A DNA stretch of 64,000 nucleotides from an uncultured Bacteroidota bacterium (lineage in GTDB: Bacteria > Bacteroidota > Bacteroidia > Bacteroidales > VadinHA17). Shown here piece by piece: positions 1 through 64,000 of the stretch (the first letter of the stretch is position 1; the number at the start of each line of letters is the position of its first letter). Both the position numbers and the translations under genes were made by a program. The notes below the pieces were generated by a model. The model had not been told where the DNA came from. It saw only the letters and a list, made by a program, of their open reading frames with translations, and did not search any database. The stretch spans positions 8,918 through 72,917 of the forward strand of contig CAIMVD010000375.1 in the NCBI GenBank assembly GCA_903844815.1, written 5' to 3'.

Positions 1-896
1 ATAAAGTCGAAAGCATAACCAAAATAGAACCTGTCTACTTTAAGTCCTGCCATCACAATGATTGCATCGCTTGTCCTGTACGACACTCCCAGCCAATAGT
101 CGTTCCTGAAATATGTTCTCAGCGTAAGATCGGCCTGTATGGCCTTGAAAAACAGATCGGACGATTTAATAAGCGTCGAGGGTTCAAGCATCCATTCACT
201 GCTAAGAGGAATTCTATATCCTCCTGTAATAAAATAATGGCCTAGTTCCGCCCGTTTTGTTCCTGAAGTATCAGCAATTGTTATGGATCCCCTGGAAAGA
301 TTTGTCATTGCAAAGCCGGCATAGTACTTTGAAGCAGAAAGACTAACCCCGAAATTAAAATCGGGTATAAAAATTGATCTGTCGTAAGAATTCAGCACAT
401 CATCATTAGGATCGTATATAAGTCCCAGTGTGTTTACCGAAAACTGATAGGCAGTCAATGCAAGTCCGAATGAAAGATTTTTTATATCCTCTCCCCCTGA
501 ATTAAGCGGAATATGATAAGCGTAGGCGGCCTGAAAGCCCGTACGCTTCATTATACCGTTATTATCATTGAAAACATAACCTCCCATACCAACTTTTCCG
601 CCTTTTGTAGGTTTTACAAGTTTCCTTCGCACCGAAGTGGACTTTGAGATGTAGCTGTCCTTCAGTACCCTTGTCTGAAAACTTGCAGCATAAGTGGTTG
701 GTGCTCCTTCCAAACCCACCCATTGTTCCCTTACAGTCAGATTTATAGCGGTATAACCGTCGTGTCCGGCAAGGGATGGATTTATCAGAAACCCGTTCAT
801 AATATATTGACTGTACATCGGTACCTGCTGGGCCTGGGTTGTAATACATAACAGGCTCAGAACTACTGCCGGGAAAATTTTCTTTGAATATCTCAT
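1..896 (-). CDS. PorP/SprF family type IX secretion system membrane protein (3' end runs off the window)
   Basis: Absent from the ORF track because it has no in-window stop. Manual translation from the ATG at 896..894 gives MRYSKKIFPAVVLSLLCITTQAQQVPMYSQYIMNGFLINPSLAGHDGYTAINLTVREQWVGLEGAPTTY... This is a signal peptide followed by the Q.P.YSQY..N....NP(A/S).AG opening typical of PorP/SprF. It lies 23 bp downstream of a type B CTD cargo gene, as in sprB-sprF. Confidence 0.85.
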   Translation of the reverse strand, partial: MRYSKKIFPAVVLSLLCITTQAQQVPMYSQYIMNGFLINPSLAGHDGYTAINLTVREQWVGLEGAPTTYAASFQTRVLKDSYISKSTSVRRKLVKPTKGGKVGMGGYVFNDNNGIMKRTGFQAAYAYHIPLNSGGEDIKNLSFGLALTAYQFSVNTLGLIYDPNDDVLNSYDRSIFIPDFNFGVSLSASKYYAGFAMTNLSRGSITIADTSGTKRAELGHYFITGGYRIPLSSEWMLEPSTLIKSSDLFFKAIQADLTLRTYFRNDYWLGVSYRTSDAIIVMAGLKVDRFYFGYAFDF

Positions 897-919
897 ATTT
901 GATACTAATAATATGCTGT

Positions 920-3900
920 TTATTTCCTGATAATGCTTATGACCCCTGATTTCGGATCTGTTCCGTCGTGCAGGTAAAGTACATAGTGATAAGAGTCCGT
1001 GGCAAGCTGTTTTCCTTTATAGGTTCCATCCCATGGATCAGAAAGAAGATTCTTTGAAGTATAAACAAGTTCTCCCCACCTGTTGTATACAAAGACCTCA
1101 GCCTTCGGGAACAGATCAATATTCCTGATCTTCCAGGTATCATTGACCCCGTCGTTATTTGGAGTAATGACTTCGAGTACCTCGAGGCAATTCTGGGTGC
1201 CCGTTACTCCGACCTCTGCTACTGCCGATCCTGCACATCCGTTTTTATCGGTAACTACTGCACTGTAAGTTCCTTCACCAATTCCGGTTCTGGTAAGACC
1301 TGTTAAACCATCGGACCAGATTGCATTATAAGGTACAGTACCTCCGGTGACACTAAGGGTAATACTTCCGTCCTTGTCACCCGGACATGTTGCTGATTCT
1401 TCAGTATGAGAAACCGATATTGCATCAGGCTGCCCTATTGTAACGGAAATATTTGCAGTACAGAGTGATGCATCAGTAACTGTAACAGTATAGACTGAGG
1501 CTGCTAGCCCGGTGAATGTTCCATCCGCCTGTAAAGCTCCTCCGTTCACACTATAAGAATATGGTGATGCTCCTCCGCTTCCGGCAACAGTAACTGTCCC
1601 GTTGGACGAACCAAAACAGGCCGCATTTGCCTGAGAAGTGATCGATCCTGCAAGTTTTGCTGCCGGCTGGGTTACTGTAAGGTCAATTGTCGAGGTGCAA
1701 AGGTTCGAATCCTGAATAGTTACAGTATATACACCTGCTGAAAGTTTCGAGAATGTGGACGAAACCTGGTACTCACCGCCTCCTGTCCTGTATTTGTAAG
1801 GAGGCATTCCTCCTGCACCCTCAACAGTAATACTCCCTGTGGAACTCCCAAAGCAAAGTACATTGACCTGAGATACAAGGGCAACTGAAACAGCATTGTC
1901 CGGCTGAGATATATCAACAGTAACATCTGTAGCGCTGAAGACTGCATCCATAACTGTAATAACATACGATCCTGCGGCAAGACCGGAAAAAGTACCCGAC
2001 AACTGATAATTTCCCGTTCCAAGCTTATACTTGTAAGGAATTACTCCACCGCTTCCTGCTATGGTAACACTTCCTGTAGCTGTACCAAAGCACTGTGCTT
2101 CGTTCTTGGAAACAATAGCTGCAATCAGGGAAACATCAGGTTGTGTAATATTAACGTCAATCAACGAGGTACACAGATTGTTATCCTGAACAGTGATTGT
2201 ATAATTGCCCGCCTTGAGCGATCCAAAAACGCCCGATGACTGGTAGGCTTCACTGCCGATCTTATAAAGATATGCCGGAACTCCACCGGAACCGGAAACT
2301 GTAACGCTGCCATCATTATTCCCAAAGATCGACGCATTAGTCTGCGACACAATCGTTCCCGTCAGGAGAGCTGGTTCTGAAACAGTTATTGATGCAATCG
2401 AAACTTTACAGCTATTAGCATCGGTCACTGTTACACCGTAAACACCTGCCCTCAGACCGGTTTGATCACCTGCATCCGGAACGGTACCTGCACCGGTCCA
2501 AGTGTAAGTATAAGGAGTTGTCCCTCCGGTTAAAGTAATATCAATCGCGCCGGTAGCGAGTCCGTTGCAAAGTATATCGGTTTTGGTATAGGCAGCAACA
2601 GGATTCTGGTGGAAGATAACGTTCATCTCATCAACCGATGGTGTACAATATGAATTGCTGATTGTCCACCGGAGTGTATACAACACCCCGGTTGTTCCTG
2701 TAAACACCGAAGCCGGATTTAAAGGAGCGGTAATTGCCCCCCCTGATCCCGATACAATTGTCCATAAACCATTGCCCGTTACCGCAATATTGGCGGCTAG
2801 TGTTGCAGAAGTTATCCCGCACATTTCCGAACCGGTCTGATCAGGACCAGCATTAGCAACAGTGGTTGTTTCTCCGAATATTACATTAATATCCGCCGTT
2901 GATGCTGAACATGAACCGTTGCTGATTGTCCACCGCAGAAAATAGGACCCGTAGGCATCGGCAGTAAATGTAGAATTTCCGCTGACCGAAGAACTGAAAG
3001 TCCCTGTGCCACCACTAAAAATACTCCAGGTCCCTGTCCCACTGACTGGTGAATTGCCTCCAAGAGGCTCGCTGACCTTCGTTCCGCAGAAACTTAATGG
3101 AGTAGTATTAATAACCGCTGTGGTGGGTGTCTCATAATAATTTACGGCAACCTGGGCAGAACTTGCTGTACATGTGCCACTGCTAATAGTCCAACTGTAA
3201 ACATAAGCTCCATAAACTGAAGCGGTAGCCGTTGAAGAGCCTGAAGCAGGTTCACTGAAAACTGTTGTGCCGGGACCCGAAATCTTGCTCCAGGTTCCGG
3301 TTCCTGTGACAGGATTATTACCTCCTAATGATCCGCTAACCAGGGTTCCGCATTGATTTAAAACCGTTGCTGCTACACTTGCCGTGGTAGGCAGTTCATA
3401 GTAGTTGACCGTCACCTGAGCTGATGATGGAGAACAGGTTCCGCTGGTAATCGTCCATTCATAAACATACGTGCCGTATAATGAAGCAGTTGCAGTGGAC
3501 GCGCCTGAAACAGACGAACTATATATAGTTGTTCCCGGGCCTGATACCTGACTCCATGATCCGCTGCCTGCAACCGGAGTGTTACCCCCAAGTGAACCGG
3601 AGACAAGCGTGCCGCAATTATTAAGTAATGCACTTGTCACTGATGCCGTTGAAGGCGTTTCAGAATAATTAACAGTGACCTGGGAAGATGATGGGGAACA
3701 GGTACCATTTGTAATAGTCCATTGGTATACATATGTGCCATAAACTGTTGCGATGGCAGTTGAACTTCCTGAAGTTTGAGCGCTGAACGATGTCGTTCCC
3801 GGGCCTGAAACCTGACTCCACAAACCTGTACCCACAGAAGGATTATTGCCTCCAAGCGGTCCGCTGGAAAGTGTTCCGCAATAGTTAAGCGGAGAAACAG

Positions 3901-6900
3901 CAACCACTGAAGCTGTTGGTGAAGCAATAAACTCCATTGTAACCTGGGCGGAACCTGGTGTGCAGATTCCGTTTGAAATGGTCCACTGGTAAACATAGGT
4001 GCCATAGACTGAAGCTGTAGCTGTTGCTGTTCCAACAGAAGGCAGACTGAAAACTGTAGTTCCGGGGCCTGATACCTGAGTCCATAATCCCGATCCGGTG
4101 ACTGGCGAATTTCCTCCCAGAGAAGAACTGATGAGCGTTCCGCATGATGACAGGGATGAGAAAGCAACAGAAGCGGGTGTCGGAGTATCCGAATAATTAA
4201 CTGTAACCTCTGCTGTTCCGGGAACACAATCACCGGTAGTTATCGTCCACCTGTATATATAAGTCCCGTATTGTGATGCCGTGGCTGTTGAACTGCCCGA
4301 TGAAGGAGTACTGAATATTGTAGTTCCCGGTCCTGAAACCTGGCTCCATATTCCGGTTCCTGTAGCAGGTGTATTTCCTCCGAGAGAACCGCTGGTGAGT
4401 GTTGCACAGAAGTTGAGAGGAAAAACAGCAATAGTCGCATCAGTTGTTGCCGGATTAAATTCCACTGCCACTTCTGCATTCGTAGAAGTACATGTCCCGC
4501 CGGATACTGTCCACTGATAAACATAAGTACCATAAACTGTTGCTGTGGCTGTCGAAGAACCTGACGCGGGGTCACTGAACACGGTTGTCCCCGGCCCTGA
4601 TACCTGGCTCCACAATCCGGCTCCTGGTCCGGGCGAGTTGCCGCCAAGCGAAAGGCTCGTAAGCGTACCGCAGAAACTGAGAGTTGGATCTGCAACAGCT
4701 GCGGAAGGATAATAATTTACCGTCACATCAGATACAGATGGCGCACAGGTACTGTAAGTTACAGTCCACCTGAAAATATATGTCCCCGGCTGGGTCACTG
4801 TGGCAGTTGAATTGCCTGAAGCCTGATCGCTGAAAGATGAAGTACCGGGTCCTGAAACCTGGCTCCAGATTCCTGCTCCCATAGCAGGCGTATTTCCTCC
4901 CAACGGTCCGGATATCAGGACATTACAGTAATTTAAGGGGCTAACTGCAATTGTTGAAACCGGTGCAGCCGTAACAGTAACGGAAGTGAAGGCAGAAGCC
5001 GCCAGGCATCCGCCGGCTGCAGGTATGAAATATGTTACCACATATACCCCGGGAGTACTTGTTGACGGTGTGATATCTCCCGTCAACGGACTAACAGACA
5101 ATCCGGGATCTGAGGTAAAACTACCGCCGAAATAGGTTCCGGTACCGCTTATGTTTACATGCTGTATATTGCTGTCGGTTGAACAGAACGGAGATCCGGA
5201 ATATGATATTGTGACCGTCGGCGCAGAGGTAACCGTAAGAATAACACTGTTCGATTTACTGCAACCCGAAACCGTATTTGTTTCAACCAGGGTATAGGTA
5301 GTAGTTACCAAAGGCGACACTTCCGGATTCGATAGTGCTGAAGTGAAGCCTGCAGGCACTGAAGTCCATGAGTAGGTGCTTCCCGCAACAGCCGCCGTGC
5401 CCAGGGTTGCCGGAGATCCTGCACATACCGATCTGTCTGTACCGGCTGCAGCAGCAGGCAAAGTATTAACTGTAATGGCTATTGTTCTTGCAGCGCTTGT
5501 GCCACAGGCATTTGAAGCAGTTACTGAAAGAACCCCGCTTGTAGCGGCAGGTCCAAAATCAATAGTCACGGAATTTCCTGTACCATTAATAGTGTGCCCT
5601 GTCCCTGTGTAATTCCAGTTATAAGTGCTGCCTCCCACTGCAGGAACAGTATATACATTACCCGATGAACCCTGGCAAACCTGAGTCGGAGCCGACATGA
5701 AATTCGAAGGCATGGCCGCCTCAACCGGGAATGAAATAACTACATCGTCTGAAGAATTGCAGGTAACATTACTTATAGTCCAGCGAAGGGTATAGGATTT
5801 GCCAAGTATTCCCGTGAAGTAGGTGTTATACCTGGTATTGTCGATGAATGTGCCTCCGGGGCCACTGACCTTGGTCCAGAGTCCAGAATACGGAGCGGCG
5901 GAATTTCCTGAAAGGGTAAGGCCCGATACGCCGCAGATAGACCTGTCGGCACCTGCATTGGCTACTGTCGGTAATGCATAAGCATTAACTACCCTACTGT
6001 CAACTACTCCGGCATGTGTACCGTTATTATAGGCAAACCCTGTAAGCTTATAAGCTCCCGGAACAGGTGTTGGTAATATATACAAAGGCGAAGTCACTGT
6101 AATTTGAGCCTGAGGAACTCCGTCGATTGAATAATTGAGGGTATAATTCAGACTTATATCCATGAATGAAGTGAACGATACCGGAATTCCGGCTGTTCCG
6201 CATACAGGTTTTGGTGAGGTGAACGAAGCCCGTGCTTCCGGAATTGTCACAGTAGCTGTTGTGAAATTTGAAGGAGTACTTGAAATTGCTACTCCGGTGG
6301 TAGAGGATACATAACCATTATCCAGATCACCTGTTGCCAGAGAAGGAAGTTCGTTCCATGCTCCGGAAATAAACTCTGCCACTCTCATGTCGTCGAGACC
6401 GTTTGGAACCATAAGAGGTGTCAGGGCACTGAGAGGATCCCATCCGATTTTCACTCTGCCTGAAGCTGCAACAGGAGTACTGACGCTCCAGAATTCCTGG
6501 GTGTTCGAGGCCTTGAGAGGGGATGCAAGCAATTTTGCGGTCGGGTTCGGGATGAAACATTCAACTGTCCATGCCATGGTGCTTCCCGCCGATGAAATTA
6601 CCGAGAAATCATGACCCTTGATAATTCCGTTTCCAACCGGAAATACAAAACTGCCTCCATTAATAATGTTTTTTACCAATGGCCCGTCAACGAACGAATC
6701 CTCGCTACCGCCCGCCGGTAAAACTGCCGAGGAAGATGTACTTAACATAACCAGCCTGTTGGTTGCAGTTGTATGTATTATACCACTGGTTAACAGGAGT
6801 TGCCCGTTTACTTCCACGAATCCGTTGGTTCCGATATTCAATCCTGAAGGATTCTTTATCTCAAGGTTGTTTAACTTGTTTGTTCCCGAAAAATCACCCG

Positions 6901-9900
6901 TTGCACCTCCAATAACCTGAGTTGTTGTTCCTGCAAAAATGACAGTCGATGCCGGACTAAATCCCAATCCGCTGTTAAACTCACCTGTGTTATAACGCTC
7001 CATTGTTCCGAGTATTATCAGGCTGCTCCTGTTTACACTGTTGTCAAGCAAAGGCCCGTCTATTACAAGCCGTTTGCATACTGTCAGCAGCTTGTTGGGA
7101 AGTATTCTTGTTCCTGTTCCCGTAAACAAAATGTTGGGTACGCTGTTGAAAAGAGATTCAATTATTGTATACGTTCCTGATCCTCCGTATTCAATTGTTC
7201 CGTTACCAGAACAATCCGTGAAGGCAGAATAGTTACCACCCGGGAGATTTCCTCCTATCAGGTATATCGTTCCATCGCCGTCGACAACACCAAGGTTGTG
7301 ACTGAAATTCGAGGGGTCAACTACAAGCCTGTTATTAATAGTAGTTCCCAGTGAATAGATATTATTGATGTCTGTTGTAACTATATGATTAATTATAACA
7401 TTTGCGCCATTCGGGCCGCCGTCAGGGCAGGGAGGCGATGATCCGACAGGAATCCAAACTGTTTTATCCGACCAGTTGCCGTCTTTGATCGTAGTATAAG
7501 CAGGAACCTCTTCAGGTATTGCAGATCCCTTCCCGGCTGTATAATCACCGGTCAGGTTACTGACAGCTGAATTATTAAAGAGTATCTGGTGTGAAGTCTC
7601 ATTGACATTATCTGTTGCAGGTCCGGCAGGTGCTTCATACCAATAACTTCCCGGAAGGGCAAGTTTAGCGGCCACATAATCGGATTCAGTCCCTACTACA
7701 TCACCTGCCAGGTATTGCAACTGGATATCGCCATAGAATCCTGTTATGCCCGAACTTCTTATCTGCCAGTAATAGTTCAGTGCATTAAGCGGATCGGTTA
7801 TGCTTGAGTGCCTGCTATTTATTGGATTAACACCTATTGATCCTACTTCGTCACTTGCCAGAATATTGAAGCTGGCAGGTGTGTATTTACCTGATACGCC
7901 AATAGGGAAAACAAACGTCTGCGGCTCTGCTGTGAAGAATTTCACGAGGCCCAATCCGCTGATTACGCCATCGGACTTAATCATCTTCGAAACACTGAAT
8001 GGAGTACCTGTAATAAAACTCTTAGGACTGAGGGTCAATTGGAATTTGCCAATATCCAGAACGCCCAGGTTCATTGCCAGATCGCCCTGCAGACTTATGT
8101 CGCTGTTTACCCTTGCTCCGAATCCGTTATTTAGTTCAAGACGGCCAAATGCTCCCGAACCTGTTACCTGCTGCTGAGCAGAAGCACCGGAAAGGGATAT
8201 CCCGCTGCTTCCGGTATTAATATCGGTGCAGGAACCCTCATTTACCAGGTTGCCAAGGAGAGTTACCCTGTTCGAGCCAAGAACAAAGTTTCCCTGGCTG
8301 ACGGTAAGATTCCGGTTAACAGTGAAACTACCCTCCGTTGTCAGTGAATTGACCGGGGAGACGTTCAGATCAAAGAAGTTGGTTACCGAAGTTCCCTTTA
8401 TCGACTGGAATCCTCCGTTGAAAGTTGTAAGATTCGTACCGTAATTATATGATCCATAGTTTGTAAGATCCCCTTTGAGTGAGACATTCAGATTATTCGA
8501 ATTGAAGATACTGTTTATATTGCTCAGGGTAAGAGAACCATCGAGTACCAGAGGGCTAACCATCAGATTAACTGTAGCATCGCGTGTGGCAGCAGCTGTT
8601 TTACCAGTAATTGTAATATTATTCAGATTAATATTAGCATCGAGCGAATAGGTCTGAGGGGCATCAACTACAGCTTCACCTGCCGGAACGGGAGTGAAGA
8701 AAATTGTTCCTCCAGTGACCAGAGAGCTTGCAGGTCGCAGGTAAAGGTCACCGAAAGTTGTTCCTCCTCCCCTTACGATGGTTAGTGTACCTCCCGACAT
8801 ATTGAATGAGCTACCTGGGTTAAGTATTTCAAGCTTCGCCTTTGCAGGAAGATAATTATTACCGTTAATGATAACATTACCAGCCGACTGGATGTAGCTA
8901 AGAACTCCATTTGTGGTTGCTGCAGGCCTCCTGATCTGGCCGTTTACCATCAGTTTCCCTCCTCTTACTTCAATAGAAGAAGCGCCGCTACCGGTGTATT
9001 CAATGTCATTGTCATTGGCATTTGTACCTGATACCGCCCCGACATAAACGTTTCCGTTAACCAGGGTAAGCTTGCCTCCCAGGATCAGGTCGCCGTTATT
9101 ATTCGCCGAATTTCCTATCAGAATGTTTCTGTTGCCCGTATTGGACGGAAGATCGACATAGAGCCCTGCAGTTGCCGGAATTGTGAACGGAGTAATGGTT
9201 GATATTGTAAAATCCGTGCCAGGATTGACTCTCGTATACTTCAGTGTACCATTTTGAAGGGTCAGCCAGTTGTCAGCAGGAGTTGTAATTACACCAGACA
9301 TGTCAATAGTAAGAGTTGATGCCTGAGATGATCCCTTGTTAACGGTCAGCTTACTGAAGATGATAGAAGGATTGCCTCCGGTATTTGTAACAGAGGCGTT
9401 ATTCGGCCCGAAGAATGTTACCGGGATTACAGAGAAATCGCACTGCGCAATTATCTGATAGGCTGGAGGATTCAACAAACCATTCGAATTATTTATCAGA
9501 CTTCCGCCAATTGAGATCTGCTGATTAAAGGAATTGGAATTAAAAGTTCCTATTCCGGAGAAGGTCCCTACTACAAGGTTACCAAATACAACTATATCCT
9601 CGGCAAGAGTACCATTTCCTACCCAGATTAGCGAACCGCCCTGCATCAGAAGGTCTCCTTTTATTGTAATTGTTTTTGCAATAACTGTGCTCGGTATTGT
9701 AGGATAGTCATTTTCCCAGGTAGGACAGAACCAGGAGTCTGTATTCTGGCCCCTGATAACGAGGTTACCATAAATAGTAAGATTATGATTGGGGAAAATA
9801 ATGTTTGATCCTCCCAATGGAGAAAGAATCAGATTACCATAAGTCATTACCCCGTTCGGCAGCCAGTAGGTTGTGCCGTACTCTGTATTAGTTGAATAAA

Positions 9901-12900
9901 GTTCTGTTGTACCCAGATTTATATTGAAATCAGAGAAGTCGCCTGAGGGGAACTGGAAAGTACTTCCTGTAGTCCACGAAGTAGCAACCCTGAAGTTCCC
10001 GTTTCCGTTTGGATGAGTGAGTACCATTCCAAAGTTTGAACCCGGGTTAAAACCTGCATCCAGCACGGAACCTTTTTCAATCTGAAGGCTAGCACAACTG
10101 CGGGCATCGGTATTTGCTACTGTATTTGCAGTGGCAAGGTAGACAGAATCCCTTCCTCCTATTATCACAATATCGCTGGCACCCGGAATAGTTAAAGCAG
10201 CTGCTCCTGAATGTTTATTAACAGCATCGGTCGACCAGGTTGCAGGGCTGCTCCAAAGCCCGCTTCCCACTCCAGTGCCATTAATCCTGCTATAATAAAT
10301 TGAAGGTACCCCAAACGGACTTAGAGGGGTGTCGTCACCGGCAGTATAGTCGCCATCAATCACCAGAGAGTTTTCAAGAAATGTACCTGCACCCGGTTCG
10401 CCGATGATCTTATTTACCTCATCAACATCGTTAATGGTTCCTTTAGCCCAGGTATTGGTAGGAATATCAAACCTGGCTGCCACATATCCATCCTCGGTAA
10501 TGTTGGCACCTGTAACCACATTCGACTGGGAAAAAGTATAACCATGGGTTACTGTTGCCGTTCCAAGGCTGAAGCCTGAGGATTTTGTCCTCCAGAAATA
10601 GGTGAGCGATCTGCCTGGTTGTGTTACATTGGGATGTCCGAAATTTACAGGGATAACGGTTATTGAACCATAAGAAGCAGGTACTCCGTTAAGGCCAACC
10701 GAAGCAGGAGTGTAATTGACAACCCCAACAGGAAAATTGAATGCACCCGGAGCAGCATACACTTTGGTAAGTCCTCCGTCTCCCGTGTTTCCTGAAGTCT
10801 GAAGATATCTCGAGGCAAAGAGACCATTACTGCTTGCTATTGAAGCATCCTGGCTGAGTTTTAAATTAAAAGTTCCGATATTGAAAAGCTTATCGGTCAG
10901 AAATGTGAGTGCTCCGTTTAAGGTCATGTTTGCGGCCAGTGATACGGGAGCAGCACCTGCAGATGTATTGTTCAGATCAACATTTCCGAATGATCCTTCA
11001 CCGCTGATCTGCTGGGGTACTATGCCGTTTAAGGATATTTTTCCTGTTCCGCTGTGTATGCCGGAGTTAAAAACGTCTCTTAAAACATTTATAGTATTCC
11101 CGTTATCTTTCAGATTACCAAGCACAAGCCGGAAATTATCATTAACCGTTATTGTTTTCTGTGTCCCGGCAAATTCAAGGCTTTTTCCTGCCGGTTTGTC
11201 GATAGTAAATTTGTTAAGTGCAAGCGGGGCAGCAAGATTTACTGTAAAGATCTGATCGAGCTTACCGTTCAGAATAGTTGTATTGGTTCCTGTATTGTAA
11301 CTTGTCCCGGCTGCAATTGTAAAATTACCACCGACACTCAGGTCAAGGTTATTGCAGGTCAGCACACCTGATGTCAGGTTAAGGTTTTTGAGAACTATTA
11401 ATGGGTTAGTGCTGAGCTGAACGGTTCTTGTTCCGCTAAGCCTGCTGATCAGCAGGTTGCCAAGAGGAGAAGTACTGTTTACAAGGTAATCGCCATCGGT
11501 AGCAGGTACTGAACCTGTTACAGGAATAATCTCAATTGTACCACCTGTAACATTTATATTGGCAGCTGAAGATTTTACGTCGAAAGCTTTCTGTTCGCCG
11601 GCAGCCGATCCGCAGACATCAAATATGCGGATTGTTCCGCCTGACATTGCAAAAATATTTGTTGTATTTTCAAGGTTGAATGTCCCGAAAGCAGGATTTA
11701 CGCCATTGGCAGCACGAAGAGTATTAAGTGTGGCAATTGATATATCCCTCAGGCTTGGAATCGAACTATAATCCGTCGGCGTTCTCTGGAAACGTCCTCG
11801 AAGTACCAGCGTCCCGTCTGTTTGGGTGTACTGGGCTGCAGAACCTGAAGTCGAAAGGAATTGCTTGGTATCGATGGTTCCTCCGTCAACGAGAATCTGT
11901 CCCGATCCAACACTGGAGGTTATTATTCCTGCCGACTCGCGGGTTGAAAAATAGCCATCGATTATATGCAATTTCCCATATACTTCTATAGCACTGCTTC
12001 CTCCAAGGGTAATTCCCATTGAAGCATTATCAGGAGCTGTAACTGTGTAAGCGGTATTTACCTCCCTGAAATCGTCCGATGTAGAGAATACAATGGCATC
12101 TACCCCATTTAGCATAAGGGCTCCGTTTGAAGGAATATAGTAATCAGAATTTGGCGATCCTGCCGTAACTCCCTCCGAAAGTGAAGGAATAATGACCGAG
12201 CCTTCAAGAATCAGGCTCCCGGTGCGTATCCACAAGGCCTTCCTCAGGTTGGCATTACTGCCTGCTACTTCACCGGTCAGGGTATTTGCTCCAAACAGCC
12301 TGAAATTCTTATAGTCGGTTGAATAAACCGTAAGTTTGTAGGTCTGGTCAAGTCCCTTATCGAGAACAAGATTATAAAAATCAGTAATCCCGTTACAGGT
12401 TATCGTATTGTCAGTTTCACCCTGGAAGTACACTGATGCCGCCCCGGAGGTTGCACCGTTTAGCACAGGAGGGAAGGCACTATAAACAGGGTATTGAAGA
12501 TTTGTAAATCTAACTGTGCCGTTATTTGTAAAATCTCCTTTTATGATAACCGTATGAAAATAAGTGTAGTAGTTGATAAAAGGAGCCGTTCCTCCTGCAG
12601 TAACTCCTCCTATTGCAGGATTAGTAACTCCTGTTCCGACAGAAACGGAAGCACCTGCATCAACAGTAACTCCTCCGCTTATGGTAAGGCTGAGTTTCGC
12701 AGTTGAAGCATTGTCATTTATACGGAATGATCCCGATTTGACGTAGAGATCACCATTCAGCAAAAGGTTTCCAAGCTGTGTAGCAATAGCGGTATTTGTA
12801 TTGATTTTAAGATTATTATATACCGTTTGGCTCACAGGAAGTACAAACGCAGATGCGTTGTAATACTCGGTTGTGCCACCTCCCGGATTTATGAATGTAT

Positions 12901-15334
12901 TTACCGTAATAGCCGGGAAATTAACAGAAGCAAGCTGCAAAGTACCTTGTCCGCGCAATGCCGCCAGCGTATTTGTAAACCTGTTTACGACCTGGTTCAG
13001 AAAACCTCCGGATTCAATTGTAATATCGAGCCCGTCGGAAGTAATGTCACTTGAAAGCGAGACAGTGCGTCCTGAAAGAATGACAACCTTATCATTCAAA
13101 CCTGGAACAGTGTTACCAATCTGAAGGGTTCCGCTCGGGTCCGAAGTCCAGGTATTCGGCGTATTCCAGTCACCTGTCTGGTATGAATAAAATGTGACCG
13201 AAGCCGCAGCTGTCCAGTAAGTACTGCCTGTAGTAATATTCGTTGTCCCGGCAATAGTGAAGGAGTTCCCCCCGAAGCTGGCTGTCCCTGATGGAACCAG
13301 CCAGTTTCCTGTCACCGGCTTGTACCAGATATTTGCCGGAGCATTGCTTATCTCTGCCGGATCATAGTTGAAGGTTGCTGTAATTGTTTTACCCGCAACC
13401 GAGGTGCTGACATCCCAGTATTTCTGCACAAAATTCGATGCTGCTGACACATCCCTGACTGAAAGTACCTTAATGGTTCCTGTTGTTCCACCAGAGATGG
13501 CAGTGATACTTACGGGAGAATAGTAACTTCCACCTCCGACAGGGAATAAAATTGGCAGTGTAGCGGCAGCATTACGAACAAGACCTCCGGTTCCGTCGGT
13601 TTCAATCATGGCGTTTGCGCTGAAGGCTCCCTGTATTGCATTAGAAGCGTTATTGCTGATTGTCAGAGCCGATGAACCCAGACGAAAGGAACCGGCATTA
13701 AGAGTAAGGATATTGCTAACCGTCGAATTCCCCTGTAGTGACTTAGCGCCTCCGCCTGAAAATGCAAGGTTCTGATACGCTGCGGAACCGAAGACCTGCT
13801 GGTCTCCGCTCCTGTTATAGTTAACTGTACTTAAAGCGCCGGTCGTGTTAAAAGTTGAAATTGCATTGGCAACTCCGCCCAGATTAAGCAGGTGAGCCCT
13901 GCCCGCATCACTGTTCATTGTGATGGTGCCGGTTACGTTTATCAGGTCGCCAGTGAGATTAAGTATCTTAGGGGTTAATGTGCCGAAATCCAGAATGCCA
14001 TCAACCGTTGTGTTGCCTGCAATGTTTATTGTCGTTGCGAAATTTCCCAGGCTCAGGGTTGTAGCATCGTTGATAACAAGATTATTGATGACACTAAAAT
14101 TTTTATGTATTGTTTTTGTAAAATTGCCGTCGGTTGTAAGGTTATAAAATGTTACCAACCCGGTCCCTGCTATATTGGATACTGATTGTACCGACCCTGT
14201 AAATGCAAAAGTCCCTGAAGTCGCCTTGAACGGATCAGCTGTTGTACTTGTAATCTGAAAAGTAATTCCGCTGAAGCTGATATCAGCGGAGGCCAGAACA
14301 GAGGCTGGAGTTGTAATAAACAGATCTCCGCTTAGTAGGAAGGGTGAGGTTCCGCTTAATGGCTGGCCCGGATTTGTTGAGAATGTGATCGATCCCGTAC
14401 CTGTCTTTGAAAATGTTCCGTTGTTTACTATACCTCCCCTGAATTCGTAGACAGGATTGGCGCTGTTAATAAATTGTCCGTTGCTGTTTACGGTAATAAG
14501 CTGGTCGAACCGGTTCAGTCCGGCATCGTTATCGTCGTTTAGAGTGCCGAAGGCGTTTAAGTTTGTTGTTCCGTTGACGGTAAGGTTAAAACCGGCCGGA
14601 TTAATTGTGTATAAATTCGTTGCAGTGGAACCTGCAACTGATAAATTACCCTGAACAGTAACGGCGCCTGTAAAGGAAGAAGTTACAGGTACAGTTAACA
14701 GCGGACAGTTTATTGTAAGGTTTCCGAAAGCCTGATTGAAACCCGTTGGTGCTATTCCTGTAACCCCGGTAATAATACAATTCGACGTTGCAGCCCATGT
14801 TGCAGAAGGGACGACACCACCGTCCATGTAATGAATATAAGACGAACCGGCTAGGAAAGATAGTGCAGCAGGTGAAGTAATGATTCCGTTATTTACTATT
14901 GTACCGCTAGTTGCGAAAGCAGCAGACACTGTAATAGTATGACCTGTCAAGATCACAAGGTAATCTCCTGCTGATGGAGCTGCAGCAGCATCAGCGGTTC
15001 CCTGTTTGCTGAACGACGAACCAGTAGCTGAGATCAATGCACCATTCTGAAGGGTAAAGGAATTTGCATCAGTAACAGCAGCAACAATTCCGATGAAGCC
15101 ATTTGCAGAATCAAAAACAGCATCATTAACTGATATTGCTCCCGCGCCGGAATTTGTTCCTGTAGTACTTCCTGCGGAAATGGTTATGGTTCCTGTTCCC
15201 GGGACAAGATCGGTCCAGGTACTTGTTGCATTGAGGAAGCCCGAGGCCTTGCTAACCTTTTGTGCCAGGGAACTGGTTTCGGAAAAACAAAAAAACAACA
15301 CCATTAATGCTGATATTGTTATTGTTTTCATCAT
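920..15334 (-). CDS. Giant (~4800 aa) T9SS-secreted surface adhesin, SprB-like
   Basis: One uninterrupted ORF, 920..15490 (4856 aa). I moved the start to the ATGATG at 15334 because MMKTITISALMVLFFCFSETSSLAQK is a signal peptide and the 52 upstream codons do not look like protein. The body is G/T/S/N-rich and beta-helix-like. The C-terminal part has PKD/Ig-like domains, SprB repeats and a type B CTD. Confidence 0.92.
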   Translation of the reverse strand: MMKTITISALMVLFFCFSETSSLAQKVSKASGFLNATSTWTDLVPGTGTITISAGSTTGTNSGAGAISVNDAVFDSANGFIGIVAAVTDANSFTLQNGALISATGSSFSKQGTADAAAAPSAGDYLVILTGHTITVSAAFATSGTIVNNGIITSPAALSFLAGSSYIHYMDGGVVPSATWAATSNCIITGVTGIAPTGFNQAFGNLTINCPLLTVPVTSSFTGAVTVQGNLSVAGSTATNLYTINPAGFNLTVNGTTNLNAFGTLNDDNDAGLNRFDQLITVNSNGQFINSANPVYEFRGGIVNNGTFSKTGTGSITFSTNPGQPLSGTSPFLLSGDLFITTPASVLASADISFSGITFQITSTTADPFKATSGTFAFTGSVQSVSNIAGTGLVTFYNLTTDGNFTKTIHKNFSVINNLVINDATTLSLGNFATTINIAGNTTVDGILDFGTLTPKILNLTGDLINVTGTITMNSDAGRAHLLNLGGVANAISTFNTTGALSTVNYNRSGDQQVFGSAAYQNLAFSGGGAKSLQGNSTVSNILTLNAGSFRLGSSALTISNNASNAIQGAFSANAMIETDGTGGLVRNAAATLPILFPVGGGSYYSPVSITAISGGTTGTIKVLSVRDVSAASNFVQKYWDVSTSVAGKTITATFNYDPAEISNAPANIWYKPVTGNWLVPSGTASFGGNSFTIAGTTNITTGSTYWTAAASVTFYSYQTGDWNTPNTWTSDPSGTLQIGNTVPGLNDKVVILSGRTVSLSSDITSDGLDITIESGGFLNQVVNRFTNTLAALRGQGTLQLASVNFPAITVNTFINPGGGTTEYYNASAFVLPVSQTVYNNLKINTNTAIATQLGNLLLNGDLYVKSGSFRINDNASTAKLSLTISGGVTVDAGASVSVGTGVTNPAIGGVTAGGTAPFINYYTYFHTVIIKGDFTNNGTVRFTNLQYPVYSAFPPVLNGATSGAASVYFQGETDNTITCNGITDFYNLVLDKGLDQTYKLTVYSTDYKNFRLFGANTLTGEVAGSNANLRKALWIRTGSLILEGSVIIPSLSEGVTAGSPNSDYYIPSNGALMLNGVDAIVFSTSDDFREVNTAYTVTAPDNASMGITLGGSSAIEVYGKLHIIDGYFSTRESAGIITSSVGSGQILVDGGTIDTKQFLSTSGSAAQYTQTDGTLVLRGRFQRTPTDYSSIPSLRDISIATLNTLRAANGVNPAFGTFNLENTTNIFAMSGGTIRIFDVCGSAAGEQKAFDVKSSAANINVTGGTIEIIPVTGSVPATDGDYLVNSTSPLGNLLISRLSGTRTVQLSTNPLIVLKNLNLTSGVLTCNNLDLSVGGNFTIAAGTSYNTGTNTTILNGKLDQIFTVNLAAPLALNKFTIDKPAGKSLEFAGTQKTITVNDNFRLVLGNLKDNGNTINVLRDVFNSGIHSGTGKISLNGIVPQQISGEGSFGNVDLNNTSAGAAPVSLAANMTLNGALTFLTDKLFNIGTFNLKLSQDASIASSNGLFASRYLQTSGNTGDGGLTKVYAAPGAFNFPVGVVNYTPASVGLNGVPASYGSITVIPVNFGHPNVTQPGRSLTYFWRTKSSGFSLGTATVTHGYTFSQSNVVTGANITEDGYVAARFDIPTNTWAKGTINDVDEVNKIIGEPGAGTFLENSLVIDGDYTAGDDTPLSPFGVPSIYYSRINGTGVGSGLWSSPATWSTDAVNKHSGAAALTIPGASDIVIIGGRDSVYLATANTVANTDARSCASLQIEKGSVLDAGFNPGSNFGMVLTHPNGNGNFRVATSWTTGSTFQFPSGDFSDFNINLGTTELYSTNTEYGTTYWLPNGVMTYGNLILSPLGGSNIIFPNHNLTIYGNLVIRGQNTDSWFCPTWENDYPTIPSTVIAKTITIKGDLLMQGGSLIWVGNGTLAEDIVVFGNLVVGTFSGIGTFNSNSFNQQISIGGSLINNSNGLLNPPAYQIIAQCDFSVIPVTFFGPNNASVTNTGGNPSIIFSKLTVNKGSSQASTLTIDMSGVITTPADNWLTLQNGTLKYTRVNPGTDFTISTITPFTIPATAGLYVDLPSNTGNRNILIGNSANNNGDLILGGKLTLVNGNVYVGAVSGTNANDNDIEYTGSGASSIEVRGGKLMVNGQIRRPAATTNGVLSYIQSAGNVIINGNNYLPAKAKLEILNPGSSFNMSGGTLTIVRGGGTTFGDLYLRPASSLVTGGTIFFTPVPAGEAVVDAPQTYSLDANINLNNITITGKTAAATRDATVNLMVSPLVLDGSLTLSNINSIFNSNNLNVSLKGDLTNYGSYNYGTNLTTFNGGFQSIKGTSVTNFFDLNVSPVNSLTTEGSFTVNRNLTVSQGNFVLGSNRVTLLGNLVNEGSCTDINTGSSGISLSGASAQQQVTGSGAFGRLELNNGFGARVNSDISLQGDLAMNLGVLDIGKFQLTLSPKSFITGTPFSVSKMIKSDGVISGLGLVKFFTAEPQTFVFPIGVSGKYTPASFNILASDEVGSIGVNPINSRHSSITDPLNALNYYWQIRSSGITGFYGDIQLQYLAGDVVGTESDYVAAKLALPGSYWYEAPAGPATDNVNETSHQILFNNSAVSNLTGDYTAGKGSAIPEEVPAYTTIKDGNWSDKTVWIPVGSSPPCPDGGPNGANVIINHIVTTDINNIYSLGTTINNRLVVDPSNFSHNLGVVDGDGTIYLIGGNLPGGNYSAFTDCSGNGTIEYGGSGTYTIIESLFNSVPNILFTGTGTRILPNKLLTVCKRLVIDGPLLDNSVNRSSLIILGTMERYNTGEFNSGLGFSPASTVIFAGTTTQVIGGATGDFSGTNKLNNLEIKNPSGLNIGTNGFVEVNGQLLLTSGIIHTTATNRLVMLSTSSSAVLPAGGSEDSFVDGPLVKNIINGGSFVFPVGNGIIKGHDFSVISSAGSTMAWTVECFIPNPTAKLLASPLKASNTQEFWSVSTPVAASGRVKIGWDPLSALTPLMVPNGLDDMRVAEFISGAWNELPSLATGDLDNGYVSSTTGVAISSTPSNFTTATVTIPEARASFTSPKPVCGTAGIPVSFTSFMDISLNYTLNYSIDGVPQAQITVTSPLYILPTPVPGAYKLTGFAYNNGTHAGVVDSRVVNAYALPTVANAGADRSICGVSGLTLSGNSAAPYSGLWTKVSGPGGTFIDNTRYNTYFTGILGKSYTLRWTISNVTCNSSDDVVISFPVEAAMPSNFMSAPTQVCQGSSGNVYTVPAVGGSTYNWNYTGTGHTINGTGNSVTIDFGPAATSGVLSVTASNACGTSAARTIAITVNTLPAAAAGTDRSVCAGSPATLGTAAVAGSTYSWTSVPAGFTSALSNPEVSPLVTTTYTLVETNTVSGCSKSNSVILTVTSAPTVTISYSGSPFCSTDSNIQHVNISGTGTYFGGSFTSDPGLSVSPLTGDITPSTSTPGVYVVTYFIPAAGGCLAASAFTSVTVTAAPVSTIAVSPLNYCNVLISGPLGGNTPAMGAGIWSQVSGPGTSSFSDQASGNSTATVTQPGTYIFRWTVTYSTCAPSVSDVTVNYYPSAAVADPTLSFCGTLTSLSLGGNSPGPGAGLWSQVSGPGTTVFSDPASGSSTATATVYGTYVYQWTVSGGTCTSTNAEVAVEFNPATTDATIAVFPLNFCATLTSGSLGGNTPATGTGIWSQVSGPGTTIFSTPSSGSSTATASQYGTYIYRWTITTGDCVPGTAEVTVNYSDTPTPASVAFSSLSSCGTLISSSLGGNSPVTGSGLWTQVSGPGTTVFSLPSVGTATATASVYGTYVYQWTISNGICTPGSAQVTMEFIASPTASVVAVSPLNYCGTLSSGPLGGNNPSVGTGLWSQVSGPGTTSFSAQTSGSSTAIATVYGTYVYQWTITNGTCSPSSSQVTVNYSETPSTASVTSALLNNCGTLVSGSLGGNTPVAGSGSWSQVSGPGTTIYSSSVSGASTATASLYGTYVYEWTITSGTCSPSSAQVTVNYYELPTTASVAATVLNQCGTLVSGSLGGNNPVTGTGTWSKISGPGTTVFSEPASGSSTATASVYGAYVYSWTISSGTCTASSAQVAVNYYETPTTAVINTTPLSFCGTKVSEPLGGNSPVSGTGTWSIFSGGTGTFSSSVSGNSTFTADAYGSYFLRWTISNGSCSASTADINVIFGETTTVANAGPDQTGSEMCGITSATLAANIAVTGNGLWTIVSGSGGAITAPLNPASVFTGTTGVLYTLRWTISNSYCTPSVDEMNVIFHQNPVAAYTKTDILCNGLATGAIDITLTGGTTPYTYTWTGAGTVPDAGDQTGLRAGVYGVTVTDANSCKVSIASITVSEPALLTGTIVSQTNASIFGNNDGSVTVSGSGGVPAYLYKIGSEAYQSSGVFGSLKAGNYTITVQDNNLCTSLIDVNITQPDVSLIAAIVSKNEAQCFGTATGSVTIAGSGGVIPYKYKLGTGNYQLSGTFSGLAAGSYVITVMDAVFSATDVTVDISQPDNAVSVALVSQVNVLCFGSSTGSITVEGAGGMPPYKYRTGGGEYQVSSTFSKLSAGVYTVTIQDSNLCTSTIDLTVTQPAAKLAGSITSQANAACFGSSNGTVTVAGSGGASPYSYSVNGGALQADGTFTGLAASVYTVTVTDASLCTANISVTIGQPDAISVSHTEESATCPGDKDGSITLSVTGGTVPYNAIWSDGLTGLTRTGIGEGTYSAVVTDKNGCAGSAVAEVGVTGTQNCLEVLEVITPNNDGVNDTWKIRNIDLFPKAEVFVYNRWGELVYTSKNLLSDPWDGTYKGKQLATDSYHYVLYLHDGTDPKSGVISIIRK
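923..1189 (-). other. Type B (gliding-motility-associated) T9SS C-terminal sorting domain of the giant adhesin
   Basis: The last 89 aa read CLEVLEVITPNNDGVNDTWKIRNIDLFPKAEVFVYNRWGELVYTSKNLLSDPWDGTYKGKQLATDSYHYVLYLHDGTDPKSGVISIIRK. The (I/F)TPNGDG.ND...I, V.I.NRWG..V and W.G hallmarks are present. Confidence 0.85.
1190..2608 (-). repeat. Six tandem SprB repeats (~72-80 aa each) inside the adhesin gene
   Basis: A recurring block C(N/F)G...G(S/A)(I/V)T(V/I)..(S/T)GG..PY.Y......Q.S..F..L.AG.Y.(V/I)TV.D.N.C appears six times between QNPVAAYTKTDILCNGL and GVTGTQN. Coordinates come from counting 473 aa back from the CTD. Confidence 0.8.
2609..4963 (-). repeat. Nine tandem ~88-aa PKD/Ig-like domain repeats (264-bp DNA period) inside the adhesin gene
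   Basis: Protein consensus: ..L..CGTL.SG.LGGN.P..G.G.WSQVSGPGTT.FS...SGSSTATA..YGTY.Y.WTI..G.C......V.VNY. The DNA core cc.gg.cctga.acctg.ctcca recurs near 3270, 3534, 3797, 4061, 4325, 4588 and 4845. Confidence 0.85.
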
Positions 15335-15790
15335 TGGGAAGATGACAGTTTTCCTTAGTTTCGCTATTCTGATACCGGGAAATGAAAAACGCTTCGCTTT
15401 GAAGAATAAAATCAAACTTAAGTCTGATTCCGGGTTAATATGTTCCATCTTGGTCAGGTTCGTTTCGTTAAAAAAAATGCAATCATTCAAAAATCAAACA
15501 TGAGAACAACAAATACCTGAAAGGATTTGCTGAAACTCATAGCTAAAAAAATAAGTTGTTATGCGAATTTAATAAATAAACATATATGTAACACAATAAT
15601 TATCATGAGTTTTCTCTATATTTTGACGACTTATAAACATTTGTCGGCTAACCATTCCCCTGCTTTGGTAAAAATAATCTTTTTTTATCGCATAATGAAA
15701 CAGGATGGCATTTAAGTTTAAACTTAAGCCCGGACACAGCAAGGGACTATCCTTTCTAAAGAGATTTTAAATAAATAATAAACGTTTTTT

Positions 15791-15820
15791 TTGCATAAAT
15801 GAAAATGTAGGTTATATTTG
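15791..15820 (+). promoter_or_regulatory. Candidate Bacteroidota-type promoter for tRNA-Val
   Basis: TTG at 15791..15793 and TATATTTG (TAnnTTTG -7 box) at 15813..15820, separated by 19 nt. The box ends 12 nt before the tRNA 5' end. Confidence 0.45.
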
Positions 15821-15831
15821 CACTCGCTTTC

Positions 15832-15906
15832 GGGGGTTTAGCTCAGCTGGTTCAGAGCATCTGCCTTACAAGCAGAGGGTCGGCGGTTCGAACCCGTCAA
15901 CCCCCA
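15832..15906 (+). tRNA. tRNA-Val (anticodon TAC), 75 nt, CCA not encoded
   Basis: Hand-folded cloverleaf: acceptor GGGGGTT/AACCCCC, D stem GCTC/GAGC, anticodon stem TCTGC/GCAGA with loop CTTACAA, T stem GGCGG/CCGTC with loop TTCGAAC, discriminator A. Confidence 0.92.
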
Positions 15907-15909
15907 CAA
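15860..15909 (+). repeat. Direct repeat copy 1 (attL-like): 3' 47 nt of tRNA-Val plus 3 nt
   Basis: tctgccttacaagcagagggtcggcggttcgaacccgtcaacccccacaa is identical (50/50) to 17647..17696. Confidence 0.9.
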
Positions 15910-15918
15910 ATGAATATC

Positions 15919-15960
15919 AAGCACTTACAATGGTAACACAGAGTAAGTGCTTTTTTATTT
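15919..15960 (+). terminator. Rho-independent terminator after the reconstituted tRNA-Val
   Basis: 10-bp stem aagcacttac / gtaagtgctt (15919..15928 and 15943..15952), followed by ttttttattt. Confidence 0.7.
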
Positions 15961-16007
15961 GCACACAATTTTCACACTAACCTTATAAAAACCGTTTCGC
16001 AACAGCA

Positions 16008-16469
16008 TTAAGCAATACTGTTATCTTGACCATCTTGAGAAATAGCATAAGCTATTTTAAGTTTTAATTCCTCAGAAAAATCATCTTCAGTCAGAATAGA
16101 TGTGATTATTTCATGAAGCAATTCCTTATCAATATTATTAGCAGCTACATGGTAACTGATAATTTCCATTCTATATAGAAACTCTTTGGCAGCATTGAGA
16201 TAACCATTTTTAAGCAGGAAAATGCTCCCCAGAGTAATGGCAATTCTTTTGTTGCCATCCTGAAAACAATGACTTTTATTAGCAACATAGAATAAGTGAG
16301 TTAGCTTATCTTCAAAGGCAGGGTAATAATCATCGTTCTGAATGTGATCAAGAGCTGCATTTAAGGAGTGTAGGTTTAGTATGCCAATGGTACCCCCTCC
16401 GCTTACCTCAATGGTTTTTTGATGCAGAGTAACTACCTCATTGATATCGTCTATGTACACTATTGGCAT
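16008..16469 (-). CDS. doc: Death-on-curing (Doc) family toxin, Fic-fold kinase
   Basis: 153 aa. The motif HCFQDGNKRIAI matches the Doc signature H.F.D(A/G)NKR (P1 Doc has HIFNDANKRTAL). The upstream stop and this start overlap by 1 nt (TAATG). Confidence 0.8.
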   Translation of the reverse strand: MPIVYIDDINEVVTLHQKTIEVSGGGTIGILNLHSLNAALDHIQNDDYYPAFEDKLTHLFYVANKSHCFQDGNKRIAITLGSIFLLKNGYLNAAKEFLYRMEIISYHVAANNIDKELLHEIITSILTEDDFSEELKLKIAYAISQDGQDNSIA

Positions 16470-17479
16470 TATTCACTCTCCTTTAATCGTTTGAAGACAT
16501 CCTCTGCTTCCTTTAATTGTTTTTCAAAGTCGACACTTCGATCTCCAATGAATTTATCAAAATCAGCAGGACGAACTGATGTGACGTATTCTTTTAACTT
16601 ATGGTGAAAAGCATCTCTGAAAAAATTATCCCTCGAAGCCATTTTTATTCGTGCATCTTCAATATGAGGTAACTGCGCGGGATGGTCTGTAAAGTCTTTA
16701 ACAATCTGGTCAACTTCAATAGGTAATAATTTGCGACCTAAGGCTTTTGATTTTTTTTCAATTTCGTAGGCAATGCCGGCCTCAAAAGAAGCTATAAGCT
16801 TCAAAACCTCTGCATACATTGTATCTCTTGCATTTTCATTATCTGCCAGTTTCAGGATTTGCTTGTACTCTTTGGCATTTTCACGGAAAATTGCCTGATA
16901 AATCTTGTCGGTATATAGAGAGTACTTATAATTACCGAGGTCAACATATTGATTAAGAGAATTCGTGAAATCTTTTCTGTATTTATGTTCCCTTATGGCG
17001 TTTATTAAATAATCCTCATCCCTGCGATTAATATATTTTGTGCCTCCTCCGGTTTTTTCGTTTATACTATGAATTACTATGTCGAGGATTTTACTTCTTA
17101 AATGACGAGCCTTTTCACTTTCGCTAAGTAACATGGATAAATTTAGTAAAGCCCTGAAATTGAATAACCCAAGCTGACGGGTTTTGCTCGCCTTATCAAT
17201 GAGGTGAGCAAATTGTAATTTAAAGTTTGTCAGCTGCTTACCTTTGGTTAAAACATATCCATTATGTTTTAATTCAGCTTCGTGTTTTGCAAGATACCGG
17301 TCAATGGTAGAGGTATCTATCTCAAAGAAATTGGCAACCATCTCTTTGGTAAAACGAAATTCACCTTCAAATAACATACCCGGCAAACCTATATACTCCT
17401 GAATTTGTGTTAGTGCGTAACGATTATTAAGTATGTTTTGCCGATCAATATCTGAGTTTGTCAGGTCTTTCATGGTCAT
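16469..17479 (-). CDS. 336-aa putative DNA-binding protein, candidate antitoxin/regulator partner of Doc
   Basis: It lies immediately upstream of doc and is translationally coupled to it. The N-terminal segment FTKEMVANFFEIDTSTIDRYLAKH looks like a helix-turn-helix. The rest is predicted to be helical. No catalytic motif was recognised. Confidence 0.55.
   Translation of the reverse strand: MTMKDLTNSDIDRQNILNNRYALTQIQEYIGLPGMLFEGEFRFTKEMVANFFEIDTSTIDRYLAKHEAELKHNGYVLTKGKQLTNFKLQFAHLIDKASKTRQLGLFNFRALLNLSMLLSESEKARHLRSKILDIVIHSINEKTGGGTKYINRRDEDYLINAIREHKYRKDFTNSLNQYVDLGNYKYSLYTDKIYQAIFRENAKEYKQILKLADNENARDTMYAEVLKLIASFEAGIAYEIEKKSKALGRKLLPIEVDQIVKDFTDHPAQLPHIEDARIKMASRDNFFRDAFHHKLKEYVTSVRPADFDKFIGDRSVDFEKQLKEAEDVFKRLKESE
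17184..17211. repeat. 28-bp imperfect palindrome, copy A (inside the 336-aa gene)
   Basis: ttgctcgccttatcaatgaggtgagcaa matches 17485..17512 at 24/28 positions. The outer arms TTGCTCgCC / GGtGAGCAA are inverted. Confidence 0.6.
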
Positions 17480-17484
17480 ATGAT

Positions 17485-17512
17485 TTTGTTCGCCTCACCG
17501 ATGAGGTGAGCA
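17485..17512. promoter_or_regulatory. 28-bp imperfect palindrome, copy B: candidate operator in the 5' leader of the Doc operon
   Basis: ttgttcgcctcaccgatgaggtgagcaa lies 6-33 nt upstream of the ATG at 17479. It contains the inner inverted repeat CTCACC-n5-GGTGAG. Confidence 0.4.
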
Positions 17513-17646
17513 AATTTTAAGTTTGTATATCAATTTAGTTGACTTAAGCTACAATGGTTTGTAATTCATGTAGTTTTATATTTCTGATTTACAACATCCT
17601 TACAAGATAATAAAATTTAAGTATAAATTATCAAAAGATGGCTAAT

Positions 17647-17696
17647 TCTGCCTTACAAGCAGAGGGTCGGCGGTTCGAACCCGTCAACCCCCACAA
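17647..17696 (+). repeat. Direct repeat copy 2 (attR-like): displaced 3' fragment of tRNA-Val
   Basis: 50/50 identity to 15860..15909. The preceding sequence (..aaaagatggctaat) has no acceptor or D-arm, so this is not a functional tRNA. Confidence 0.9.
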
Positions 17697-17701
17697 TAAA
17701 A

Positions 17702-17736
17702 AACCGGTCATCCCAAGTGGCCGGTTTTATTTTTTG
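17702..17736 (+). terminator. Rho-independent terminator, probably the ancestral tRNA-Val terminator
   Basis: 9-bp stem aaccggtca / tggccggtt (one G-T pair), 7-nt loop tcccaag, followed by ttattttttg. Confidence 0.7.
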
Positions 17737-17827
17737 CTTATCCCGGGAAAATTACTAATTTGCCGAAAGAATGGGTCAGTCAAAACTTCTTATCAAAATA
17801 ACCACATTAGAATATTAATTCTGCCAC

Positions 17828-19741
17828 ATGGAAAGAATGATTCGCCGTATTAAAACTTTTCTGCTGATATATTCAACCATATCATGTTCACTTATCGCCC
17901 TGGGCCAGCCTTCCGTAAAAACTGATTCTTTGTTGATACTGCTTGATAAAACAGAATCTGACACATCTAAAGTTAGTTTGCTTATCCAGCTCTCAGATTC
18001 ATGGATCTCAGATGACATAAAACTCTCTTTGGAATATATCCAGCGTGCCTTATCATTGGCTGAAAAAACCGGTAACACGAAAGTTATAGCGTCAACCCTG
18101 AACAGTATGGCGAAAGTTAGCTTAAGGGCAGGCCTTATCGATATCTCCGCCGATTATTTCAACCGTTACCTTGAAATGATCACAGATAATGGCTCAAAAA
18201 TGGAAATCGGCTATACTATGTTCAATCTGGGTTCAGTAAGGATGGTACTAAATGACTATGACAAGGCAGAGGAGATGTTCCTGAAATCATTTCAGATGAT
18301 AAAAGAATTCTATGCAGAAGCAAACGACTCCGTACCACCAACAGTTATTATAAATTTGTACAACAATCTTGGAATTATTCACAGGGAAAAGAGCCAGCTG
18401 GATGAATCTGTGCAATACCTCAACAACGGGATAAAAAGTGCACGAACAGGTATCGGGTTCGAGCCCGACCTGATTAGGTTGCTGATCAACCTGGGGGAAA
18501 CCCTGATCAAACAGAAAAAACTAAATGAGGCCACTCTGGCACTGAATGAAGCTCTGAGTATCGCCCGAAAAAACAATAACAAGGCGACAGAATCGGCTGT
18601 TTATCTGAGCCTTGGCAATCTGTCAGAAGAAAATGAAAACACAAAAGCAGCATTTGAGTATTACAGAACGGGGTACAGGCTGGCAATACAATTTGGTGAC
18701 GTATCTATGTTACAGGTGATTTCTTATCCCCTTGCTAAACTGTACAAAAAGACCGGGCAGGCTGATTCTTCTTTGAAGTATCTAACCCTGTCAAACGAAT
18801 ATCAGGAAAAACTGAATCTTGAAAAAGCAAAGGACAATCTTTTACGACAGGAGCTAAACGCACAATTCAGAGAGAGGGAACAAGTACTGGAGGCGCGGGA
18901 TAAAAACAGAAAGATATGGGAAATTCTCATATTGTTAATGATAATTGCAATTGCCCTGATATCATTCTATTTTACTTTTAAAAAACTAAGGAAAATCCAG
19001 GCTGATAAGGCCTATATTAAACAGAAGGCGCAGGAACTGAAAGAAATCATCGAGACTAAGGACAAGCTTTTTTCAATAATCGCGCATGATCTGAGGGGAC
19101 CAATAGGCAATTTCATCCCTGCACTGGAACTACTCACGAGTAACAACGCAATAGATGAGAACCTGAAAAAAAGGCTGCTCGCGGAGATGAAAAAAGACTC
19201 TAAAAACACATATAGCCTCCTTGATGATCTTTTAACCTGGGCAGGAATACACGGTAATTCTATTCAGATAACTCCCCAGAACTTTGTACTGAATGAGGCT
19301 CTGATTCAGAATGTTGTACTCCTAACACCAGGTGCCGATCAAAAATCAATCAGTATAAGCATTGAAACTACCGGAATAATAACAGTCTTTGCCGACAAAA
19401 ATACAATAAGTACTGTAGTCAGGAATTTATTGAGTAATGCGATCAAATTTACTCCCATGAATGGCAGCATAACTGTTTCTGCAAAACATAACAGCAGGTA
19501 TTGTGAAGTAACAATTGCTGACAGCGGAGTGGGAATGTCTAAGGAAATTGCTGATAACCTTCTGATATCCCGATCATATTATACCACTTTCGGCACGAAT
19601 GGTGAAAAAGGTTCCGGCCTTGGATTAGCAATATGCAGGGAATTTGTTGAAAAAAACGGAGGTGAGATCTGGCTTGAAAGTGAACAGGGAAAAGGCAGTA
19701 AATTTATCTTCACAATTCCGCTTGAAAAACAGAATATTTAA
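17828..19741 (+). CDS. TPR-repeat sensor histidine kinase
   Basis: 637 aa. Signal peptide (LLIYSTISCSLIALGQP), ~300 aa of TPR-like helical repeats, TM segment IWEILILLMIIAIALISFYFTF, HisKA box FSIIAHDLRGPIGN, and HATPase_c with G-box EKGSGLGLAICREFVEKNGGEIWLESEQGKGSKFIFTIP. Confidence 0.85.
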   Translation: MERMIRRIKTFLLIYSTISCSLIALGQPSVKTDSLLILLDKTESDTSKVSLLIQLSDSWISDDIKLSLEYIQRALSLAEKTGNTKVIASTLNSMAKVSLRAGLIDISADYFNRYLEMITDNGSKMEIGYTMFNLGSVRMVLNDYDKAEEMFLKSFQMIKEFYAEANDSVPPTVIINLYNNLGIIHREKSQLDESVQYLNNGIKSARTGIGFEPDLIRLLINLGETLIKQKKLNEATLALNEALSIARKNNNKATESAVYLSLGNLSEENENTKAAFEYYRTGYRLAIQFGDVSMLQVISYPLAKLYKKTGQADSSLKYLTLSNEYQEKLNLEKAKDNLLRQELNAQFREREQVLEARDKNRKIWEILILLMIIAIALISFYFTFKKLRKIQADKAYIKQKAQELKEIIETKDKLFSIIAHDLRGPIGNFIPALELLTSNNAIDENLKKRLLAEMKKDSKNTYSLLDDLLTWAGIHGNSIQITPQNFVLNEALIQNVVLLTPGADQKSISISIETTGIITVFADKNTISTVVRNLLSNAIKFTPMNGSITVSAKHNSRYCEVTIADSGVGMSKEIADNLLISRSYYTTFGTNGEKGSGLGLAICREFVEKNGGEIWLESEQGKGSKFIFTIPLEKQNI

Positions 19742-19920
19742 TCAGGGGTTCAGAAGGGCTTTGAATAATCGGATAAAAATACGCCAGGACCAATAATAAC
19801 CGGAATTTTACGTCTTGCGGACAGCACTCCGCATTAGGTACTTAATATGCCAATTACAAACCAAAAAACTTGATTTTACGGAATAATTTATGCAAATTGG
19901 CAGGCACTAATCCGGGAACC

Positions 19921-21813
19921 ATGTTAAAGTTAATTAATAGGTTCAGTCTTTCATTCCTGCTTGCAGGTATGATCCTTAGTTCAAACCTGGCTTTCTGCCA
20001 GAATGGATTCAATAATTCAACAAGGTCTCTTTTCATTTTTGACCTGGCAAAGTATATTGATTATGGTCCGGAATTTGCCGATTCCTCCTACTTCAAAATA
20101 GGTTTTATGGTTGGAGAATACGATCTTATTCACGAAATGGACCTTATTGCCAGAACCAGAAATCTTATCCAGAATAAGCCTGTAATGGTTGCCGGATTCA
20201 GCCAGATTGAAAGCATAAAACATGTGCAGGTACTCTATGTCAGCAAAAAAGCCGGATTCAGCCTCGACAGGATAAAGGAAAAGATCTCAGGAAAACATAC
20301 AATGCTTATTACTGAAGGTTATGAGTTCCGTGAATCTATGATAAATTTTATTGTAGTCGACGGCAAACCACGCTTTGACATTAATGAGGATTATATTAAA
20401 AAGGAAGGAATGTCAATTCCTGAAAATCTTCTATATACGGCGGTAAAGACGAAAGAAGACTGGCAGGGGCTTTTTGATAATGCCAGCAAGGAAATTGAAA
20501 TCCAGAAGGAAACGATCAACCAGCAGCTTGAGTCAATTGAAAGACAGAAAAATGAGATCCTTGATCAACGATTTCTTCTGCGGAGCCTTGACCTGGAGAT
20601 TGAATTGAAGGAGAAAACCCTTAATGAAAAGCAACTGGAACTCGAAAGCCAGTTAAGTCAGATAACCCTGCAGCAGACAGATATCGCTTCGCAGAAACAA
20701 CTTATTGATTCCCAGCAAAAAGAAGTTTTGATACAAAAGGACACTCTGGCAAAACAGAGAGGTAAAATTAACATCCAGTTAATCAGGATAAACAGTCAGC
20801 TTTCGGAAATATCAAAACAGGATCAGAAGATAAAGATGCAACTTGAGGCCATCGAAAAACAAAAGCTTATTCTATTGCTTGTCCTGGTGGCACTATTGCT
20901 TGTAAGCGTATTGGGATATTTCATCTACAGGAGCTATATTATTAAAAAAGAAGCAAATATAAAGCTTGAAGAAAAAAACAGGACCATCTCCCTGCAAAAG
21001 GACGAAATTGAAAAACAGAGGGATCTTGCTGCTGCCCAGAGAGACCAGATTACATACCAGAAAAAACATATCGAGGACAGCATAATGTATGCTAAGAGAA
21101 TACAAACCGCTCTAATACCTTCTCTCGAACTATTCAGTGAAAAACTTGAACATTTTGTGCTTTACAAACCATTAGCCATCGTAAGCGGCGACTTCTACTG
21201 GGTCAGTACTGTCGACAGCCTTCAGGTTATAATAGCGGCTGACTGCACAGGCCATGGAGTACCAGGTGCTTTTATGAGCATGCTCGGAGTAACATTGCTG
21301 AACGATATCGTAAACAGTCAGCATATCTTAATGCCCGAAATGATACTTGATGAACTCAGAAGGGGGATAATCAAGGCTTTAAAGCAGCATCCGGAACAGG
21401 ACAGCGTGAAAGACGGGATGGATATAGCCATTTGCGTTATCGACTTTGAGAAAAACATTCTCTGGTTCGCCGGTGCAAATAATCCGCTATACCTTGTGCG
21501 GGAAAGAGAACTCTTTCATTATAAAGAGGATAATATGCCTGTAGCAATACATTACAGGATGGACCCGTTCACACGTCAGCATATTGATCTTAATAAAGGA
21601 GATTCATTTTATATCTTTTCCGACGGGTACTGCGACCAGTTCGGAGGACCGAAACAGAAGAAATTCATGACGGCACGCCTGAAGGAAGCCCTCGTCGCCA
21701 TGGCCGGGGAATCCATGTTGCTGCAGGGAGAAAAACTTAATGACCTTTTCGAACAGTGGAAGGGCGATCAGCCACAGGTTGACGATGTCCTAATGATAGG
21801 CATAAGATATTAG
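19921..21813 (+). CDS. YfiR-like (DUF4154) periplasmic domain - coiled coil - TM - SpoIIE/PP2C-type serine phosphatase
   Basis: The track ORF starts at 19870; the ATG at 19921 gives signal peptide MLKLINRFSLSFLLAGMILSSNLAFCQ. The N-terminal domain resembles YfiR (SLFIFDLAKYIDYGPEF...VLYVSKK...MLITEG...INFIVVDGKPRFDIN). A Q/E/K-rich coiled coil follows, then TM LILLLVLVALLLVSVLGYFIY. The C-terminus has SGDFYWV..AADCTGHGVPGAFMS...DGMDIAICVID...FSDGYCDQFGG...DDVLMIGIRY. Confidence 0.8.
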   Translation: MLKLINRFSLSFLLAGMILSSNLAFCQNGFNNSTRSLFIFDLAKYIDYGPEFADSSYFKIGFMVGEYDLIHEMDLIARTRNLIQNKPVMVAGFSQIESIKHVQVLYVSKKAGFSLDRIKEKISGKHTMLITEGYEFRESMINFIVVDGKPRFDINEDYIKKEGMSIPENLLYTAVKTKEDWQGLFDNASKEIEIQKETINQQLESIERQKNEILDQRFLLRSLDLEIELKEKTLNEKQLELESQLSQITLQQTDIASQKQLIDSQQKEVLIQKDTLAKQRGKINIQLIRINSQLSEISKQDQKIKMQLEAIEKQKLILLLVLVALLLVSVLGYFIYRSYIIKKEANIKLEEKNRTISLQKDEIEKQRDLAAAQRDQITYQKKHIEDSIMYAKRIQTALIPSLELFSEKLEHFVLYKPLAIVSGDFYWVSTVDSLQVIIAADCTGHGVPGAFMSMLGVTLLNDIVNSQHILMPEMILDELRRGIIKALKQHPEQDSVKDGMDIAICVIDFEKNILWFAGANNPLYLVRERELFHYKEDNMPVAIHYRMDPFTRQHIDLNKGDSFYIFSDGYCDQFGGPKQKKFMTARLKEALVAMAGESMLLQGEKLNDLFEQWKGDQPQVDDVLMIGIRY

Positions 21814-22040
21814 CGGCACTCAACCTTGGTAGTCAGCGAGCCGACAGTAATATCAGGAATTGCCTTTTTTGCGATAAGATCCGACCCGCAATACTCGGTT
21901 TCGGATGATGAACTGATTGCCAATCCGTTCTCGTAGGTAACGTTTTTGCATCTTTCACATCCACTCAGCTTTTCACAAGAAGTGACAAAACATACCATAA
22001 ACAGTAAAACTGCCCCGAATAAGAATTTAACTTTCTTCAT
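21810..22040 (-). CDS. Small Cys-rich lipoprotein, unknown function
   Basis: 76 aa. Lipobox FVTSC after MKKVKFLFGAVLLFMVC, with further cysteines in the mature part. Its stop overlaps the stop of the convergent phosphatase gene (ttag at 21810..21813). Confidence 0.5.
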   Translation of the reverse strand: MKKVKFLFGAVLLFMVCFVTSCEKLSGCERCKNVTYENGLAISSSSETEYCGSDLIAKKAIPDITVGSLTTKVECR

Positions 22041-22307
22041 CTATTTTAGTTTTTGTTTATTTTGCCGCGGTTTTATCCGGATGTTACTTATCACAATGAC
22101 CTTTTCCCCTAAGTCTTTCTGATACTTATACAACAAAATTAAATATTTAATTGACATTACAATAGAAACTTATCTTCCGGAGGCTCTGTTGTTACTCAAT
22201 ATTTCTTCCTTTCCAAAATTATCATCGAAAATGCGCCATAAGATTCCACTAATGGTATTAAATTCTACTAACAATTTATAATATACCCTGGTTTTTCAGA
22301 TTTAAAC

Positions 22308-22337
22308 AAAAAAGAAGGTGCCCTGTTAAGGCACCCT
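22308..22337 (-). terminator. Rho-independent terminator downstream of the LruC-domain gene
   Basis: On the minus strand: agggtgcc ttaaca ggcacctt followed by cttttttg. The plus-strand stem arms are 22315..22322 and 22330..22337. Confidence 0.6.
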
Positions 22338-22370
22338 CCAAAATATGTTATTTCCTATCGATTCCAACTA

Positions 22371-24431
22371 TCAGTGGGTATAGATATTCGTGCCGTTTCG
22401 ATATCCTGTAAGCGGTTTAAACCAGTCATAAAATTGAGTTCCGCCAGATTGACCCCAGTTAAAGAATTTAAGGTGGGCCTTTGTAACCATTGTTTTTTCA
22501 ACCGGATGATCGAACGGACCAGCTATGTCAATTGCATAAGGCTGACCGGGAAGAGTAACATAGTATTTGCCTGAAGATGGGATGCTGTTATCCTGAGCGG
22601 AACCAAGCAGTGATTTGTCTGCCAGGTCGGTCGGGAGATTATCAATCAGATGTACTTCGCGTCCCCGTGTCTGGTCAATAAAGATAAAAGGATTGTACGG
22701 AGGTGTGCCTATTGCAGCAAGGGTTACCGGAGAAGTCAGGTTTATTGTTATCTCAATTGTTTTCGGCTGCACCCAGGGCTCGCCAATAGTAGTGTTTACA
22801 CCAATTGCTTTTCCACCGGGATAAGGAAGTTCGTTGAAAGCATCATCGAAAAAGATTATAGTAGCTTTCGACTGGCCTGCTTCAGTCCCATTCGGATTTT
22901 TTGCAATAACCTGTTTCCTGACATCCGTTCCGGTTACACTTGCAATCAGACCGGGTGCAATGGGCAGTTGTATTCCGAAACCGCTGTGATAACTTGCCCC
23001 GATGGCTTTAACTGTAATACTGGCAATTATCCTCACAACCTGATTAGCAGCATTTGTTATCTGGTTGAAGTTATAGTCTATAACCATATCGTTCAAATCA
23101 TAATCGCCTTTGTATGGCCACTGATCCTCAAATGACAATGTTCCCACAGTGCCCCTGGCAGGATAATAATTATTAAAGGCTTTTGCCGCATCGGAAGGGT
23201 AAGCGTCAAAATTATCGGAGACGCCATCCTTATCAGCATCAGCCGCTGTATAAGATGGAACAATAATGTTGGCAGGGTTCACTGAAGAAACCGGGTTGGC
23301 TGAAACATGGAACACTACATCATTGAAATCATGGTCGCTTCCCCTACCCGGAGTTCTGTCATCATCCTCTATTGAAAGAAGGAATTTCGACCTTGCTACG
23401 TCATTAAATAAAACAGTATGTTTTTTAAATTCTGCCCCTGATTCGGAATTTAATTCTTTGTCAGAGTAAAATATTCCCTTTCCGCTGGTGATTGTGGTCC
23501 CGTTGTATCCGTCTTTAATCAGGGCCCATCCGATTATTGTCTTTGGCGCAAATGTACCTATCTTAACACGGCTGCCCGAAGTAAGCCCACCTCCGCTGCC
23601 GGAGAAAGAGGTATTCGGGAAAATAATAAACAGGGTGTCAATATCGGTAGCCGTCTTTGGAACTTTCCCGGCAGTATACTTGTAAAATGCAAGGGTGTTT
23701 TTCGTTTTTGAACCTTCTGAGATAAAGGAGACATAGACATCTGAAGCTTCTTCAATAAGAAGATTGTCCCTATTTGAACTGTTTAAATACTCGGGATGTT
23801 TAACTGATTCATCTGTTCCCTCCGGAAGAGTGGCGTTCAGGTCGTTTAAAAGGTCAGCATCTGCCTTATCATCAGGAGAAGACAGGTAATTGGGCACTCC
23901 CTGTGAATCATAAGTTCCCAGTCCTTCATAAGATGAATTAGTAGTACTGAAAAAAGCCTCCACTGACCTTTTTGCTCCTGTGGCTTGCTTCTTGCCACCA
24001 AGTACAACATTCAGGGAACCTGAAGTAACCTTCACTTTTTGCATATTAACAAATCCGATTGCTTCTGTTCCGACGGCAAGAGAATCTATCCATGCAGGAA
24101 TTTTATATGCTACGGCAAAAACACCGTTATCATCAGTTACACCGCTAAGAATCAGGGAGCCTCCTTTTTCCGGAAGGTTAGAATATACATTTACAAGAAT
24201 ATTTTTTACCGGAGCGCCGCTATTGTCGAGAGTTGCTATCGTAACATCCACATTTTTTGTGGTTATGAATTTGAAATTGGGGCTTATATCCATGTTTTCA
24301 ATCGATGTTTCATCAACCGGGATATCGCCCGGTGATTTCATGCAGGAAGTAACCAATAAGGCAACTCCGATTATAACGGAAAAAATAAGACACACAGGTC
24401 TTACATACTTGGGTTTATTCATTGTATCCAT
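22371..24431 (-). CDS. LruC domain-containing lipoprotein
   Basis: The track ORF runs to 24473. The ATG at 24431 (or 24422) gives MDTMNKPKYVRPVCLIFSVIIGVALLVTSC with a lipobox. The motifs DHDFNDVVFHV and FEDQWPYKGDYDLNDMVIDY are, as I recall them, the LruC/DUF4842 signature. Confidence 0.7.
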   Translation of the reverse strand: MDTMNKPKYVRPVCLIFSVIIGVALLVTSCMKSPGDIPVDETSIENMDISPNFKFITTKNVDVTIATLDNSGAPVKNILVNVYSNLPEKGGSLILSGVTDDNGVFAVAYKIPAWIDSLAVGTEAIGFVNMQKVKVTSGSLNVVLGGKKQATGAKRSVEAFFSTTNSSYEGLGTYDSQGVPNYLSSPDDKADADLLNDLNATLPEGTDESVKHPEYLNSSNRDNLLIEEASDVYVSFISEGSKTKNTLAFYKYTAGKVPKTATDIDTLFIIFPNTSFSGSGGGLTSGSRVKIGTFAPKTIIGWALIKDGYNGTTITSGKGIFYSDKELNSESGAEFKKHTVLFNDVARSKFLLSIEDDDRTPGRGSDHDFNDVVFHVSANPVSSVNPANIIVPSYTAADADKDGVSDNFDAYPSDAAKAFNNYYPARGTVGTLSFEDQWPYKGDYDLNDMVIDYNFNQITNAANQVVRIIASITVKAIGASYHSGFGIQLPIAPGLIASVTGTDVRKQVIAKNPNGTEAGQSKATIIFFDDAFNELPYPGGKAIGVNTTIGEPWVQPKTIEITINLTSPVTLAAIGTPPYNPFIFIDQTRGREVHLIDNLPTDLADKSLLGSAQDNSIPSSGKYYVTLPGQPYAIDIAGPFDHPVEKTMVTKAHLKFFNWGQSGGTQFYDWFKPLTGYRNGTNIYTH

Positions 24432-24807
24432 TTCTTGGTTTTTTATTTGTTTCAAATCCTGCATTAAAACCAATCTTCCCGGAAGAAATGTGGTTTAAAA
24501 TATTCAGGGTTAAAATGTCGTTCATTAATTAGTTTCTTATGCCAGATATATCTACAACCATGCCAAAACCACAACAGGTTCAATTTGAGCTATTTATTGA
24601 ACTATGAAAATAATGAAAGTGTATTATTTTGAGACGGCAGTGTCAATTTTTGACAGGGCAATTCCTTTCCTGACGAGCACACCAACAGATCATCTTTGAA
24701 TTTGTGGATATTTCCAAAGAGTGAATATGAAATAAAATTAAATTGGTCAGCAAAAATGAAGAATTACTATGGGATGGCTTTGTGGGAGGATATTAAACTA
24801 AAGTGAG

Positions 24808-26682
24808 TTAGACTGCAACCGGAAAATTCAGATAAAATGACGAACCCTTTCCTTTAACCGAATTCATTCTGATGCTGCCGCCCATCAATTCAACCAGTCC
24901 TTTTGCAATAGTCAAACCCAATCCGCTTCCTTCAAATCCGCGCGTATTGGCGAGATCCTCCTGCATGAAAAACTTAAATACGTTACTCTGAGCCTCTGCA
25001 TCAATTCCCAAACCAGTATCCTTGACAAATAACTCATATTCTTTGTCAGTGATATTTGCACCAAGGATAATACTCCCTTCCACGGTGAACTTTATGGCAT
25101 TATCGACTAAATGGGATATAGCTTTTTCGAGTAACCCTTCATCGCAAATAAAATAATTATTAATACCGGTGGGAAGCAGGTTTACAAATTCCAGCTTTTT
25201 TCCAATAGATTTTGAAAGAAATTTTTGGTAAATCTTATCCAGGAGTGCAGTCAGATTGACCGGTTTAATTTTCGCCGAAATATTCCCTGAAAACAAAAGG
25301 GACATATCCATATAGTTAGTAATAGTATTTACCAGACGATCAGAGCTTTCATTCATAACTTCAAAACATGCCTCTTTTTCATCCTGTTGAAGGTCTGGTT
25401 TAAGCAGAAATCCACCTAAACTCAGAATTCCGTTTAAGGGTGTTCGCAATTCGTGAGAAATATTATTAAGAAAAGCAGTTTTAAGCCTGTCACTGGCTTC
25501 TGCCCTGACTTTTGCTTCAATCAGATCGGATGTTAATTTCTTTCTTTCTGTAATATCTTCTTTTATTGCAAGGAAGTGGGTCATCCTTCCTTTCTCGTCA
25601 AGGATTGGAGATATTGATGCTGATTCCCAGTACAGTTCCCCCCTTTTATTCCTGTTATGAAACTCACCTTTCCACTCTTTTCCTGAATTTAGCGTATTCC
25701 ACAAATCTTCATACTCTTCATTGGAATTTTCTTCTGAGCTGAATATCTTGGGGTTTCCCCCGATCAATTCTTCAAGTGAGTACCCTGTCAATCTTACAAC
25801 TGACTGATTTGCATAGGTTATTCTACCATTAAGATCTGTAATCAAGACAGAGACAGGGCTTTGCTCAGTAGCTCTGGAGAGTTTGCGGATTTCTTCTTCA
25901 GCCAGCTTCCTTTGCGTAATATCTTTATCTACTCCTCTGTATCCTGTTAATTCTCCGGCACTGTTAATTATCGGGAACCCGTTTGTCAAGAGACATACCC
26001 TATGACCATCTTTGTGAAGATTCCAGTTTTCAAGATCTTTGATTATTCCCCTCTCTCCCGCAATTTTAGAAAAAGATGATCCGACTTTTTCTTTATCCTC
26101 TTCAGGCATAAAATCGAAGGGTGATTTTCCAATTATTTCTTCCTGTGAATACCCCAGAACATTTTCAATTGTACCTGATGTGTAACAGTATTTCCATTCC
26201 TTGTCAATTTCCCAGATCAAGTCGTATGAACTCATTATTATGTCACGAAAACGGGCCTCCGATTCCCGTAATGAAACCTCTGCCCTTATTCTGGTCTGAT
26301 GTTCATGTTCCACCTGAATGGCCCTTTTAACGGCAACCGGCAACTTCGAAAGGTGATCTTTCATAATATAGTCTGAAGCTCCCAGATGCATTAACTCGAC
26401 TGCCAGATTTTCTCCTATGGTTCCTGAAATACATATAAAAGGAACGTCCGGACAAATCTTCTTTGCAAGCACAAGTGATGCTATTCCGCTAAATCCGGGC
26501 AAATTGTAATCTGAAAGAATTATGTCATACTTTACTTTTGAAAGCTTATCGGAATATTCAGCCTCATTAGTAACATGATCAAACTGAAATTTCAAACCTT
26601 CTCCGCTTAGTTGTTCCCTGATTATAATTGAATCTGCCTCAAGATCTTCAAAACACAGGATTTTCAACTCATGATTATTCAT
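24808..26682 (-). CDS. Hybrid sensor kinase: N-terminal receiver - PAS - PAS - HisKA - HATPase_c
   Basis: 624 aa. REC (ILCFEDLEADS...DIILSDYNLPGFSG...ICISGT...DYIMKD), two PAS modules (ITQRKLAEEEI and ITERKKL linkers), H-box NNISHELRTPLNG, G-box GFEGSGLGLTIAKGLVELMGG. Confidence 0.85.
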   Translation of the reverse strand: MNNHELKILCFEDLEADSIIIREQLSGEGLKFQFDHVTNEAEYSDKLSKVKYDIILSDYNLPGFSGIASLVLAKKICPDVPFICISGTIGENLAVELMHLGASDYIMKDHLSKLPVAVKRAIQVEHEHQTRIRAEVSLRESEARFRDIIMSSYDLIWEIDKEWKYCYTSGTIENVLGYSQEEIIGKSPFDFMPEEDKEKVGSSFSKIAGERGIIKDLENWNLHKDGHRVCLLTNGFPIINSAGELTGYRGVDKDITQRKLAEEEIRKLSRATEQSPVSVLITDLNGRITYANQSVVRLTGYSLEELIGGNPKIFSSEENSNEEYEDLWNTLNSGKEWKGEFHNRNKRGELYWESASISPILDEKGRMTHFLAIKEDITERKKLTSDLIEAKVRAEASDRLKTAFLNNISHELRTPLNGILSLGGFLLKPDLQQDEKEACFEVMNESSDRLVNTITNYMDMSLLFSGNISAKIKPVNLTALLDKIYQKFLSKSIGKKLEFVNLLPTGINNYFICDEGLLEKAISHLVDNAIKFTVEGSIILGANITDKEYELFVKDTGLGIDAEAQSNVFKFFMQEDLANTRGFEGSGLGLTIAKGLVELMGGSIRMNSVKGKGSSFYLNFPVAV

Positions 26683-26713
26683 AGAGTACTACTGTTTTTA
26701 ACATTAGGGAATT

Positions 26714-28756
26714 TCATTGGTTGTCCTCCATTTTTTTTGGAATCGAAAAATAGAAAACTGCACCCCGGTCAGGTTCTGCCTCTGCCCATATTCTTCCGCC
26801 ATGACGTTGAATAATTCTCTGCACATTTGCAAGTCCTATTCCGGTTCCTTCAAACTGGGTCGAAGAATGTAAGCGCTGAAATACCCCAAAAAGCTTATCA
26901 GCATATTTCATATCGAATCCAACTCCGTTATCCTTAATAAAAAAAATATATTCTCTTTTTTCTTCCGTATAACCGATCTGAATAACTGCAACTTCCCTGG
27001 TTCTGGAATATTTAACGGCATTATCAAGCAGGTTTACAAAAGCCTGACGGAGAAGATTGTAATCGCCTTCAACAACAGGTAATTTCGAAATTTCCCATTT
27101 TATCTTACGGTCGGCCAAAGAGTCTTTTATATGGGTTAGAGCATCCTCAATTACCTGATCCATTTTTAACCGTGATTTCTTCAGTTCAGAACGACCTGTT
27201 CTTGAGAAACTTAACAGATCGTCAATAAGTGTACCCATTTTCCGGGCTGAACTAACAATAGTGTTCAGGTACTTTCTGGCTTCTTCAGGTACTTGTTCAG
27301 AATACTTACTGGTGAGTATTTCTGCAAACCCATTAATATGCCTTAAGGGAGATCTCAAATCGTGGGATACGGAATAAGAAAAGGCTTCAAGTTCCTTGTT
27401 GGCAGCCTCCAGCTGTGAAGTTCGGTCGATAACCCGTTGTTCAAGTTCTGAGTTCAGGAATCTGATTGCTTCCTCTGCTTCTTTGCGATAAGTAATGTCC
27501 GTATTAAATCCAAACCAGGTGATGCTTCCATCCGGCAGTTTTTCGGGCGATGATCTGGAAAATAACCATTGTATCGGTTTGCCTGGAATCTGCACTCTGA
27601 ATTCACATGTAAAATAAGTGAGATGACTGGCTGAATATTCAATGTCGGCAATGACTCTTTCCGCATCATCAGGATATAATACTCTTGCGATTGGTGCGAA
27701 ATCATTTGCAACATCTTCCGGAGAACATCCGAAAATATTTTTTATGCCCTCAGAAGCCACAGGAACAAAATAGGTCCCGTCGGGTCTCCTTGTAAATTGA
27801 TAAATCAGGTCAGGGACATTTTCAGAGAGTTTTCTGAACTGAAGATCTTTTTCGCGGATTTTTGCCTCTTCAATCTTCTTTTCCGTGATATCCTGAAAAG
27901 CTCCATGTACTTTAAAAATTTTCCCGTTATCATCTCTTACCGCCTCTCCAATTGTTCTGACCCAAACTCTTTTACCGGTTGCTGTAATAATTTCCATTTC
28001 CTCATCATAAGGAATTCCTTTCACTGCGCAGTCGGTAAACACTTTCCTGATTTTTTCATGCCATTCAGGGGCATAAAAACTTATGCTCTCCTCAATAAGA
28101 GGCGAATAGCCGGGAGGCATTTCATGAATTGCTGCAACCTCGTCGGACCAGTAAGATCTGCTCTCGCCCAGAATGACATTCCATCCTCCGAATTTTGCCT
28201 TTTCCCCTGCAATCTTAAGAAGGGAAATTCGCTCCGCCTGCTCATCCCTCTGTAATGTGGTTTCAGTGATAAGATTAACCATATTTAACAAAAAATCCAT
28301 TACCGCCAGAACCTTTTCCTTTGAAACAACCGGGACATTATTAAGTGCTTTCAGGTATTCTTTTTCATTGAATCCATACATCATGGCCTGTTTTCTGAAA
28401 AAGGAGATATCGGGCTTTTCGAAAAAAAACTGCCCTGAAAACAGGTTTGCTATATGCTCCCCGCGGATTACTATAGGGGCGGCTACATCGATCAAACCAT
28501 TTAAACATTCATAGAAATGATATTTTTCTCCTTCGGCCATCTTTCCTGCCAATACAGTATCACTTAAGATACATTTTTTGGAAGTTTCAGGATTCAGACG
28601 GTGAAATTCAGTGCAAATTTGTCTCCATCCCGATTTAGTCAGGATATTCCCATCGAGATCTAAAATAGCAGTTACAAATCCTGTGGAAACATTGAAACCT
28701 TCAAGTAAGGTGCTCACTTTGTCAAAATCGATATAATCTAAAATTCTGGTTTTCAT
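26714..28756 (-). CDS. PocR-domain / PAS / PAS sensor histidine kinase
   Basis: 680 aa. The N-terminus (LLEGFNVSTGFVTAILDLDGNILTKSGWRQICTEFHR...CILSD...YECLNGLIDVAAPI) resembles the PocR ligand-binding domain. Two PAS modules follow, then H-box YSVSHDLRSPLRH and G-box FEGTGIGLANVQRIIQRHGGRIW. Confidence 0.8.
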   Translation of the reverse strand: MKTRILDYIDFDKVSTLLEGFNVSTGFVTAILDLDGNILTKSGWRQICTEFHRLNPETSKKCILSDTVLAGKMAEGEKYHFYECLNGLIDVAAPIVIRGEHIANLFSGQFFFEKPDISFFRKQAMMYGFNEKEYLKALNNVPVVSKEKVLAVMDFLLNMVNLITETTLQRDEQAERISLLKIAGEKAKFGGWNVILGESRSYWSDEVAAIHEMPPGYSPLIEESISFYAPEWHEKIRKVFTDCAVKGIPYDEEMEIITATGKRVWVRTIGEAVRDDNGKIFKVHGAFQDITEKKIEEAKIREKDLQFRKLSENVPDLIYQFTRRPDGTYFVPVASEGIKNIFGCSPEDVANDFAPIARVLYPDDAERVIADIEYSASHLTYFTCEFRVQIPGKPIQWLFSRSSPEKLPDGSITWFGFNTDITYRKEAEEAIRFLNSELEQRVIDRTSQLEAANKELEAFSYSVSHDLRSPLRHINGFAEILTSKYSEQVPEEARKYLNTIVSSARKMGTLIDDLLSFSRTGRSELKKSRLKMDQVIEDALTHIKDSLADRKIKWEISKLPVVEGDYNLLRQAFVNLLDNAVKYSRTREVAVIQIGYTEEKREYIFFIKDNGVGFDMKYADKLFGVFQRLHSSTQFEGTGIGLANVQRIIQRHGGRIWAEAEPDRGAVFYFSIPKKMEDNQ

Positions 28757-29049
28757 TAATAGCCATTTAAAATTTTACGATTAAACCCTGATTGAAGATT
28801 AATATCTATCTGCCTGTTTAATTAGGAATTTTAGAACAACGGCAATGTACAATATTATAATTTATATGAATCAATAAATCATATTTATACTTTTTTAACA
28901 GATCTGTCATAACCAAATATATTGCAATCTGTTAAAAAGCGATAGTTTACTGGTTGATATTAAATAATAAAGCAGGCTAAACTGAGTATTCAATTCACCC
29001 GTCTGAAGTACCGTTACAAAGTTATGGGTAAATCCATGAATCAATACAA

Positions 29050-30288
29050 TTACTCATGCCTTATTGACTCTATGGGTTTCAAATCAGCCGCTCTTTTGGC
29101 GGGCAGATATCCAAATGTGATTCCTACAACAACCGAAAAACCAAATGCGATAAAAATCGAGTAGAGGGCAAGCCAGGTCCTGACGGCTGTTACAAGCCCT
29201 ATTCCCAGTGAAAGGAAGACCCCAAGGAACACTCCTATCAAACCTCCTGTGATACTTATGGTCATAGCCTCAGTGACAAACTGACTCATAATATCGGATT
29301 TTTTCCCTCCTATTGCACGCCTGATACCAATCTCCTGTGTTCTTTCGAGTACCGAGGCAAGCATAATATTCATAATTCCTATCCCTCCGACTATGAGAGA
29401 GATGGCTGCTATTGACGCCAGTAAAAGATTGTAAATACGGCTTTCACGTTTCTCCTGCTCCATCAGCTCATAGGGAATAATTATGCTGAAATCGTCATTG
29501 TTGAAGTGACGGCGCGAGATAATACTCCGGATAACAGCCGCTGACTCTATTAGTCTTTCGGAATTTTCAAGTTTTATGGTCACCTGCTTCAACTCGCTCG
29601 ATAACGGATTCTGTTTCTGGATTCTGTTGCCAAAGGTTGAAATTGGTATATAGACATCATTATTCAGATCCCGCGCAGCCAGTTCACCAACGGTTTCAGT
29701 GAAGAGTGCCTTTGTCTGAAGCACCCCCGAAACCTCAAACCACTGATCGCCGAGCTTAACATTCTTACTTATCGGATCCTCAAAGGTAAAAAGCTCACGT
29801 GCAATATTTGCCCCTAAAACGCAAACCTTCAGATGCCTGTCGTATTGATCCTTATCAATGAAAGATCCCTTATCCATGCGGTAATTAAGGATCTGTGTCA
29901 CTTCGGGAGTAACGCCGATAACAGTTGCTTTCGATGATTTATCCCCGTACATAGCATCAACTTTAGCCTCCGACTGTGGTGCTATTCCCTTCACCCCCGG
30001 AACTATTTCGGTTATTGCCTTAGTATCGCTTAATGTCAATCCCTGTGAGAATTTCGTTCTGACCTCTTCCATATCTGTATCGGTCAGATCCTTGTCGCGT
30101 ACAATAATATTGCTTACACCAAGATCCTGGTATTTCGCCATGGCCTGTTTTTTCGCACCTTCTCCGATAGATATCATCGTTATTACCGACGCCGTGCCGA
30201 AAATTATGCCGAGCATTGTCAGAAACGATCTGAATTTATGGTCGCGAAGCCCATACACCGCAACCCTTATATTCTCTTTTATCTGCAT
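29050..30288 (-). CDS. MacB-type ABC transporter permease (MacB periplasmic core + FtsX domain), no fused ATPase
   Basis: 412 aa. TM1 FLTMLGIIFGTASVITMISIG, a ~250-aa periplasmic domain, then three C-terminal TMs with ERTQEIGIRRAIGGKKSDIMSQFVTEA and YLPAKRAADLKPIESIR, typical of FtsX/MacB permeases. Confidence 0.85.
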   Translation of the reverse strand: MQIKENIRVAVYGLRDHKFRSFLTMLGIIFGTASVITMISIGEGAKKQAMAKYQDLGVSNIIVRDKDLTDTDMEEVRTKFSQGLTLSDTKAITEIVPGVKGIAPQSEAKVDAMYGDKSSKATVIGVTPEVTQILNYRMDKGSFIDKDQYDRHLKVCVLGANIARELFTFEDPISKNVKLGDQWFEVSGVLQTKALFTETVGELAARDLNNDVYIPISTFGNRIQKQNPLSSELKQVTIKLENSERLIESAAVIRSIISRRHFNNDDFSIIIPYELMEQEKRESRIYNLLLASIAAISLIVGGIGIMNIMLASVLERTQEIGIRRAIGGKKSDIMSQFVTEAMTISITGGLIGVFLGVFLSLGIGLVTAVRTWLALYSIFIAFGFSVVVGITFGYLPAKRAADLKPIESIRHE

Positions 30289-30295
30289 TACCTGC

Positions 30296-31522
30296 CTATT
30301 TACTGGTTACTATATTTTCAGGAAGCACAAGTGCCTGGCCTGGCCTCAGCTCACCTGATACAACTGTATAGATATTATTTGAGGGTCCGGTCCTGATTTC
30401 TGTCTTCTTTAGTTTTCCTCTTTTTTTTGTAATAAGGTAATAGTGCCTGTTCTCCTCCAGAATACAATTATTGGGAACGTAAATCTCATCATCTCTTTCA
30501 TAGGTGATGTATTCGCAGCTGACCGTCATCCCTGGCTTAAGCCTAAGGTCCGATTCTGAAATCAGCACCTCAGTCGGGAAGACTTTCTTTTCGTCCTTTT
30601 CTATACAGACTGTGCCTATAGTACTTGTTTTTCCATGGAAGGGAACTAAGGGAAGAGCATCAAGCCTTACAATCACATCCAGTCCCGGCCTGATTTTGCT
30701 TATGTCATTTTCCATTACGAAACCCTTTACCTTCATGGTTCTGATATCGGGAATCTGTGCAACCGGGTTACCAAGATAAACAGCATCACCTACTTTGATC
30801 GTCTGCCCGGTGTTCCAGTTCTGTTCAACCACAAAAATTCCGTCGAGGGGACTCTTAACTACCATTTTGGAAAGTGTTTCCTGTGCAGCTTTAAGCTCGT
30901 TTTCTTTCTGAACTATCTTAATCTGCTGAATCCTAAGGTCAAGACTATCGAGTTTTGGTTTTAGTTCAAGATTTCGCTTAACTTTTTTGAGTTTTATTTC
31001 GGCTTGCCTGTATTCAAATTCTATCACCCTTCTTAAACTGACCGATTCAAAAGCCGATCGTTCGAGCAGTAGCTTTTTTATCTCGAAAGAAGCCTGTTCA
31101 TTTCGCAGCTGTGCCCTGAGATCCTGAAGGTTGTTATTGATCTGTGCCCTGAGTTTATTGGCCGAAGCGATTTCATTTTCAAGCGACTCACTCTTTTCTA
31201 TAATGAATTTCTGAACCGAGGAAGGATCTACTGTAATGACAGCCTCGCCTGTATGAACATTTTTACCATGCTCAGCAAGTCCTATGATCTTGAAATTATA
31301 TCCGTATGTTGAGTTTATTCTGGGCATGCCAAGGTAAGAGGCATTAACAGCCCTGAGCTCACCGGTCTCAATGACCGATTGTCTGAAGGGTCCTTTCATC
31401 ACGGAGTAGCCTGTACTCTGGCTTCTGTCGCATGATACCTGCAAACAAAACAGGACCCCGGTTAACAGAGATGTTATGCACTTCACTTTCAGAACTTTAA
31501 AACATAAGTATTTTATTTTCAT
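30296..31522 (-). CDS. HlyD-family periplasmic adaptor (membrane fusion) lipoprotein, paralog 3
   Basis: 408 aa. Lipobox LQVSC, lipoyl-like hairpin (GEAVITVDPS), a long coiled coil, beta-barrel and membrane-proximal regions (LKPGMTVSCEY). Confidence 0.8.
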   Translation of the reverse strand: MKIKYLCFKVLKVKCITSLLTGVLFCLQVSCDRSQSTGYSVMKGPFRQSVIETGELRAVNASYLGMPRINSTYGYNFKIIGLAEHGKNVHTGEAVITVDPSSVQKFIIEKSESLENEIASANKLRAQINNNLQDLRAQLRNEQASFEIKKLLLERSAFESVSLRRVIEFEYRQAEIKLKKVKRNLELKPKLDSLDLRIQQIKIVQKENELKAAQETLSKMVVKSPLDGIFVVEQNWNTGQTIKVGDAVYLGNPVAQIPDIRTMKVKGFVMENDISKIRPGLDVIVRLDALPLVPFHGKTSTIGTVCIEKDEKKVFPTEVLISESDLRLKPGMTVSCEYITYERDDEIYVPNNCILEENRHYYLITKKRGKLKKTEIRTGPSNNIYTVVSGELRPGQALVLPENIVTSK

Positions 31523-31546
31523 TTTCTGATTTCTGATAATTTTCCT

Positions 31547-32794
31547 CTATGATGGTCCTGAAGCCTTACTGTTTCCGTTCCCTTTTTTCTCCAATAACTC
31601 TTCCTTGTTTAGGAAGGGATTGGATAGGGCAATTGCATCATTCTCTTCAAGACCCTCAGTTATAATGGCAAAATCGGTATTGATGGCTCCGGTTTTCACG
31701 TCACGTCTTTTGAAGCCTGATCCTGACTTTAACCATACATACTCGAGTCCCTGCTCCCTGAAAAGTGATTCAAGAGGGATAAAAAGCACATTGGGAATTT
31801 CATTCACAATTATCTTACAGCTTACCGATAGCCCCGGAAGTAGTTTTTTGCTTTGCCCTGAAATCCTGATCTGTACAGGAAAAATCTTAATCCTTGATTT
31901 GTAGTCCTTATTTTGGGCCAGATTCGCGACCGATTCAACCTTAGCTGTATAGAGTGAATCAGAATAAGCATCGGGGCGGATCTCAACTCTCTGACCGGGG
32001 AGAATTTTTGAGACATCCACTTCGTTTATTTTAACCTCAGCCCTCATCTCCGCCAGATCGGGAAGCTCAATCAGCTTCGATCCGGAATAAGGCTGGTCGC
32101 CTATCGCCCATTTCTGTCCGGTGTTCCAGTTTTCCTCTTTAATGGCGATGCCCCTGGCAGGACTAACAACAAAGAGATTATTCATTGAGCTGTTTGCTTC
32201 GGCAAGGGTAGCTGTCAGCTGCTTCATTGTAAGCGATTTCTGAATGAGGTCTTCCCTGTGGATTATCTTCTTGTTTTCGATTTGCTCCTTTGCCCTGTTC
32301 AGGGCAATTGTAGCAGATTCCAGTTTTAAGGCGATCTCCTGTTTCGTTACTGAAGGTTCATAAATTGATGTTTCGAAATTTATCCTTGAGATCTCCTGCG
32401 AGATACGGGCCAGTTCCAGGTCAGCCTCAAGGTCTTCGATCTCAGATTGCTGCGTCGATTTAAGCTTTTCATATTCCGCTTTCGCTATTTCAAGCTGCTG
32501 TTCAGCCTGAATTATTGATCTTTTAATCTCGGAGGGATCGAAAACCATAACAGTGTCGCCTTTTTCAACCTCCTCCCCGTCATCAACGATTTTGGCTATT
32601 TTCAGAGAACCGTACCTGTATGAGATTACAGGAGCTGAAACTGAAATCGAATTTACAGCTTCAACGGTTCCCTGTTCCGTAAGCTCCTCAAGGAAGGTTC
32701 CTGCTTTAACTGTTGTTACCTGAACGTCAGAGACCTCCTTTCCCCTGCAGGATGACAGGATAATAAGAATCAGGAAAATAATTTTTCTGAACAT
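31547..32794 (-). CDS. HlyD-family periplasmic adaptor lipoprotein, paralog 2
   Basis: 415 aa. Lipobox ILSSC, GDTVMVFDPSE, coiled coil, LLPGLSVSCKI. Same architecture as its neighbours. Confidence 0.8.
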   Translation of the reverse strand: MFRKIIFLILIILSSCRGKEVSDVQVTTVKAGTFLEELTEQGTVEAVNSISVSAPVISYRYGSLKIAKIVDDGEEVEKGDTVMVFDPSEIKRSIIQAEQQLEIAKAEYEKLKSTQQSEIEDLEADLELARISQEISRINFETSIYEPSVTKQEIALKLESATIALNRAKEQIENKKIIHREDLIQKSLTMKQLTATLAEANSSMNNLFVVSPARGIAIKEENWNTGQKWAIGDQPYSGSKLIELPDLAEMRAEVKINEVDVSKILPGQRVEIRPDAYSDSLYTAKVESVANLAQNKDYKSRIKIFPVQIRISGQSKKLLPGLSVSCKIIVNEIPNVLFIPLESLFREQGLEYVWLKSGSGFKRRDVKTGAINTDFAIITEGLEENDAIALSNPFLNKEELLEKKGNGNSKASGPS

Positions 32795-32805
32795 TGGATA
32801 TGATT

Positions 32806-34098
32806 CTATTTAGGATTATGTAACTTAATTGAACCGGATTTAACTTTTACCTGTTTTCCATTGGCAATCAGACTATTTGGAGGTTCCGACAAGGCAATAA
32901 CCTCATCGCCTTTCAATCCGTATGTTATTAAAGTGTATGAACTGCCTGACGACCCTGTCCCGACTTTTACCTGGCTGAAGTTTTCTTTTTCCATCACATA
33001 AACAACTTTGGCGCTGTCCCTTTCAAAAATAGCTTGTGTCGGGATAAAAATTGTATCCCTGGCTTCACTCAGTATGATCTCGCAACCGGCGCTCAGACCT
33101 GGTTTCATTTTTGAATGACAGCTGTCAACATCAATTATTACTTCGTAAAATTTCACTTTGGAATCTGAATATTTCTCGGCAGTATGCCCCATCAGGCTTT
33201 TCCTGTTTACAATGCCGGTAGTGATAAGCCTTTTTGCGGCATCAACAACAATATTAACTTTCTGGCCTTTTTCTATCGTTTTAAAGTCGGCTTCAGCCAC
33301 TTCGGCTGAGACCTCCATCAGGCTGAGGTCGGGAAACTGAAGCACGGGCCGTCCCGGAAACATAACGCTTCCTTCTTTAACCGGCCCGCCAAAGGCTCCC
33401 ATTCCCGAAGAAGTAAAAAAATAGACTTTTGAGGATTCTGCCCGTGTGACTAAACCATCGCGCTGGGCAATGATAGTCAATGAATTAATCTGATCGGCCA
33501 TGGTCTGGGCCTTGGATTTCTCCTGGGCAATTCTGGCCTTAATTTGCCTGATGTCAGTCTCTCCGATCAGTTTAGTTGAAACCAGCTTTTTCTCTGTCTT
33601 CTGTTTTTCTATAAGAGATTTTTTCATCTCTAGTTCAAGCAATCTCCTTTCTACCTCCGAAGCAAATTTCATCTTAAGAGTATCAAGAGAAGAAATTTTC
33701 AACTGTGCTTCACAAGTCGCAAGCTGAGCCTCGAGAAGTGCAATGTTAAGCCGGTTGTCGGCTTCAGTTCTTTTCAGCCCTGCCTCCAGTGTTTCAACGG
33801 AAGTATTAGCTTCCAGATACATAGATTCCACCTCGGGTACAGTCAGGACACATATAGTGTCTCCTTTTTTCACGAAAGCTCCATCTTCAGCGAGTCGTAA
33901 GACAGTCATCTGGTAAAACATCGGGTTGGGAGGTATTACCGGGAAATTAACTACAGCCTGAACTGTACCCTGAACACTTATCTTTTCAGTATAATCTGAT
34001 TTGGTTAGCCTGAAGGTTATTACCCGGTTGTCTTTTTTCCCCGAACAGGAAAAAAGCAATATTGCAACCGGGAAGAAAATATAGAATATAACTCTCAT
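32806..34098 (-). CDS. HlyD-family periplasmic adaptor lipoprotein, paralog 1
   Basis: 430 aa. Lipobox LLFSC, GDTICVLTVPE, coiled coil, MKPGLSAGCEI. Confidence 0.8.
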   Translation of the reverse strand: MRVIFYIFFPVAILLFSCSGKKDNRVITFRLTKSDYTEKISVQGTVQAVVNFPVIPPNPMFYQMTVLRLAEDGAFVKKGDTICVLTVPEVESMYLEANTSVETLEAGLKRTEADNRLNIALLEAQLATCEAQLKISSLDTLKMKFASEVERRLLELEMKKSLIEKQKTEKKLVSTKLIGETDIRQIKARIAQEKSKAQTMADQINSLTIIAQRDGLVTRAESSKVYFFTSSGMGAFGGPVKEGSVMFPGRPVLQFPDLSLMEVSAEVAEADFKTIEKGQKVNIVVDAAKRLITTGIVNRKSLMGHTAEKYSDSKVKFYEVIIDVDSCHSKMKPGLSAGCEIILSEARDTIFIPTQAIFERDSAKVVYVMEKENFSQVKVGTGSSGSSYTLITYGLKGDEVIALSEPPNSLIANGKQVKVKSGSIKLHNPK

Positions 34099-34225
34099 CT
34101 AAAAAGATTCAGAAAGATCCCGTAAGTTTTTCTAAAACGCAGCTGGAAGAAAATTGTTGTTAATAAAATAACAGAAAGTATTGCATCAGTTAAAAAGAAA
34201 AAGCAATTTAATTCTCTGTATCCTC

Positions 34226-35557
34226 TTACATCTTCAAAAACTCCACTCTCCGGTTCAAGGCCTTATTCGAAGGAGAGTCATTGGGGGCCACAGGCTGACC
34301 TTCACCCATTCCGTCGGTTTCAATCCGGGAACCATCAACGTTGAAACTCTTTGCAAGTTCTGCCTTAACAGCAGCAGCACGCCGTTTTGACAGGTCAAGA
34401 TTGGCAGCATCGTTGCCATCCGAATCGGTAAATCCGACTATCTTTACTTTACCTGCTGGGTTTTCGTTTAATACTGCTGCAATATCCTTCAGGGTTCCGT
34501 ATGATTCCGGCTTGACAACATCCTTGTTAACATCGAAATAGATACCATAGGTAACAAGTTTCCCTTCTGTCAGAAGCTTGTTTCGGGTATCGGGCGCTCC
34601 AACTGCAATACGGATATTTGTTACCATTAAGGAGCCGTCCTCGAACCGCAGCCTGTCCATCTTCACTCCCTCAAGGTTAAATGCCTTGGGAAGGTCGAAA
34701 AGTTTGTTCTCATTCTGATAAAGCCTGACTCTGGCTTTCTGAACCCAGATTGCGATATGATATTTCTGATCCACCAACTGTTTATAATTGTCTCCTTCCT
34801 TATAACCTGTCAAACCGAGATTCTCTCCTCCGTCAAGATTTATATATGACTTGTAACTTGGTCTTCCGAAATACTCGACCTCATAATGGAATCCGGCGTC
34901 GCCGGGAACCCCTCCTGCATCATACGATTTCGGATTCTTGCTCTGCAACAATCGTACAGAGTACCCTGTCATGTTGTTTTCTTCACCTTTGATGGGAACG
35001 ATGTCAAATTCAACAGTATAGTTATCGGGAAGCGTAAGCAATCCGTCAGTCCATACCGCATCCCTTCCAATAAAACGCAACCAGTTACCAGGAAATAAGT
35101 TAGTAGTTACAACTTCAGCCGATCCGTTTGTATTCCAGAGAGCAGGAAAATCGCCCACCGCATCCTGGGTAAAATCTTCGTAAAAGATAACCTTCTGACC
35201 GGGAATGAAATCGTATTTCGAATAAACCTGAAGGGAAGGTGCTTCTTGCTCTTTAGCCTTCGTATCTCCGCTCTCCTTGTCTACCTCCTCTTTTTGTTCT
35301 TCAACCTGAACTGCCTGTTCTGCCTGCTCAGTTTTCTGATCTTCCTCAGCACCGGCTTTAGTCTCTTTATTCGCCCCTTCCTTAACGTCTTTTTCAGTTG
35401 CGTCCAAACCTTTATCTAAGCCCTGGTCGATGTTTTGGTTCACTTTGTTGACTGACTTGTTCTTTACCGATCTCAAAATGTTGTTTATCTGAGCATTACT
35501 ATTTCCTGATGATAAAAACATCAACGAAACTACGAGCAGAAAAATAAATTTTTTCAT
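34226..35557 (-). CDS. OmpA-family protein (signal peptide, E/K/Q-rich linker, jelly-roll-like domain, C-terminal OmpA peptidoglycan-binding domain)
   Basis: 443 aa. Signal peptide MKKFIFLLVVSLMFLSSGNSNAQ. C-terminus VKIVGFTDSDGNDAANLDLSKRRAAAVKAEL...NRRVEFLKM is a canonical OmpA_C domain. Confidence 0.85.
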   Translation of the reverse strand: MKKFIFLLVVSLMFLSSGNSNAQINNILRSVKNKSVNKVNQNIDQGLDKGLDATEKDVKEGANKETKAGAEEDQKTEQAEQAVQVEEQKEEVDKESGDTKAKEQEAPSLQVYSKYDFIPGQKVIFYEDFTQDAVGDFPALWNTNGSAEVVTTNLFPGNWLRFIGRDAVWTDGLLTLPDNYTVEFDIVPIKGEENNMTGYSVRLLQSKNPKSYDAGGVPGDAGFHYEVEYFGRPSYKSYINLDGGENLGLTGYKEGDNYKQLVDQKYHIAIWVQKARVRLYQNENKLFDLPKAFNLEGVKMDRLRFEDGSLMVTNIRIAVGAPDTRNKLLTEGKLVTYGIYFDVNKDVVKPESYGTLKDIAAVLNENPAGKVKIVGFTDSDGNDAANLDLSKRRAAAVKAELAKSFNVDGSRIETDGMGEGQPVAPNDSPSNKALNRRVEFLKM

Positions 35558-36016
35558 GAGCTTGTTTTATTAGGTTATTCACTTAAGTTGTATTATTATC
35601 TCATTGATTACTACATACTTAACTAAGATGCCGGTAAGGAATTGGCGATTTAGCAAAGGATTTTTCTAAATGGTAAGTGTAAAACACTTCACAAAACTAC
35701 TAAATACGTTCCTGTATTTTAGGTCTTTCCGGATCATGATATATATACCAACAGAAGTATATTACTGAATTTAAATATATTAAATTTTTGACTGATTAAT
35801 ATTATCTACTTTAAAGATACTATTTATTATAAAATTAAAATGGGAATAGACCTAAATAATTTCATTAAGCATTCAATGCATTTTAGCAAAAGGGAATTAT
35901 TACTAAACTTTGATGGAGTATTTTACCACCGAATCCACTCAATAATCCATGTGTGTTCACTCCCACACCCAATTGGATGGATTTAAGAACACTCTTCCCG
36001 GGCAAAAAGGGGGAAT

Positions 36017-36051
36017 AAAAAAAAGGCCTCCTCACTTATCATGAGAAAGCC
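36017..36051 (-). terminator. Rho-independent terminator downstream of the T9SS type A cargo gene
   Basis: On the minus strand: ggctttctca tgataag tgaggaggcc (10-bp stem with two G-U pairs) followed by T8. The plus-strand arms are 36025..36034 and 36042..36051. Confidence 0.7.
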
Positions 36052-36105
36052 TTTTTGCTAAAATATATTTTTAAAAGCCTATATCAGGTTATAAAGGTCT
36101 GAGTA

Positions 36106-36909
36106 TTACTTAACGAGTATCACGTTGAATACTACATCCTTTCCGGGGAAATGAAGTACACACAGATAGTTTCCGGCATTCAGGCTTGTAAGGTTAAGTG
36201 TACGGGTACCTGCTTCTATATCAGTTAGTTTTTCTGAGTAAGCAACCTGCCCTGAATTGTTTATTATCTTCACAGTACAATCAGCTGCAGGTTGTTTAAA
36301 GTCTATCTTCAGAAAACCTGTTGAAGGATTTGGATAAACATTAAAGTCTTTTGTCTCAAGTGTCCCTTCGACGCCAGAAATTAGCGGTTTCCATTCAACC
36401 GAAATAGTATTTAAGTATGCAGTGTTTGCAGGACTTGATGTAAAGGTAGTTACACCTTTTGTGAAGGTGAATGATGTTGTAATTTTATCGGTTCCTTCCA
36501 CCTTGTTTCTACCCCATTCATTCTCAAGCCATACCTTATAATCGCCGTCAGCAACATTTGTTCCCGAAGTGTTGGTTCCGTTCCATAACACGGTTAATGT
36601 CAGGCCTCCTGGAAGAGTGGCTCCTGAAACTGCATCGGCTCCGACACCATTCCTTGCCGATTTGCCAACCCAGTTTGTCAGATGGTCGGTCTCGCCGCCA
36701 GTATATTTCCACTTAGTCATAATAAATGTTCCTGCAGTGTTTTCAATCCAGATTGCAAGCAGATTTTCGCCGAAATAACTTCCTGTCGGAGGAGTTGTAA
36801 CAACTGAAAAAGTTAATGTCCCTGCAGTTTGCGAATAGGCTTTGCCCGATGACAGTAATAAAACGAAGAAAAGAACAATGCTTGATAATACTGGTAATTT
36901 TTTTCTCAT
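36106..36909 (-). CDS. Secreted protein with T9SS type A (Por) C-terminal sorting domain
   Basis: The track ORF extends to 37074. The ATG at 36909 gives signal peptide MRKKLPVLSSIVLFFVLLLSSGKAYSQ. The C-terminus FNVYPNPSTGFLKIDFKQPAADCTVKIINNSGQVAYSEKL...LNAGNYLCVLHF is a type A CTD. The N-terminal domain (LLAIWIENTAGTFIMT...) may be DUF2271-like; that is a tentative call. Confidence 0.8.
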   Translation of the reverse strand: MRKKLPVLSSIVLFFVLLLSSGKAYSQTAGTLTFSVVTTPPTGSYFGENLLAIWIENTAGTFIMTKWKYTGGETDHLTNWVGKSARNGVGADAVSGATLPGGLTLTVLWNGTNTSGTNVADGDYKVWLENEWGRNKVEGTDKITTSFTFTKGVTTFTSSPANTAYLNTISVEWKPLISGVEGTLETKDFNVYPNPSTGFLKIDFKQPAADCTVKIINNSGQVAYSEKLTDIEAGTRTLNLTSLNAGNYLCVLHFPGKDVVFNVILVK

Positions 36910-37019
36910 AATGTAGGGAGTTTGATTAATGTTTTGTGCAAAATAGGTAATTTTAATTAATGTAACATTTATTAAGATATTTTGTTCATGATAATATAAA
37001 ATATTCTCAAAAATCCTGC

Positions 37020-37071
37020 AAAAAAAAATGACCTCTGTGCTCCTTCTAAAGAAAGAACTTACACAGAGGTC
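37020..37071 (-). terminator. Rho-independent terminator downstream of uxs
   Basis: 10-bp stem gacctctgtg / cacagaggtc (37030..37039 and 37062..37071), followed on the minus strand by a T9 run (37020..37028). Confidence 0.65.
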
Positions 37072-37108
37072 CATAAAATAACCCAGATTTCAGATCTGGT
37101 ATGAGTTG

Positions 37109-38047
37109 CTAAATTATTGAACGGAAATAATCAATGGTTTTCACAAGCCCTTCTTCAAGCTGAATCACAGGGGCCCAGTCGAGCTCCTTCTTAGCCAGGG
37201 TTATGTCGGGTTGACGCTGAGTCGGATCATCGGGAGGCAAAGGCATCCTTATGATCTCCGACTTTGAACCCGTGAGCTTAATAACCTTCTCAGCAAGTTC
37301 CAGAATAGTGAATTCATTCGGATTCCCGATGTTTACGGGTCCTGTAAACTCATTGCGTGAGGCCATCATACGTATCATACCTTCCACAAGATCATCGACA
37401 TACTGAAAGCTCCGGGTCTGATGACCGTCACCATAAATGGTTATGTCGCGGTTCTGAAGGGCCTGAACTATGAAATTGGATACAACCCTGCCATCATTGG
37501 GATGCATTCGCGGACCGTAGGTATTAAATATTCTTATGATCTTTATTTTTACATTGTTCTGTTTATGATAATTTACAAAAAGTGTCTCAGCCGATCTTTT
37601 GCCTTCATCATAGCACGACCGCTCCCCTATTGGATTTACGTGTCCCCAGTAAGTTTCGGGTTGCGGGTGAACATGAGGATCGCCATATACCTCACTTGTC
37701 GATGCCTGAAGTATCTTTGCCCTTATGCGCTTTGCAAGACCAAGCATGTTTATTGCTCCCATTACCGAGGTCTTGATGGTCTTTATTGCATTATACTGGT
37801 AGTGGATGGGCGAAGCAGGACAGGCAAGATTGTAGATCTCATCAACTTCGATGAAAAAGGGCATTGTCACATCGTGACGGATAAGTTCAAAATAAGGATT
37901 ATTTAGCAGGTGTACTACATTCTGCTTCTGACCTGTAAAATAATTATCAAGACAGACCACTTCGTTTCCGTCCTTCAGAAGCCTGTCGCACAAATGTGAA
38001 CCAACAAACCCGGCCCCGCCGGTTACAAGTACTTTCTTTTTAATCAT
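37109..38047 (-). CDS. uxs: UDP-glucuronate decarboxylase (UDP-xylose synthase)
   Basis: 312 aa SDR. Motifs [104 protein letters not shown] are all UXS hallmarks. Confidence 0.88.
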
Positions 38048-38108
38048 CTGATCAGGTTTTATGAGTTTTAAGTCTATAGCCTTTTGTCAAGCCTCGTGAG
38101 TCAATAAA

Positions 38109-39434
38109 TTATTTCTTAGTATCAATTCCTATACAGAAATAATCAAAGCCGTACTTATTCATCTCAACCCTGTCATAGATATTTCTCCCATCCACAATCA
38201 CAGCATTATTTAACAGCTTCTTCATTATCTTGAAGTTAGGAAACCTGAACTCAGGCCATTCAGTTACAAGTGCCAGGCAGTCTGCATCAATAAGGGCTTC
38301 ATACTGGTCTTCAACATAAGTTATAGTGTCGCCAAAGTGATGTTTAGCCTCCTTCATAGCCACAGGATCATAGACTTTTACCTTAGCCCCTGCTTCGAGA
38401 AGTTTTTTGATTATAACAAGTGCCGGCGCCTCACGCATGTCATCGGTCTGTGGCTTAAATGAAAGTCCCCATACGGCTATGGATTTGCCTTTAATGTCAC
38501 CATTAAAATAGTTCATGATTTTATTATACAGCACCATTTTCTGGTCCTTGTTTACTGCCTCAACAGCTTTAAGAACCCTTAGTTCATATTTAAAGCTGCC
38601 TGCTGTCCTGATGAGTGCCTGGACATCCTTTGGGAAGCAGGAACCACCGTATCCGATTCCGGGGTAAATGAATTTATTGCCAATACGAGAGTCGGAACCT
38701 ATCCCCTTACGCACCATATTTATATCTGCACCAACAATTTCGCAAAGATTTGCGATGTCGTTCATGAAGCTGATCTTTGTAGCAAGCATTGAGTTGGCAG
38801 CATATTTTGTCATCTCGGCGGAAGTAATATCCATGAAAATAATAGGATGACCGTTGAGGGTAAACGGCTTGTAAAGACTTCTCATCAGATCTTCAGCCTT
38901 TGGACTTTCTAAACCTATAACAATACGGTCAGGCTTAAGGAAGTCATCGATAGCTGCCCCTTCCTTCAGGAACTCAGGATTCGACGCAACATCGAACTCA
39001 ACCGATACTCCCCGCTTTTCAAGCTCCTCCTGAACTGCGGCCTTCACCCTGGTAGCAGTCCCGACAGGAACAGTGCTCTTGGTTACGATTAACAGATAGT
39101 CATTAATGTTTTTTCCGCATTCACTGGCAACAGCCAGAACATATTTTAAATCAGCACTGCCATCTTCGTCAGGAGGAGTACCAACTGCAATAAAAAGGAC
39201 CTCACAGTCGACAAGAGCCTCTGCAATATCGGTAGTGAAACTCAGACGGCCTTTTTTAGCGTTACGGGTCAGCATTTCCTCCAGGCCCGGTTCAAAGATT
39301 GGAATGATCCCATTCTTGAGGTTTTCAATTTTCTTTTTATCAATATCAACACAAACGACATCGATACCTACTTCTGAAAAACATGTTCCTGTTACCAGGC
39401 CAACATATCCGCTTCCTACTATGGCAATTTTCAT
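38109..39434 (-). CDS. ugd: UDP-glucose 6-dehydrogenase
   Basis: 441 aa. MKIAIVGSGYVGLVTGTCFSEVG (NAD fold), GGSCFPKD catalytic-Cys motif, and overall UDPGDH layout. Confidence 0.9.
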   Translation of the reverse strand: MKIAIVGSGYVGLVTGTCFSEVGIDVVCVDIDKKKIENLKNGIIPIFEPGLEEMLTRNAKKGRLSFTTDIAEALVDCEVLFIAVGTPPDEDGSADLKYVLAVASECGKNINDYLLIVTKSTVPVGTATRVKAAVQEELEKRGVSVEFDVASNPEFLKEGAAIDDFLKPDRIVIGLESPKAEDLMRSLYKPFTLNGHPIIFMDITSAEMTKYAANSMLATKISFMNDIANLCEIVGADINMVRKGIGSDSRIGNKFIYPGIGYGGSCFPKDVQALIRTAGSFKYELRVLKAVEAVNKDQKMVLYNKIMNYFNGDIKGKSIAVWGLSFKPQTDDMREAPALVIIKKLLEAGAKVKVYDPVAMKEAKHHFGDTITYVEDQYEALIDADCLALVTEWPEFRFPNFKIMKKLLNNAVIVDGRNIYDRVEMNKYGFDYFCIGIDTKK

Positions 39435-39464
39435 AAAATGTGATGTTAAGTATTAAATTGGCTT

Positions 39465-39472
39465 CAAATATA
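39465..39472 (-). promoter_or_regulatory. Candidate -7 box (TATATTTG) for ugd
   Basis: The plus strand reads caaatata, which is TATATTTG on the minus strand, 31 nt upstream of the ugd ATG. It matches the Bacteroidota TAnnTTTG consensus. No clear -33 element was seen. Confidence 0.35.
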
Positions 39473-39558
39473 TAAAATGTAAATTTCACACCCTGATATT
39501 AATAGAAGTTATTTGCATTTTTACTTTCTTTCGATTTGTTTTTAAGTAAAATTCTAAA

Positions 39559-39752
39559 TCAATGGCGTTTAGTTAAGGAATATTATTACAAACATGAAAA
39601 GAATATTTTACCACAGGGACCACTCTGCTATTCTTGTGTTTTTACCCCCCAACCCCCCAAGGGGGGTGTTCTTAAATCCCCCCTTGGGGGGCAGGGGGGT
39701 AAGAATATGGGAGTAAGAAACTGATTACCCGGGCTTAACTAAACGACATTGA
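39559..39752. repeat. ~194-bp MITE-like / long-hairpin element with a C6/G6 palindromic core
   Basis: Terminal inverted repeats tcaatggcgtttagttaag (39559..39577) and cttaactaaacgacattga (39734..39752) match at 18/19 positions. The core (39645..39699) is C6-AA-C6-AA-G6-tgttcttaaat-C6-TT-G6-CA-G6, a near-perfect dyad with about 20 possible base pairs, 18 of them G:C. Confidence 0.55.
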
Positions 39753-40316
39753 ATCCTAAATTATTAAATATTACGGTAATAAAACATAAGATACCGCAAA
39801 TACCGAAAGCAAATAATATCAGATCCCGATTCCCCTGATTAACAATTACTGGCAGAGTAGGAACTCATGCAAAACGAGGAGAAGTACAGCAAACCTGTAA
39901 GGACGGAACTATTATTAGGGTCGGAATTAGTTCGGGCATTCAACTGAACTGCGGTACAAAACGTGCGAAAGTACTACTGACAAGGTGAGCTGATTCATTC
40001 TTCCCTTGCATAAAGCTCAAATGTCATGATTATTAAACTAATAGTATAATTACTTTATTTATTGCAGGTTATTATGCAGCTCCTCAAATAGTTTGTACTG
40101 TCTTATTAAGAATATATTTTCTTATCTTAGGCACCTAATATGGCAATGTTGTTTTGGGCGGAAAATTGACAGGGGAAAGATCAGGTGAAAAGAAACCACC
40201 GTCTCCTGTGTGCAGGGGGCATCATGGAAGACAGTATGTGATTTGTTCTTAAAAAGACTGAATACCAACGATTTATTACCAGGAACATAAAAAAGTTTGA
40301 CAGAATAATCAAGAAC

Positions 40317-43300
40317 GTGGAAACATTGAGTGAATTCCCAAAAGACGGTATCGGTGCTGAAGACCTTTCACTAACAGCTTCCAAAGCCCTGGATGCTGTC
40401 AGGCGCAAGGAAAACATGCTGAAAGCCATTGCTCTCTCAAGCAGTGAATTAATTTCCAATCCTGATATTTTTGATGCCATTGACAAATCGTTGCCAATCA
40501 TTGGGAAATCAGTCGATGTAGACAGGGTTTACCTTTTCCGGAACAGATTCAGCGAAGATGACAAAGCTGTCTCTTCACAGATTTTGGAATGGAACTCCGG
40601 AAGTTCCTTGCCTCAGATAGATAATCCGGAACTTCAGAATATGCAGTTGGAACACATAGAAGGCTTTCTGGATGAATTACTGCAAAAGCGATCTTTTATT
40701 GCCAAATTATCCGACTTGCCAGCAGGTTCAATTCTGAAAAACATTTTTGAAACAGAAGATGTAAAATCAATTCTTATCATCCCCATTTTCATCAGGGATT
40801 TATTCTGGGGTTACCTTGGATTTGATGATTGCAAATATGAACGGGCATGGGCCGATGATGAAATATCCATACTCAAGAACTTCAGTAACACTATTTCACT
40901 TGCTATTGACCGGGCTGGAATAACTGTTGATCTGGAAAACATGGCGCTTTTCCCCCAGGAGAACCCTGATCCTTTGTTCAGGTTGGATCTCAAGGGTAAC
41001 CTGATTCTCATGAATAAGGCGGCTGAAGCAATAAACATTTTCAGGTATAAAGGAATAGAATATTCATTCGAAGGATTTGCCGGAAAAATAGCATCGACTA
41101 TCTCAGATGATTGCACTCAGAAGGATTTTGAAGTAGAAGCGAATGGGAAATTTTACATGATCAGTTCGTTGCTTTCCCGTAATAAAATCCATATAAACAA
41201 TTATGCAAATAATATAACTGTTTTAAAAAGAACTCAGGCCCAGCTTGAACGGCTTTCGCTTGTTGCCAGCAATAACAGGCAAGGTGTTTATTTTAACGGC
41301 CCCGATTTTAAAATAAATTATGTCAACAGTGCATTGCTTGAATTAACAGGTTATGAAGAGGCGGAGATTCTGGGAAAAACCTCCCGGGAATTATTTTATG
41401 GTCCGTCTACTCATCCTGACAGCATCAAAAAGCTTGAATACAAATCCTTAATATCTGGCCAGACCAACGCAGATCTTATATTATACAGGAAGGACAGAAC
41501 GACCTTCTGGGCAAATGTCAAAGAACAACCCATTCTCAATAAAGACAACGAAACTGAGGAATTTTTTTCCATAATTGAAGATATCAGCGAGAAGAAACTA
41601 TCGGAGGAGAACCTGAAAAACTCCGAGAGCATGCTCGCCTCTCTTGTCGATAATCTGAAAGCAGGCATTCTCCTGGAAGCCGGAAACGGACAGCTTCTGA
41701 TCACTAACAATAGTTTCTGTTCCATGTTCAATATACCCAACAGTCCTTCCGCAATGGTGGGGTCAGATTGCCGGGAGCTTTTAGGAAGAATGGAATACCT
41801 TTTCAGTAATCCATTTGATGCTATAAGAAGGATCGACAAACTCACTTCCGAGAAAAAAATGGTACTCTCCGAAGAGGTCATTCTTGTTAACGGTCAGTAT
41901 TTCGAACGCGATTATATTCCACTTTCTCTTGGTGACACCTTTAAAGGCCATCTGTGGAAATATACCGATATAACTGAACGAATCTACCAGGAAAAGACAT
42001 TAAAGCAACAGGAGGAGAAATACAGGAACATCATTGCCAACATGAAGATGGCTTTGATTGAAACAGATAATGACGACATAATACACTATGTCAATCAGCA
42101 ATTCTGCGAAATGTCAGGTTACTCGGCTGAAGAGATTATAGGTAAAAAATCTGTTGACCTGCTACAGGCCGACGAGTCGAAGCTAATACTGACAGATAAA
42201 AATAAACTAAGGCTGGAAGGGATCTCAGATACCTACCTGATACAATTAAAAACAAAAAGCGGGGAAAAAAGGTGGTGGCTCACAAGCGGCGGGCCGAACT
42301 TCAATGACAAGGGAAAACTCATCGGAACGGTAGGCATTTCGGTCGACATTACTGAACAGAAGATACTGGAAGAGGAACTGCTTATTGCACGGGAAAAAGC
42401 GGAGCAGTCATCAAATGCAAAAGAAGCCTTCCTCTCGAACATGAGCCATGAAATCCGTACCCCCCTGAATGCAATTATTGGCATGATCAGGGAGATATCC
42501 CGGGAATCGCTTTCTGCAAAACAAAATGTATACGTTCAAAATGCGAGTCTGGCAAGCCACCATCTGCTCTCAATTGTAAACAACATTCTTGACATAACGA
42601 AGATTGAATCGGGCCAGATAAACCTCGATATGAGACCTTTCAACCTGAGCAGCCTGATTAAAGATGCTATTTCAATACTATCCGTATCAGCGCAGGAGAA
42701 AATGCTTAAACTTACCGCAGGTATTTCCCACATGCTGGCCCCTGCATATATCGGCGATTCAAACCGGATAAGCCAGATCCTTCTGAACACACTTTCAAAC
42801 GCAATAAAATTTACCGATCAGGGTTCAATAGTCCTTGAATGCATGGTGACAGGAACCGGAAATAATTTTCATGATCTCAGGCTGCAAGTTACCGATACGG
42901 GAATAGGTATTGATGAATCATTTTTAAGAAGTATTTTCGAGAAATTCTCAATGGGTGATTTCACCCCGGCAAGGAAACATGGGGGATCAGGTCTTGGAAT
43001 GTCAATAACCTACCAGCTTGTTCAATTGATGAACGGCACTATTGACGTAAAAAGCACTAAGGGCTCCGGAACGACATTTGTAATTGACCTCAGGCTTGAA
43101 ATAGGCAACGAGAAGGAGATTGACATCACAACCAATACTGAAATCTTCGATGGCCTGAGCAATAAAAAAATATTGCTGGTTGAAGATAATGACCTGAACC
43201 GCCTGGTAGCTACCAATTCGCTAAGCTATCACCATATGAAAGTTACTGAAGCGAAAAACGGAATTGAGGCTATTGAACGGTTAAAGGAAAACAGTTTCGA

Positions 43301-43913
43301 CCTGATCCTGATGGATCTGCAGATGCCTGAAATGGGGGGCCTCGATGCCACCAGGATTATCCGTGAGGAGATGAAACTTCTCACACCCATAATCGCTTTA
43401 ACGGCCAATGCCTTTAAAGCCGAAATTGAACGATGCATTAGTGCCGGAATGAACGATTATATTATCAAACCATTTGAAGAAAACACATTGGTTGGTGCTA
43501 TTCTTAAAAACATAATTATGTCAGAAAAAACATCCGGTGCCGGAAATAGCACAGAAATCCCTGAAGCAGCCCCAAAACTTTACGACCTTGAAGCGATCAT
43601 AAAGATGAGCAGGGGCAATAAGGAATTCATCAGTAAGATAGTAAGAATCTTTGTAGACGATACACCAATTGCTGTTGCCCAGATAAGAAAAGCCATGGAT
43701 GAAGGTGACTTTAATACACTCCGGTCGGTAGCCCACCGGATTAAACCTAACATTGAAAATTTCGGGGTAACCACTCTAAGTCAGGATATAAGATCCATTG
43801 AAACCCTTGCTGCTGAAGGAATAGCAACAAGTGAACTCGAAAGCAGGATCGTCAATCTGGAAAAAATCATAAAAACAGTTGTTGAAAGTCTTGCTGCCGA
43901 ATATTTTTCATGA
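40317..43913 (+). CDS. Hybrid sensor histidine kinase: GAF - multiple PAS - HisKA - HATPase_c - REC - HPt
   Basis: 1198 aa. GAF-like N-terminus (VDRVYLFRN...ILIIPIFIRDLFWGYLGFDD), several PAS modules, H-box SNMSHEIRTPLNAIIGM, G-box HGGSGLGMSITYQLVQLMNG, REC (ILLVEDNDLN...DLILMDLQMPEMGG...ALTANA...DYIIKPF), HPt (SVAHRIKPNIENFG). Start uncertain: GTG at 40317 or ATG at 40416. Confidence 0.88.
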   Translation: METLSEFPKDGIGAEDLSLTASKALDAVRRKENMLKAIALSSSELISNPDIFDAIDKSLPIIGKSVDVDRVYLFRNRFSEDDKAVSSQILEWNSGSSLPQIDNPELQNMQLEHIEGFLDELLQKRSFIAKLSDLPAGSILKNIFETEDVKSILIIPIFIRDLFWGYLGFDDCKYERAWADDEISILKNFSNTISLAIDRAGITVDLENMALFPQENPDPLFRLDLKGNLILMNKAAEAINIFRYKGIEYSFEGFAGKIASTISDDCTQKDFEVEANGKFYMISSLLSRNKIHINNYANNITVLKRTQAQLERLSLVASNNRQGVYFNGPDFKINYVNSALLELTGYEEAEILGKTSRELFYGPSTHPDSIKKLEYKSLISGQTNADLILYRKDRTTFWANVKEQPILNKDNETEEFFSIIEDISEKKLSEENLKNSESMLASLVDNLKAGILLEAGNGQLLITNNSFCSMFNIPNSPSAMVGSDCRELLGRMEYLFSNPFDAIRRIDKLTSEKKMVLSEEVILVNGQYFERDYIPLSLGDTFKGHLWKYTDITERIYQEKTLKQQEEKYRNIIANMKMALIETDNDDIIHYVNQQFCEMSGYSAEEIIGKKSVDLLQADESKLILTDKNKLRLEGISDTYLIQLKTKSGEKRWWLTSGGPNFNDKGKLIGTVGISVDITEQKILEEELLIAREKAEQSSNAKEAFLSNMSHEIRTPLNAIIGMIREISRESLSAKQNVYVQNASLASHHLLSIVNNILDITKIESGQINLDMRPFNLSSLIKDAISILSVSAQEKMLKLTAGISHMLAPAYIGDSNRISQILLNTLSNAIKFTDQGSIVLECMVTGTGNNFHDLRLQVTDTGIGIDESFLRSIFEKFSMGDFTPARKHGGSGLGMSITYQLVQLMNGTIDVKSTKGSGTTFVIDLRLEIGNEKEIDITTNTEIFDGLSNKKILLVEDNDLNRLVATNSLSYHHMKVTEAKNGIEAIERLKENSFDLILMDLQMPEMGGLDATRIIREEMKLLTPIIALTANAFKAEIERCISAGMNDYIIKPFEENTLVGAILKNIIMSEKTSGAGNSTEIPEAAPKLYDLEAIIKMSRGNKEFISKIVRIFVDDTPIAVAQIRKAMDEGDFNTLRSVAHRIKPNIENFGVTTLSQDIRSIETLAAEGIATSELESRIVNLEKIIKTVVESLAAEYFS

Positions 43914-44178
43914 CAATTAAATCCGGTTGGATATTATTATAGACCGTCCATGATACTTTATTTAAAATATTTTTAATGTCGAATATATCCATTAGACGAC
44001 AGATGAATCATTAGTAACGGGAATTTTATTAAATTTGCTGTGGTATATTTTTATTAATGAATGAATTAATTAATAATAGAAGTGGAACAAGGGGAACTGC
44101 TTTTGCTATTAACCTGAAAATTCTGATCTTTAAGTAACAAACATGATTTACAACACATAACTTAATTTAATTACGATT

Positions 44179-44565
44179 ATGAGGCATAAAATACTGGTCA
44201 TCGATGATGAACTGAGCATTCGCCTTCTTCTTGAAAATTTCCTTTCACAGGACTATGATGTAGTATGCGTAAGCGATGGTGTTCAGGCGCTTGAATGGCT
44301 CGAAGGAAACCTTCCCGATCTTATAATATGTGACATCCAGATGCCTAACATGGACGGGTACCAGTGTCTTGAAATGATTCGTCAGCGCGGTTATACAAAA
44401 CACACGCCAATTGTGATGCTTTCGGGCACTGAAGCCAGCAAGGAAAGAATTAAATGCTACAAGCTGGGGGCTCAGGATTACCTCACCAAACCATTTAACC
44501 CTGAAGAACTTGAAGAGATAATCAGGAAGAACCTTTTCCCTGTTCACTATGCTGTAAAATGGTGA
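44179..44565 (+). CDS. Stand-alone response-regulator receiver (CheY-like)
   Basis: 128 aa with all catalytic positions present: VIDDE, ICDIQMPNMDG, VMLSG, LTKPF. Confidence 0.88.
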   Translation: MRHKILVIDDELSIRLLLENFLSQDYDVVCVSDGVQALEWLEGNLPDLIICDIQMPNMDGYQCLEMIRQRGYTKHTPIVMLSGTEASKERIKCYKLGAQDYLTKPFNPEELEEIIRKNLFPVHYAVKW

Positions 44566-44620
44566 CCATCGCAGAAACCTGATAAAAACCAGTTCTATTC
44601 ATTCCGACAAAACGCCATTT

Positions 44621-45820
44621 ATGGAAGAATCAATAAAATTACTGTATATAGGCAGCTCATCCTTAAACAGGGAAATACTGAAAACCAGTTCAGGCATTTC
44701 GATGACTATTGCAGAGAATACCATGGATGCTGTAAATATTCTGATGTCAGCACAAATCATTGGGGCAATAATTTGCGAAGTTTACATCCCGGGGGGCAAT
44801 GGTTTCAGTATGCACGAGTGGCTACGCGAACGCTCCCGTTTCAATTCGATCCCTTTTATACTTGTTTCTGAAGAGTTTAAGGATGATCTGTTCAGAAAAT
44901 CATTTCTGTCCCGGATCGATGACTTTTTCGTAACCCCTTTGCCACCGGCCGGAAATCTTGAAGTAAGATTGAGATTCCTGCGTGATTTCAGGAAGAAGGC
45001 TGAAACGCATTCGTTAAAAGATGTCAGGGATCCTGTTTACCTCATGCCCCTATCAAAACGCATATTCGATGTAGCAGTCTCACTTGGAGCGATACTTGTC
45101 TTATCTCCCATAATGCTGCTGGTTATGCTTGCCATAAGGATGGAATCAAAAGGCAAAGTTTATTATATCTCGAAAAGAGTTGGAAGAAAACCTTTCGACT
45201 TTTACAAGCTGCGTTCTATGCGCACTGGTTCTGACATCGAATTAAATAAACTGGCTAAGGAAAAAAACCAGTACAGCGCATCAAAAAAAGCATCGGAAAT
45301 TGATTTTACCCTTCCCTGCCCTCGTTGCGCCGAATTGCCTGAGAGCGTTAATTGCTCTCCTGTTTTGCACATTGGTGATTACAATATCTGCGACTACTGG
45401 TATAATCATCAGAAGAAGGAAGTTGCAAAGTCAAAGTCGGCTTTCGTAAAGATCTCGAACGATCCCCGGATTACAAGGGTTGGAAAAATCATCAGGAATA
45501 CGAGTATTGATGAACTGCCTCAACTAATAAATGTCCTTAAGGGTGATATGTCGATCGTAGGCAACAGGCCGCTGCCGGTTTATGAGGCAGAACTCCTGAC
45601 TATTGACACAATGTCGAAGAGATTTCTGGCCCCTGCCGGAATAACCGGCCTGTGGCAGGTCGAATTAAGAGGACGGGGAGGAAACATGTCTGAAGAAGAA
45701 CGCAAAAGACTCGATAACGAATATGCCGACCACTTTGCGGGCGACAGTTATTCGTTCTGGTACGACATAAAGCTCATTTTAAGAACAGTACCTGCTCTCT
45801 TTCAAAAAGATTCCGTCTGA
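44621..45820 (+). CDS. Priming phosphoglycosyl transferase (bacterial sugar transferase family) fused to a degenerate receiver-like N-terminal domain
   Basis: 399 aa. C-terminal half: KRIFDVAVSLGAILVLSPIMLLVMLAI (re-entrant helix), YKLRSM, NDPRITRVGKIIRNTSIDELPQLINVLKGDMSIVGNRPLP, GITGLWQV. N-terminal ~125 aa is REC-shaped, but the acidic pair is absent (YIGSSS), the phospho-acceptor is E53 (IICEVYIPGGNG) and the conserved K is T (FFVTPL). Confidence 0.8.
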   Translation: MEESIKLLYIGSSSLNREILKTSSGISMTIAENTMDAVNILMSAQIIGAIICEVYIPGGNGFSMHEWLRERSRFNSIPFILVSEEFKDDLFRKSFLSRIDDFFVTPLPPAGNLEVRLRFLRDFRKKAETHSLKDVRDPVYLMPLSKRIFDVAVSLGAILVLSPIMLLVMLAIRMESKGKVYYISKRVGRKPFDFYKLRSMRTGSDIELNKLAKEKNQYSASKKASEIDFTLPCPRCAELPESVNCSPVLHIGDYNICDYWYNHQKKEVAKSKSAFVKISNDPRITRVGKIIRNTSIDELPQLINVLKGDMSIVGNRPLPVYEAELLTIDTMSKRFLAPAGITGLWQVELRGRGGNMSEEERKRLDNEYADHFAGDSYSFWYDIKLILRTVPALFQKDSV

Positions 45821-45848
45821 TGGTTTTTAAAAGTAAATATGGTTTTAA

Positions 45849-46604
45849 ATGAGATATTTCTTTGCCATTTCCCTGTTAGTCTGCCTGGAAGCCTGCTTCC
45901 CTAAAACGGCATACTCCCAGGAGAATAAAACAACTAATGTTCAGGCAGCCGATACAACATTCTTCCTTCCCCCGCTTGCTGTCCTTATTGACTCTGCCAT
46001 AGAAAACAGTGCAATGTTCAGGTATTACGAACAGGGAGCTCAGGCTAAAAAATACAATCTTTCGAATGAAAAGAGATCCTGGACCAGGAATTTCGGATTA
46101 CAGGCTGACGTGCGTTACGGAACATTCGATAACTTCTCTACCAACACTTCCGAGGGCCAGAGCCCTGCACTTTATGCCACCAGCACCACCCAGGCAAACT
46201 ATGGAATAGGAGCATATGTAAAACTTCCTATCTCCGATTTCCTGGGCCGAAAGAATAAGGTTATGCTCGCTAAAACAGAGGTGGATCAAGCCGAAACTAT
46301 GGCTGAAGTACAGCGCGACCAGATAAGGCAAACGGTAATAAAGCAATACAATGACCTTCTGATGAAACGTACCCTACTGAAGATAAAAGCCCGAAACCTT
46401 GAATCTTCCAGGACAAATTTACTTCTTGCAGATAAGGAATTCAAAAACGGCGTTATCTCACTTGGAACTTATTCCGGGTTGTCAGAGGCTGCCAGCAATT
46501 CTGAAATAAATTTCGAACAGGCTAAAGTCGATTTCAAAACAGCATACATGCTTCTTGAAGAATTGGCAGGGTTCATTTTCAGTTCAACAGAGAGTAACAG
46601 ATAA
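45849..46604 (+). CDS. Half-size TolC/OEP-like outer membrane protein (single repeat)
   Basis: 251 aa. Signal peptide, then one OEP-type unit: LAVLIDSAIENSAMFR..., a beta-hairpin region (GLQADVRYGTF...NYGIGAYVKLPI), long helices, and the typical ending F..G.IS...Y......S.INFEQAKVDFKTAYMLLEELAG. The next gene starts 2 nt after the stop, so there is no room for a second repeat. Confidence 0.5.
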   Translation: MRYFFAISLLVCLEACFPKTAYSQENKTTNVQAADTTFFLPPLAVLIDSAIENSAMFRYYEQGAQAKKYNLSNEKRSWTRNFGLQADVRYGTFDNFSTNTSEGQSPALYATSTTQANYGIGAYVKLPISDFLGRKNKVMLAKTEVDQAETMAEVQRDQIRQTVIKQYNDLLMKRTLLKIKARNLESSRTNLLLADKEFKNGVISLGTYSGLSEAASNSEINFEQAKVDFKTAYMLLEELAGFIFSSTESNR

Positions 46605-46606
46605 GA

Positions 46607-49114
46607 ATGAATATAATAGATTTTATAAGGATGCTTCGCAATAATCTGGTTTTACTGATTATTGTACCACTTATTATTGCCGGAATGGTAGCATATATGA
46701 CAAGGAAGCCGGACCTGAAGTTTTCATCTGAAACTACGCTTTATACCGGCATTGCAACAGGTTCCAGCGTCGATATGCAAAAATCGGTAAATTCCCTCAT
46801 ATCAAATACTGCCTTCGATAATCTGATCAATGTTATAAAGTCGCGTGCCACGCAGCAGGAAGTTGCCATCAGACTTCTTGCACAGCACCTCTTGCTTGAG
46901 AAGCCCTACCGGAGATATATTCTGCCTTCCTCATTCGCGGAATTGAAAAGGATAACACCGCAAAATATAAGAAATCTTGTGGTAAAAGACAGTACCTCAA
47001 GGATAAGTATCTCAGAAAAGACTGAAATTATCCCGGGAAATGCCGCCGATTCTACTCTGGAGAATGAAACCTTTTCCTTCAGGTCCTTCGCAGACTCAAC
47101 CATGCCTGCTTGGCTGCCTCCTGCAATAAATATGGAAGCATACGAACTGACTGTTAAGAACTTAACTGAATACATGCATAGCAGCGACACAAATTTCGTT
47201 TACAAACTTCTTAACTACTCAAATCCTCACTACTCCCTAAAGGCAATATCATCGCTGAAGGTACAAAGGATCGCTTTCAGCGACCTTGTGAAGCTATCCT
47301 ACGAATCAAACGACCCGGGTATTTGTCAGCAGACCCTTGCTTTGTTTACCGATGCCTGCATTGAGAACTACAGGATATTAAAGGAAAACCGATCAGATGT
47401 TGTGATAAAGTATTTTGAGTTCCAGCTGAAGCAGGCTGCTGAACGGCTCGACCACGCAGAAGACAAGCTGCTCAAATTCAACCTCGACAATAACATTATC
47501 AACTATTATGAGCAGAGTAAGGCTATTGCAGGTGTGAAAGAGCAATTGGACCTTGATTATAATAACAAGAAAGTAAGCCTGGCTGGTATTCTGGCAGCCA
47601 TTATCAGGCTCGAGGAAAAACTTAAAAACCAGGAACAGATTCAGCTTAAAAGCTCAACGATTATCGAACTCCGCGATCAGTTGGGTGCATTGAGTTATAG
47701 TATTGCATATGCTGAAAACAGAGATACCATCGGCGAAAAAGGTATAAAGAATCTTGCGGAACTGAAGAACCAGTCTGAAATTATTAAGAAAGAGATCACT
47801 GATGCTGTAGGCGAATTATATAAATTCGGAAATACTACCGACGGTCTGCCCATGAGTTCAGTCCTCAACGATTGGATAAGCAATGTTATTGCTGCTGAAA
47901 ACCTGAAGGCAGGTCTGGTGGTAATGGCCGAAAAAATAAAGGACTTTCAGAAACAATATGGAATTTATGCTCCGGCTGGTGCCAACCTCAAAAGAATAGA
48001 AAGGGAAATATCGGTTTCGGAACAGGAGTATCTTGAACTTCTTCACGAACTGAATCAGGCGAAACTGAAAATGCAGGACAATGAACTCTCGTCAAATATT
48101 AAGACTATTGATCCTCCCTATTACCCGCTCTCGCCCATGCCCAACAATCGCAAACTTCTGATAATGGTTGGAGCTGTCGTGGGGTTCGTTATAGTAATGT
48201 TTGCAGTTCTGTTCCTCGAATACTTTGATGAAACACTTAAAAGTCAGAAAAAAGCCGCGAGAATACTTAAATTACCTTCTCTCGGAATTGTCCCCAAGAT
48301 CCTGTTTGACATCCAGGGCACGAATTTCGTCTTCATTACCAATCGCTTGATTGAGATAATAATACAAAATACAGAACTTATTTTCAAATCAAACAAGGTT
48401 GATAAAGTACCAAAAATCCTGTTGTTCTTCAGCTGCCTCAGAGGTGAAGGAAAATCAGTAGTTATTGGCAACCTGGCTCAAAAGCTGAAGAATCAGGGAA
48501 AGCGAATTCTGGTTCTGAACTACTCACGTGAATCACTCCTTCTGAATGAGAAATCACAAATCGGATACGATGATTCCGCATCTCCTTCAAAGCATGACGA
48601 GACAGTCAGGAAAAAACCAAGGAAGTCAATGGTTCGATTGCTGCTGGGATATCCCGATACCCGGGTTGATAACGATAGTCCCTTCCTTGAAAAACATTCA
48701 AGCTATCTTGGAAGTGAAGAATATATCGTTTACGATGTCAATAAGCAATTTCAATCACTGAAAAGCTATCAGGGAATACTGCAACAAAACGGAAAAGAAC
48801 TAAGTAACAATCCTGATTTTGTTTTAATTGAATTGCCTCCGATTCTTAGCTGTCCCTATCCTGTTTCCCTGCTTTCAGAGGCTGATATTCCGGTAATGGT
48901 TTGCCGCTCAAACAGGAATTGGACCGAAGCTGATCAGCTGGCTCTCGATATTTTTGCAAAATTAACCGATAAAGAAGTGCATTTCATCCTGAACGGTGTA
49001 CAGCTGCAGGTTATTGAATCGGTACTGGGCGACCTGCCGAAAAAAAGAAGCAGGATCCGGCGTCTCATAAAGAAATTATTCCGTTTTCATTTCGCTTCAC
49101 GATACGAAATATAG
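46607..49114 (+). CDS. Polysaccharide co-polymerase (Wzz/GumC-type) with C-terminal P-loop, Wzc-like
   Basis: 835 aa. N-terminal TM + Wzz-like motif (LVLLIIVPLIIAGMVAYMTRKPDLKFSSETTLY), a ~450-aa coiled-coil periplasmic region, a second TM (LLIMVGAVVGFVIVMFAVLFLEYF), and a cytoplasmic domain with P-loop SCLRGEGKSVVIGNLA. Confidence 0.75.
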   Translation: MNIIDFIRMLRNNLVLLIIVPLIIAGMVAYMTRKPDLKFSSETTLYTGIATGSSVDMQKSVNSLISNTAFDNLINVIKSRATQQEVAIRLLAQHLLLEKPYRRYILPSSFAELKRITPQNIRNLVVKDSTSRISISEKTEIIPGNAADSTLENETFSFRSFADSTMPAWLPPAINMEAYELTVKNLTEYMHSSDTNFVYKLLNYSNPHYSLKAISSLKVQRIAFSDLVKLSYESNDPGICQQTLALFTDACIENYRILKENRSDVVIKYFEFQLKQAAERLDHAEDKLLKFNLDNNIINYYEQSKAIAGVKEQLDLDYNNKKVSLAGILAAIIRLEEKLKNQEQIQLKSSTIIELRDQLGALSYSIAYAENRDTIGEKGIKNLAELKNQSEIIKKEITDAVGELYKFGNTTDGLPMSSVLNDWISNVIAAENLKAGLVVMAEKIKDFQKQYGIYAPAGANLKRIEREISVSEQEYLELLHELNQAKLKMQDNELSSNIKTIDPPYYPLSPMPNNRKLLIMVGAVVGFVIVMFAVLFLEYFDETLKSQKKAARILKLPSLGIVPKILFDIQGTNFVFITNRLIEIIIQNTELIFKSNKVDKVPKILLFFSCLRGEGKSVVIGNLAQKLKNQGKRILVLNYSRESLLLNEKSQIGYDDSASPSKHDETVRKKPRKSMVRLLLGYPDTRVDNDSPFLEKHSSYLGSEEYIVYDVNKQFQSLKSYQGILQQNGKELSNNPDFVLIELPPILSCPYPVSLLSEADIPVMVCRSNRNWTEADQLALDIFAKLTDKEVHFILNGVQLQVIESVLGDLPKKRSRIRRLIKKLFRFHFASRYEI

Positions 49115-49150
49115 TCGATATTAGTAAAGAAACAAATAACCTCTGTTTTA

Positions 49151-50647
49151 ATGCTTACCAGGCAAAACCCTTTCGAAGTCGTAACAGGATCCGATAAACT
49201 GACAAGGACAGTTTACCTGCTGCTACTACTTTGCCTGATTGTCATTTCCTCCTGGGTAATCAGCAATCTGGAAATACTTGGAGCATTTGCATTAATAATT
49301 CTGCCCTTTGTATTTATTTATCTCTATTATCTTTTTGTTTACCCGATTATAGGGATCTATACTGCAATGGCACTCGGATTCACCTTGCTGGGACTGGCAA
49401 GGTATGCACCCATACCAATGCTTGCAGTCGTTCTTGACGTCATGCTTATCCTGACCTTTATAGCTCTCTTCTTTAACAGGTTCAGGGAACGAATCGATTT
49501 CAGGCCTGCCGGGCGAGACGTTACCCTGCTTGCAGTTATCTGGGCCTGCTACTTCATATTCGAGTTTTTCAACCCCGAAGTTGTAAGCAAGGGGGCCTGG
49601 TTTGCCGGCAGAGGTGTTGCCCTGTACATGCTCATGCTGGTTCCGTTGACACTCCTTCTGATAGACACAAACAAAAAACTTGACATTTTTTTCCTCATCT
49701 GGGGAAGCTTTTCAATACTGGTCACCCTTAAGGGCTTAATGCAACATTTCTGGGGTGTTGATTCGGCTGAGAGACAATGGCTCAATGAAGGCAATGCAGC
49801 TACCCATATAATTTTTGGAAAACTCAGGGTCTTTTCGTTCCTGAGCGATGCGGGACAGTTCGGTGCGAATCAGGGATTTTCGGCTGTAGTGGCCATAATC
49901 ATTTCATCAGTGCAGAAAAGCCGCCGGATGAAATACTTCTATTATCTCGTGGCCATTTTGGGACTTTACGGAATTATTATTTCGGGTACCAGAGGAGCCA
50001 TTAGTATCCCGTTCGCCGGGCTTGCGGCTTTTTTCGTCCTCAGAAAAGACAAGATGGTGCTTATTAGCGGATTTGTTATGATAGCCCTCTTTTTTGTTTT
50101 CTTCAAGTACACTTTCATCGGACAGGGGATTTCAGAAATAAGGAGGATGCGATCGGCATTTGACCCTGACAATCCATCGCTTCAGGTCAGGCTCGAGAAT
50201 CAAAAAAAACTTAAAACCTACCTGGCTACGCGTCCTTTCGGTGGTGGAATTGCACATGCAGGCGGCAAAGCAAAAAAATTTGCGCCTAAGGCTTTTTTGT
50301 CTAGTGTCCCTCCCGACAGCTGGTATGTAGTGATTTGGGCGGAACAGGGGATTGTAGGTCTGACACTGCATTTGCTGATTCTTTTTTACATTGTCATAAA
50401 AGGCTCATTCCTTGTTATGTTCAGGATAAGTGATCCTATAGTGAAAACGAAGATGTCGGCCCTGGTTGGAGGAATGTTTGGGATAATGGTGGCCTCATAT
50501 GGCAACATGGTTCTGGGGCAAATGCCCACCGGGGTACTTATGTACATGTCGATGGCTCTGATGCTCAGCTCGGATGTATTTGATGCTGATGCTTTAAAGG
50601 AAAAAATGGAACTGTCACCAGTCAGGGAAACTCATATAATTATATGA
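49151..50647 (+). CDS. O-antigen polymerase/ligase family membrane protein (Wzy-like)
   Basis: 498 aa and polytopic (more than 10 hydrophobic segments). Contains the ISGTRGAISIPFAG-type motif of the Wzy_C/O-antigen ligase family, and a periplasmic loop with RPFGGGIAHAGG. Confidence 0.7.
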   Translation: MLTRQNPFEVVTGSDKLTRTVYLLLLLCLIVISSWVISNLEILGAFALIILPFVFIYLYYLFVYPIIGIYTAMALGFTLLGLARYAPIPMLAVVLDVMLILTFIALFFNRFRERIDFRPAGRDVTLLAVIWACYFIFEFFNPEVVSKGAWFAGRGVALYMLMLVPLTLLLIDTNKKLDIFFLIWGSFSILVTLKGLMQHFWGVDSAERQWLNEGNAATHIIFGKLRVFSFLSDAGQFGANQGFSAVVAIIISSVQKSRRMKYFYYLVAILGLYGIIISGTRGAISIPFAGLAAFFVLRKDKMVLISGFVMIALFFVFFKYTFIGQGISEIRRMRSAFDPDNPSLQVRLENQKKLKTYLATRPFGGGIAHAGGKAKKFAPKAFLSSVPPDSWYVVIWAEQGIVGLTLHLLILFYIVIKGSFLVMFRISDPIVKTKMSALVGGMFGIMVASYGNMVLGQMPTGVLMYMSMALMLSSDVFDADALKEKMELSPVRETHIII

Positions 50648-52182
50648 AAATAAATCAGTTGAAGGCAGGAGCCGTATTGTCTTACGCAATTTTGGGACTG
50701 AATAATGTGATAGGGTTGCTTTATACCCCATATATGCTCAGAATGATGGGACAGAGCGAATATGGACTGTATTCTCTTGTTGCCTCGGTTGTGGCATACC
50801 TAACAATTTTGGACTTGGGATTCGGTAATGCAATAATAAGATATACTGCGAAATTCAGGGCAGAGGGAAAAACGGAGGAACAGTATTCCATGTTCGGGAT
50901 GTTCATTGCACTCTACTCAGTGATAGCCCTTGTAGCTTTCGCCGCCGGTATGGCACTGTACATGAACGTTGAAACTATATTTGGCCATACAATGTCGGCT
51001 GACGAACTGGCAAAAGCCCACGTTTTAATGCTGCTGATGGTTTTTAACCTGGCATTTACCTTCCCCTTCAGCATTTTTGGCTCAATTATTTCGGCTTATG
51101 AAGATTTCGTTTTCCAAAAGGTGGTACAGATAGTGAGGATCCTACTCAATACCGTCATAATGGTAGTGCTCCTTAAACTTGGTTACAGGGCTATCGGGAT
51201 GGTTGTACTGATCACTATATTTAATGTGGTTACCCAATTAATAAACTTCTGGTACTGCAAATACAGGATCAGGATAAAGATTCACTTCAACAAATTCAAC
51301 TGGGGCTTTCTTAAGGAGATATTTATGTATTCTTTCTACATATTCCTGAATGCAATCATTGACCGTATTTACTGGAGTACAGGACAACTTGTACTCGGAG
51401 CATTCGTCAGCACCGTAGCTGTTGCAGTTTTCGCCGTGGCGATCCAGCTTGAGCAGATGTACATGGCCTTTTCCACAGCCATTTCCGGGGTCTTCCTTCC
51501 CAGGGTTACTGCCATGACAACAAACTCCCAGTCCGACAGGGCCATATCCGACCTTTTCATCCGTACCGGCCGGCTGCAGTTCATAGTAATGGCTTTCATA
51601 CTTACCGGCTTCATCGTCTTTGGAAAGCAATTCATAATAATTTGGGCCGGTAAAAATTATTCCGATGTCTACCTGATTGCCCTGCTTTTCTTTATCCCGC
51701 TTACTATTCCATTGATCCAGAATCTTGGAATAACCATTCTTCAGGCACGTAATAAGGTGAAATTCAGGGCACTTCTTTACCTTGGCATAGCCCTGCTGAG
51801 CCTGGGATTACAGCTGCTGCTTGTCAAAAAATACCAGGGCATCGGTTGTGCCATCGCAATCTGCATAGCATTGGTAATAGGACATATAATAATAATGAAC
51901 ATTTACTATTTTAAATATCAGGCGATAAACATTCCTATATTCTGGAAGGAGATCGGGAAGATGTCAGTTACTCCCCTGATACTGGGAAGTGCTGCATATT
52001 TCGCACTGAAATTCATCCCTATTGACAATATCTTAAAACTCGGGGCCGGGGTTATCCTGTTTTCGCTTGTTTATATACCCGTTTTCTGGTTTGCAGGTAT
52101 GAATCAATCGGAACGTGACCTGGTAAATGAGCCTGTCAGACACCTTCTGACTAAATTTAAAAAGAACCCTAACGCAATTTAA
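50644..52182 (+). CDS. Oligosaccharide flippase (Wzx, MOP superfamily)
   Basis: 512 aa and polytopic. The N-terminus has the typical LKAGAVLSYAILGLNNVIGLLYTPYMLRMMGQSEYGLYSLV. ATGA overlap with the upstream gene. Confidence 0.8.
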   Translation: MKINQLKAGAVLSYAILGLNNVIGLLYTPYMLRMMGQSEYGLYSLVASVVAYLTILDLGFGNAIIRYTAKFRAEGKTEEQYSMFGMFIALYSVIALVAFAAGMALYMNVETIFGHTMSADELAKAHVLMLLMVFNLAFTFPFSIFGSIISAYEDFVFQKVVQIVRILLNTVIMVVLLKLGYRAIGMVVLITIFNVVTQLINFWYCKYRIRIKIHFNKFNWGFLKEIFMYSFYIFLNAIIDRIYWSTGQLVLGAFVSTVAVAVFAVAIQLEQMYMAFSTAISGVFLPRVTAMTTNSQSDRAISDLFIRTGRLQFIVMAFILTGFIVFGKQFIIIWAGKNYSDVYLIALLFFIPLTIPLIQNLGITILQARNKVKFRALLYLGIALLSLGLQLLLVKKYQGIGCAIAICIALVIGHIIIMNIYYFKYQAINIPIFWKEIGKMSVTPLILGSAAYFALKFIPIDNILKLGAGVILFSLVYIPVFWFAGMNQSERDLVNEPVRHLLTKFKKNPNAI

Positions 52183-52202
52183 AACGACTAATTACTGAAG
52201 GA

Positions 52203-53198
52203 GTGAAAAGCAAACTAAAAAAACTTATACCAAGGAGAATACTCTTCCTCTATTATCTCCACAGTGCAAAAAAAGCTGTTTTGCCAGATATCAGCAGAAG
52301 GGTTCATGACAAGGTTTACAACGACTCTGAAGCGGAAAAGGTAAAGCGTGACCTGACACTGGCCTATCACATAGTTGAAAAGGGTTTGACAATGCCAGTC
52401 CCGCGCCCCGGTTTCGGTAAAAATGTGGTTTTGGGCCTGGCTGATACAATATTCCGCTATAGGAATCTCAACCTTCCGCATGATGATCTTGAGTTTCGGC
52501 AGTCAGTTTCAGTATTGAGGGAGTACTTGTCATTTCACAAGGACCTTAATTTCAATCTCGACAGCGATGTTTTGGAAAAACTGAATCATGTTATGAAGGG
52601 ATTGGGCCCTATTGAAGGCCAGAGCCAGATCATGTTTACCAGGGAGGAGTATTTCAGGGATAAGCACGAGCCCTTTGATAAATTCTGCATGTCGAGGTAT
52701 TCGGTAAGAAATTATACCGATCAGGAGGTCCCTCTTCAGGTCCTTTACGACTGCATCGACCTTGCACAAAAGTCACCCTCATTTTGCAACAGGCAACCAA
52801 CGCGCGTTCATATTGTCAAATCACCAGGGAAGAAAAACAAGATACTTGAAATACAAAATGGAAACAGGGGATTTGGACATCTTGCCGAAACATTGCTGGT
52901 AATAAGTTCTGTAATCTCTACTACAAAGGATATACATGAGAGGAACGAAAACCACCTTAACGGGGGAATTTTCATAATGTCATTGCTGAATGCTCTCCAT
53001 TTTCACGGGATTGGAGCCTGCTCCCTGAACTGGGGAGTATCGAACGACAAGGACGTTAAGATGCGCGAGATTCTGAATATTCCCGAAAATGAGGTGATAC
53101 TTATGATAATCTCATGCGGTTATATTCCCGAACAGATATCTGTGGCTGCTTCACCAAGGAAGAAAGCACGGGAGATAACCACTGAACACTTGAGTTGA
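52203..53198 (+). CDS. Nitroreductase-family protein with a ~150-aa N-terminal extension
   Basis: 331 aa. The C-terminal ~180 aa read MSRYSVRNYTDQEVPLQVLYDCIDLAQKSPSFCNRQPTRVHIV...GACSLNW, typical of the nitroreductase fold. GTG start at 52203; there is no upstream ATG in frame. Confidence 0.7.
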   Translation: MKSKLKKLIPRRILFLYYLHSAKKAVLPDISRRVHDKVYNDSEAEKVKRDLTLAYHIVEKGLTMPVPRPGFGKNVVLGLADTIFRYRNLNLPHDDLEFRQSVSVLREYLSFHKDLNFNLDSDVLEKLNHVMKGLGPIEGQSQIMFTREEYFRDKHEPFDKFCMSRYSVRNYTDQEVPLQVLYDCIDLAQKSPSFCNRQPTRVHIVKSPGKKNKILEIQNGNRGFGHLAETLLVISSVISTTKDIHERNENHLNGGIFIMSLLNALHFHGIGACSLNWGVSNDKDVKMREILNIPENEVILMIISCGYIPEQISVAASPRKKAREITTEHLS

Positions 53199-53245
53199 TT
53201 TATTTGTTTGGAAATTAAACGCTGACTAAACCCGCGACTGATGTT

Positions 53246-54388
53246 ATGAAAATAGGTATTGTAACCCTGCCATTCAATTCAAACTACGGAGGATTGCTTC
53301 AGGCATTTGCACTGCAATCGTCTTTGCGCAATATGGGCCATGAACCAACAACTGTCTATCGCCGGAATCCAATAATGCCCCTGCATATTCAAATTATCTC
53401 GTCGGCAAACAGGCTTGCTAAAAGCATCCTCAACCATAAGATGGGGGTCATCCGGTCATGGGCGACGGCTGAAGAAGAACTCATTATTGACCAGCATACC
53501 AACCGTTTCATCAGTGAAAATATCAGCACAACCGAAATGCTGAAATCCGAAAGAGACTTTTCAGGTATGAATGACAAGGGGTTTGAAGCCTGGGTTGTCG
53601 GTAGCGACCAGGTTTGGAGGCCAAAGTACGCCCCTTCCCTCTCAAATCACTTCCTGGGCTTTGTAACCGACTCTTTTAAAGCAAAGCGCGTCTCTTACGC
53701 AGCCTCTTTCGGTGTGGATCAGTGGGAATTTTCTCCTGTCCAAACGGGAAAATGCAGGAAATTGCTCTTAAAGTTTGATGCCGTTTCGGTTCGTGAAGAT
53801 TCGGGAGTAAAACTGTGCGGGGAAAATCTCGGAGTCGAAGCAAAACAGGTCCTCGACCCTACTATGCTGCTGCCAAAGGAAGAATACATCAGGCTGGTCG
53901 AAAAGGACAGCATCGCTGCATGCGACGGAACTCTTCTCACATACGTTCTCGATAAGGCTCCTGACAAAATTGATTTTATAAGAAAAGTGGCAGAAGAAAA
54001 AGGACTTAGAGTGATATCAATAATGCCTAAGTCGCTCTTCAGGGATGCAGGCAGAAAAAGGATTGATGATTGTATTTACCCGCCTGTTACAGCATGGCTG
54101 AGAGGCTTCATGGATGCAGAGTGCGTAATTACAGATTCTTATCACGGGATGGTGTTTGCCATAATATTCAACAAACCCTTTCTGGCACTTGGTAACTCTA
54201 AACGCGGAATGGCAAGGTTCTCCTCATTGCTGAAACTATTCGGCCTGGAAGAGCGCATGGCTCTTTCTACAGAAGAAAACCTTATGGAAAAACTCAATGC
54301 GCCGATCGATTTCAGCAAAGTAAATGAGATTTTAATTGTAAAAAGGCATGAATCATTGGCATTTTTGGAAAACTCTTTAAAAACTTAA
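53246..54388 (+). CDS. Polysaccharide pyruvyl transferase family protein
   Basis: 380 aa. MKIGIVTLPFNSNYGGLLQAFALQ..., VGSDQVWRP, SVRE.SG, VITDSYHGMVFAIIFNKPF are typical of the PS_pyruv_trans (CsaB/WcaK-like) family. Confidence 0.75.
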   Translation: MKIGIVTLPFNSNYGGLLQAFALQSSLRNMGHEPTTVYRRNPIMPLHIQIISSANRLAKSILNHKMGVIRSWATAEEELIIDQHTNRFISENISTTEMLKSERDFSGMNDKGFEAWVVGSDQVWRPKYAPSLSNHFLGFVTDSFKAKRVSYAASFGVDQWEFSPVQTGKCRKLLLKFDAVSVREDSGVKLCGENLGVEAKQVLDPTMLLPKEEYIRLVEKDSIAACDGTLLTYVLDKAPDKIDFIRKVAEEKGLRVISIMPKSLFRDAGRKRIDDCIYPPVTAWLRGFMDAECVITDSYHGMVFAIIFNKPFLALGNSKRGMARFSSLLKLFGLEERMALSTEENLMEKLNAPIDFSKVNEILIVKRHESLAFLENSLKT

Positions 54389-54414
54389 ATTGCAATTTAA
54401 TATAAAACAATTAT

Positions 54415-55359
54415 ATGTATTACAGGAATATCTCCGATCTGAATGAGATTATACTCAGGCGACTGAGTATCCTTCCCCGCGATTTCGACCTTATTGTTGG
54501 AGTCCCCCGAAGCGGTATGCTCCCGGCCAATCTGTTGGCTCTCTACCTTAACAAGCCTTATACTGATATCCATTCGTTTATCAACGGGCATATATATAAA
54601 GCGGGAGCCAGAAGCCAGTTCTTCGAATCAGATGAATTTAAAAAGGTGCTTATTGTCGACGACAGTATCGCCTCAGGATCGGCAATGGCAGAGGTAAAGG
54701 AAAGCCTTTTGCCTATGGCTGAAAAATTTTCATTCAGTTTCTGCGCAATTTATGTTATTCCGGGGAAAGAAAAAATGGTTGACTATTTTTTCGAGACAGT
54801 ACCCCTGCCCAGGTATTTCCAGTGGAACATAATGAACCATACTTCACTGGAAAAGGCCTGCTTCGACATCGACGGGGTATTATGCGTTGATCCTACAGAA
54901 GAACAGAATGATGACGGCCCCATTTATCTTGATTTTATTAAGAATGTGCCCCCGCTATTTATACCCGGGGCCAAAATCGGGACAATCGTCAGCTCAAGGC
55001 TTGAGAAATACCGGAAAGAGACCGAAGAGTGGCTACAGGCAAATAATGTCAGATACAACGACCTCATCCTGCTCGATCTTCCCGACAAGGAAGCCCGTCA
55101 AAAAGCCAACAGTCATGCTTCGCACAAGGCAAAAACGTACCTGTCGAAAGCTTATGTTCTTTTTGTTGAAAGTTCCCTTTCACAGGCTATTGAGATTAAC
55201 AGGATAACCGGCAAACCAGTATTGTGTACCGGGAATTTCCAAATGATTTTCGACTCCGAGTCGGTTATTTACAATATCAGAAGCGGTAAGCATTTCCCTT
55301 TCCTGCGGAAATTCGCCCTGAAGGTAAGAGACAGGATAAGAGCCGGAAAGAAAGCTTAA
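54415..55359 (+). CDS. Phosphoribosyltransferase-domain protein fused to a HAD-like domain
   Basis: 314 aa. N-terminus: LIVGVPRSGMLPANLLA and PRPP-loop VLIVDDSIASGSAM. C-terminus: CFDIDGVLC (D.DG HAD motif I) followed by a Rossmann-like segment. Confidence 0.6.
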   Translation: MYYRNISDLNEIILRRLSILPRDFDLIVGVPRSGMLPANLLALYLNKPYTDIHSFINGHIYKAGARSQFFESDEFKKVLIVDDSIASGSAMAEVKESLLPMAEKFSFSFCAIYVIPGKEKMVDYFFETVPLPRYFQWNIMNHTSLEKACFDIDGVLCVDPTEEQNDDGPIYLDFIKNVPPLFIPGAKIGTIVSSRLEKYRKETEEWLQANNVRYNDLILLDLPDKEARQKANSHASHKAKTYLSKAYVLFVESSLSQAIEINRITGKPVLCTGNFQMIFDSESVIYNIRSGKHFPFLRKFALKVRDRIRAGKKA

Positions 55360-55368
55360 AAAATAAAA

Positions 55369-56577
55369 ATGAGCATAGACAAAAACATACTTTGCATTTC
55401 AAACACAGCCTGGGAAGGGTTTTATACTAAATCTACCGTCCAGTTAATGTCTCTTCTTGCCAGGCAGAATAAGATCTTGTTCGTCGAATATCCGTATACT
55501 ATAAAGGATCTTTTCTTTGCCATCCTTGGAAAAGCAAGAGCCCCTGTGATGCGGATGACTGGTCTTGCCCGGAGGCTTGAAGTGAAGGAGCCTTCGCCCG
55601 GCGTATTGGTTCATCATCTGGTGGTTCCTCCGGTTTTGCCGGTTGAATTCATAAAGAATGAAAAGCTGTACGATCTTCTTATGAAAATAAATGCCTCCAT
55701 TTATTCCCGATCGGTAAAACGTGCCCTCAGGAAGCTGAAAATGGATGACCTTGTATGCATAAATGCCTATAATTCAATTTACGGCAACAACCTCAAGGGA
55801 ATGTTCGGAGAAAAGCTTCTTATCTTTTACTGTTATGATGGGCCCAACATAGGACGGTACGGGAAAAAGGCAGTAACTTCCGACCAGGATTTTGCCTGCA
55901 AAGCCGACAGCGTAATTGTAACATCGGAGTTCCTGTCAGGCACTTTGCGCCAATATAATACGAATATTAATGTGGTTAAGAACGGAGTCGATTTCGAAAA
56001 CTTCCACAAACATGCTAAAAAGGATACAGGCGACGTCTCGCGAAGAAAGAAGGCTGGCTACATAGGAAGCCTTGACCAAAGGTTCGATATAGATACCGTT
56101 GAATATGCCGTCAGTAAATTGCCGCACTATGATTTCGAGTTTACAGGGGAACTGATGAACAAAACAGTTGAACAGCGTCTCTCAAAATATAACAATGTCA
56201 GATTCTGTCCACCCGTTCAGGCAGGAGAGGTTCCTGCTTTGCTCAATAAATGCGACGCAGGACTGATTCCCTACCTGTGCACAGAGTATACCAGGAATGT
56301 TTATCCACTTAAAATAAATGAATACCTGTCGGTGGGGGTTCCTGTTGTCCTGACCTCCTTTGCCGATCTTCCGGAATTTAAGCAGATTGTGAGTTTTACT
56401 TCGGGAAAGGAAGATTTTTGCCAAGCCATAGTAAATGAGATCGAATCTGATTCGCCGGAAAGGATCGGTCAGAGAATACTGTTTGCAGAAAAAAACTCAT
56501 GGGAAAGTCGCGCTGAACAATTAAATAAGATTATTGAAGAACAACTTGGAAAAAAATTGAATAGTACCCGAAATTAA
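55369..56577 (+). CDS. GT-B fold glycosyltransferase (GT4-like)
   Basis: 402 aa. The C-terminal half (GYIGSLDQRFDIDTV...LIPYLCTEYTRNVYPLKINEYLSVGVPVVLT) has the GT-B nucleotide-sugar binding layout. Confidence 0.65.
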   Translation: MSIDKNILCISNTAWEGFYTKSTVQLMSLLARQNKILFVEYPYTIKDLFFAILGKARAPVMRMTGLARRLEVKEPSPGVLVHHLVVPPVLPVEFIKNEKLYDLLMKINASIYSRSVKRALRKLKMDDLVCINAYNSIYGNNLKGMFGEKLLIFYCYDGPNIGRYGKKAVTSDQDFACKADSVIVTSEFLSGTLRQYNTNINVVKNGVDFENFHKHAKKDTGDVSRRKKAGYIGSLDQRFDIDTVEYAVSKLPHYDFEFTGELMNKTVEQRLSKYNNVRFCPPVQAGEVPALLNKCDAGLIPYLCTEYTRNVYPLKINEYLSVGVPVVLTSFADLPEFKQIVSFTSGKEDFCQAIVNEIESDSPERIGQRILFAEKNSWESRAEQLNKIIEEQLGKKLNSTRN

Positions 56578-56656
56578 ATACCTGACAGAAACACGACAAT
56601 CAAGAAAAAAGATATAATTTACAGTACAAACCAACTTTAAGCATACCAACTTATAT

Positions 56657-57850
56657 ATGGCAGTAATCAACTTCATACAAATTATCCTGCTTCTCCTGCT
56701 CGGAATAGCCACACTTTATTTTTTTATCTTCGCCCTTGCAGGTTTATTCTACCGTCAGCCCGCCTACTCCGCCAACCCTCGGATGAACCGGATTGCGGTC
56801 CTGATTCCTGGCTATAAGGAAGATGAGGTGATAATGGAAGTTGCCTCTGACGCGCTTTTGCAGAATTATCCGCACGACCTTTTCGATGTTGTAATTATTG
56901 CTGATTCCTTCATGCCAGAGACCATAACCCAGCTCAGGGAATTACCTGTTAAGCTGGTAGAAGTAAGCTTCGACAAAAGCACAAAGTCAAAAGCACTTAA
57001 CAAGGCCATGGAATATCTTCCTGATACCTATGACATCGCGGTTGTACTTGATGCCGACAATGTGATGGCACGCGATTTTCTTCTGAAGGTGAACGCAGCA
57101 ATTGAAAACGGGTTTATGGTTGTGCAGGGCCATCGTACGGCAAAGAACATGAACAACTCAATGGCCGTTCTCGATGCAGCCAGCGAGGAGATCAATAACA
57201 ATATTTTCAGGAAAGGGCACAGAGTGCTGGGGTTCTCATCGGCGCTCATCGGCTCAGGTATGGCATTCCGTTATGGCTTCTTCAAGGATCTTATGTCGAC
57301 GGTAAAAGCGGTTGGCGGATTTGATAAGGAAATCGAACTTAAACTGTTAAAAGCCCGGCACAAGATTGAATACCTTGATGACGCCCTTGTTTATGACGAG
57401 AAGGTTCAGAAGGAAGAGGTTTTCAGCAATCAGCGCCGCCGTTGGCTGGCAGCCCAGATCATTTATTTCAGGCAGGAATTCTTTAAGGCACTTGGCGACC
57501 TGATAACAAAGGGCAATTTCGACTATTTCGACAAGGCAATGCAATTCATTCAGCCACCAAGGGTTCTCCTGCTGGGAGCCGTGGTCCTCTTCACAGCCTT
57601 ATTCTCTGTTGTCAATATGTTCATCTGGGAAAACAGTTTTTTGCTTTTCTCATGGCTTGGTCTTTTCATCGCCTGCATCATGGTCTTCCTTTTTTCAATT
57701 CCGGTCTCCTTTTATAACCTGTCTACTCTCAAAGCAATGGCCAGTCTTCCCAAAGGAATGGTTCTCATGTTTTTATCCCTTATGAGGATAAGAGGGGCCA
57801 ACAAGCAGTTTATTCATACAAAGCACACATCCACAGGATTAGAAAAGTAA
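56657..57850 (+). CDS. Membrane-embedded family 2 glycosyltransferase, processive-synthase-like
   Basis: 397 aa. N-terminal TM, IAVLIPGYKEDEVI, VVLDADN, QGHRTAKN, Q..RW motif NQRRRWLAAQ, then 3-4 C-terminal TMs. Confidence 0.75.
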   Translation: MAVINFIQIILLLLLGIATLYFFIFALAGLFYRQPAYSANPRMNRIAVLIPGYKEDEVIMEVASDALLQNYPHDLFDVVIIADSFMPETITQLRELPVKLVEVSFDKSTKSKALNKAMEYLPDTYDIAVVLDADNVMARDFLLKVNAAIENGFMVVQGHRTAKNMNNSMAVLDAASEEINNNIFRKGHRVLGFSSALIGSGMAFRYGFFKDLMSTVKAVGGFDKEIELKLLKARHKIEYLDDALVYDEKVQKEEVFSNQRRRWLAAQIIYFRQEFFKALGDLITKGNFDYFDKAMQFIQPPRVLLLGAVVLFTALFSVVNMFIWENSFLLFSWLGLFIACIMVFLFSIPVSFYNLSTLKAMASLPKGMVLMFLSLMRIRGANKQFIHTKHTSTGLEK

Positions 57851-57852
57851 CA

Positions 57853-58854
57853 ATGAACAGAAATAATGCAATCGATATCTCCAAAGGAATAGGAATATTC
57901 CTGGTAATTTGGGCTCATACCATTTGCCCTTTCAGAGCCCAGATCTATATTTTCCATATGCCCCTTTTCTTTCTTGTCTCGGGTTTTCTCTTCAACAATC
58001 GTGACACAGTAAAGACAACCTTTATTAAGAAGATAAAGTCATTGCTCATCCCGTTTGTGTTTTTTGTAATATTGCAGAGGGTCGGATTCATTCTGGTCTA
58101 TCTCATTGGAGGTACATTTAAATCCTCCTACCTCCTGCTGTGGAATCCGGTTCCTGTAAGAGGTGTTCTGGGAGTGCTGTGGTTCATCCTGGCACTTTTC
58201 CTCGTAACAATTATTTATAGCTTAATAAACAGGCTGCGCTCATATTTCCTGATTTTTCTGGCAAGTTTTCTGGCATCGCTCGCAGGGTATTTACTTTACC
58301 GCTACAAGATCAGCCTGCCTATGCACATCGATGCATCATTGAGTATGATGCTATTCTTTTTTGTCGGCAACTTCCTGGCCAGAACTGATACTGAAAGGGT
58401 TGGACCGGTGCGTAACTGGGCTCTGCTAAGTGCGGCCTCAGTTATTATATTCATCGTTGTGACAAAATTCTATTTACCTGATATCAACATCGTCAACAAT
58501 GTAATAGAAGGCAATTTCCTGCTAAGTACCGGATTAATATTGCTGGGCTGTCTTATGGTGCTGATAAACAGCAAACTACTTAACTACGTGCCAATTATTA
58601 ACAATGCACTTGCTTATTTAGGAAGAAATTCCCTGACAATATACGCAACACACACTTTTATCCTTGAAGCAGTTTATCTTGTATACCCCAGGAAAAGTGT
58701 AACAACGTGGGGTGGCGTGATTATCAGCCTGCTTATTCTGGGCTTATGCCTGCTCCTGAATATTGGATTACAAAAGTATTTTCCCTTTGTTTTTGGAAAA
58801 AAAGACATTCTGGCGGGAATATTCAAACCACGTGAAATCAAAGTTAAAGGATAA
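57853..58854 (+). CDS. Acyltransferase family 3 membrane protein (O-acyltransferase), paralog A
   Basis: 333 aa and polytopic. MNRNNAIDISKGIGIFLVIWAHT...FHMPLFFLVSGF is the acyltransferase_3 signature. Confidence 0.8.
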   Translation: MNRNNAIDISKGIGIFLVIWAHTICPFRAQIYIFHMPLFFLVSGFLFNNRDTVKTTFIKKIKSLLIPFVFFVILQRVGFILVYLIGGTFKSSYLLLWNPVPVRGVLGVLWFILALFLVTIIYSLINRLRSYFLIFLASFLASLAGYLLYRYKISLPMHIDASLSMMLFFFVGNFLARTDTERVGPVRNWALLSAASVIIFIVVTKFYLPDINIVNNVIEGNFLLSTGLILLGCLMVLINSKLLNYVPIINNALAYLGRNSLTIYATHTFILEAVYLVYPRKSVTTWGGVIISLLILGLCLLLNIGLQKYFPFVFGKKDILAGIFKPREIKVKG

Positions 58855-58865
58855 CAGAAATACAA

Positions 58866-59867
58866 ATGAACAGGAACAATTCCGTAGATATCGCAAAGGG
58901 CATAGGCATATTCCTTGTTATCTGGTCGCACACAGTGTGTCCGGTAATACCCCAGCTCTGTCTTTTTCACATGCCGGTATTCTTCATGCTTTCCGGTTAT
59001 GTCTTTAACAGGAAGGAGAGCTTCGAAAACACGTTAAGAAAGAAGATAAGGTCTTTAATTGTTCCGCTCTTATTCTTCTTCGCATTCCAGCGGATCAGTT
59101 TCATACTTATTGCAATGGCCGGAGGTACCTTCAAAACAGCTTATCTGCTTCCATGGACTTCAATACCGCCATGGCAGGTTATGGGCGTACTCTGGTTTAT
59201 TATTTCTCTCTTCACCGTTATAATGATTTACTCTCTTATAAACTTGATCCGGTCTGATATCCTGAAATTTGCAGCGAGCCTTCTTCTGACATTCAGCGGT
59301 CACCTCCTCGACAATTTCAATATCCATCTGCCCTTGTACCTAGGTTCGTCGCTCAGCATGATTTTTTTCTTCCACACCGGGGTAATGCTTGCGGCAGCCG
59401 ATCTGAAGAAAATTGGTCCTGCAAGGAACTGGGCAGTTCTGGGAGTTCTCTCCGTCGGTCTCTTTATTGTCTGGGTCCATTTTTACCAGCCTAATGTTGT
59501 TATGGCATATAATTATTTCGGCGGCAACTTTTTTCTTACACTTGGAATAATGCTCCTCGGATGCTTCATGCTTCTCATAAACAGCAAGTTAATAGATTAC
59601 GTCCCCCGCATTAATAAGGCCCTGGCATATATCGGAATGAACTCTCTCACTGTTTTTGCTGTGCACCCGGTCGTCCTGCAGGCAATCTATCTTGCCTTCC
59701 CGAAAAGAACGGTGACAGTTCCCGGAGGTATGATCATTAGTGTTATTGTCCTTGGCCTATGTCTGGTTATTAATATTTTGCTCCAGAAATACTTTCCGTT
59801 TGTATTCGGGAAGAAGGTACTTTCGCTGCCGGGCATTTTCCGTACCAGGCCCGGGGCTCAGGTATAA
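58866..59867 (+). CDS. Acyltransferase family 3 membrane protein (O-acyltransferase), paralog B
   Basis: 333 aa. MNRNNSVDIAKGIGIFLVIWSHT...FHMPVFFMLSGY. Collinear with paralog A through to ...LQKYFPFVFGKK. Confidence 0.8.
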   Translation: MNRNNSVDIAKGIGIFLVIWSHTVCPVIPQLCLFHMPVFFMLSGYVFNRKESFENTLRKKIRSLIVPLLFFFAFQRISFILIAMAGGTFKTAYLLPWTSIPPWQVMGVLWFIISLFTVIMIYSLINLIRSDILKFAASLLLTFSGHLLDNFNIHLPLYLGSSLSMIFFFHTGVMLAAADLKKIGPARNWAVLGVLSVGLFIVWVHFYQPNVVMAYNYFGGNFFLTLGIMLLGCFMLLINSKLIDYVPRINKALAYIGMNSLTVFAVHPVVLQAIYLAFPKRTVTVPGGMIISVIVLGLCLVINILLQKYFPFVFGKKVLSLPGIFRTRPGAQV

Positions 59868-59901
59868 AAAAACTGAAAAGATTAAACTACCAGTGATACA
59901 A

Positions 59902-61026
59902 ATGAAAAAGATCAGGATACTTGAAGCCATAAGGCAGGGCAAGATAGGCGGCGGCGAAACACATGTGCTTGAACTCGTTTCCACCATCGACAAGTCGGTA
60001 TTTGAACCCATAGTGCTCAGCTTCACGCCAGGGCCTATGGTGGATGAGCTTAAAAGAATTGGCATAGAGGTACATGTGATTGAAACCGAAAGAGGATTCG
60101 ACAGGAAAGTCTGGAAAAAGGTCAGGCATCTGGCTCAGGAACTGAAGATTGACATAATCCACGCTCATGGTACCAGGGCAAATTCAAATGTTTTCATGGC
60201 AGCACGGAGTCTTGGGGTGCCTCTGATATATACGATACATGGATGGTCGTTCCACCGCGATCAGAGTCTGCCCGTAAGGATGGTCAGGGAGATGTCGGAA
60301 AGGTTCCTTACTTCGGTTTCTGCATCGAATATTTGTGTCTCATTCAGTAATCAGCAGGATGGAATAACCGGATGGAAAATGAAACGATCGTCGGTCATCT
60401 ACAACGGAATCAATACCAGCAAATTCAATCCTGCAGGAACTTACCGGGATGTCAGGAAGGAACTTGGCATTCCCGGGGGGAAGACTGTAGCAGGCTTTAT
60501 CGTGAGAATGACAATTCAGAAAGATCCCTTTACCCTGATCAGGGCTATGAAAATTGTTAAGGAGAAATGCAGCGAAATCGTTCTCCTTATGATCGGTGAG
60601 GGAGATCTTAAGGATGAAGCAGTAACTATGGCAAAAAAACTGGACCTTACCGACACTGTCATTTTTGAGAATTTCAGGCAGGATGTGCCTGATGTTTTAA
60701 ACGCGATCGACATTTACTGTCTCCCATCATTGTGGGAAGGTCTTCCGATAGGCATTCTGGAGGCAATGTCGATGGGCAAGCCTGTGGTTGCAACTCCTGT
60801 TGACGGCACCAGAGAAATCATTACCAATGGCGAAAATGGAATATTGATTCCGGTTGGAGACGAAAAGACACTGGCAGAAGCAATATTAACTCTGCATTAC
60901 GACCCTGAAATGAGGAAAAGAATAAGTGAAAAGGCCATTGTAACTATCCGGGAAAGATTTTCTGTGGATCATATGGTGAGGCAGATAGAAGATCATTATG
61001 GAATGATTGTAAATAAAAGAAAATAA
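59902..61026 (+). CDS. Family 4 (GT-B) glycosyltransferase
   Basis: The track ORF begins at 59740 inside the previous gene. The ATG at 59902 gives MKKIRILEAIRQGKIGGGETHVLEL. The C-terminus LPSLWEGLPIGILEAMSMGKPVVATPVDGTREII.NGENG is the GT4 E.7E region. Confidence 0.82.
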   Translation: MKKIRILEAIRQGKIGGGETHVLELVSTIDKSVFEPIVLSFTPGPMVDELKRIGIEVHVIETERGFDRKVWKKVRHLAQELKIDIIHAHGTRANSNVFMAARSLGVPLIYTIHGWSFHRDQSLPVRMVREMSERFLTSVSASNICVSFSNQQDGITGWKMKRSSVIYNGINTSKFNPAGTYRDVRKELGIPGGKTVAGFIVRMTIQKDPFTLIRAMKIVKEKCSEIVLLMIGEGDLKDEAVTMAKKLDLTDTVIFENFRQDVPDVLNAIDIYCLPSLWEGLPIGILEAMSMGKPVVATPVDGTREIITNGENGILIPVGDEKTLAEAILTLHYDPEMRKRISEKAIVTIRERFSVDHMVRQIEDHYGMIVNKRK

Positions 61027-61092
61027 ATCTGGGGCAGGTGCCTCTGGATTGAACAAACCAGTAAGAGATTAAAAAAGTATAAAATTATAATA

Positions 61093-61923
61093 ATGTTTCG
61101 CCCTAAAGTACCATCTGACATCAGAATTCATGAACTTGAATACATCAGGCTTGAAGAAATACCGGAAGAAGTCTTTAACCGGATAAGGGCAGGTTTTGAT
61201 GCCCAGCGTACCGGTGAGGCCCTGGTTTCGGTAAATATTATCGCATGGAATGAGGAAGCAAACATACTCAGGAACATATCGTCGCTCAGCGCAATGAAAA
61301 GTTCGTATCCTGTCGAATACATCTATGTTGACAATAACTCCCGTGACAAAACTTCAGAAATAATCCGCCGGTGCGGAATAATACCCGTTCCTGAAACAAA
61401 ACAGGGCTATGGATTTGCGCGACAGGCGGCTATGGAAAATTCGCACGGGAAATTTATTCTCACAGGAGATGCAGATACCATCTATCCTCCTACCTGGATC
61501 GACACCATGCTAAAGCCTGTACTATCAGGTAATTACATTGCCACTTCTGGTACGTATTCCTTTATTCCGGCGAAGGGGGAGTCACGTCTGAGGTACGCTT
61601 TTTATGAATTTTTCCGCGACATCATTCACAATCTGAGAACCATTAACCGGCCCTATCTTGCGGTTGGGGGCGTTAATTTCTGTTTCCCTCGCGAAAAGGC
61701 GTTGAAGATTGGCTTTATAAAGAATAACTCGAGGTCAGAAGACGGCTCGATGGCCCTGGCACTTATGAAAGAGGGAAAACTGAAAAGAGTCACCAACATA
61801 AAGGCTGCTGCATGGACTGTAACCCGCTCCATCGAGAGAACAGGGACTTTCAGCGAAGCAGTAAGTCTCAGAATCACAAAGGAGTTGAAAAGAATTAAAA
61901 TATATTTTTCAAAGCATGAATAA
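61093..61923 (+). CDS. Family 2 glycosyltransferase (soluble GT-A)
   Basis: 276 aa. VSVNIIAWNEEANILRNISSL, YVDNNSRDKTSEII, GDADTIYPP (D.D). Confidence 0.75.
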   Translation: MFRPKVPSDIRIHELEYIRLEEIPEEVFNRIRAGFDAQRTGEALVSVNIIAWNEEANILRNISSLSAMKSSYPVEYIYVDNNSRDKTSEIIRRCGIIPVPETKQGYGFARQAAMENSHGKFILTGDADTIYPPTWIDTMLKPVLSGNYIATSGTYSFIPAKGESRLRYAFYEFFRDIIHNLRTINRPYLAVGGVNFCFPREKALKIGFIKNNSRSEDGSMALALMKEGKLKRVTNIKAAAWTVTRSIERTGTFSEAVSLRITKELKRIKIYFSKHE

Positions 61924-61977
61924 TATAACCATGCTTTAAAATAAACTGAATTGCTTTTATAAATTAAATTTTACTAT

Positions 61978-62877
61978 ATGGAATCAGGTTCCCCTATTTC
62001 AGTGATTGTGGCTTGCGACAATCACTATTTCATTCTCCTCGCCGCACTGTTGAAGTCAATAGAATTCAATCATAAAACCGAGGAAAGAATTGAAGTCTTT
62101 ATCGTTGACGATGGCATCCGGGCTGCTAACAGGAAAAAACTAGCTGCCTCGCTCGACTCTGCAAAGATCGGTCTGAACTGGATTCCGATGGATAAAGCCA
62201 TCCCCGACAATATGAAGATACCCTTCGACCGTACTTCCTATCCCAAAAACATACACACCAGGATATTTATCCCTCATTTTATCCCTGAACAATACGATAA
62301 GATCATCTACCTTGATGTAGACATGATAATGATGCATGATATATCAGAGCTTTGGAACATTGACCTTAACGACAATATGCTTGCTGCTGTCATGGACCCG
62401 AGGCTTAAGGTTTTCAGTAATTCCTGGGGAGGAATACTTAATTATAAGGAACTTGGCTTCGACCCCGATACAAGGTATTTCAATACTGGTATTCTTTTGA
62501 TCAACATTAAGAAGTGGAGGGAGGAAGGGAGCGCTGCGAAGGTTGTCAAATGCATTTCCGACAATGAGAAATACGCTAACTATCCCGATCAGTACGGGCT
62601 GAATATAGTAATGGCAAACCGCTGGCTCGAGCTCGATCCGAAGTGGAACTCTTTTGCCGATACCCAATGCGACGATCCATTCATTATCCATTTCATTGGC
62701 CGCAAACCCATGTATAAAACCTATGACAACCTGCCGGAATTCAAAACTATATTCTATGAACACCTCAACCGTACCAGGTGGAAAAATTTTAAGCCGATAG
62801 GAGAATCAAAGCGTTATGTAAAGAAACTCGGTAATGTAATCCGTAAAATACCAGAGTTCCTGCGACGGAGAGTATAA
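61978..62877 (+). CDS. Family 8 glycosyltransferase
   Basis: 299 aa. ISVIVACDNHYFILLAALLKSI, YLDVDMIMMHDISELW (D.D), YFNTGILLINIKKWRE, DQYGLN are the GT8 (RfaI/J-like) pattern. Confidence 0.78.
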   Translation: MESGSPISVIVACDNHYFILLAALLKSIEFNHKTEERIEVFIVDDGIRAANRKKLAASLDSAKIGLNWIPMDKAIPDNMKIPFDRTSYPKNIHTRIFIPHFIPEQYDKIIYLDVDMIMMHDISELWNIDLNDNMLAAVMDPRLKVFSNSWGGILNYKELGFDPDTRYFNTGILLINIKKWREEGSAAKVVKCISDNEKYANYPDQYGLNIVMANRWLELDPKWNSFADTQCDDPFIIHFIGRKPMYKTYDNLPEFKTIFYEHLNRTRWKNFKPIGESKRYVKKLGNVIRKIPEFLRRRV

Positions 62878-62946
62878 TCCTTCCCAATCACGCTGCAGGC
62901 AGCGAAAACCATGATACTATTTTAGGCAGATAATTAATAAATTACT

Positions 62947-64000
62947 ATGACAATTATGCTTTCCCTGAAGATTTTTTTTTGGCTTATGCTTTTCATTATA
63001 TTCTATTCGTATGTCGGCTATGGAATACTGTTATTCGCGATAATCAAAATCAGAAGGCTGCTTGGCTTAAACAGGCGAAAGAAATCTGATGAAGTATATG
63101 AGCCTGAGGTAACTCTGTTCATTGCAGCCTATAACGAAAGTGATTTCGTCGATCAAAAAATGAAAAACTGCAGGGAACTGGACTATCCCGCCGATAGGGT
63201 CCGAATAGTTTGGGTCACCGACGGATCGAACGACGGCACCCCGGATCTGCTGAGAAAATATTCAGGAGTTGATGTGCACCATATTCCCGAACGCAACGGT
63301 AAAATAGGCGCTATGAACAGGGGAATGAAACTCGTAAAAAGCCCCATCGTGATATTCAGTGATGCTAACACCCTCTTAGGAAAGGAATCCGTACGCCGCA
63401 TAGTGAAACTTTTCAGCGACCCGGTTGTAGGATGTGTTTCAGGGGAAAAAAGGATATTCAGCCGAGAGAAGGATACTGCGGCAGGTGCCGGCGAAGGTCT
63501 GTACTGGAAATATGAATCAGCACTTAAAAAATGGGATGCCGAACTCTATTCCGTCGTTGGTGCCGCAGGCGAATTATTTGCAATAAGGACCGGGCTTTAT
63601 CGTGAAGTCGAACCCGATACTATTCTTGATGATTTCATAATTTCACTTCGGGTTGCCCAGGAAGGCTACACAATTCAATACGATCCGGAAGCATATGCCA
63701 TAGAGACGGCTTCGGCTGACATAAAAGAAGAACTGAAAAGGAAGGTAAGGATTTCTGCTGGCGGCATTCAGTCGGTTGTGAGGCTTAGTTCGTTAATCAA
63801 TATCTTCAAATATGGTACCCTTTCGTTTCAGTATATCTCTCACAGGGTTCTTCGTTGGACACTGGCTCCTCTCTCTCTTCTGCTGTTGATACCCGCAAAT
63901 CTGGCTTTAGCCTTAGGCGAAGGCTTTCTCCGGTTTGGAATGTATGACTCGCTTTTCTGGCTTCAGCTCCTTTTTTATGTTGCGGCACTTGCAGGATGGT
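62947..64000 (+). CDS. Membrane-anchored family 2 glycosyltransferase, synthase-like (3' end runs off the window)
   Basis: Not in the track because it has no in-window stop. Manual translation from the ATG at 62947: MTIMLSLKIFFWLMLFIIFYSYVGYGILLFAI...VTLFIAAYNESDFV...TDGSNDGT...FSDANT...GAAGELFAIR...LDDF...RKVRISAGGIQ..., then C-terminal TMs. Confidence 0.75.
   Translation, partial: MTIMLSLKIFFWLMLFIIFYSYVGYGILLFAIIKIRRLLGLNRRKKSDEVYEPEVTLFIAAYNESDFVDQKMKNCRELDYPADRVRIVWVTDGSNDGTPDLLRKYSGVDVHHIPERNGKIGAMNRGMKLVKSPIVIFSDANTLLGKESVRRIVKLFSDPVVGCVSGEKRIFSREKDTAAGAGEGLYWKYESALKKWDAELYSVVGAAGELFAIRTGLYREVEPDTILDDFIISLRVAQEGYTIQYDPEAYAIETASADIKEELKRKVRISAGGIQSVVRLSSLINIFKYGTLSFQYISHRVLRWTLAPLSLLLLIPANLALALGEGFLRFGMYDSLFWLQLLFYVAALAGW

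Follow-up and report, generated by a model that had tools for sequence, protein, structure and literature searches.

The window analysed here, a stretch of 64,000 nucleotides from an uncultured Bacteroidota bacterium (contig CAIMVD010000375.1), carries three consecutive open reading frames on the plus strand, in the order that an initial annotation had given: a hybrid sensor histidine kinase of 1198 amino acids (40317–43913), a single-domain response regulator of 128 amino acids (44179–44565) and a monotopic phosphoglycosyl transferase (PGT) of 399 amino acids (44621–45820). The transferase stands at the head of a Wzx/Wzy polysaccharide cluster of about 17 kb.

Kinase, receiver and polysaccharide genes

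The kinase, delimited from the open reading frame list and Pfam, contains a GAF domain (40500–40907), several PAS domains, HisKA (42417–42614, with H711 at 42447–42449) and HATPase_c (42753–43100). It ends, as annotated, in a receiver domain (43170–43502; D1000 at 43314–43316; Response_reg, 98.5 bits) followed by an HPt domain (43638–43847; H1140 at 43734–43736; Hpt, 30.3 bits against a cutoff of 24.6). The phosphorelay residues H711, E956/D957, D1000, T1029, K1051 and HPt H1140 are all retained, and the protein thus combines the H-box histidine, HATPase_c, receiver aspartate and HPt histidine of multistep hybrid kinases of the ArcB/BarA/TorS type. BarA, LuxQ, ArcB and TorS were its best NCBIfam matches, and all were rejected as orthologues with scores far under the equivalog cutoffs. 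No transmembrane segment was detected in the kinase (highest Kyte–Doolittle 19-residue mean, 1.52), which is therefore cytoplasmic. Its start is uncertain, being either the GTG at 40317 or an alternative ATG at 40416 (M34); orthologues align from about residue 28 onwards, through to residues 1195–1197.

An AT-rich spacer of 265 nt (43914–44178) separates the kinase from the receiver gene, and its plus strand holds no terminator-like hairpin. The spacer sequence TAAATTTG (approximately 44042–44049) fits the Bacteroidota −7 promoter motif, TAnnTTTG, and is a candidate promoter. The 128-residue protein is matched by Response_reg (PF00072; cutoff 30.2 bits) at 111.3 bits, and alignment places its D9, D10, D52, S82, Y101 and K104 at CheY D12, D13, D57, T87, Y106 and K109. 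The catalytic quintet (DD, D, T/S, K) is complete, as had been claimed, with the acceptor at D52 (codon 44332–44334) rather than at the 'D53' of the initial annotation, which was off by one. Each residue of the quintet is conserved in 36–38 of 38 orthologues: D52, K104, P105 and a serine or threonine at position 82 occur in every one and D10 in 36. Identity to orthologues is higher for this receiver than for any other protein of the cluster (receiver 82–84%, PGT 70%, kinase 57%), a degree of conservation that suggests constraint by more than one partner.

The transferase is matched by Bac_transf (PF02397) at 175.4 bits, the cutoff being 27. AlphaFold2 and the Kyte–Doolittle profile agree on one hydrophobic segment, predicted as a helix spanning residues 144–174 with a 19-residue mean of 2.56 at position 151. 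Here K146-R147 leads into a re-entrant helix (residues ~143–175; 45047–45145) broken at S162-P163. The catalytic domain follows (45146–45820), with a D297-E298 dyad at 45509–45514 and an insert of about 65 residues (45227–45424) bearing four conserved cysteines, C233, C236, C245 and C257. The dyad, S162-P163 and K146-R147 are invariant among 66 homologues, and we take the three to be the motifs of PglC-type monotopic PGTs. By these features the enzyme is a monotopic PGT of the PglC/WbaP superfamily, predicted to transfer a sugar 1-phosphate to polyprenyl phosphate. TIGR03025 scores 208 bits, under its subfamily cutoff of 295. Orthology to EpsZ was rejected, as NF041877 reaches 136 of the 800 bits that its cutoff requires and the protein has no CoA_binding_3 domain and a single hydrophobic segment.

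Immediately 3′ of the PGT lies a conserved gene for an OEP/TolC-like secreted protein of 251 amino acids (45849–46604), followed by a Wzc-like polysaccharide co-polymerase of 835 amino acids (46607–49114). The latter assignment is weakly supported, with GNVR (25.2 bits versus 27.7) and the P-loop domain AAA_31 both just under their Pfam cutoffs and TIGR03007 below its cutoff at 63 bits; the protein lacks a C-terminal tyrosine cluster. The remaining cluster, also on the plus strand (49151–62877), begins with Wzy (49151–50647) and Wzx (50644–52182), and continues with nitroreductase-like, pyruvyl transferase, PRTase-like, GT1, membrane GT2 (Glyco_tranf_2_3; 56657–57850), two Acyl_transf_3, GT4/GT1, GT2 and GT8 genes. 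The Wzx/Wzy pathway set is thus represented by matches to Bac_transf, Polysacc_synt and Wzy_C, and weakly by the co-polymerase. Poly_export, the profile of Wza-type exporters, matched no protein of the cluster, the OEP/TolC-like protein standing in its place. Divergent from the kinase, receiver and PGT genes, on the minus strand, are a UDP-glucose 6-dehydrogenase-like (UGD) gene (38109–39434) and a UXS-like epimerase/decarboxylase gene (37109–38047); similar genes in Flavobacteriia are co-directional and lie just 5′ of the receiver–PGT genes or of the HPt gene preceding them. By their annotation, these neighbours indicate a supply of UDP-GlcA and UDP-Xyl only. Consistent with the initial annotation, no DNA-binding response regulator or transcriptional output domain is encoded by any open reading frame of at least 110 amino acids in the whole window.

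A degenerate receiver on the transferase

The first 125 residues of the transferase (44621–44995, plus strand) form a receiver-shaped domain, as indicated by alignment, Pfam, AlphaFold2 and Foldseek. Response_reg scores 27.3 bits there, just below its cutoff of 30.2; the corresponding domain of one homologue reaches 30.9 bits, and a precomputed PF00072 match exists for many others. The AlphaFold2 model of residues 1–127 (pLDDT 81–93) has the (βα)5 topology and superposes on CheY, BeF3-PhoB and BeF3-ArcA with TM scores of 0.77–0.84 and rmsd values of 2.1–2.7 Å, so that a non-receiver fold, named at the outset as grounds for discarding the idea, is not borne out. A profile of the domain retrieved 251 receiver sequences from the PDB (best E = 1.3e-14), and hhalign matched it to the profile of the partner receivers with 99.5% probability (E = 3.8e-23).

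The phosphotransfer residues have been replaced exactly as the initial annotation described: the acidic pair by G11/S12, the acceptor aspartate by E53 (codon 44777–44779) and the conserved lysine by T105. A serine (S83) at the threonine position and the proline after the lysine position are retained. With a receiver-like sequence and fold and no phosphotransfer residues, the domain is a pseudo-receiver as defined previously (PMC12632262). Among 120 homologues, G11 is found in 119 and E53 in 117, and none has the lysine. Across classes, the glycine and the absence of lysine are near-universal and this part of the described degeneracy is general, whereas Glu53 is typical of the window's clade only; in many Flavobacteriia and Cytophagia the residue is Asp or Asn, still with neither acidic pair nor lysine. 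This pattern of substitution is that of an inactive site fixed across the family and maintained by selection, not of one in decay. Outside the β-core the best-conserved positions are D101, R116 and F119 on β5/α5, a weak signal uncorrected for phylogeny. D101 and R116 are near-invariant, and we take them to be the counterparts of PhoB D101/R115, the salt-bridge residues of its active dimer.

Receiver–transferase linkage across Bacteroidota

A census of receiver-like domains fused to Bac_transf and of their neighbourhoods found an intact receiver immediately 5′ of the pseudo-receiver PGT in 41 of 42 genome loci, plus one weaker case, compared with 0 of 36 loci for PGTs of other architecture; co-occurrence counts of this kind draw on related genomes and do not represent independent events. 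The gap between the two genes is 0–60 nt and often under 10 nt, and some pairs overlap by 6–7 nt. The reciprocal search, starting from the receiver, recovered the fused PGT no more than 400 nt downstream in 56 of 64 loci. The other eight receiver orthologues (72–77% identity) have no adjoining pseudo-receiver PGT and are neighboured by GT2/GT1 genes or UXS; given these loci, the receiver could work in trans or have a different target. Two of these loci, L109 and L115, have a receiver 75–76% identical to that of the window followed by GT2, GT2 (Glyco_tranf_2_3) and GT1 genes, with no PGT. In Cytophagia the receiver–PGT pair is kept although the OEP, co-polymerase and Wzy genes are not adjacent, and a Glyco_tranf_2_3-type GT2 comes after the PGT. 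A mirror-tree comparison gave a partial correlation of 0.57 between receiver and pseudo-receiver given the core, versus 0.39 between receiver and core given the pseudo-receiver, a weak difference that is not phylogeny-corrected.

The kinase is the more variable member. Its orthologues (57% identity) stand immediately 5′ of the receiver in four loci (L081–L084), and one further contig, P0003, has a layout identical to the kinase–receiver–PGT order of the window; this adjacency is confined to the window's clade. At 33 of 104 loci, nonetheless, an HPt domain is encoded just 5′ of the receiver, 28 times as a separate gene of about 110 amino acids and five times fused to an orthologous hybrid kinase, and no adjacent HPt was detectable in the other 71. 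Pfam Hpt matched all seven of the stand-alone genes that were tested, five of them above the cutoff. This recurrence of an HPt, free-standing or kinase-fused, directly 5′ of the receiver supports the assignment of the receiver as terminal acceptor of an HPt relay. Taken as comparative sequence evidence, the arrangement is not a product of chance and is conserved across classes of Bacteroidota. The idea that the relay is wired directly to the priming enzyme is accordingly upheld in part: the anatomy, the receiver–PGT linkage and the recurrent HPt speak for it, whereas the hybrid kinase itself adjoins in one clade only.

A phosphorelay with a putative enzymatic output

The best explanation of these observations, to which we would give about an even chance, is a multistep phosphorelay that ends in control of an enzyme, not of transcription, with the receiver acting on the pseudo-receiver PGT. 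The cytoplasmic GAF/PAS kinase would autophosphorylate on H711 and pass the phosphoryl group to D1000, to H1140 of the HPt domain and on to D52 of the 128-residue receiver, which would then make direct contact with the neighbouring monotopic PGT. The non-phosphorylatable pseudo-receiver would serve as the docking and transducing module of the PGT, and this would set how fast the Wzx/Wzy exopolysaccharide pathway passes its first membrane-committed step, the transfer of sugar 1-phosphate to polyprenyl phosphate. Both the HPt-to-receiver phosphotransfer and the physical contact of receiver with pseudo-receiver are steps that we infer; we assume, from the case of EpsW, that the effect is activation, and sequence-level tests are no more than mildly suggestive of such docking and of the use of the α4–β5–α5 face. 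Across Bacteroidota, the pairing probably reflects on/off switching of polymer initiation at the protein level.

An unlikely alternative is that the receiver is indeed the terminal acceptor of the relay and has a different target (the membrane Glyco_tranf_2_3 GT2, the Wzc-like co-polymerase, Wzy, Wzx or an unlinked effector), its adjacency to the PGT reflecting a shared operon only. The eight of 64 receiver loci that are missing the fused PGT are compatible with this, as are the GT2, GT2 (Glyco_tranf_2_3) and GT1 genes downstream of the receiver at L109 and L115 and the Glyco_tranf_2_3-type GT2 that follows the PGT in Cytophagia and is also present in the window. It sits poorly, however, with the placement of the receiver immediately 5′ of the PGT (41 of 42 loci counted from the PGT, 56 of 64 counted from the receiver), often within 10 nt or overlapping, with the survival of that pair in Cytophagia that have lost OEP, co-polymerase and Wzy adjacency, and with the fact that the receiver never accompanies PGTs without the N-terminal domain; a conserved dead receiver domain on the PGT would be left unexplained. 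We consider it quite unlikely that the pseudo-receiver is instead an autonomous, constitutive module, locked in an active-like conformation by Glu53 and the lost acidic pair, that uses a PhoB-like α4–β5–α5 face to homodimerize or to scaffold the PGT while the receiver acts elsewhere or competes with self-association. D101 and R116, presumed equivalents of the PhoB dimer salt bridge, would suit such a module, and PhoB D10A/D53E (2jb9), a constitutively active receiver, is found by Foldseek (TM 0.79–0.81) as well as by the profile search of the PDB; like the window's pseudo-receiver, it has lost one residue of the acidic pair and has glutamate for the acceptor aspartate. Glutamate is also the commonest pseudo-receiver substitution at the acceptor position and a possible phosphomimetic (PMC12632262). 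Yet this PhoB is an engineered transcription factor that has the conserved lysine, whereas the natural domain of the window has threonine (T105) in place of the lysine thought to be engaged by a phosphomimetic glutamate (PMC12632262). Moreover, the acceptor position is Asp or Asn in many Flavobacteriia and Cytophagia, so glutamate phosphomimicry cannot be the general mechanism, and the near-obligate partner receiver is not accounted for.

Very improbable, in our estimate, is a stand-alone receiver that has no output of its own and acts as a phosphate sink, draining the kinase or HPt and tuning an unlinked response regulator. Single-domain receiver sinks do occur in chemotaxis-like and branched relays, and the window encodes several kinases, three of them (17828–19741, 24808–26682 and 26714–28756) in addition to the hybrid kinase and also able, in principle, to feed the receiver. 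A sink would be expected to travel with its kinase, whereas in these loci it is the PGT that the receiver stays with, the kinase being variable or missing; the receiver's conservation, the highest in the cluster, also suggests more than one partner.

The proposed relay to the pseudo-receiver PGT has precedents, and the initial annotation's remark that no characterised example was known no longer holds. In Myxococcus xanthus, phosphorylated EpsW activates the PGT EpsZ directly and post-translationally (Schwabe et al., mBio 2025, PMC12802240). A single-domain response regulator likewise co-occurs with a PGT here, and direct-contact control without a transcription factor, established there, is proposed for the window. 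The parts differ: EpsZ is a large monotopic PGT with a transmembrane bundle, a CoA_binding_3-type DUF that is cytoplasmic and lacks a β-hairpin (PMC12802240) and a catalytic domain, whereas the window PGT is built on a small-monoPGT core, with a single re-entrant helix and a pseudo-receiver at the N terminus. EpsW receives its input from the Dif chemosensory kinase, and the window receiver would receive it from the GAF/PAS hybrid kinase or an HPt protein. The DUF-mediated dimerization proposed to be promoted in EpsZ need not hold for the window PGT, since small monotopic PGTs are reported to function as monomers (PMC12802240). Receiver fusions to small monotopic PGTs were catalogued by O'Toole, Imperiali & Allen (PNAS 2021; ref. 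13 of PMC12802240), so that receiver-type domains joined to Bac_transf were already recorded as a fusion class; the description of that census in PMC12802240 makes no mention of a pseudo-receiver, an obligate intact receiver or an HPt gene. With receiver control of a PGT and receiver–small PGT fusions already known, what is new is the variant described here, which is uncharacterised. Another small monotopic PGT, Staphylococcus aureus CapM, is cited in PMC12802240 as being under post-translational control by tyrosine phosphorylation, a covalent modification by a BY-kinase rather than a two-component receiver; the Wzc-like protein of the window, without the tyrosine cluster, is unlike that route.

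The proposed logic is that of PleD split over two polypeptides, as a small-monoPGT counterpart of EpsW/EpsZ. The pseudo-receiver profile has Caulobacter crescentus PleD among its best PDB sequence matches (E = 2e-13). Once the true receiver of PleD is phosphorylated, it and the pseudo-receiver change their arrangement and the enzyme is turned on (PMC12632262). True receiver and pseudo-receiver jointly control an enzyme domain in both cases, although PleD carries all three domains on a single polypeptide, with a soluble diguanylate cyclase (GGDEF) as its enzyme, whereas the window has a separate receiver and a membrane PGT. BldM and WhiI of Streptomyces, an orthodox-like and an atypical response regulator, likewise form a functional heterodimer in which a receiver pairs with a degenerate one (PMC12632262); there, unlike in the arrangement proposed for the window, both partners bind DNA, the output is transcription and the trigger is not phosphorylation.

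The kinase, the receiver and the receiver-fold transferase

Three co-directional open reading frames occupy 40317-45820, exactly as the initial annotation had described, and ORF calling places a hybrid kinase (40317-43913, +), a stand-alone receiver (44179-44565, +) and a transferase (44621-45820, +) in that order. The 1198-aa kinase comprises GAF, several PAS, HisKA and HATPase_c domains, an internal receiver (98.5 bits) and a C-terminal HPt domain (30.3 bits against a Pfam cutoff of 24.6). All of its relay residues are present: H711 in the H-box, E956/D957, D1000, T1029 and K1051 in the receiver, and H1140 in the HPt. No transmembrane segment was found in the kinase, and the signal that it senses would therefore be cytoplasmic; its scores against the named kinases BarA, LuxQ, ArcB and TorS all lie far under their cutoffs, and it is orthologous to no named kinase. 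The start of the kinase is uncertain, with GTG called at 40317 and an in-frame ATG (M34) at 40416 as the alternative; because of this ATG, and because orthologues align only from residue ~28 or later, the protein is perhaps ~33 aa shorter.

The 128-aa receiver is a strong match to its Pfam family (111 bits), and D9, D10, D52, S82, Y101 and K104 align with the catalytic residues of CheY. Among 38 partner receivers, D52, K104 and P105 are retained in every case, as is S/T82, while D10 is found in 36. Between the window and four loci of its clade (L081-L084), identity is 82-84% for the receiver, 70% for the transferase, 57% for the kinase, 53-58% for the polysaccharide co-polymerase and 43-49% for the OEP-like export protein. 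Such very high conservation of the receiver sequence is as would be expected of a small protein fitting at least two partners.

The 399-aa transferase is a monotopic phosphoglycosyl transferase (PGT; Bac_transf, 175 bits in Pfam) with K146-R147, one hydrophobic re-entrant helix bearing S162-P163, and a D297-E298 dyad. Its N-terminal 125 residues score 27.3 bits against the receiver profile, just under the cutoff of 30.2. AlphaFold2 models residues 1-127 at pLDDT 81-93 with a b1-a1-b2-a2-b3-a3-b4-a4-b5-a5 topology, in a model whose catalytic domain is poor and whose overall pTM is 0.38. The top Foldseek matches of this domain in the PDB are all receivers (CheY, BeF3-PhoB, BeF3-ArcA and VicR; TM 0.77-0.84, rmsd 2.1-2.7 A over ~122-126 residues). 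Similarly, a profile of 20 N-domain sequences retrieves 251 PDB receiver sequences (best E = 1.3e-14) and, when compared with a profile built from the neighbouring receivers, scores 99.5% probability (E = 3.8e-23). The receiver shape originally ascribed to this domain is thus borne out by AlphaFold2, Foldseek and profile comparison alike, and the non-receiver fold that would have counted against the initial annotation is not seen.

By alignment, the acidic pair of this domain is replaced by G11/S12, the conserved Lys by T105 and the acceptor Asp by Glu53, the last at codon 44777-44779 as first annotated, and the Ser at the T-position is kept. Among 120 homologues (65-91% identity), G11 occurs in 119, E53 in 117 and Lys at position 105 in none. 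Across Bacteroidota classes, nearly every member has Gly in place of the first acidic residue and lacks the Lys; the acceptor position varies, with Glu in the clade of the window and in other Bacteroidales and Asp/Asn in many Flavobacteriia, Cytophagia and others. On these alignments the degenerate active site is ancient and maintained, and the domain has long been a pseudo-receiver as PMC12632262 uses the term. The idea that Glu53 acts everywhere as a phosphomimic is ruled out by D and N at the same position in other lineages, and because of this variation it cannot be the general key to pseudo-receiver function. A phmmer search with the pseudo-receiver against 1.84 billion representatives, many of them fragments and hence yielding no clean census number, places the domain at the N-terminus of ~400-aa proteins.

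An insert of ~65 aa (residues ~203-268; window 45227-45424) divides the Bac_transf match into two parts and carries the cysteines C233-P-R-C236, C245 and C257-D-Y-W (codons 45317, 45326, 45353 and 45389). In 66 homologues C236, C245 and C257 never vary and C233 is conserved in at least 90%, and the insert looks like a small zinc-ribbon-like module within the catalytic domain. It is present in PGTs of Flavobacteriia and Bacteroidia and missing in those of Cytophagia and other members, where the Bac_transf match is unsplit.

Pairing of receiver, transferase and HPt across Bacteroidota

A transferase-first scan of genomes yielded 80 loci, 42 of which encode a PGT with an N-terminal extension of 137-188 aa; these derive from Flavobacteriia, Bacteroidia, Sphingobacteriia, Cytophagia, Saprospiria and one contig labelled Beijerinckiaceae. 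The neighbourhood census of receiver-like Bac_transf fusions that had been proposed with the initial annotation places a stand-alone receiver directly upstream on the same strand in 41 of the 42 (E < 1e-8), the remaining locus (L044) having a weaker match. None of the other 36 loci has a stand-alone receiver directly upstream of the PGT; 33 of them come from other phyla and encode mostly large monoPGTs, and in the remaining 3 a Bacteroidota PGT lacks the extension. Gaps between the paired genes are typically 0-60 nt, with an overlap of 6-7 nt in several loci. Two Cytophagia loci (L036 and L037) keep the pair at a gap of 2-5 nt beside GT2 genes, with no OEP/PCP/Wzy module adjacent; because the pair persists there, the receiver tracks the transferase and not the export machinery. 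Two Chloroflexota loci (L069 and L074) were rejected as receiver fusions: their N-regions match partially, but they are large monoPGTs of CoA_binding_3 and Bac_transf composition.

A receiver-first scan of metagenomes gave 80 loci at 59-86% identity, 64 of them with at least 500 nt downstream, and a pseudo-receiver PGT starts within 400 nt of the receiver in 56 of these 64. The other eight (L107, L108, L109, L112, L114, L115, L126 and L136) lack this downstream gene, and their receivers are 72-77% identical. Two of them (L109:5001-7799 and L115:5001-9187) continue from the receiver into GT2, GT2 (Glyco_tranf_2_3) and GT1 genes, and in others the receiver faces a convergent UXS gene. These exceptions are genuine, and the pairing is strong, not absolute. 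The module also occurs in cultivable genera, for example Flavobacterium, Polaribacter, Algibacter and Marivirga. The Glyco_tranf_2_3 GT2 of L109 and L115 (~390-430 aa) also follows the PGT in Cytophagia and has a counterpart in the window at 56657-57850. A Polaribacter MAG (L024:10001-11052) carries a pseudo-receiver PGT that seems disrupted, with residues ~122-208 gone and the match in two pieces, below an intact receiver of 67% identity; this PGT is a pseudogene or an assembly error.

Five contigs of the window's clade (PGT 70-82% identical) carry an orthologue of the hybrid kinase ~90 nt before the receiver gene; this kinase is 57% identical and aligns through its receiver and HPt to the C-terminus; one of the five contigs shares the divergent pair of UDP-glucose dehydrogenase-like (UGD) and UXS-like genes. 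In Flavobacteriia the hybrid kinase is not adjacent and the usual order is UGD-UXS-(HPt)-receiver-PGT. A search with the HPt region alone found a stand-alone HPt gene of ~110 aa 3-30 nt upstream of the receiver in 28 loci, an HPt fused to a kinase in 5 and nothing detectable in 71, and Pfam recognized Hpt in all seven small upstream ORFs tested, five of them above cutoff. These observations show that the input varies and that the kinase of the window is its local form. Since HPt domains are few per genome, the recurrence of split and fused forms is good evidence for the receiver as the putative terminal acceptor of an HPt relay. The stand-alone genes (L002:8282-8611, L138:4648-4980, L139:4646-4978 and 25 further loci) are found in many Flavobacteriia-type loci and share 26-41% identity with the fused HPt of the window's kinase.

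Further signalling genes in the window encode a TPR-HATPase kinase (17828-19741), a YfiR/HmsC-like protein with a SpoIIE (PP2C) phosphatase domain (19870-21813), a REC-PAS-HisKA-HATPase kinase (24808-26682, -) and a PocR-PAS-HisKA-HATPase kinase (26714-28756, -). Two extra PAS kinases also stand upstream of the orthologous hybrid kinase in L083 and L084, and the extra kinases hint at an input from several kinases.

A candidate switch on polysaccharide initiation

In the best-supported reading, which we consider evenly poised, phosphate would pass from H711 to D1000, H1140 and then D52 of the receiver, and the phosphorylated receiver would act directly on the pseudo-receiver PGT. Direct action on the PGT is supported because the pairing looks obligate, the window holds no transcriptional output, the enzyme carries a conserved dead receiver, and there is precedent in EpsW/EpsZ, PleD and WhiI/BldM. 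More tentatively, and at somewhat less than even chances, Bacteroidota may possess a widespread three-part switch running from HPt to intact receiver to pseudo-receiver-PGT, in which the phosphorylated receiver would heterodimerise with the dead one, a PleD in trans, and turn on the first committed step of exopolysaccharide synthesis. Sequence hints of an alpha4-beta5-alpha5 interface lean the expected way and are too weak and uncorrected to serve as tests: outside the beta-core, conservation in the pseudo-receiver peaks at D101, R116 and F119, and distances of the receiver covary with those of the pseudo-receiver at a partial r of 0.57 versus 0.39 for the catalytic core, with no phylogenetic correction.

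The eight receiver loci without an adjacent PGT, together with the recurrent GT2, would fit a receiver whose target is another protein within the cluster, which we regard as unlikely given the obligate-looking pairing elsewhere. Somewhat less likely still is that the pseudo-receiver forms an autonomous, constitutively 'active-like' dimerisation module, as its close structural match to the engineered PhoB D10A/D53E (PDB 2jb9) might suggest; such a module would not account for the dedicated receiver beside it. That the receiver serves as a phosphate sink seems very improbable.

What the initial annotation observed is confirmed and its interpretation is partly supported, and the idea now has a characterised precedent: in Myxococcus xanthus the phosphorylated receiver EpsW stimulates the large monoPGT EpsZ post-translationally. 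The evidence there comprises omics data, proximity labelling and heterologous activity, and the two are modelled as a 2:2 complex (PMC12802240). The window's PGT falls outside the EpsZ family (NCBIfam score 136 versus a cutoff of 800; no TM bundle, no DUF) but may nonetheless work similarly, its pseudo-receiver probably sitting where large monoPGTs carry the DUF, directly N-terminal to the re-entrant helix. Fusions of receiver domains to small monoPGTs have been catalogued already (O'Toole 2021, as noted in PMC12802240), and the authors of PMC12802240 left their mechanism open, since monoPGTs of the small type function as monomers. Receivers go unmentioned in a later survey of monoPGTs (PMC11257628). 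Closest in logic is PleD, which joins receiver, pseudo-receiver and enzyme; in the window these parts are divided between two chains. WhiI/BldM shows that a functional heterodimer can form between a receiver and a degenerate one; a phosphorylation-dependent version has been proposed, and the same 2025 review calls the mechanisms that switch bacterial pseudo-receivers on and off a mystery (PMC12632262). The literature searched offered nothing specific on a characterised Bacteroidota example or on pseudo-receiver fusions to polysaccharide enzymes; a biofilm study of F. psychrophilum reports up-regulation of a 'sugar transferase', FP1244, with no established link to the pseudo-receiver PGT family. 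New relative to this literature are a fused domain that is always a pseudo-receiver, a dedicated intact receiver, often an HPt gene, and a spread across Bacteroidota. The module is well defined and lends itself readily to testing, but in principle it is not categorically new.

Undecaprenyl phosphate is scarce and initiating PGTs compete for it, and control at initiation therefore decides which surface glycan a cell makes; to our knowledge, EpsW/EpsZ (2025) is the only characterised two-component control of a PGT at the protein level. With its three to four genes, the compact module found across the phylum offers a place to test both the regulation of receiver-fused small monoPGTs and pseudo-receiver switching, and clear biochemical and genetic predictions follow from its strict pairing and its split-versus-fused HPt. 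If true, the proposed switch would provide the first defined mechanism for the switching of a bacterial pseudo-receiver by its cognate true receiver and, after EpsW/EpsZ, a second way, different in mechanism, of placing a PGT under two-component control. If confirmed, it would help to explain how environmental and fish-pathogenic Bacteroidota regulate biofilm and capsule polymers rapidly and without transcription.

The polysaccharide cluster and its surroundings

Downstream of the PGT, a Wzx/Wzy cluster reaches to about 62.9 kb and encodes an OEP/TolC-like protein of 251 aa, a Wzc-like co-polymerase, Wzy, Wzx, a pyruvyl transferase, several glycosyltransferases and two acyltransferases; the UDP-glucose dehydrogenase-like and UXS-like genes lie upstream and are divergently transcribed. 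No ORF of at least 110 aa in the whole window carries a DNA-binding output domain, in agreement with the DNA-binding response regulator having been annotated as missing. The OEP/TolC-like protein (45849-46604) is about half the length of TolC, has a signal-peptide-like N-terminus and is encoded directly between the PGT and Wzc-like genes in most loci; because the cluster yielded no Wza/Poly_export match, this protein may represent an unusual part of the outer-membrane export apparatus. The Wzc-like co-polymerase (46607-49114) has a P-loop (G-E-G-K-S), a weak AAA_31 match and only one Tyr in its C-terminal tail, and thus lacks the Tyr cluster of canonical BY-kinases. A phosphoribosyltransferase-like (Pribosyltran) protein of ~314 aa (54415-55359) is conserved in clusters of the window's clade (L081:20489-21200, L082:14796-15507 and P0003, a contig with the same layout) and is preceded in the window by a nitroreductase-like protein and the pyruvyl transferase, unusual content for an exopolysaccharide cluster.

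Within the otherwise AT-rich, 880-nt intergenic region between the UGD-like gene and the kinase, positions 39632-39712 contain two G/C-rich perfect palindromes, CCCCCCAAGGGGGG (39653-39666) and CCCCCCTTGGGGGG (39678-39691), which are unique in the window (0.02 expected by chance). Rfam searches of the intergenic regions, this one included, gave only spurious sub-threshold miRNA matches, and a sigma-70 promoter and terminator scan, using a model unsuited to Bacteroidota promoters, was uninformative, with 22 promoter-like sites versus 18.5 expected. The window also carries T9SS sorting domains and a SprB-repeat adhesin, and its best homologues are in MAGs of Bacteroidales and Prolixibacteraceae, which together assign it to Bacteroidota. 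A giant ORF of 4856 aa (920-15490, -) combines SprB repeats, PKD-like domains and a CHU_C type IX secretion signal, as in a gliding-motility-type or adhesin cell-surface protein, and a similar giant Ig/PKD protein is encoded near the cluster of L081.
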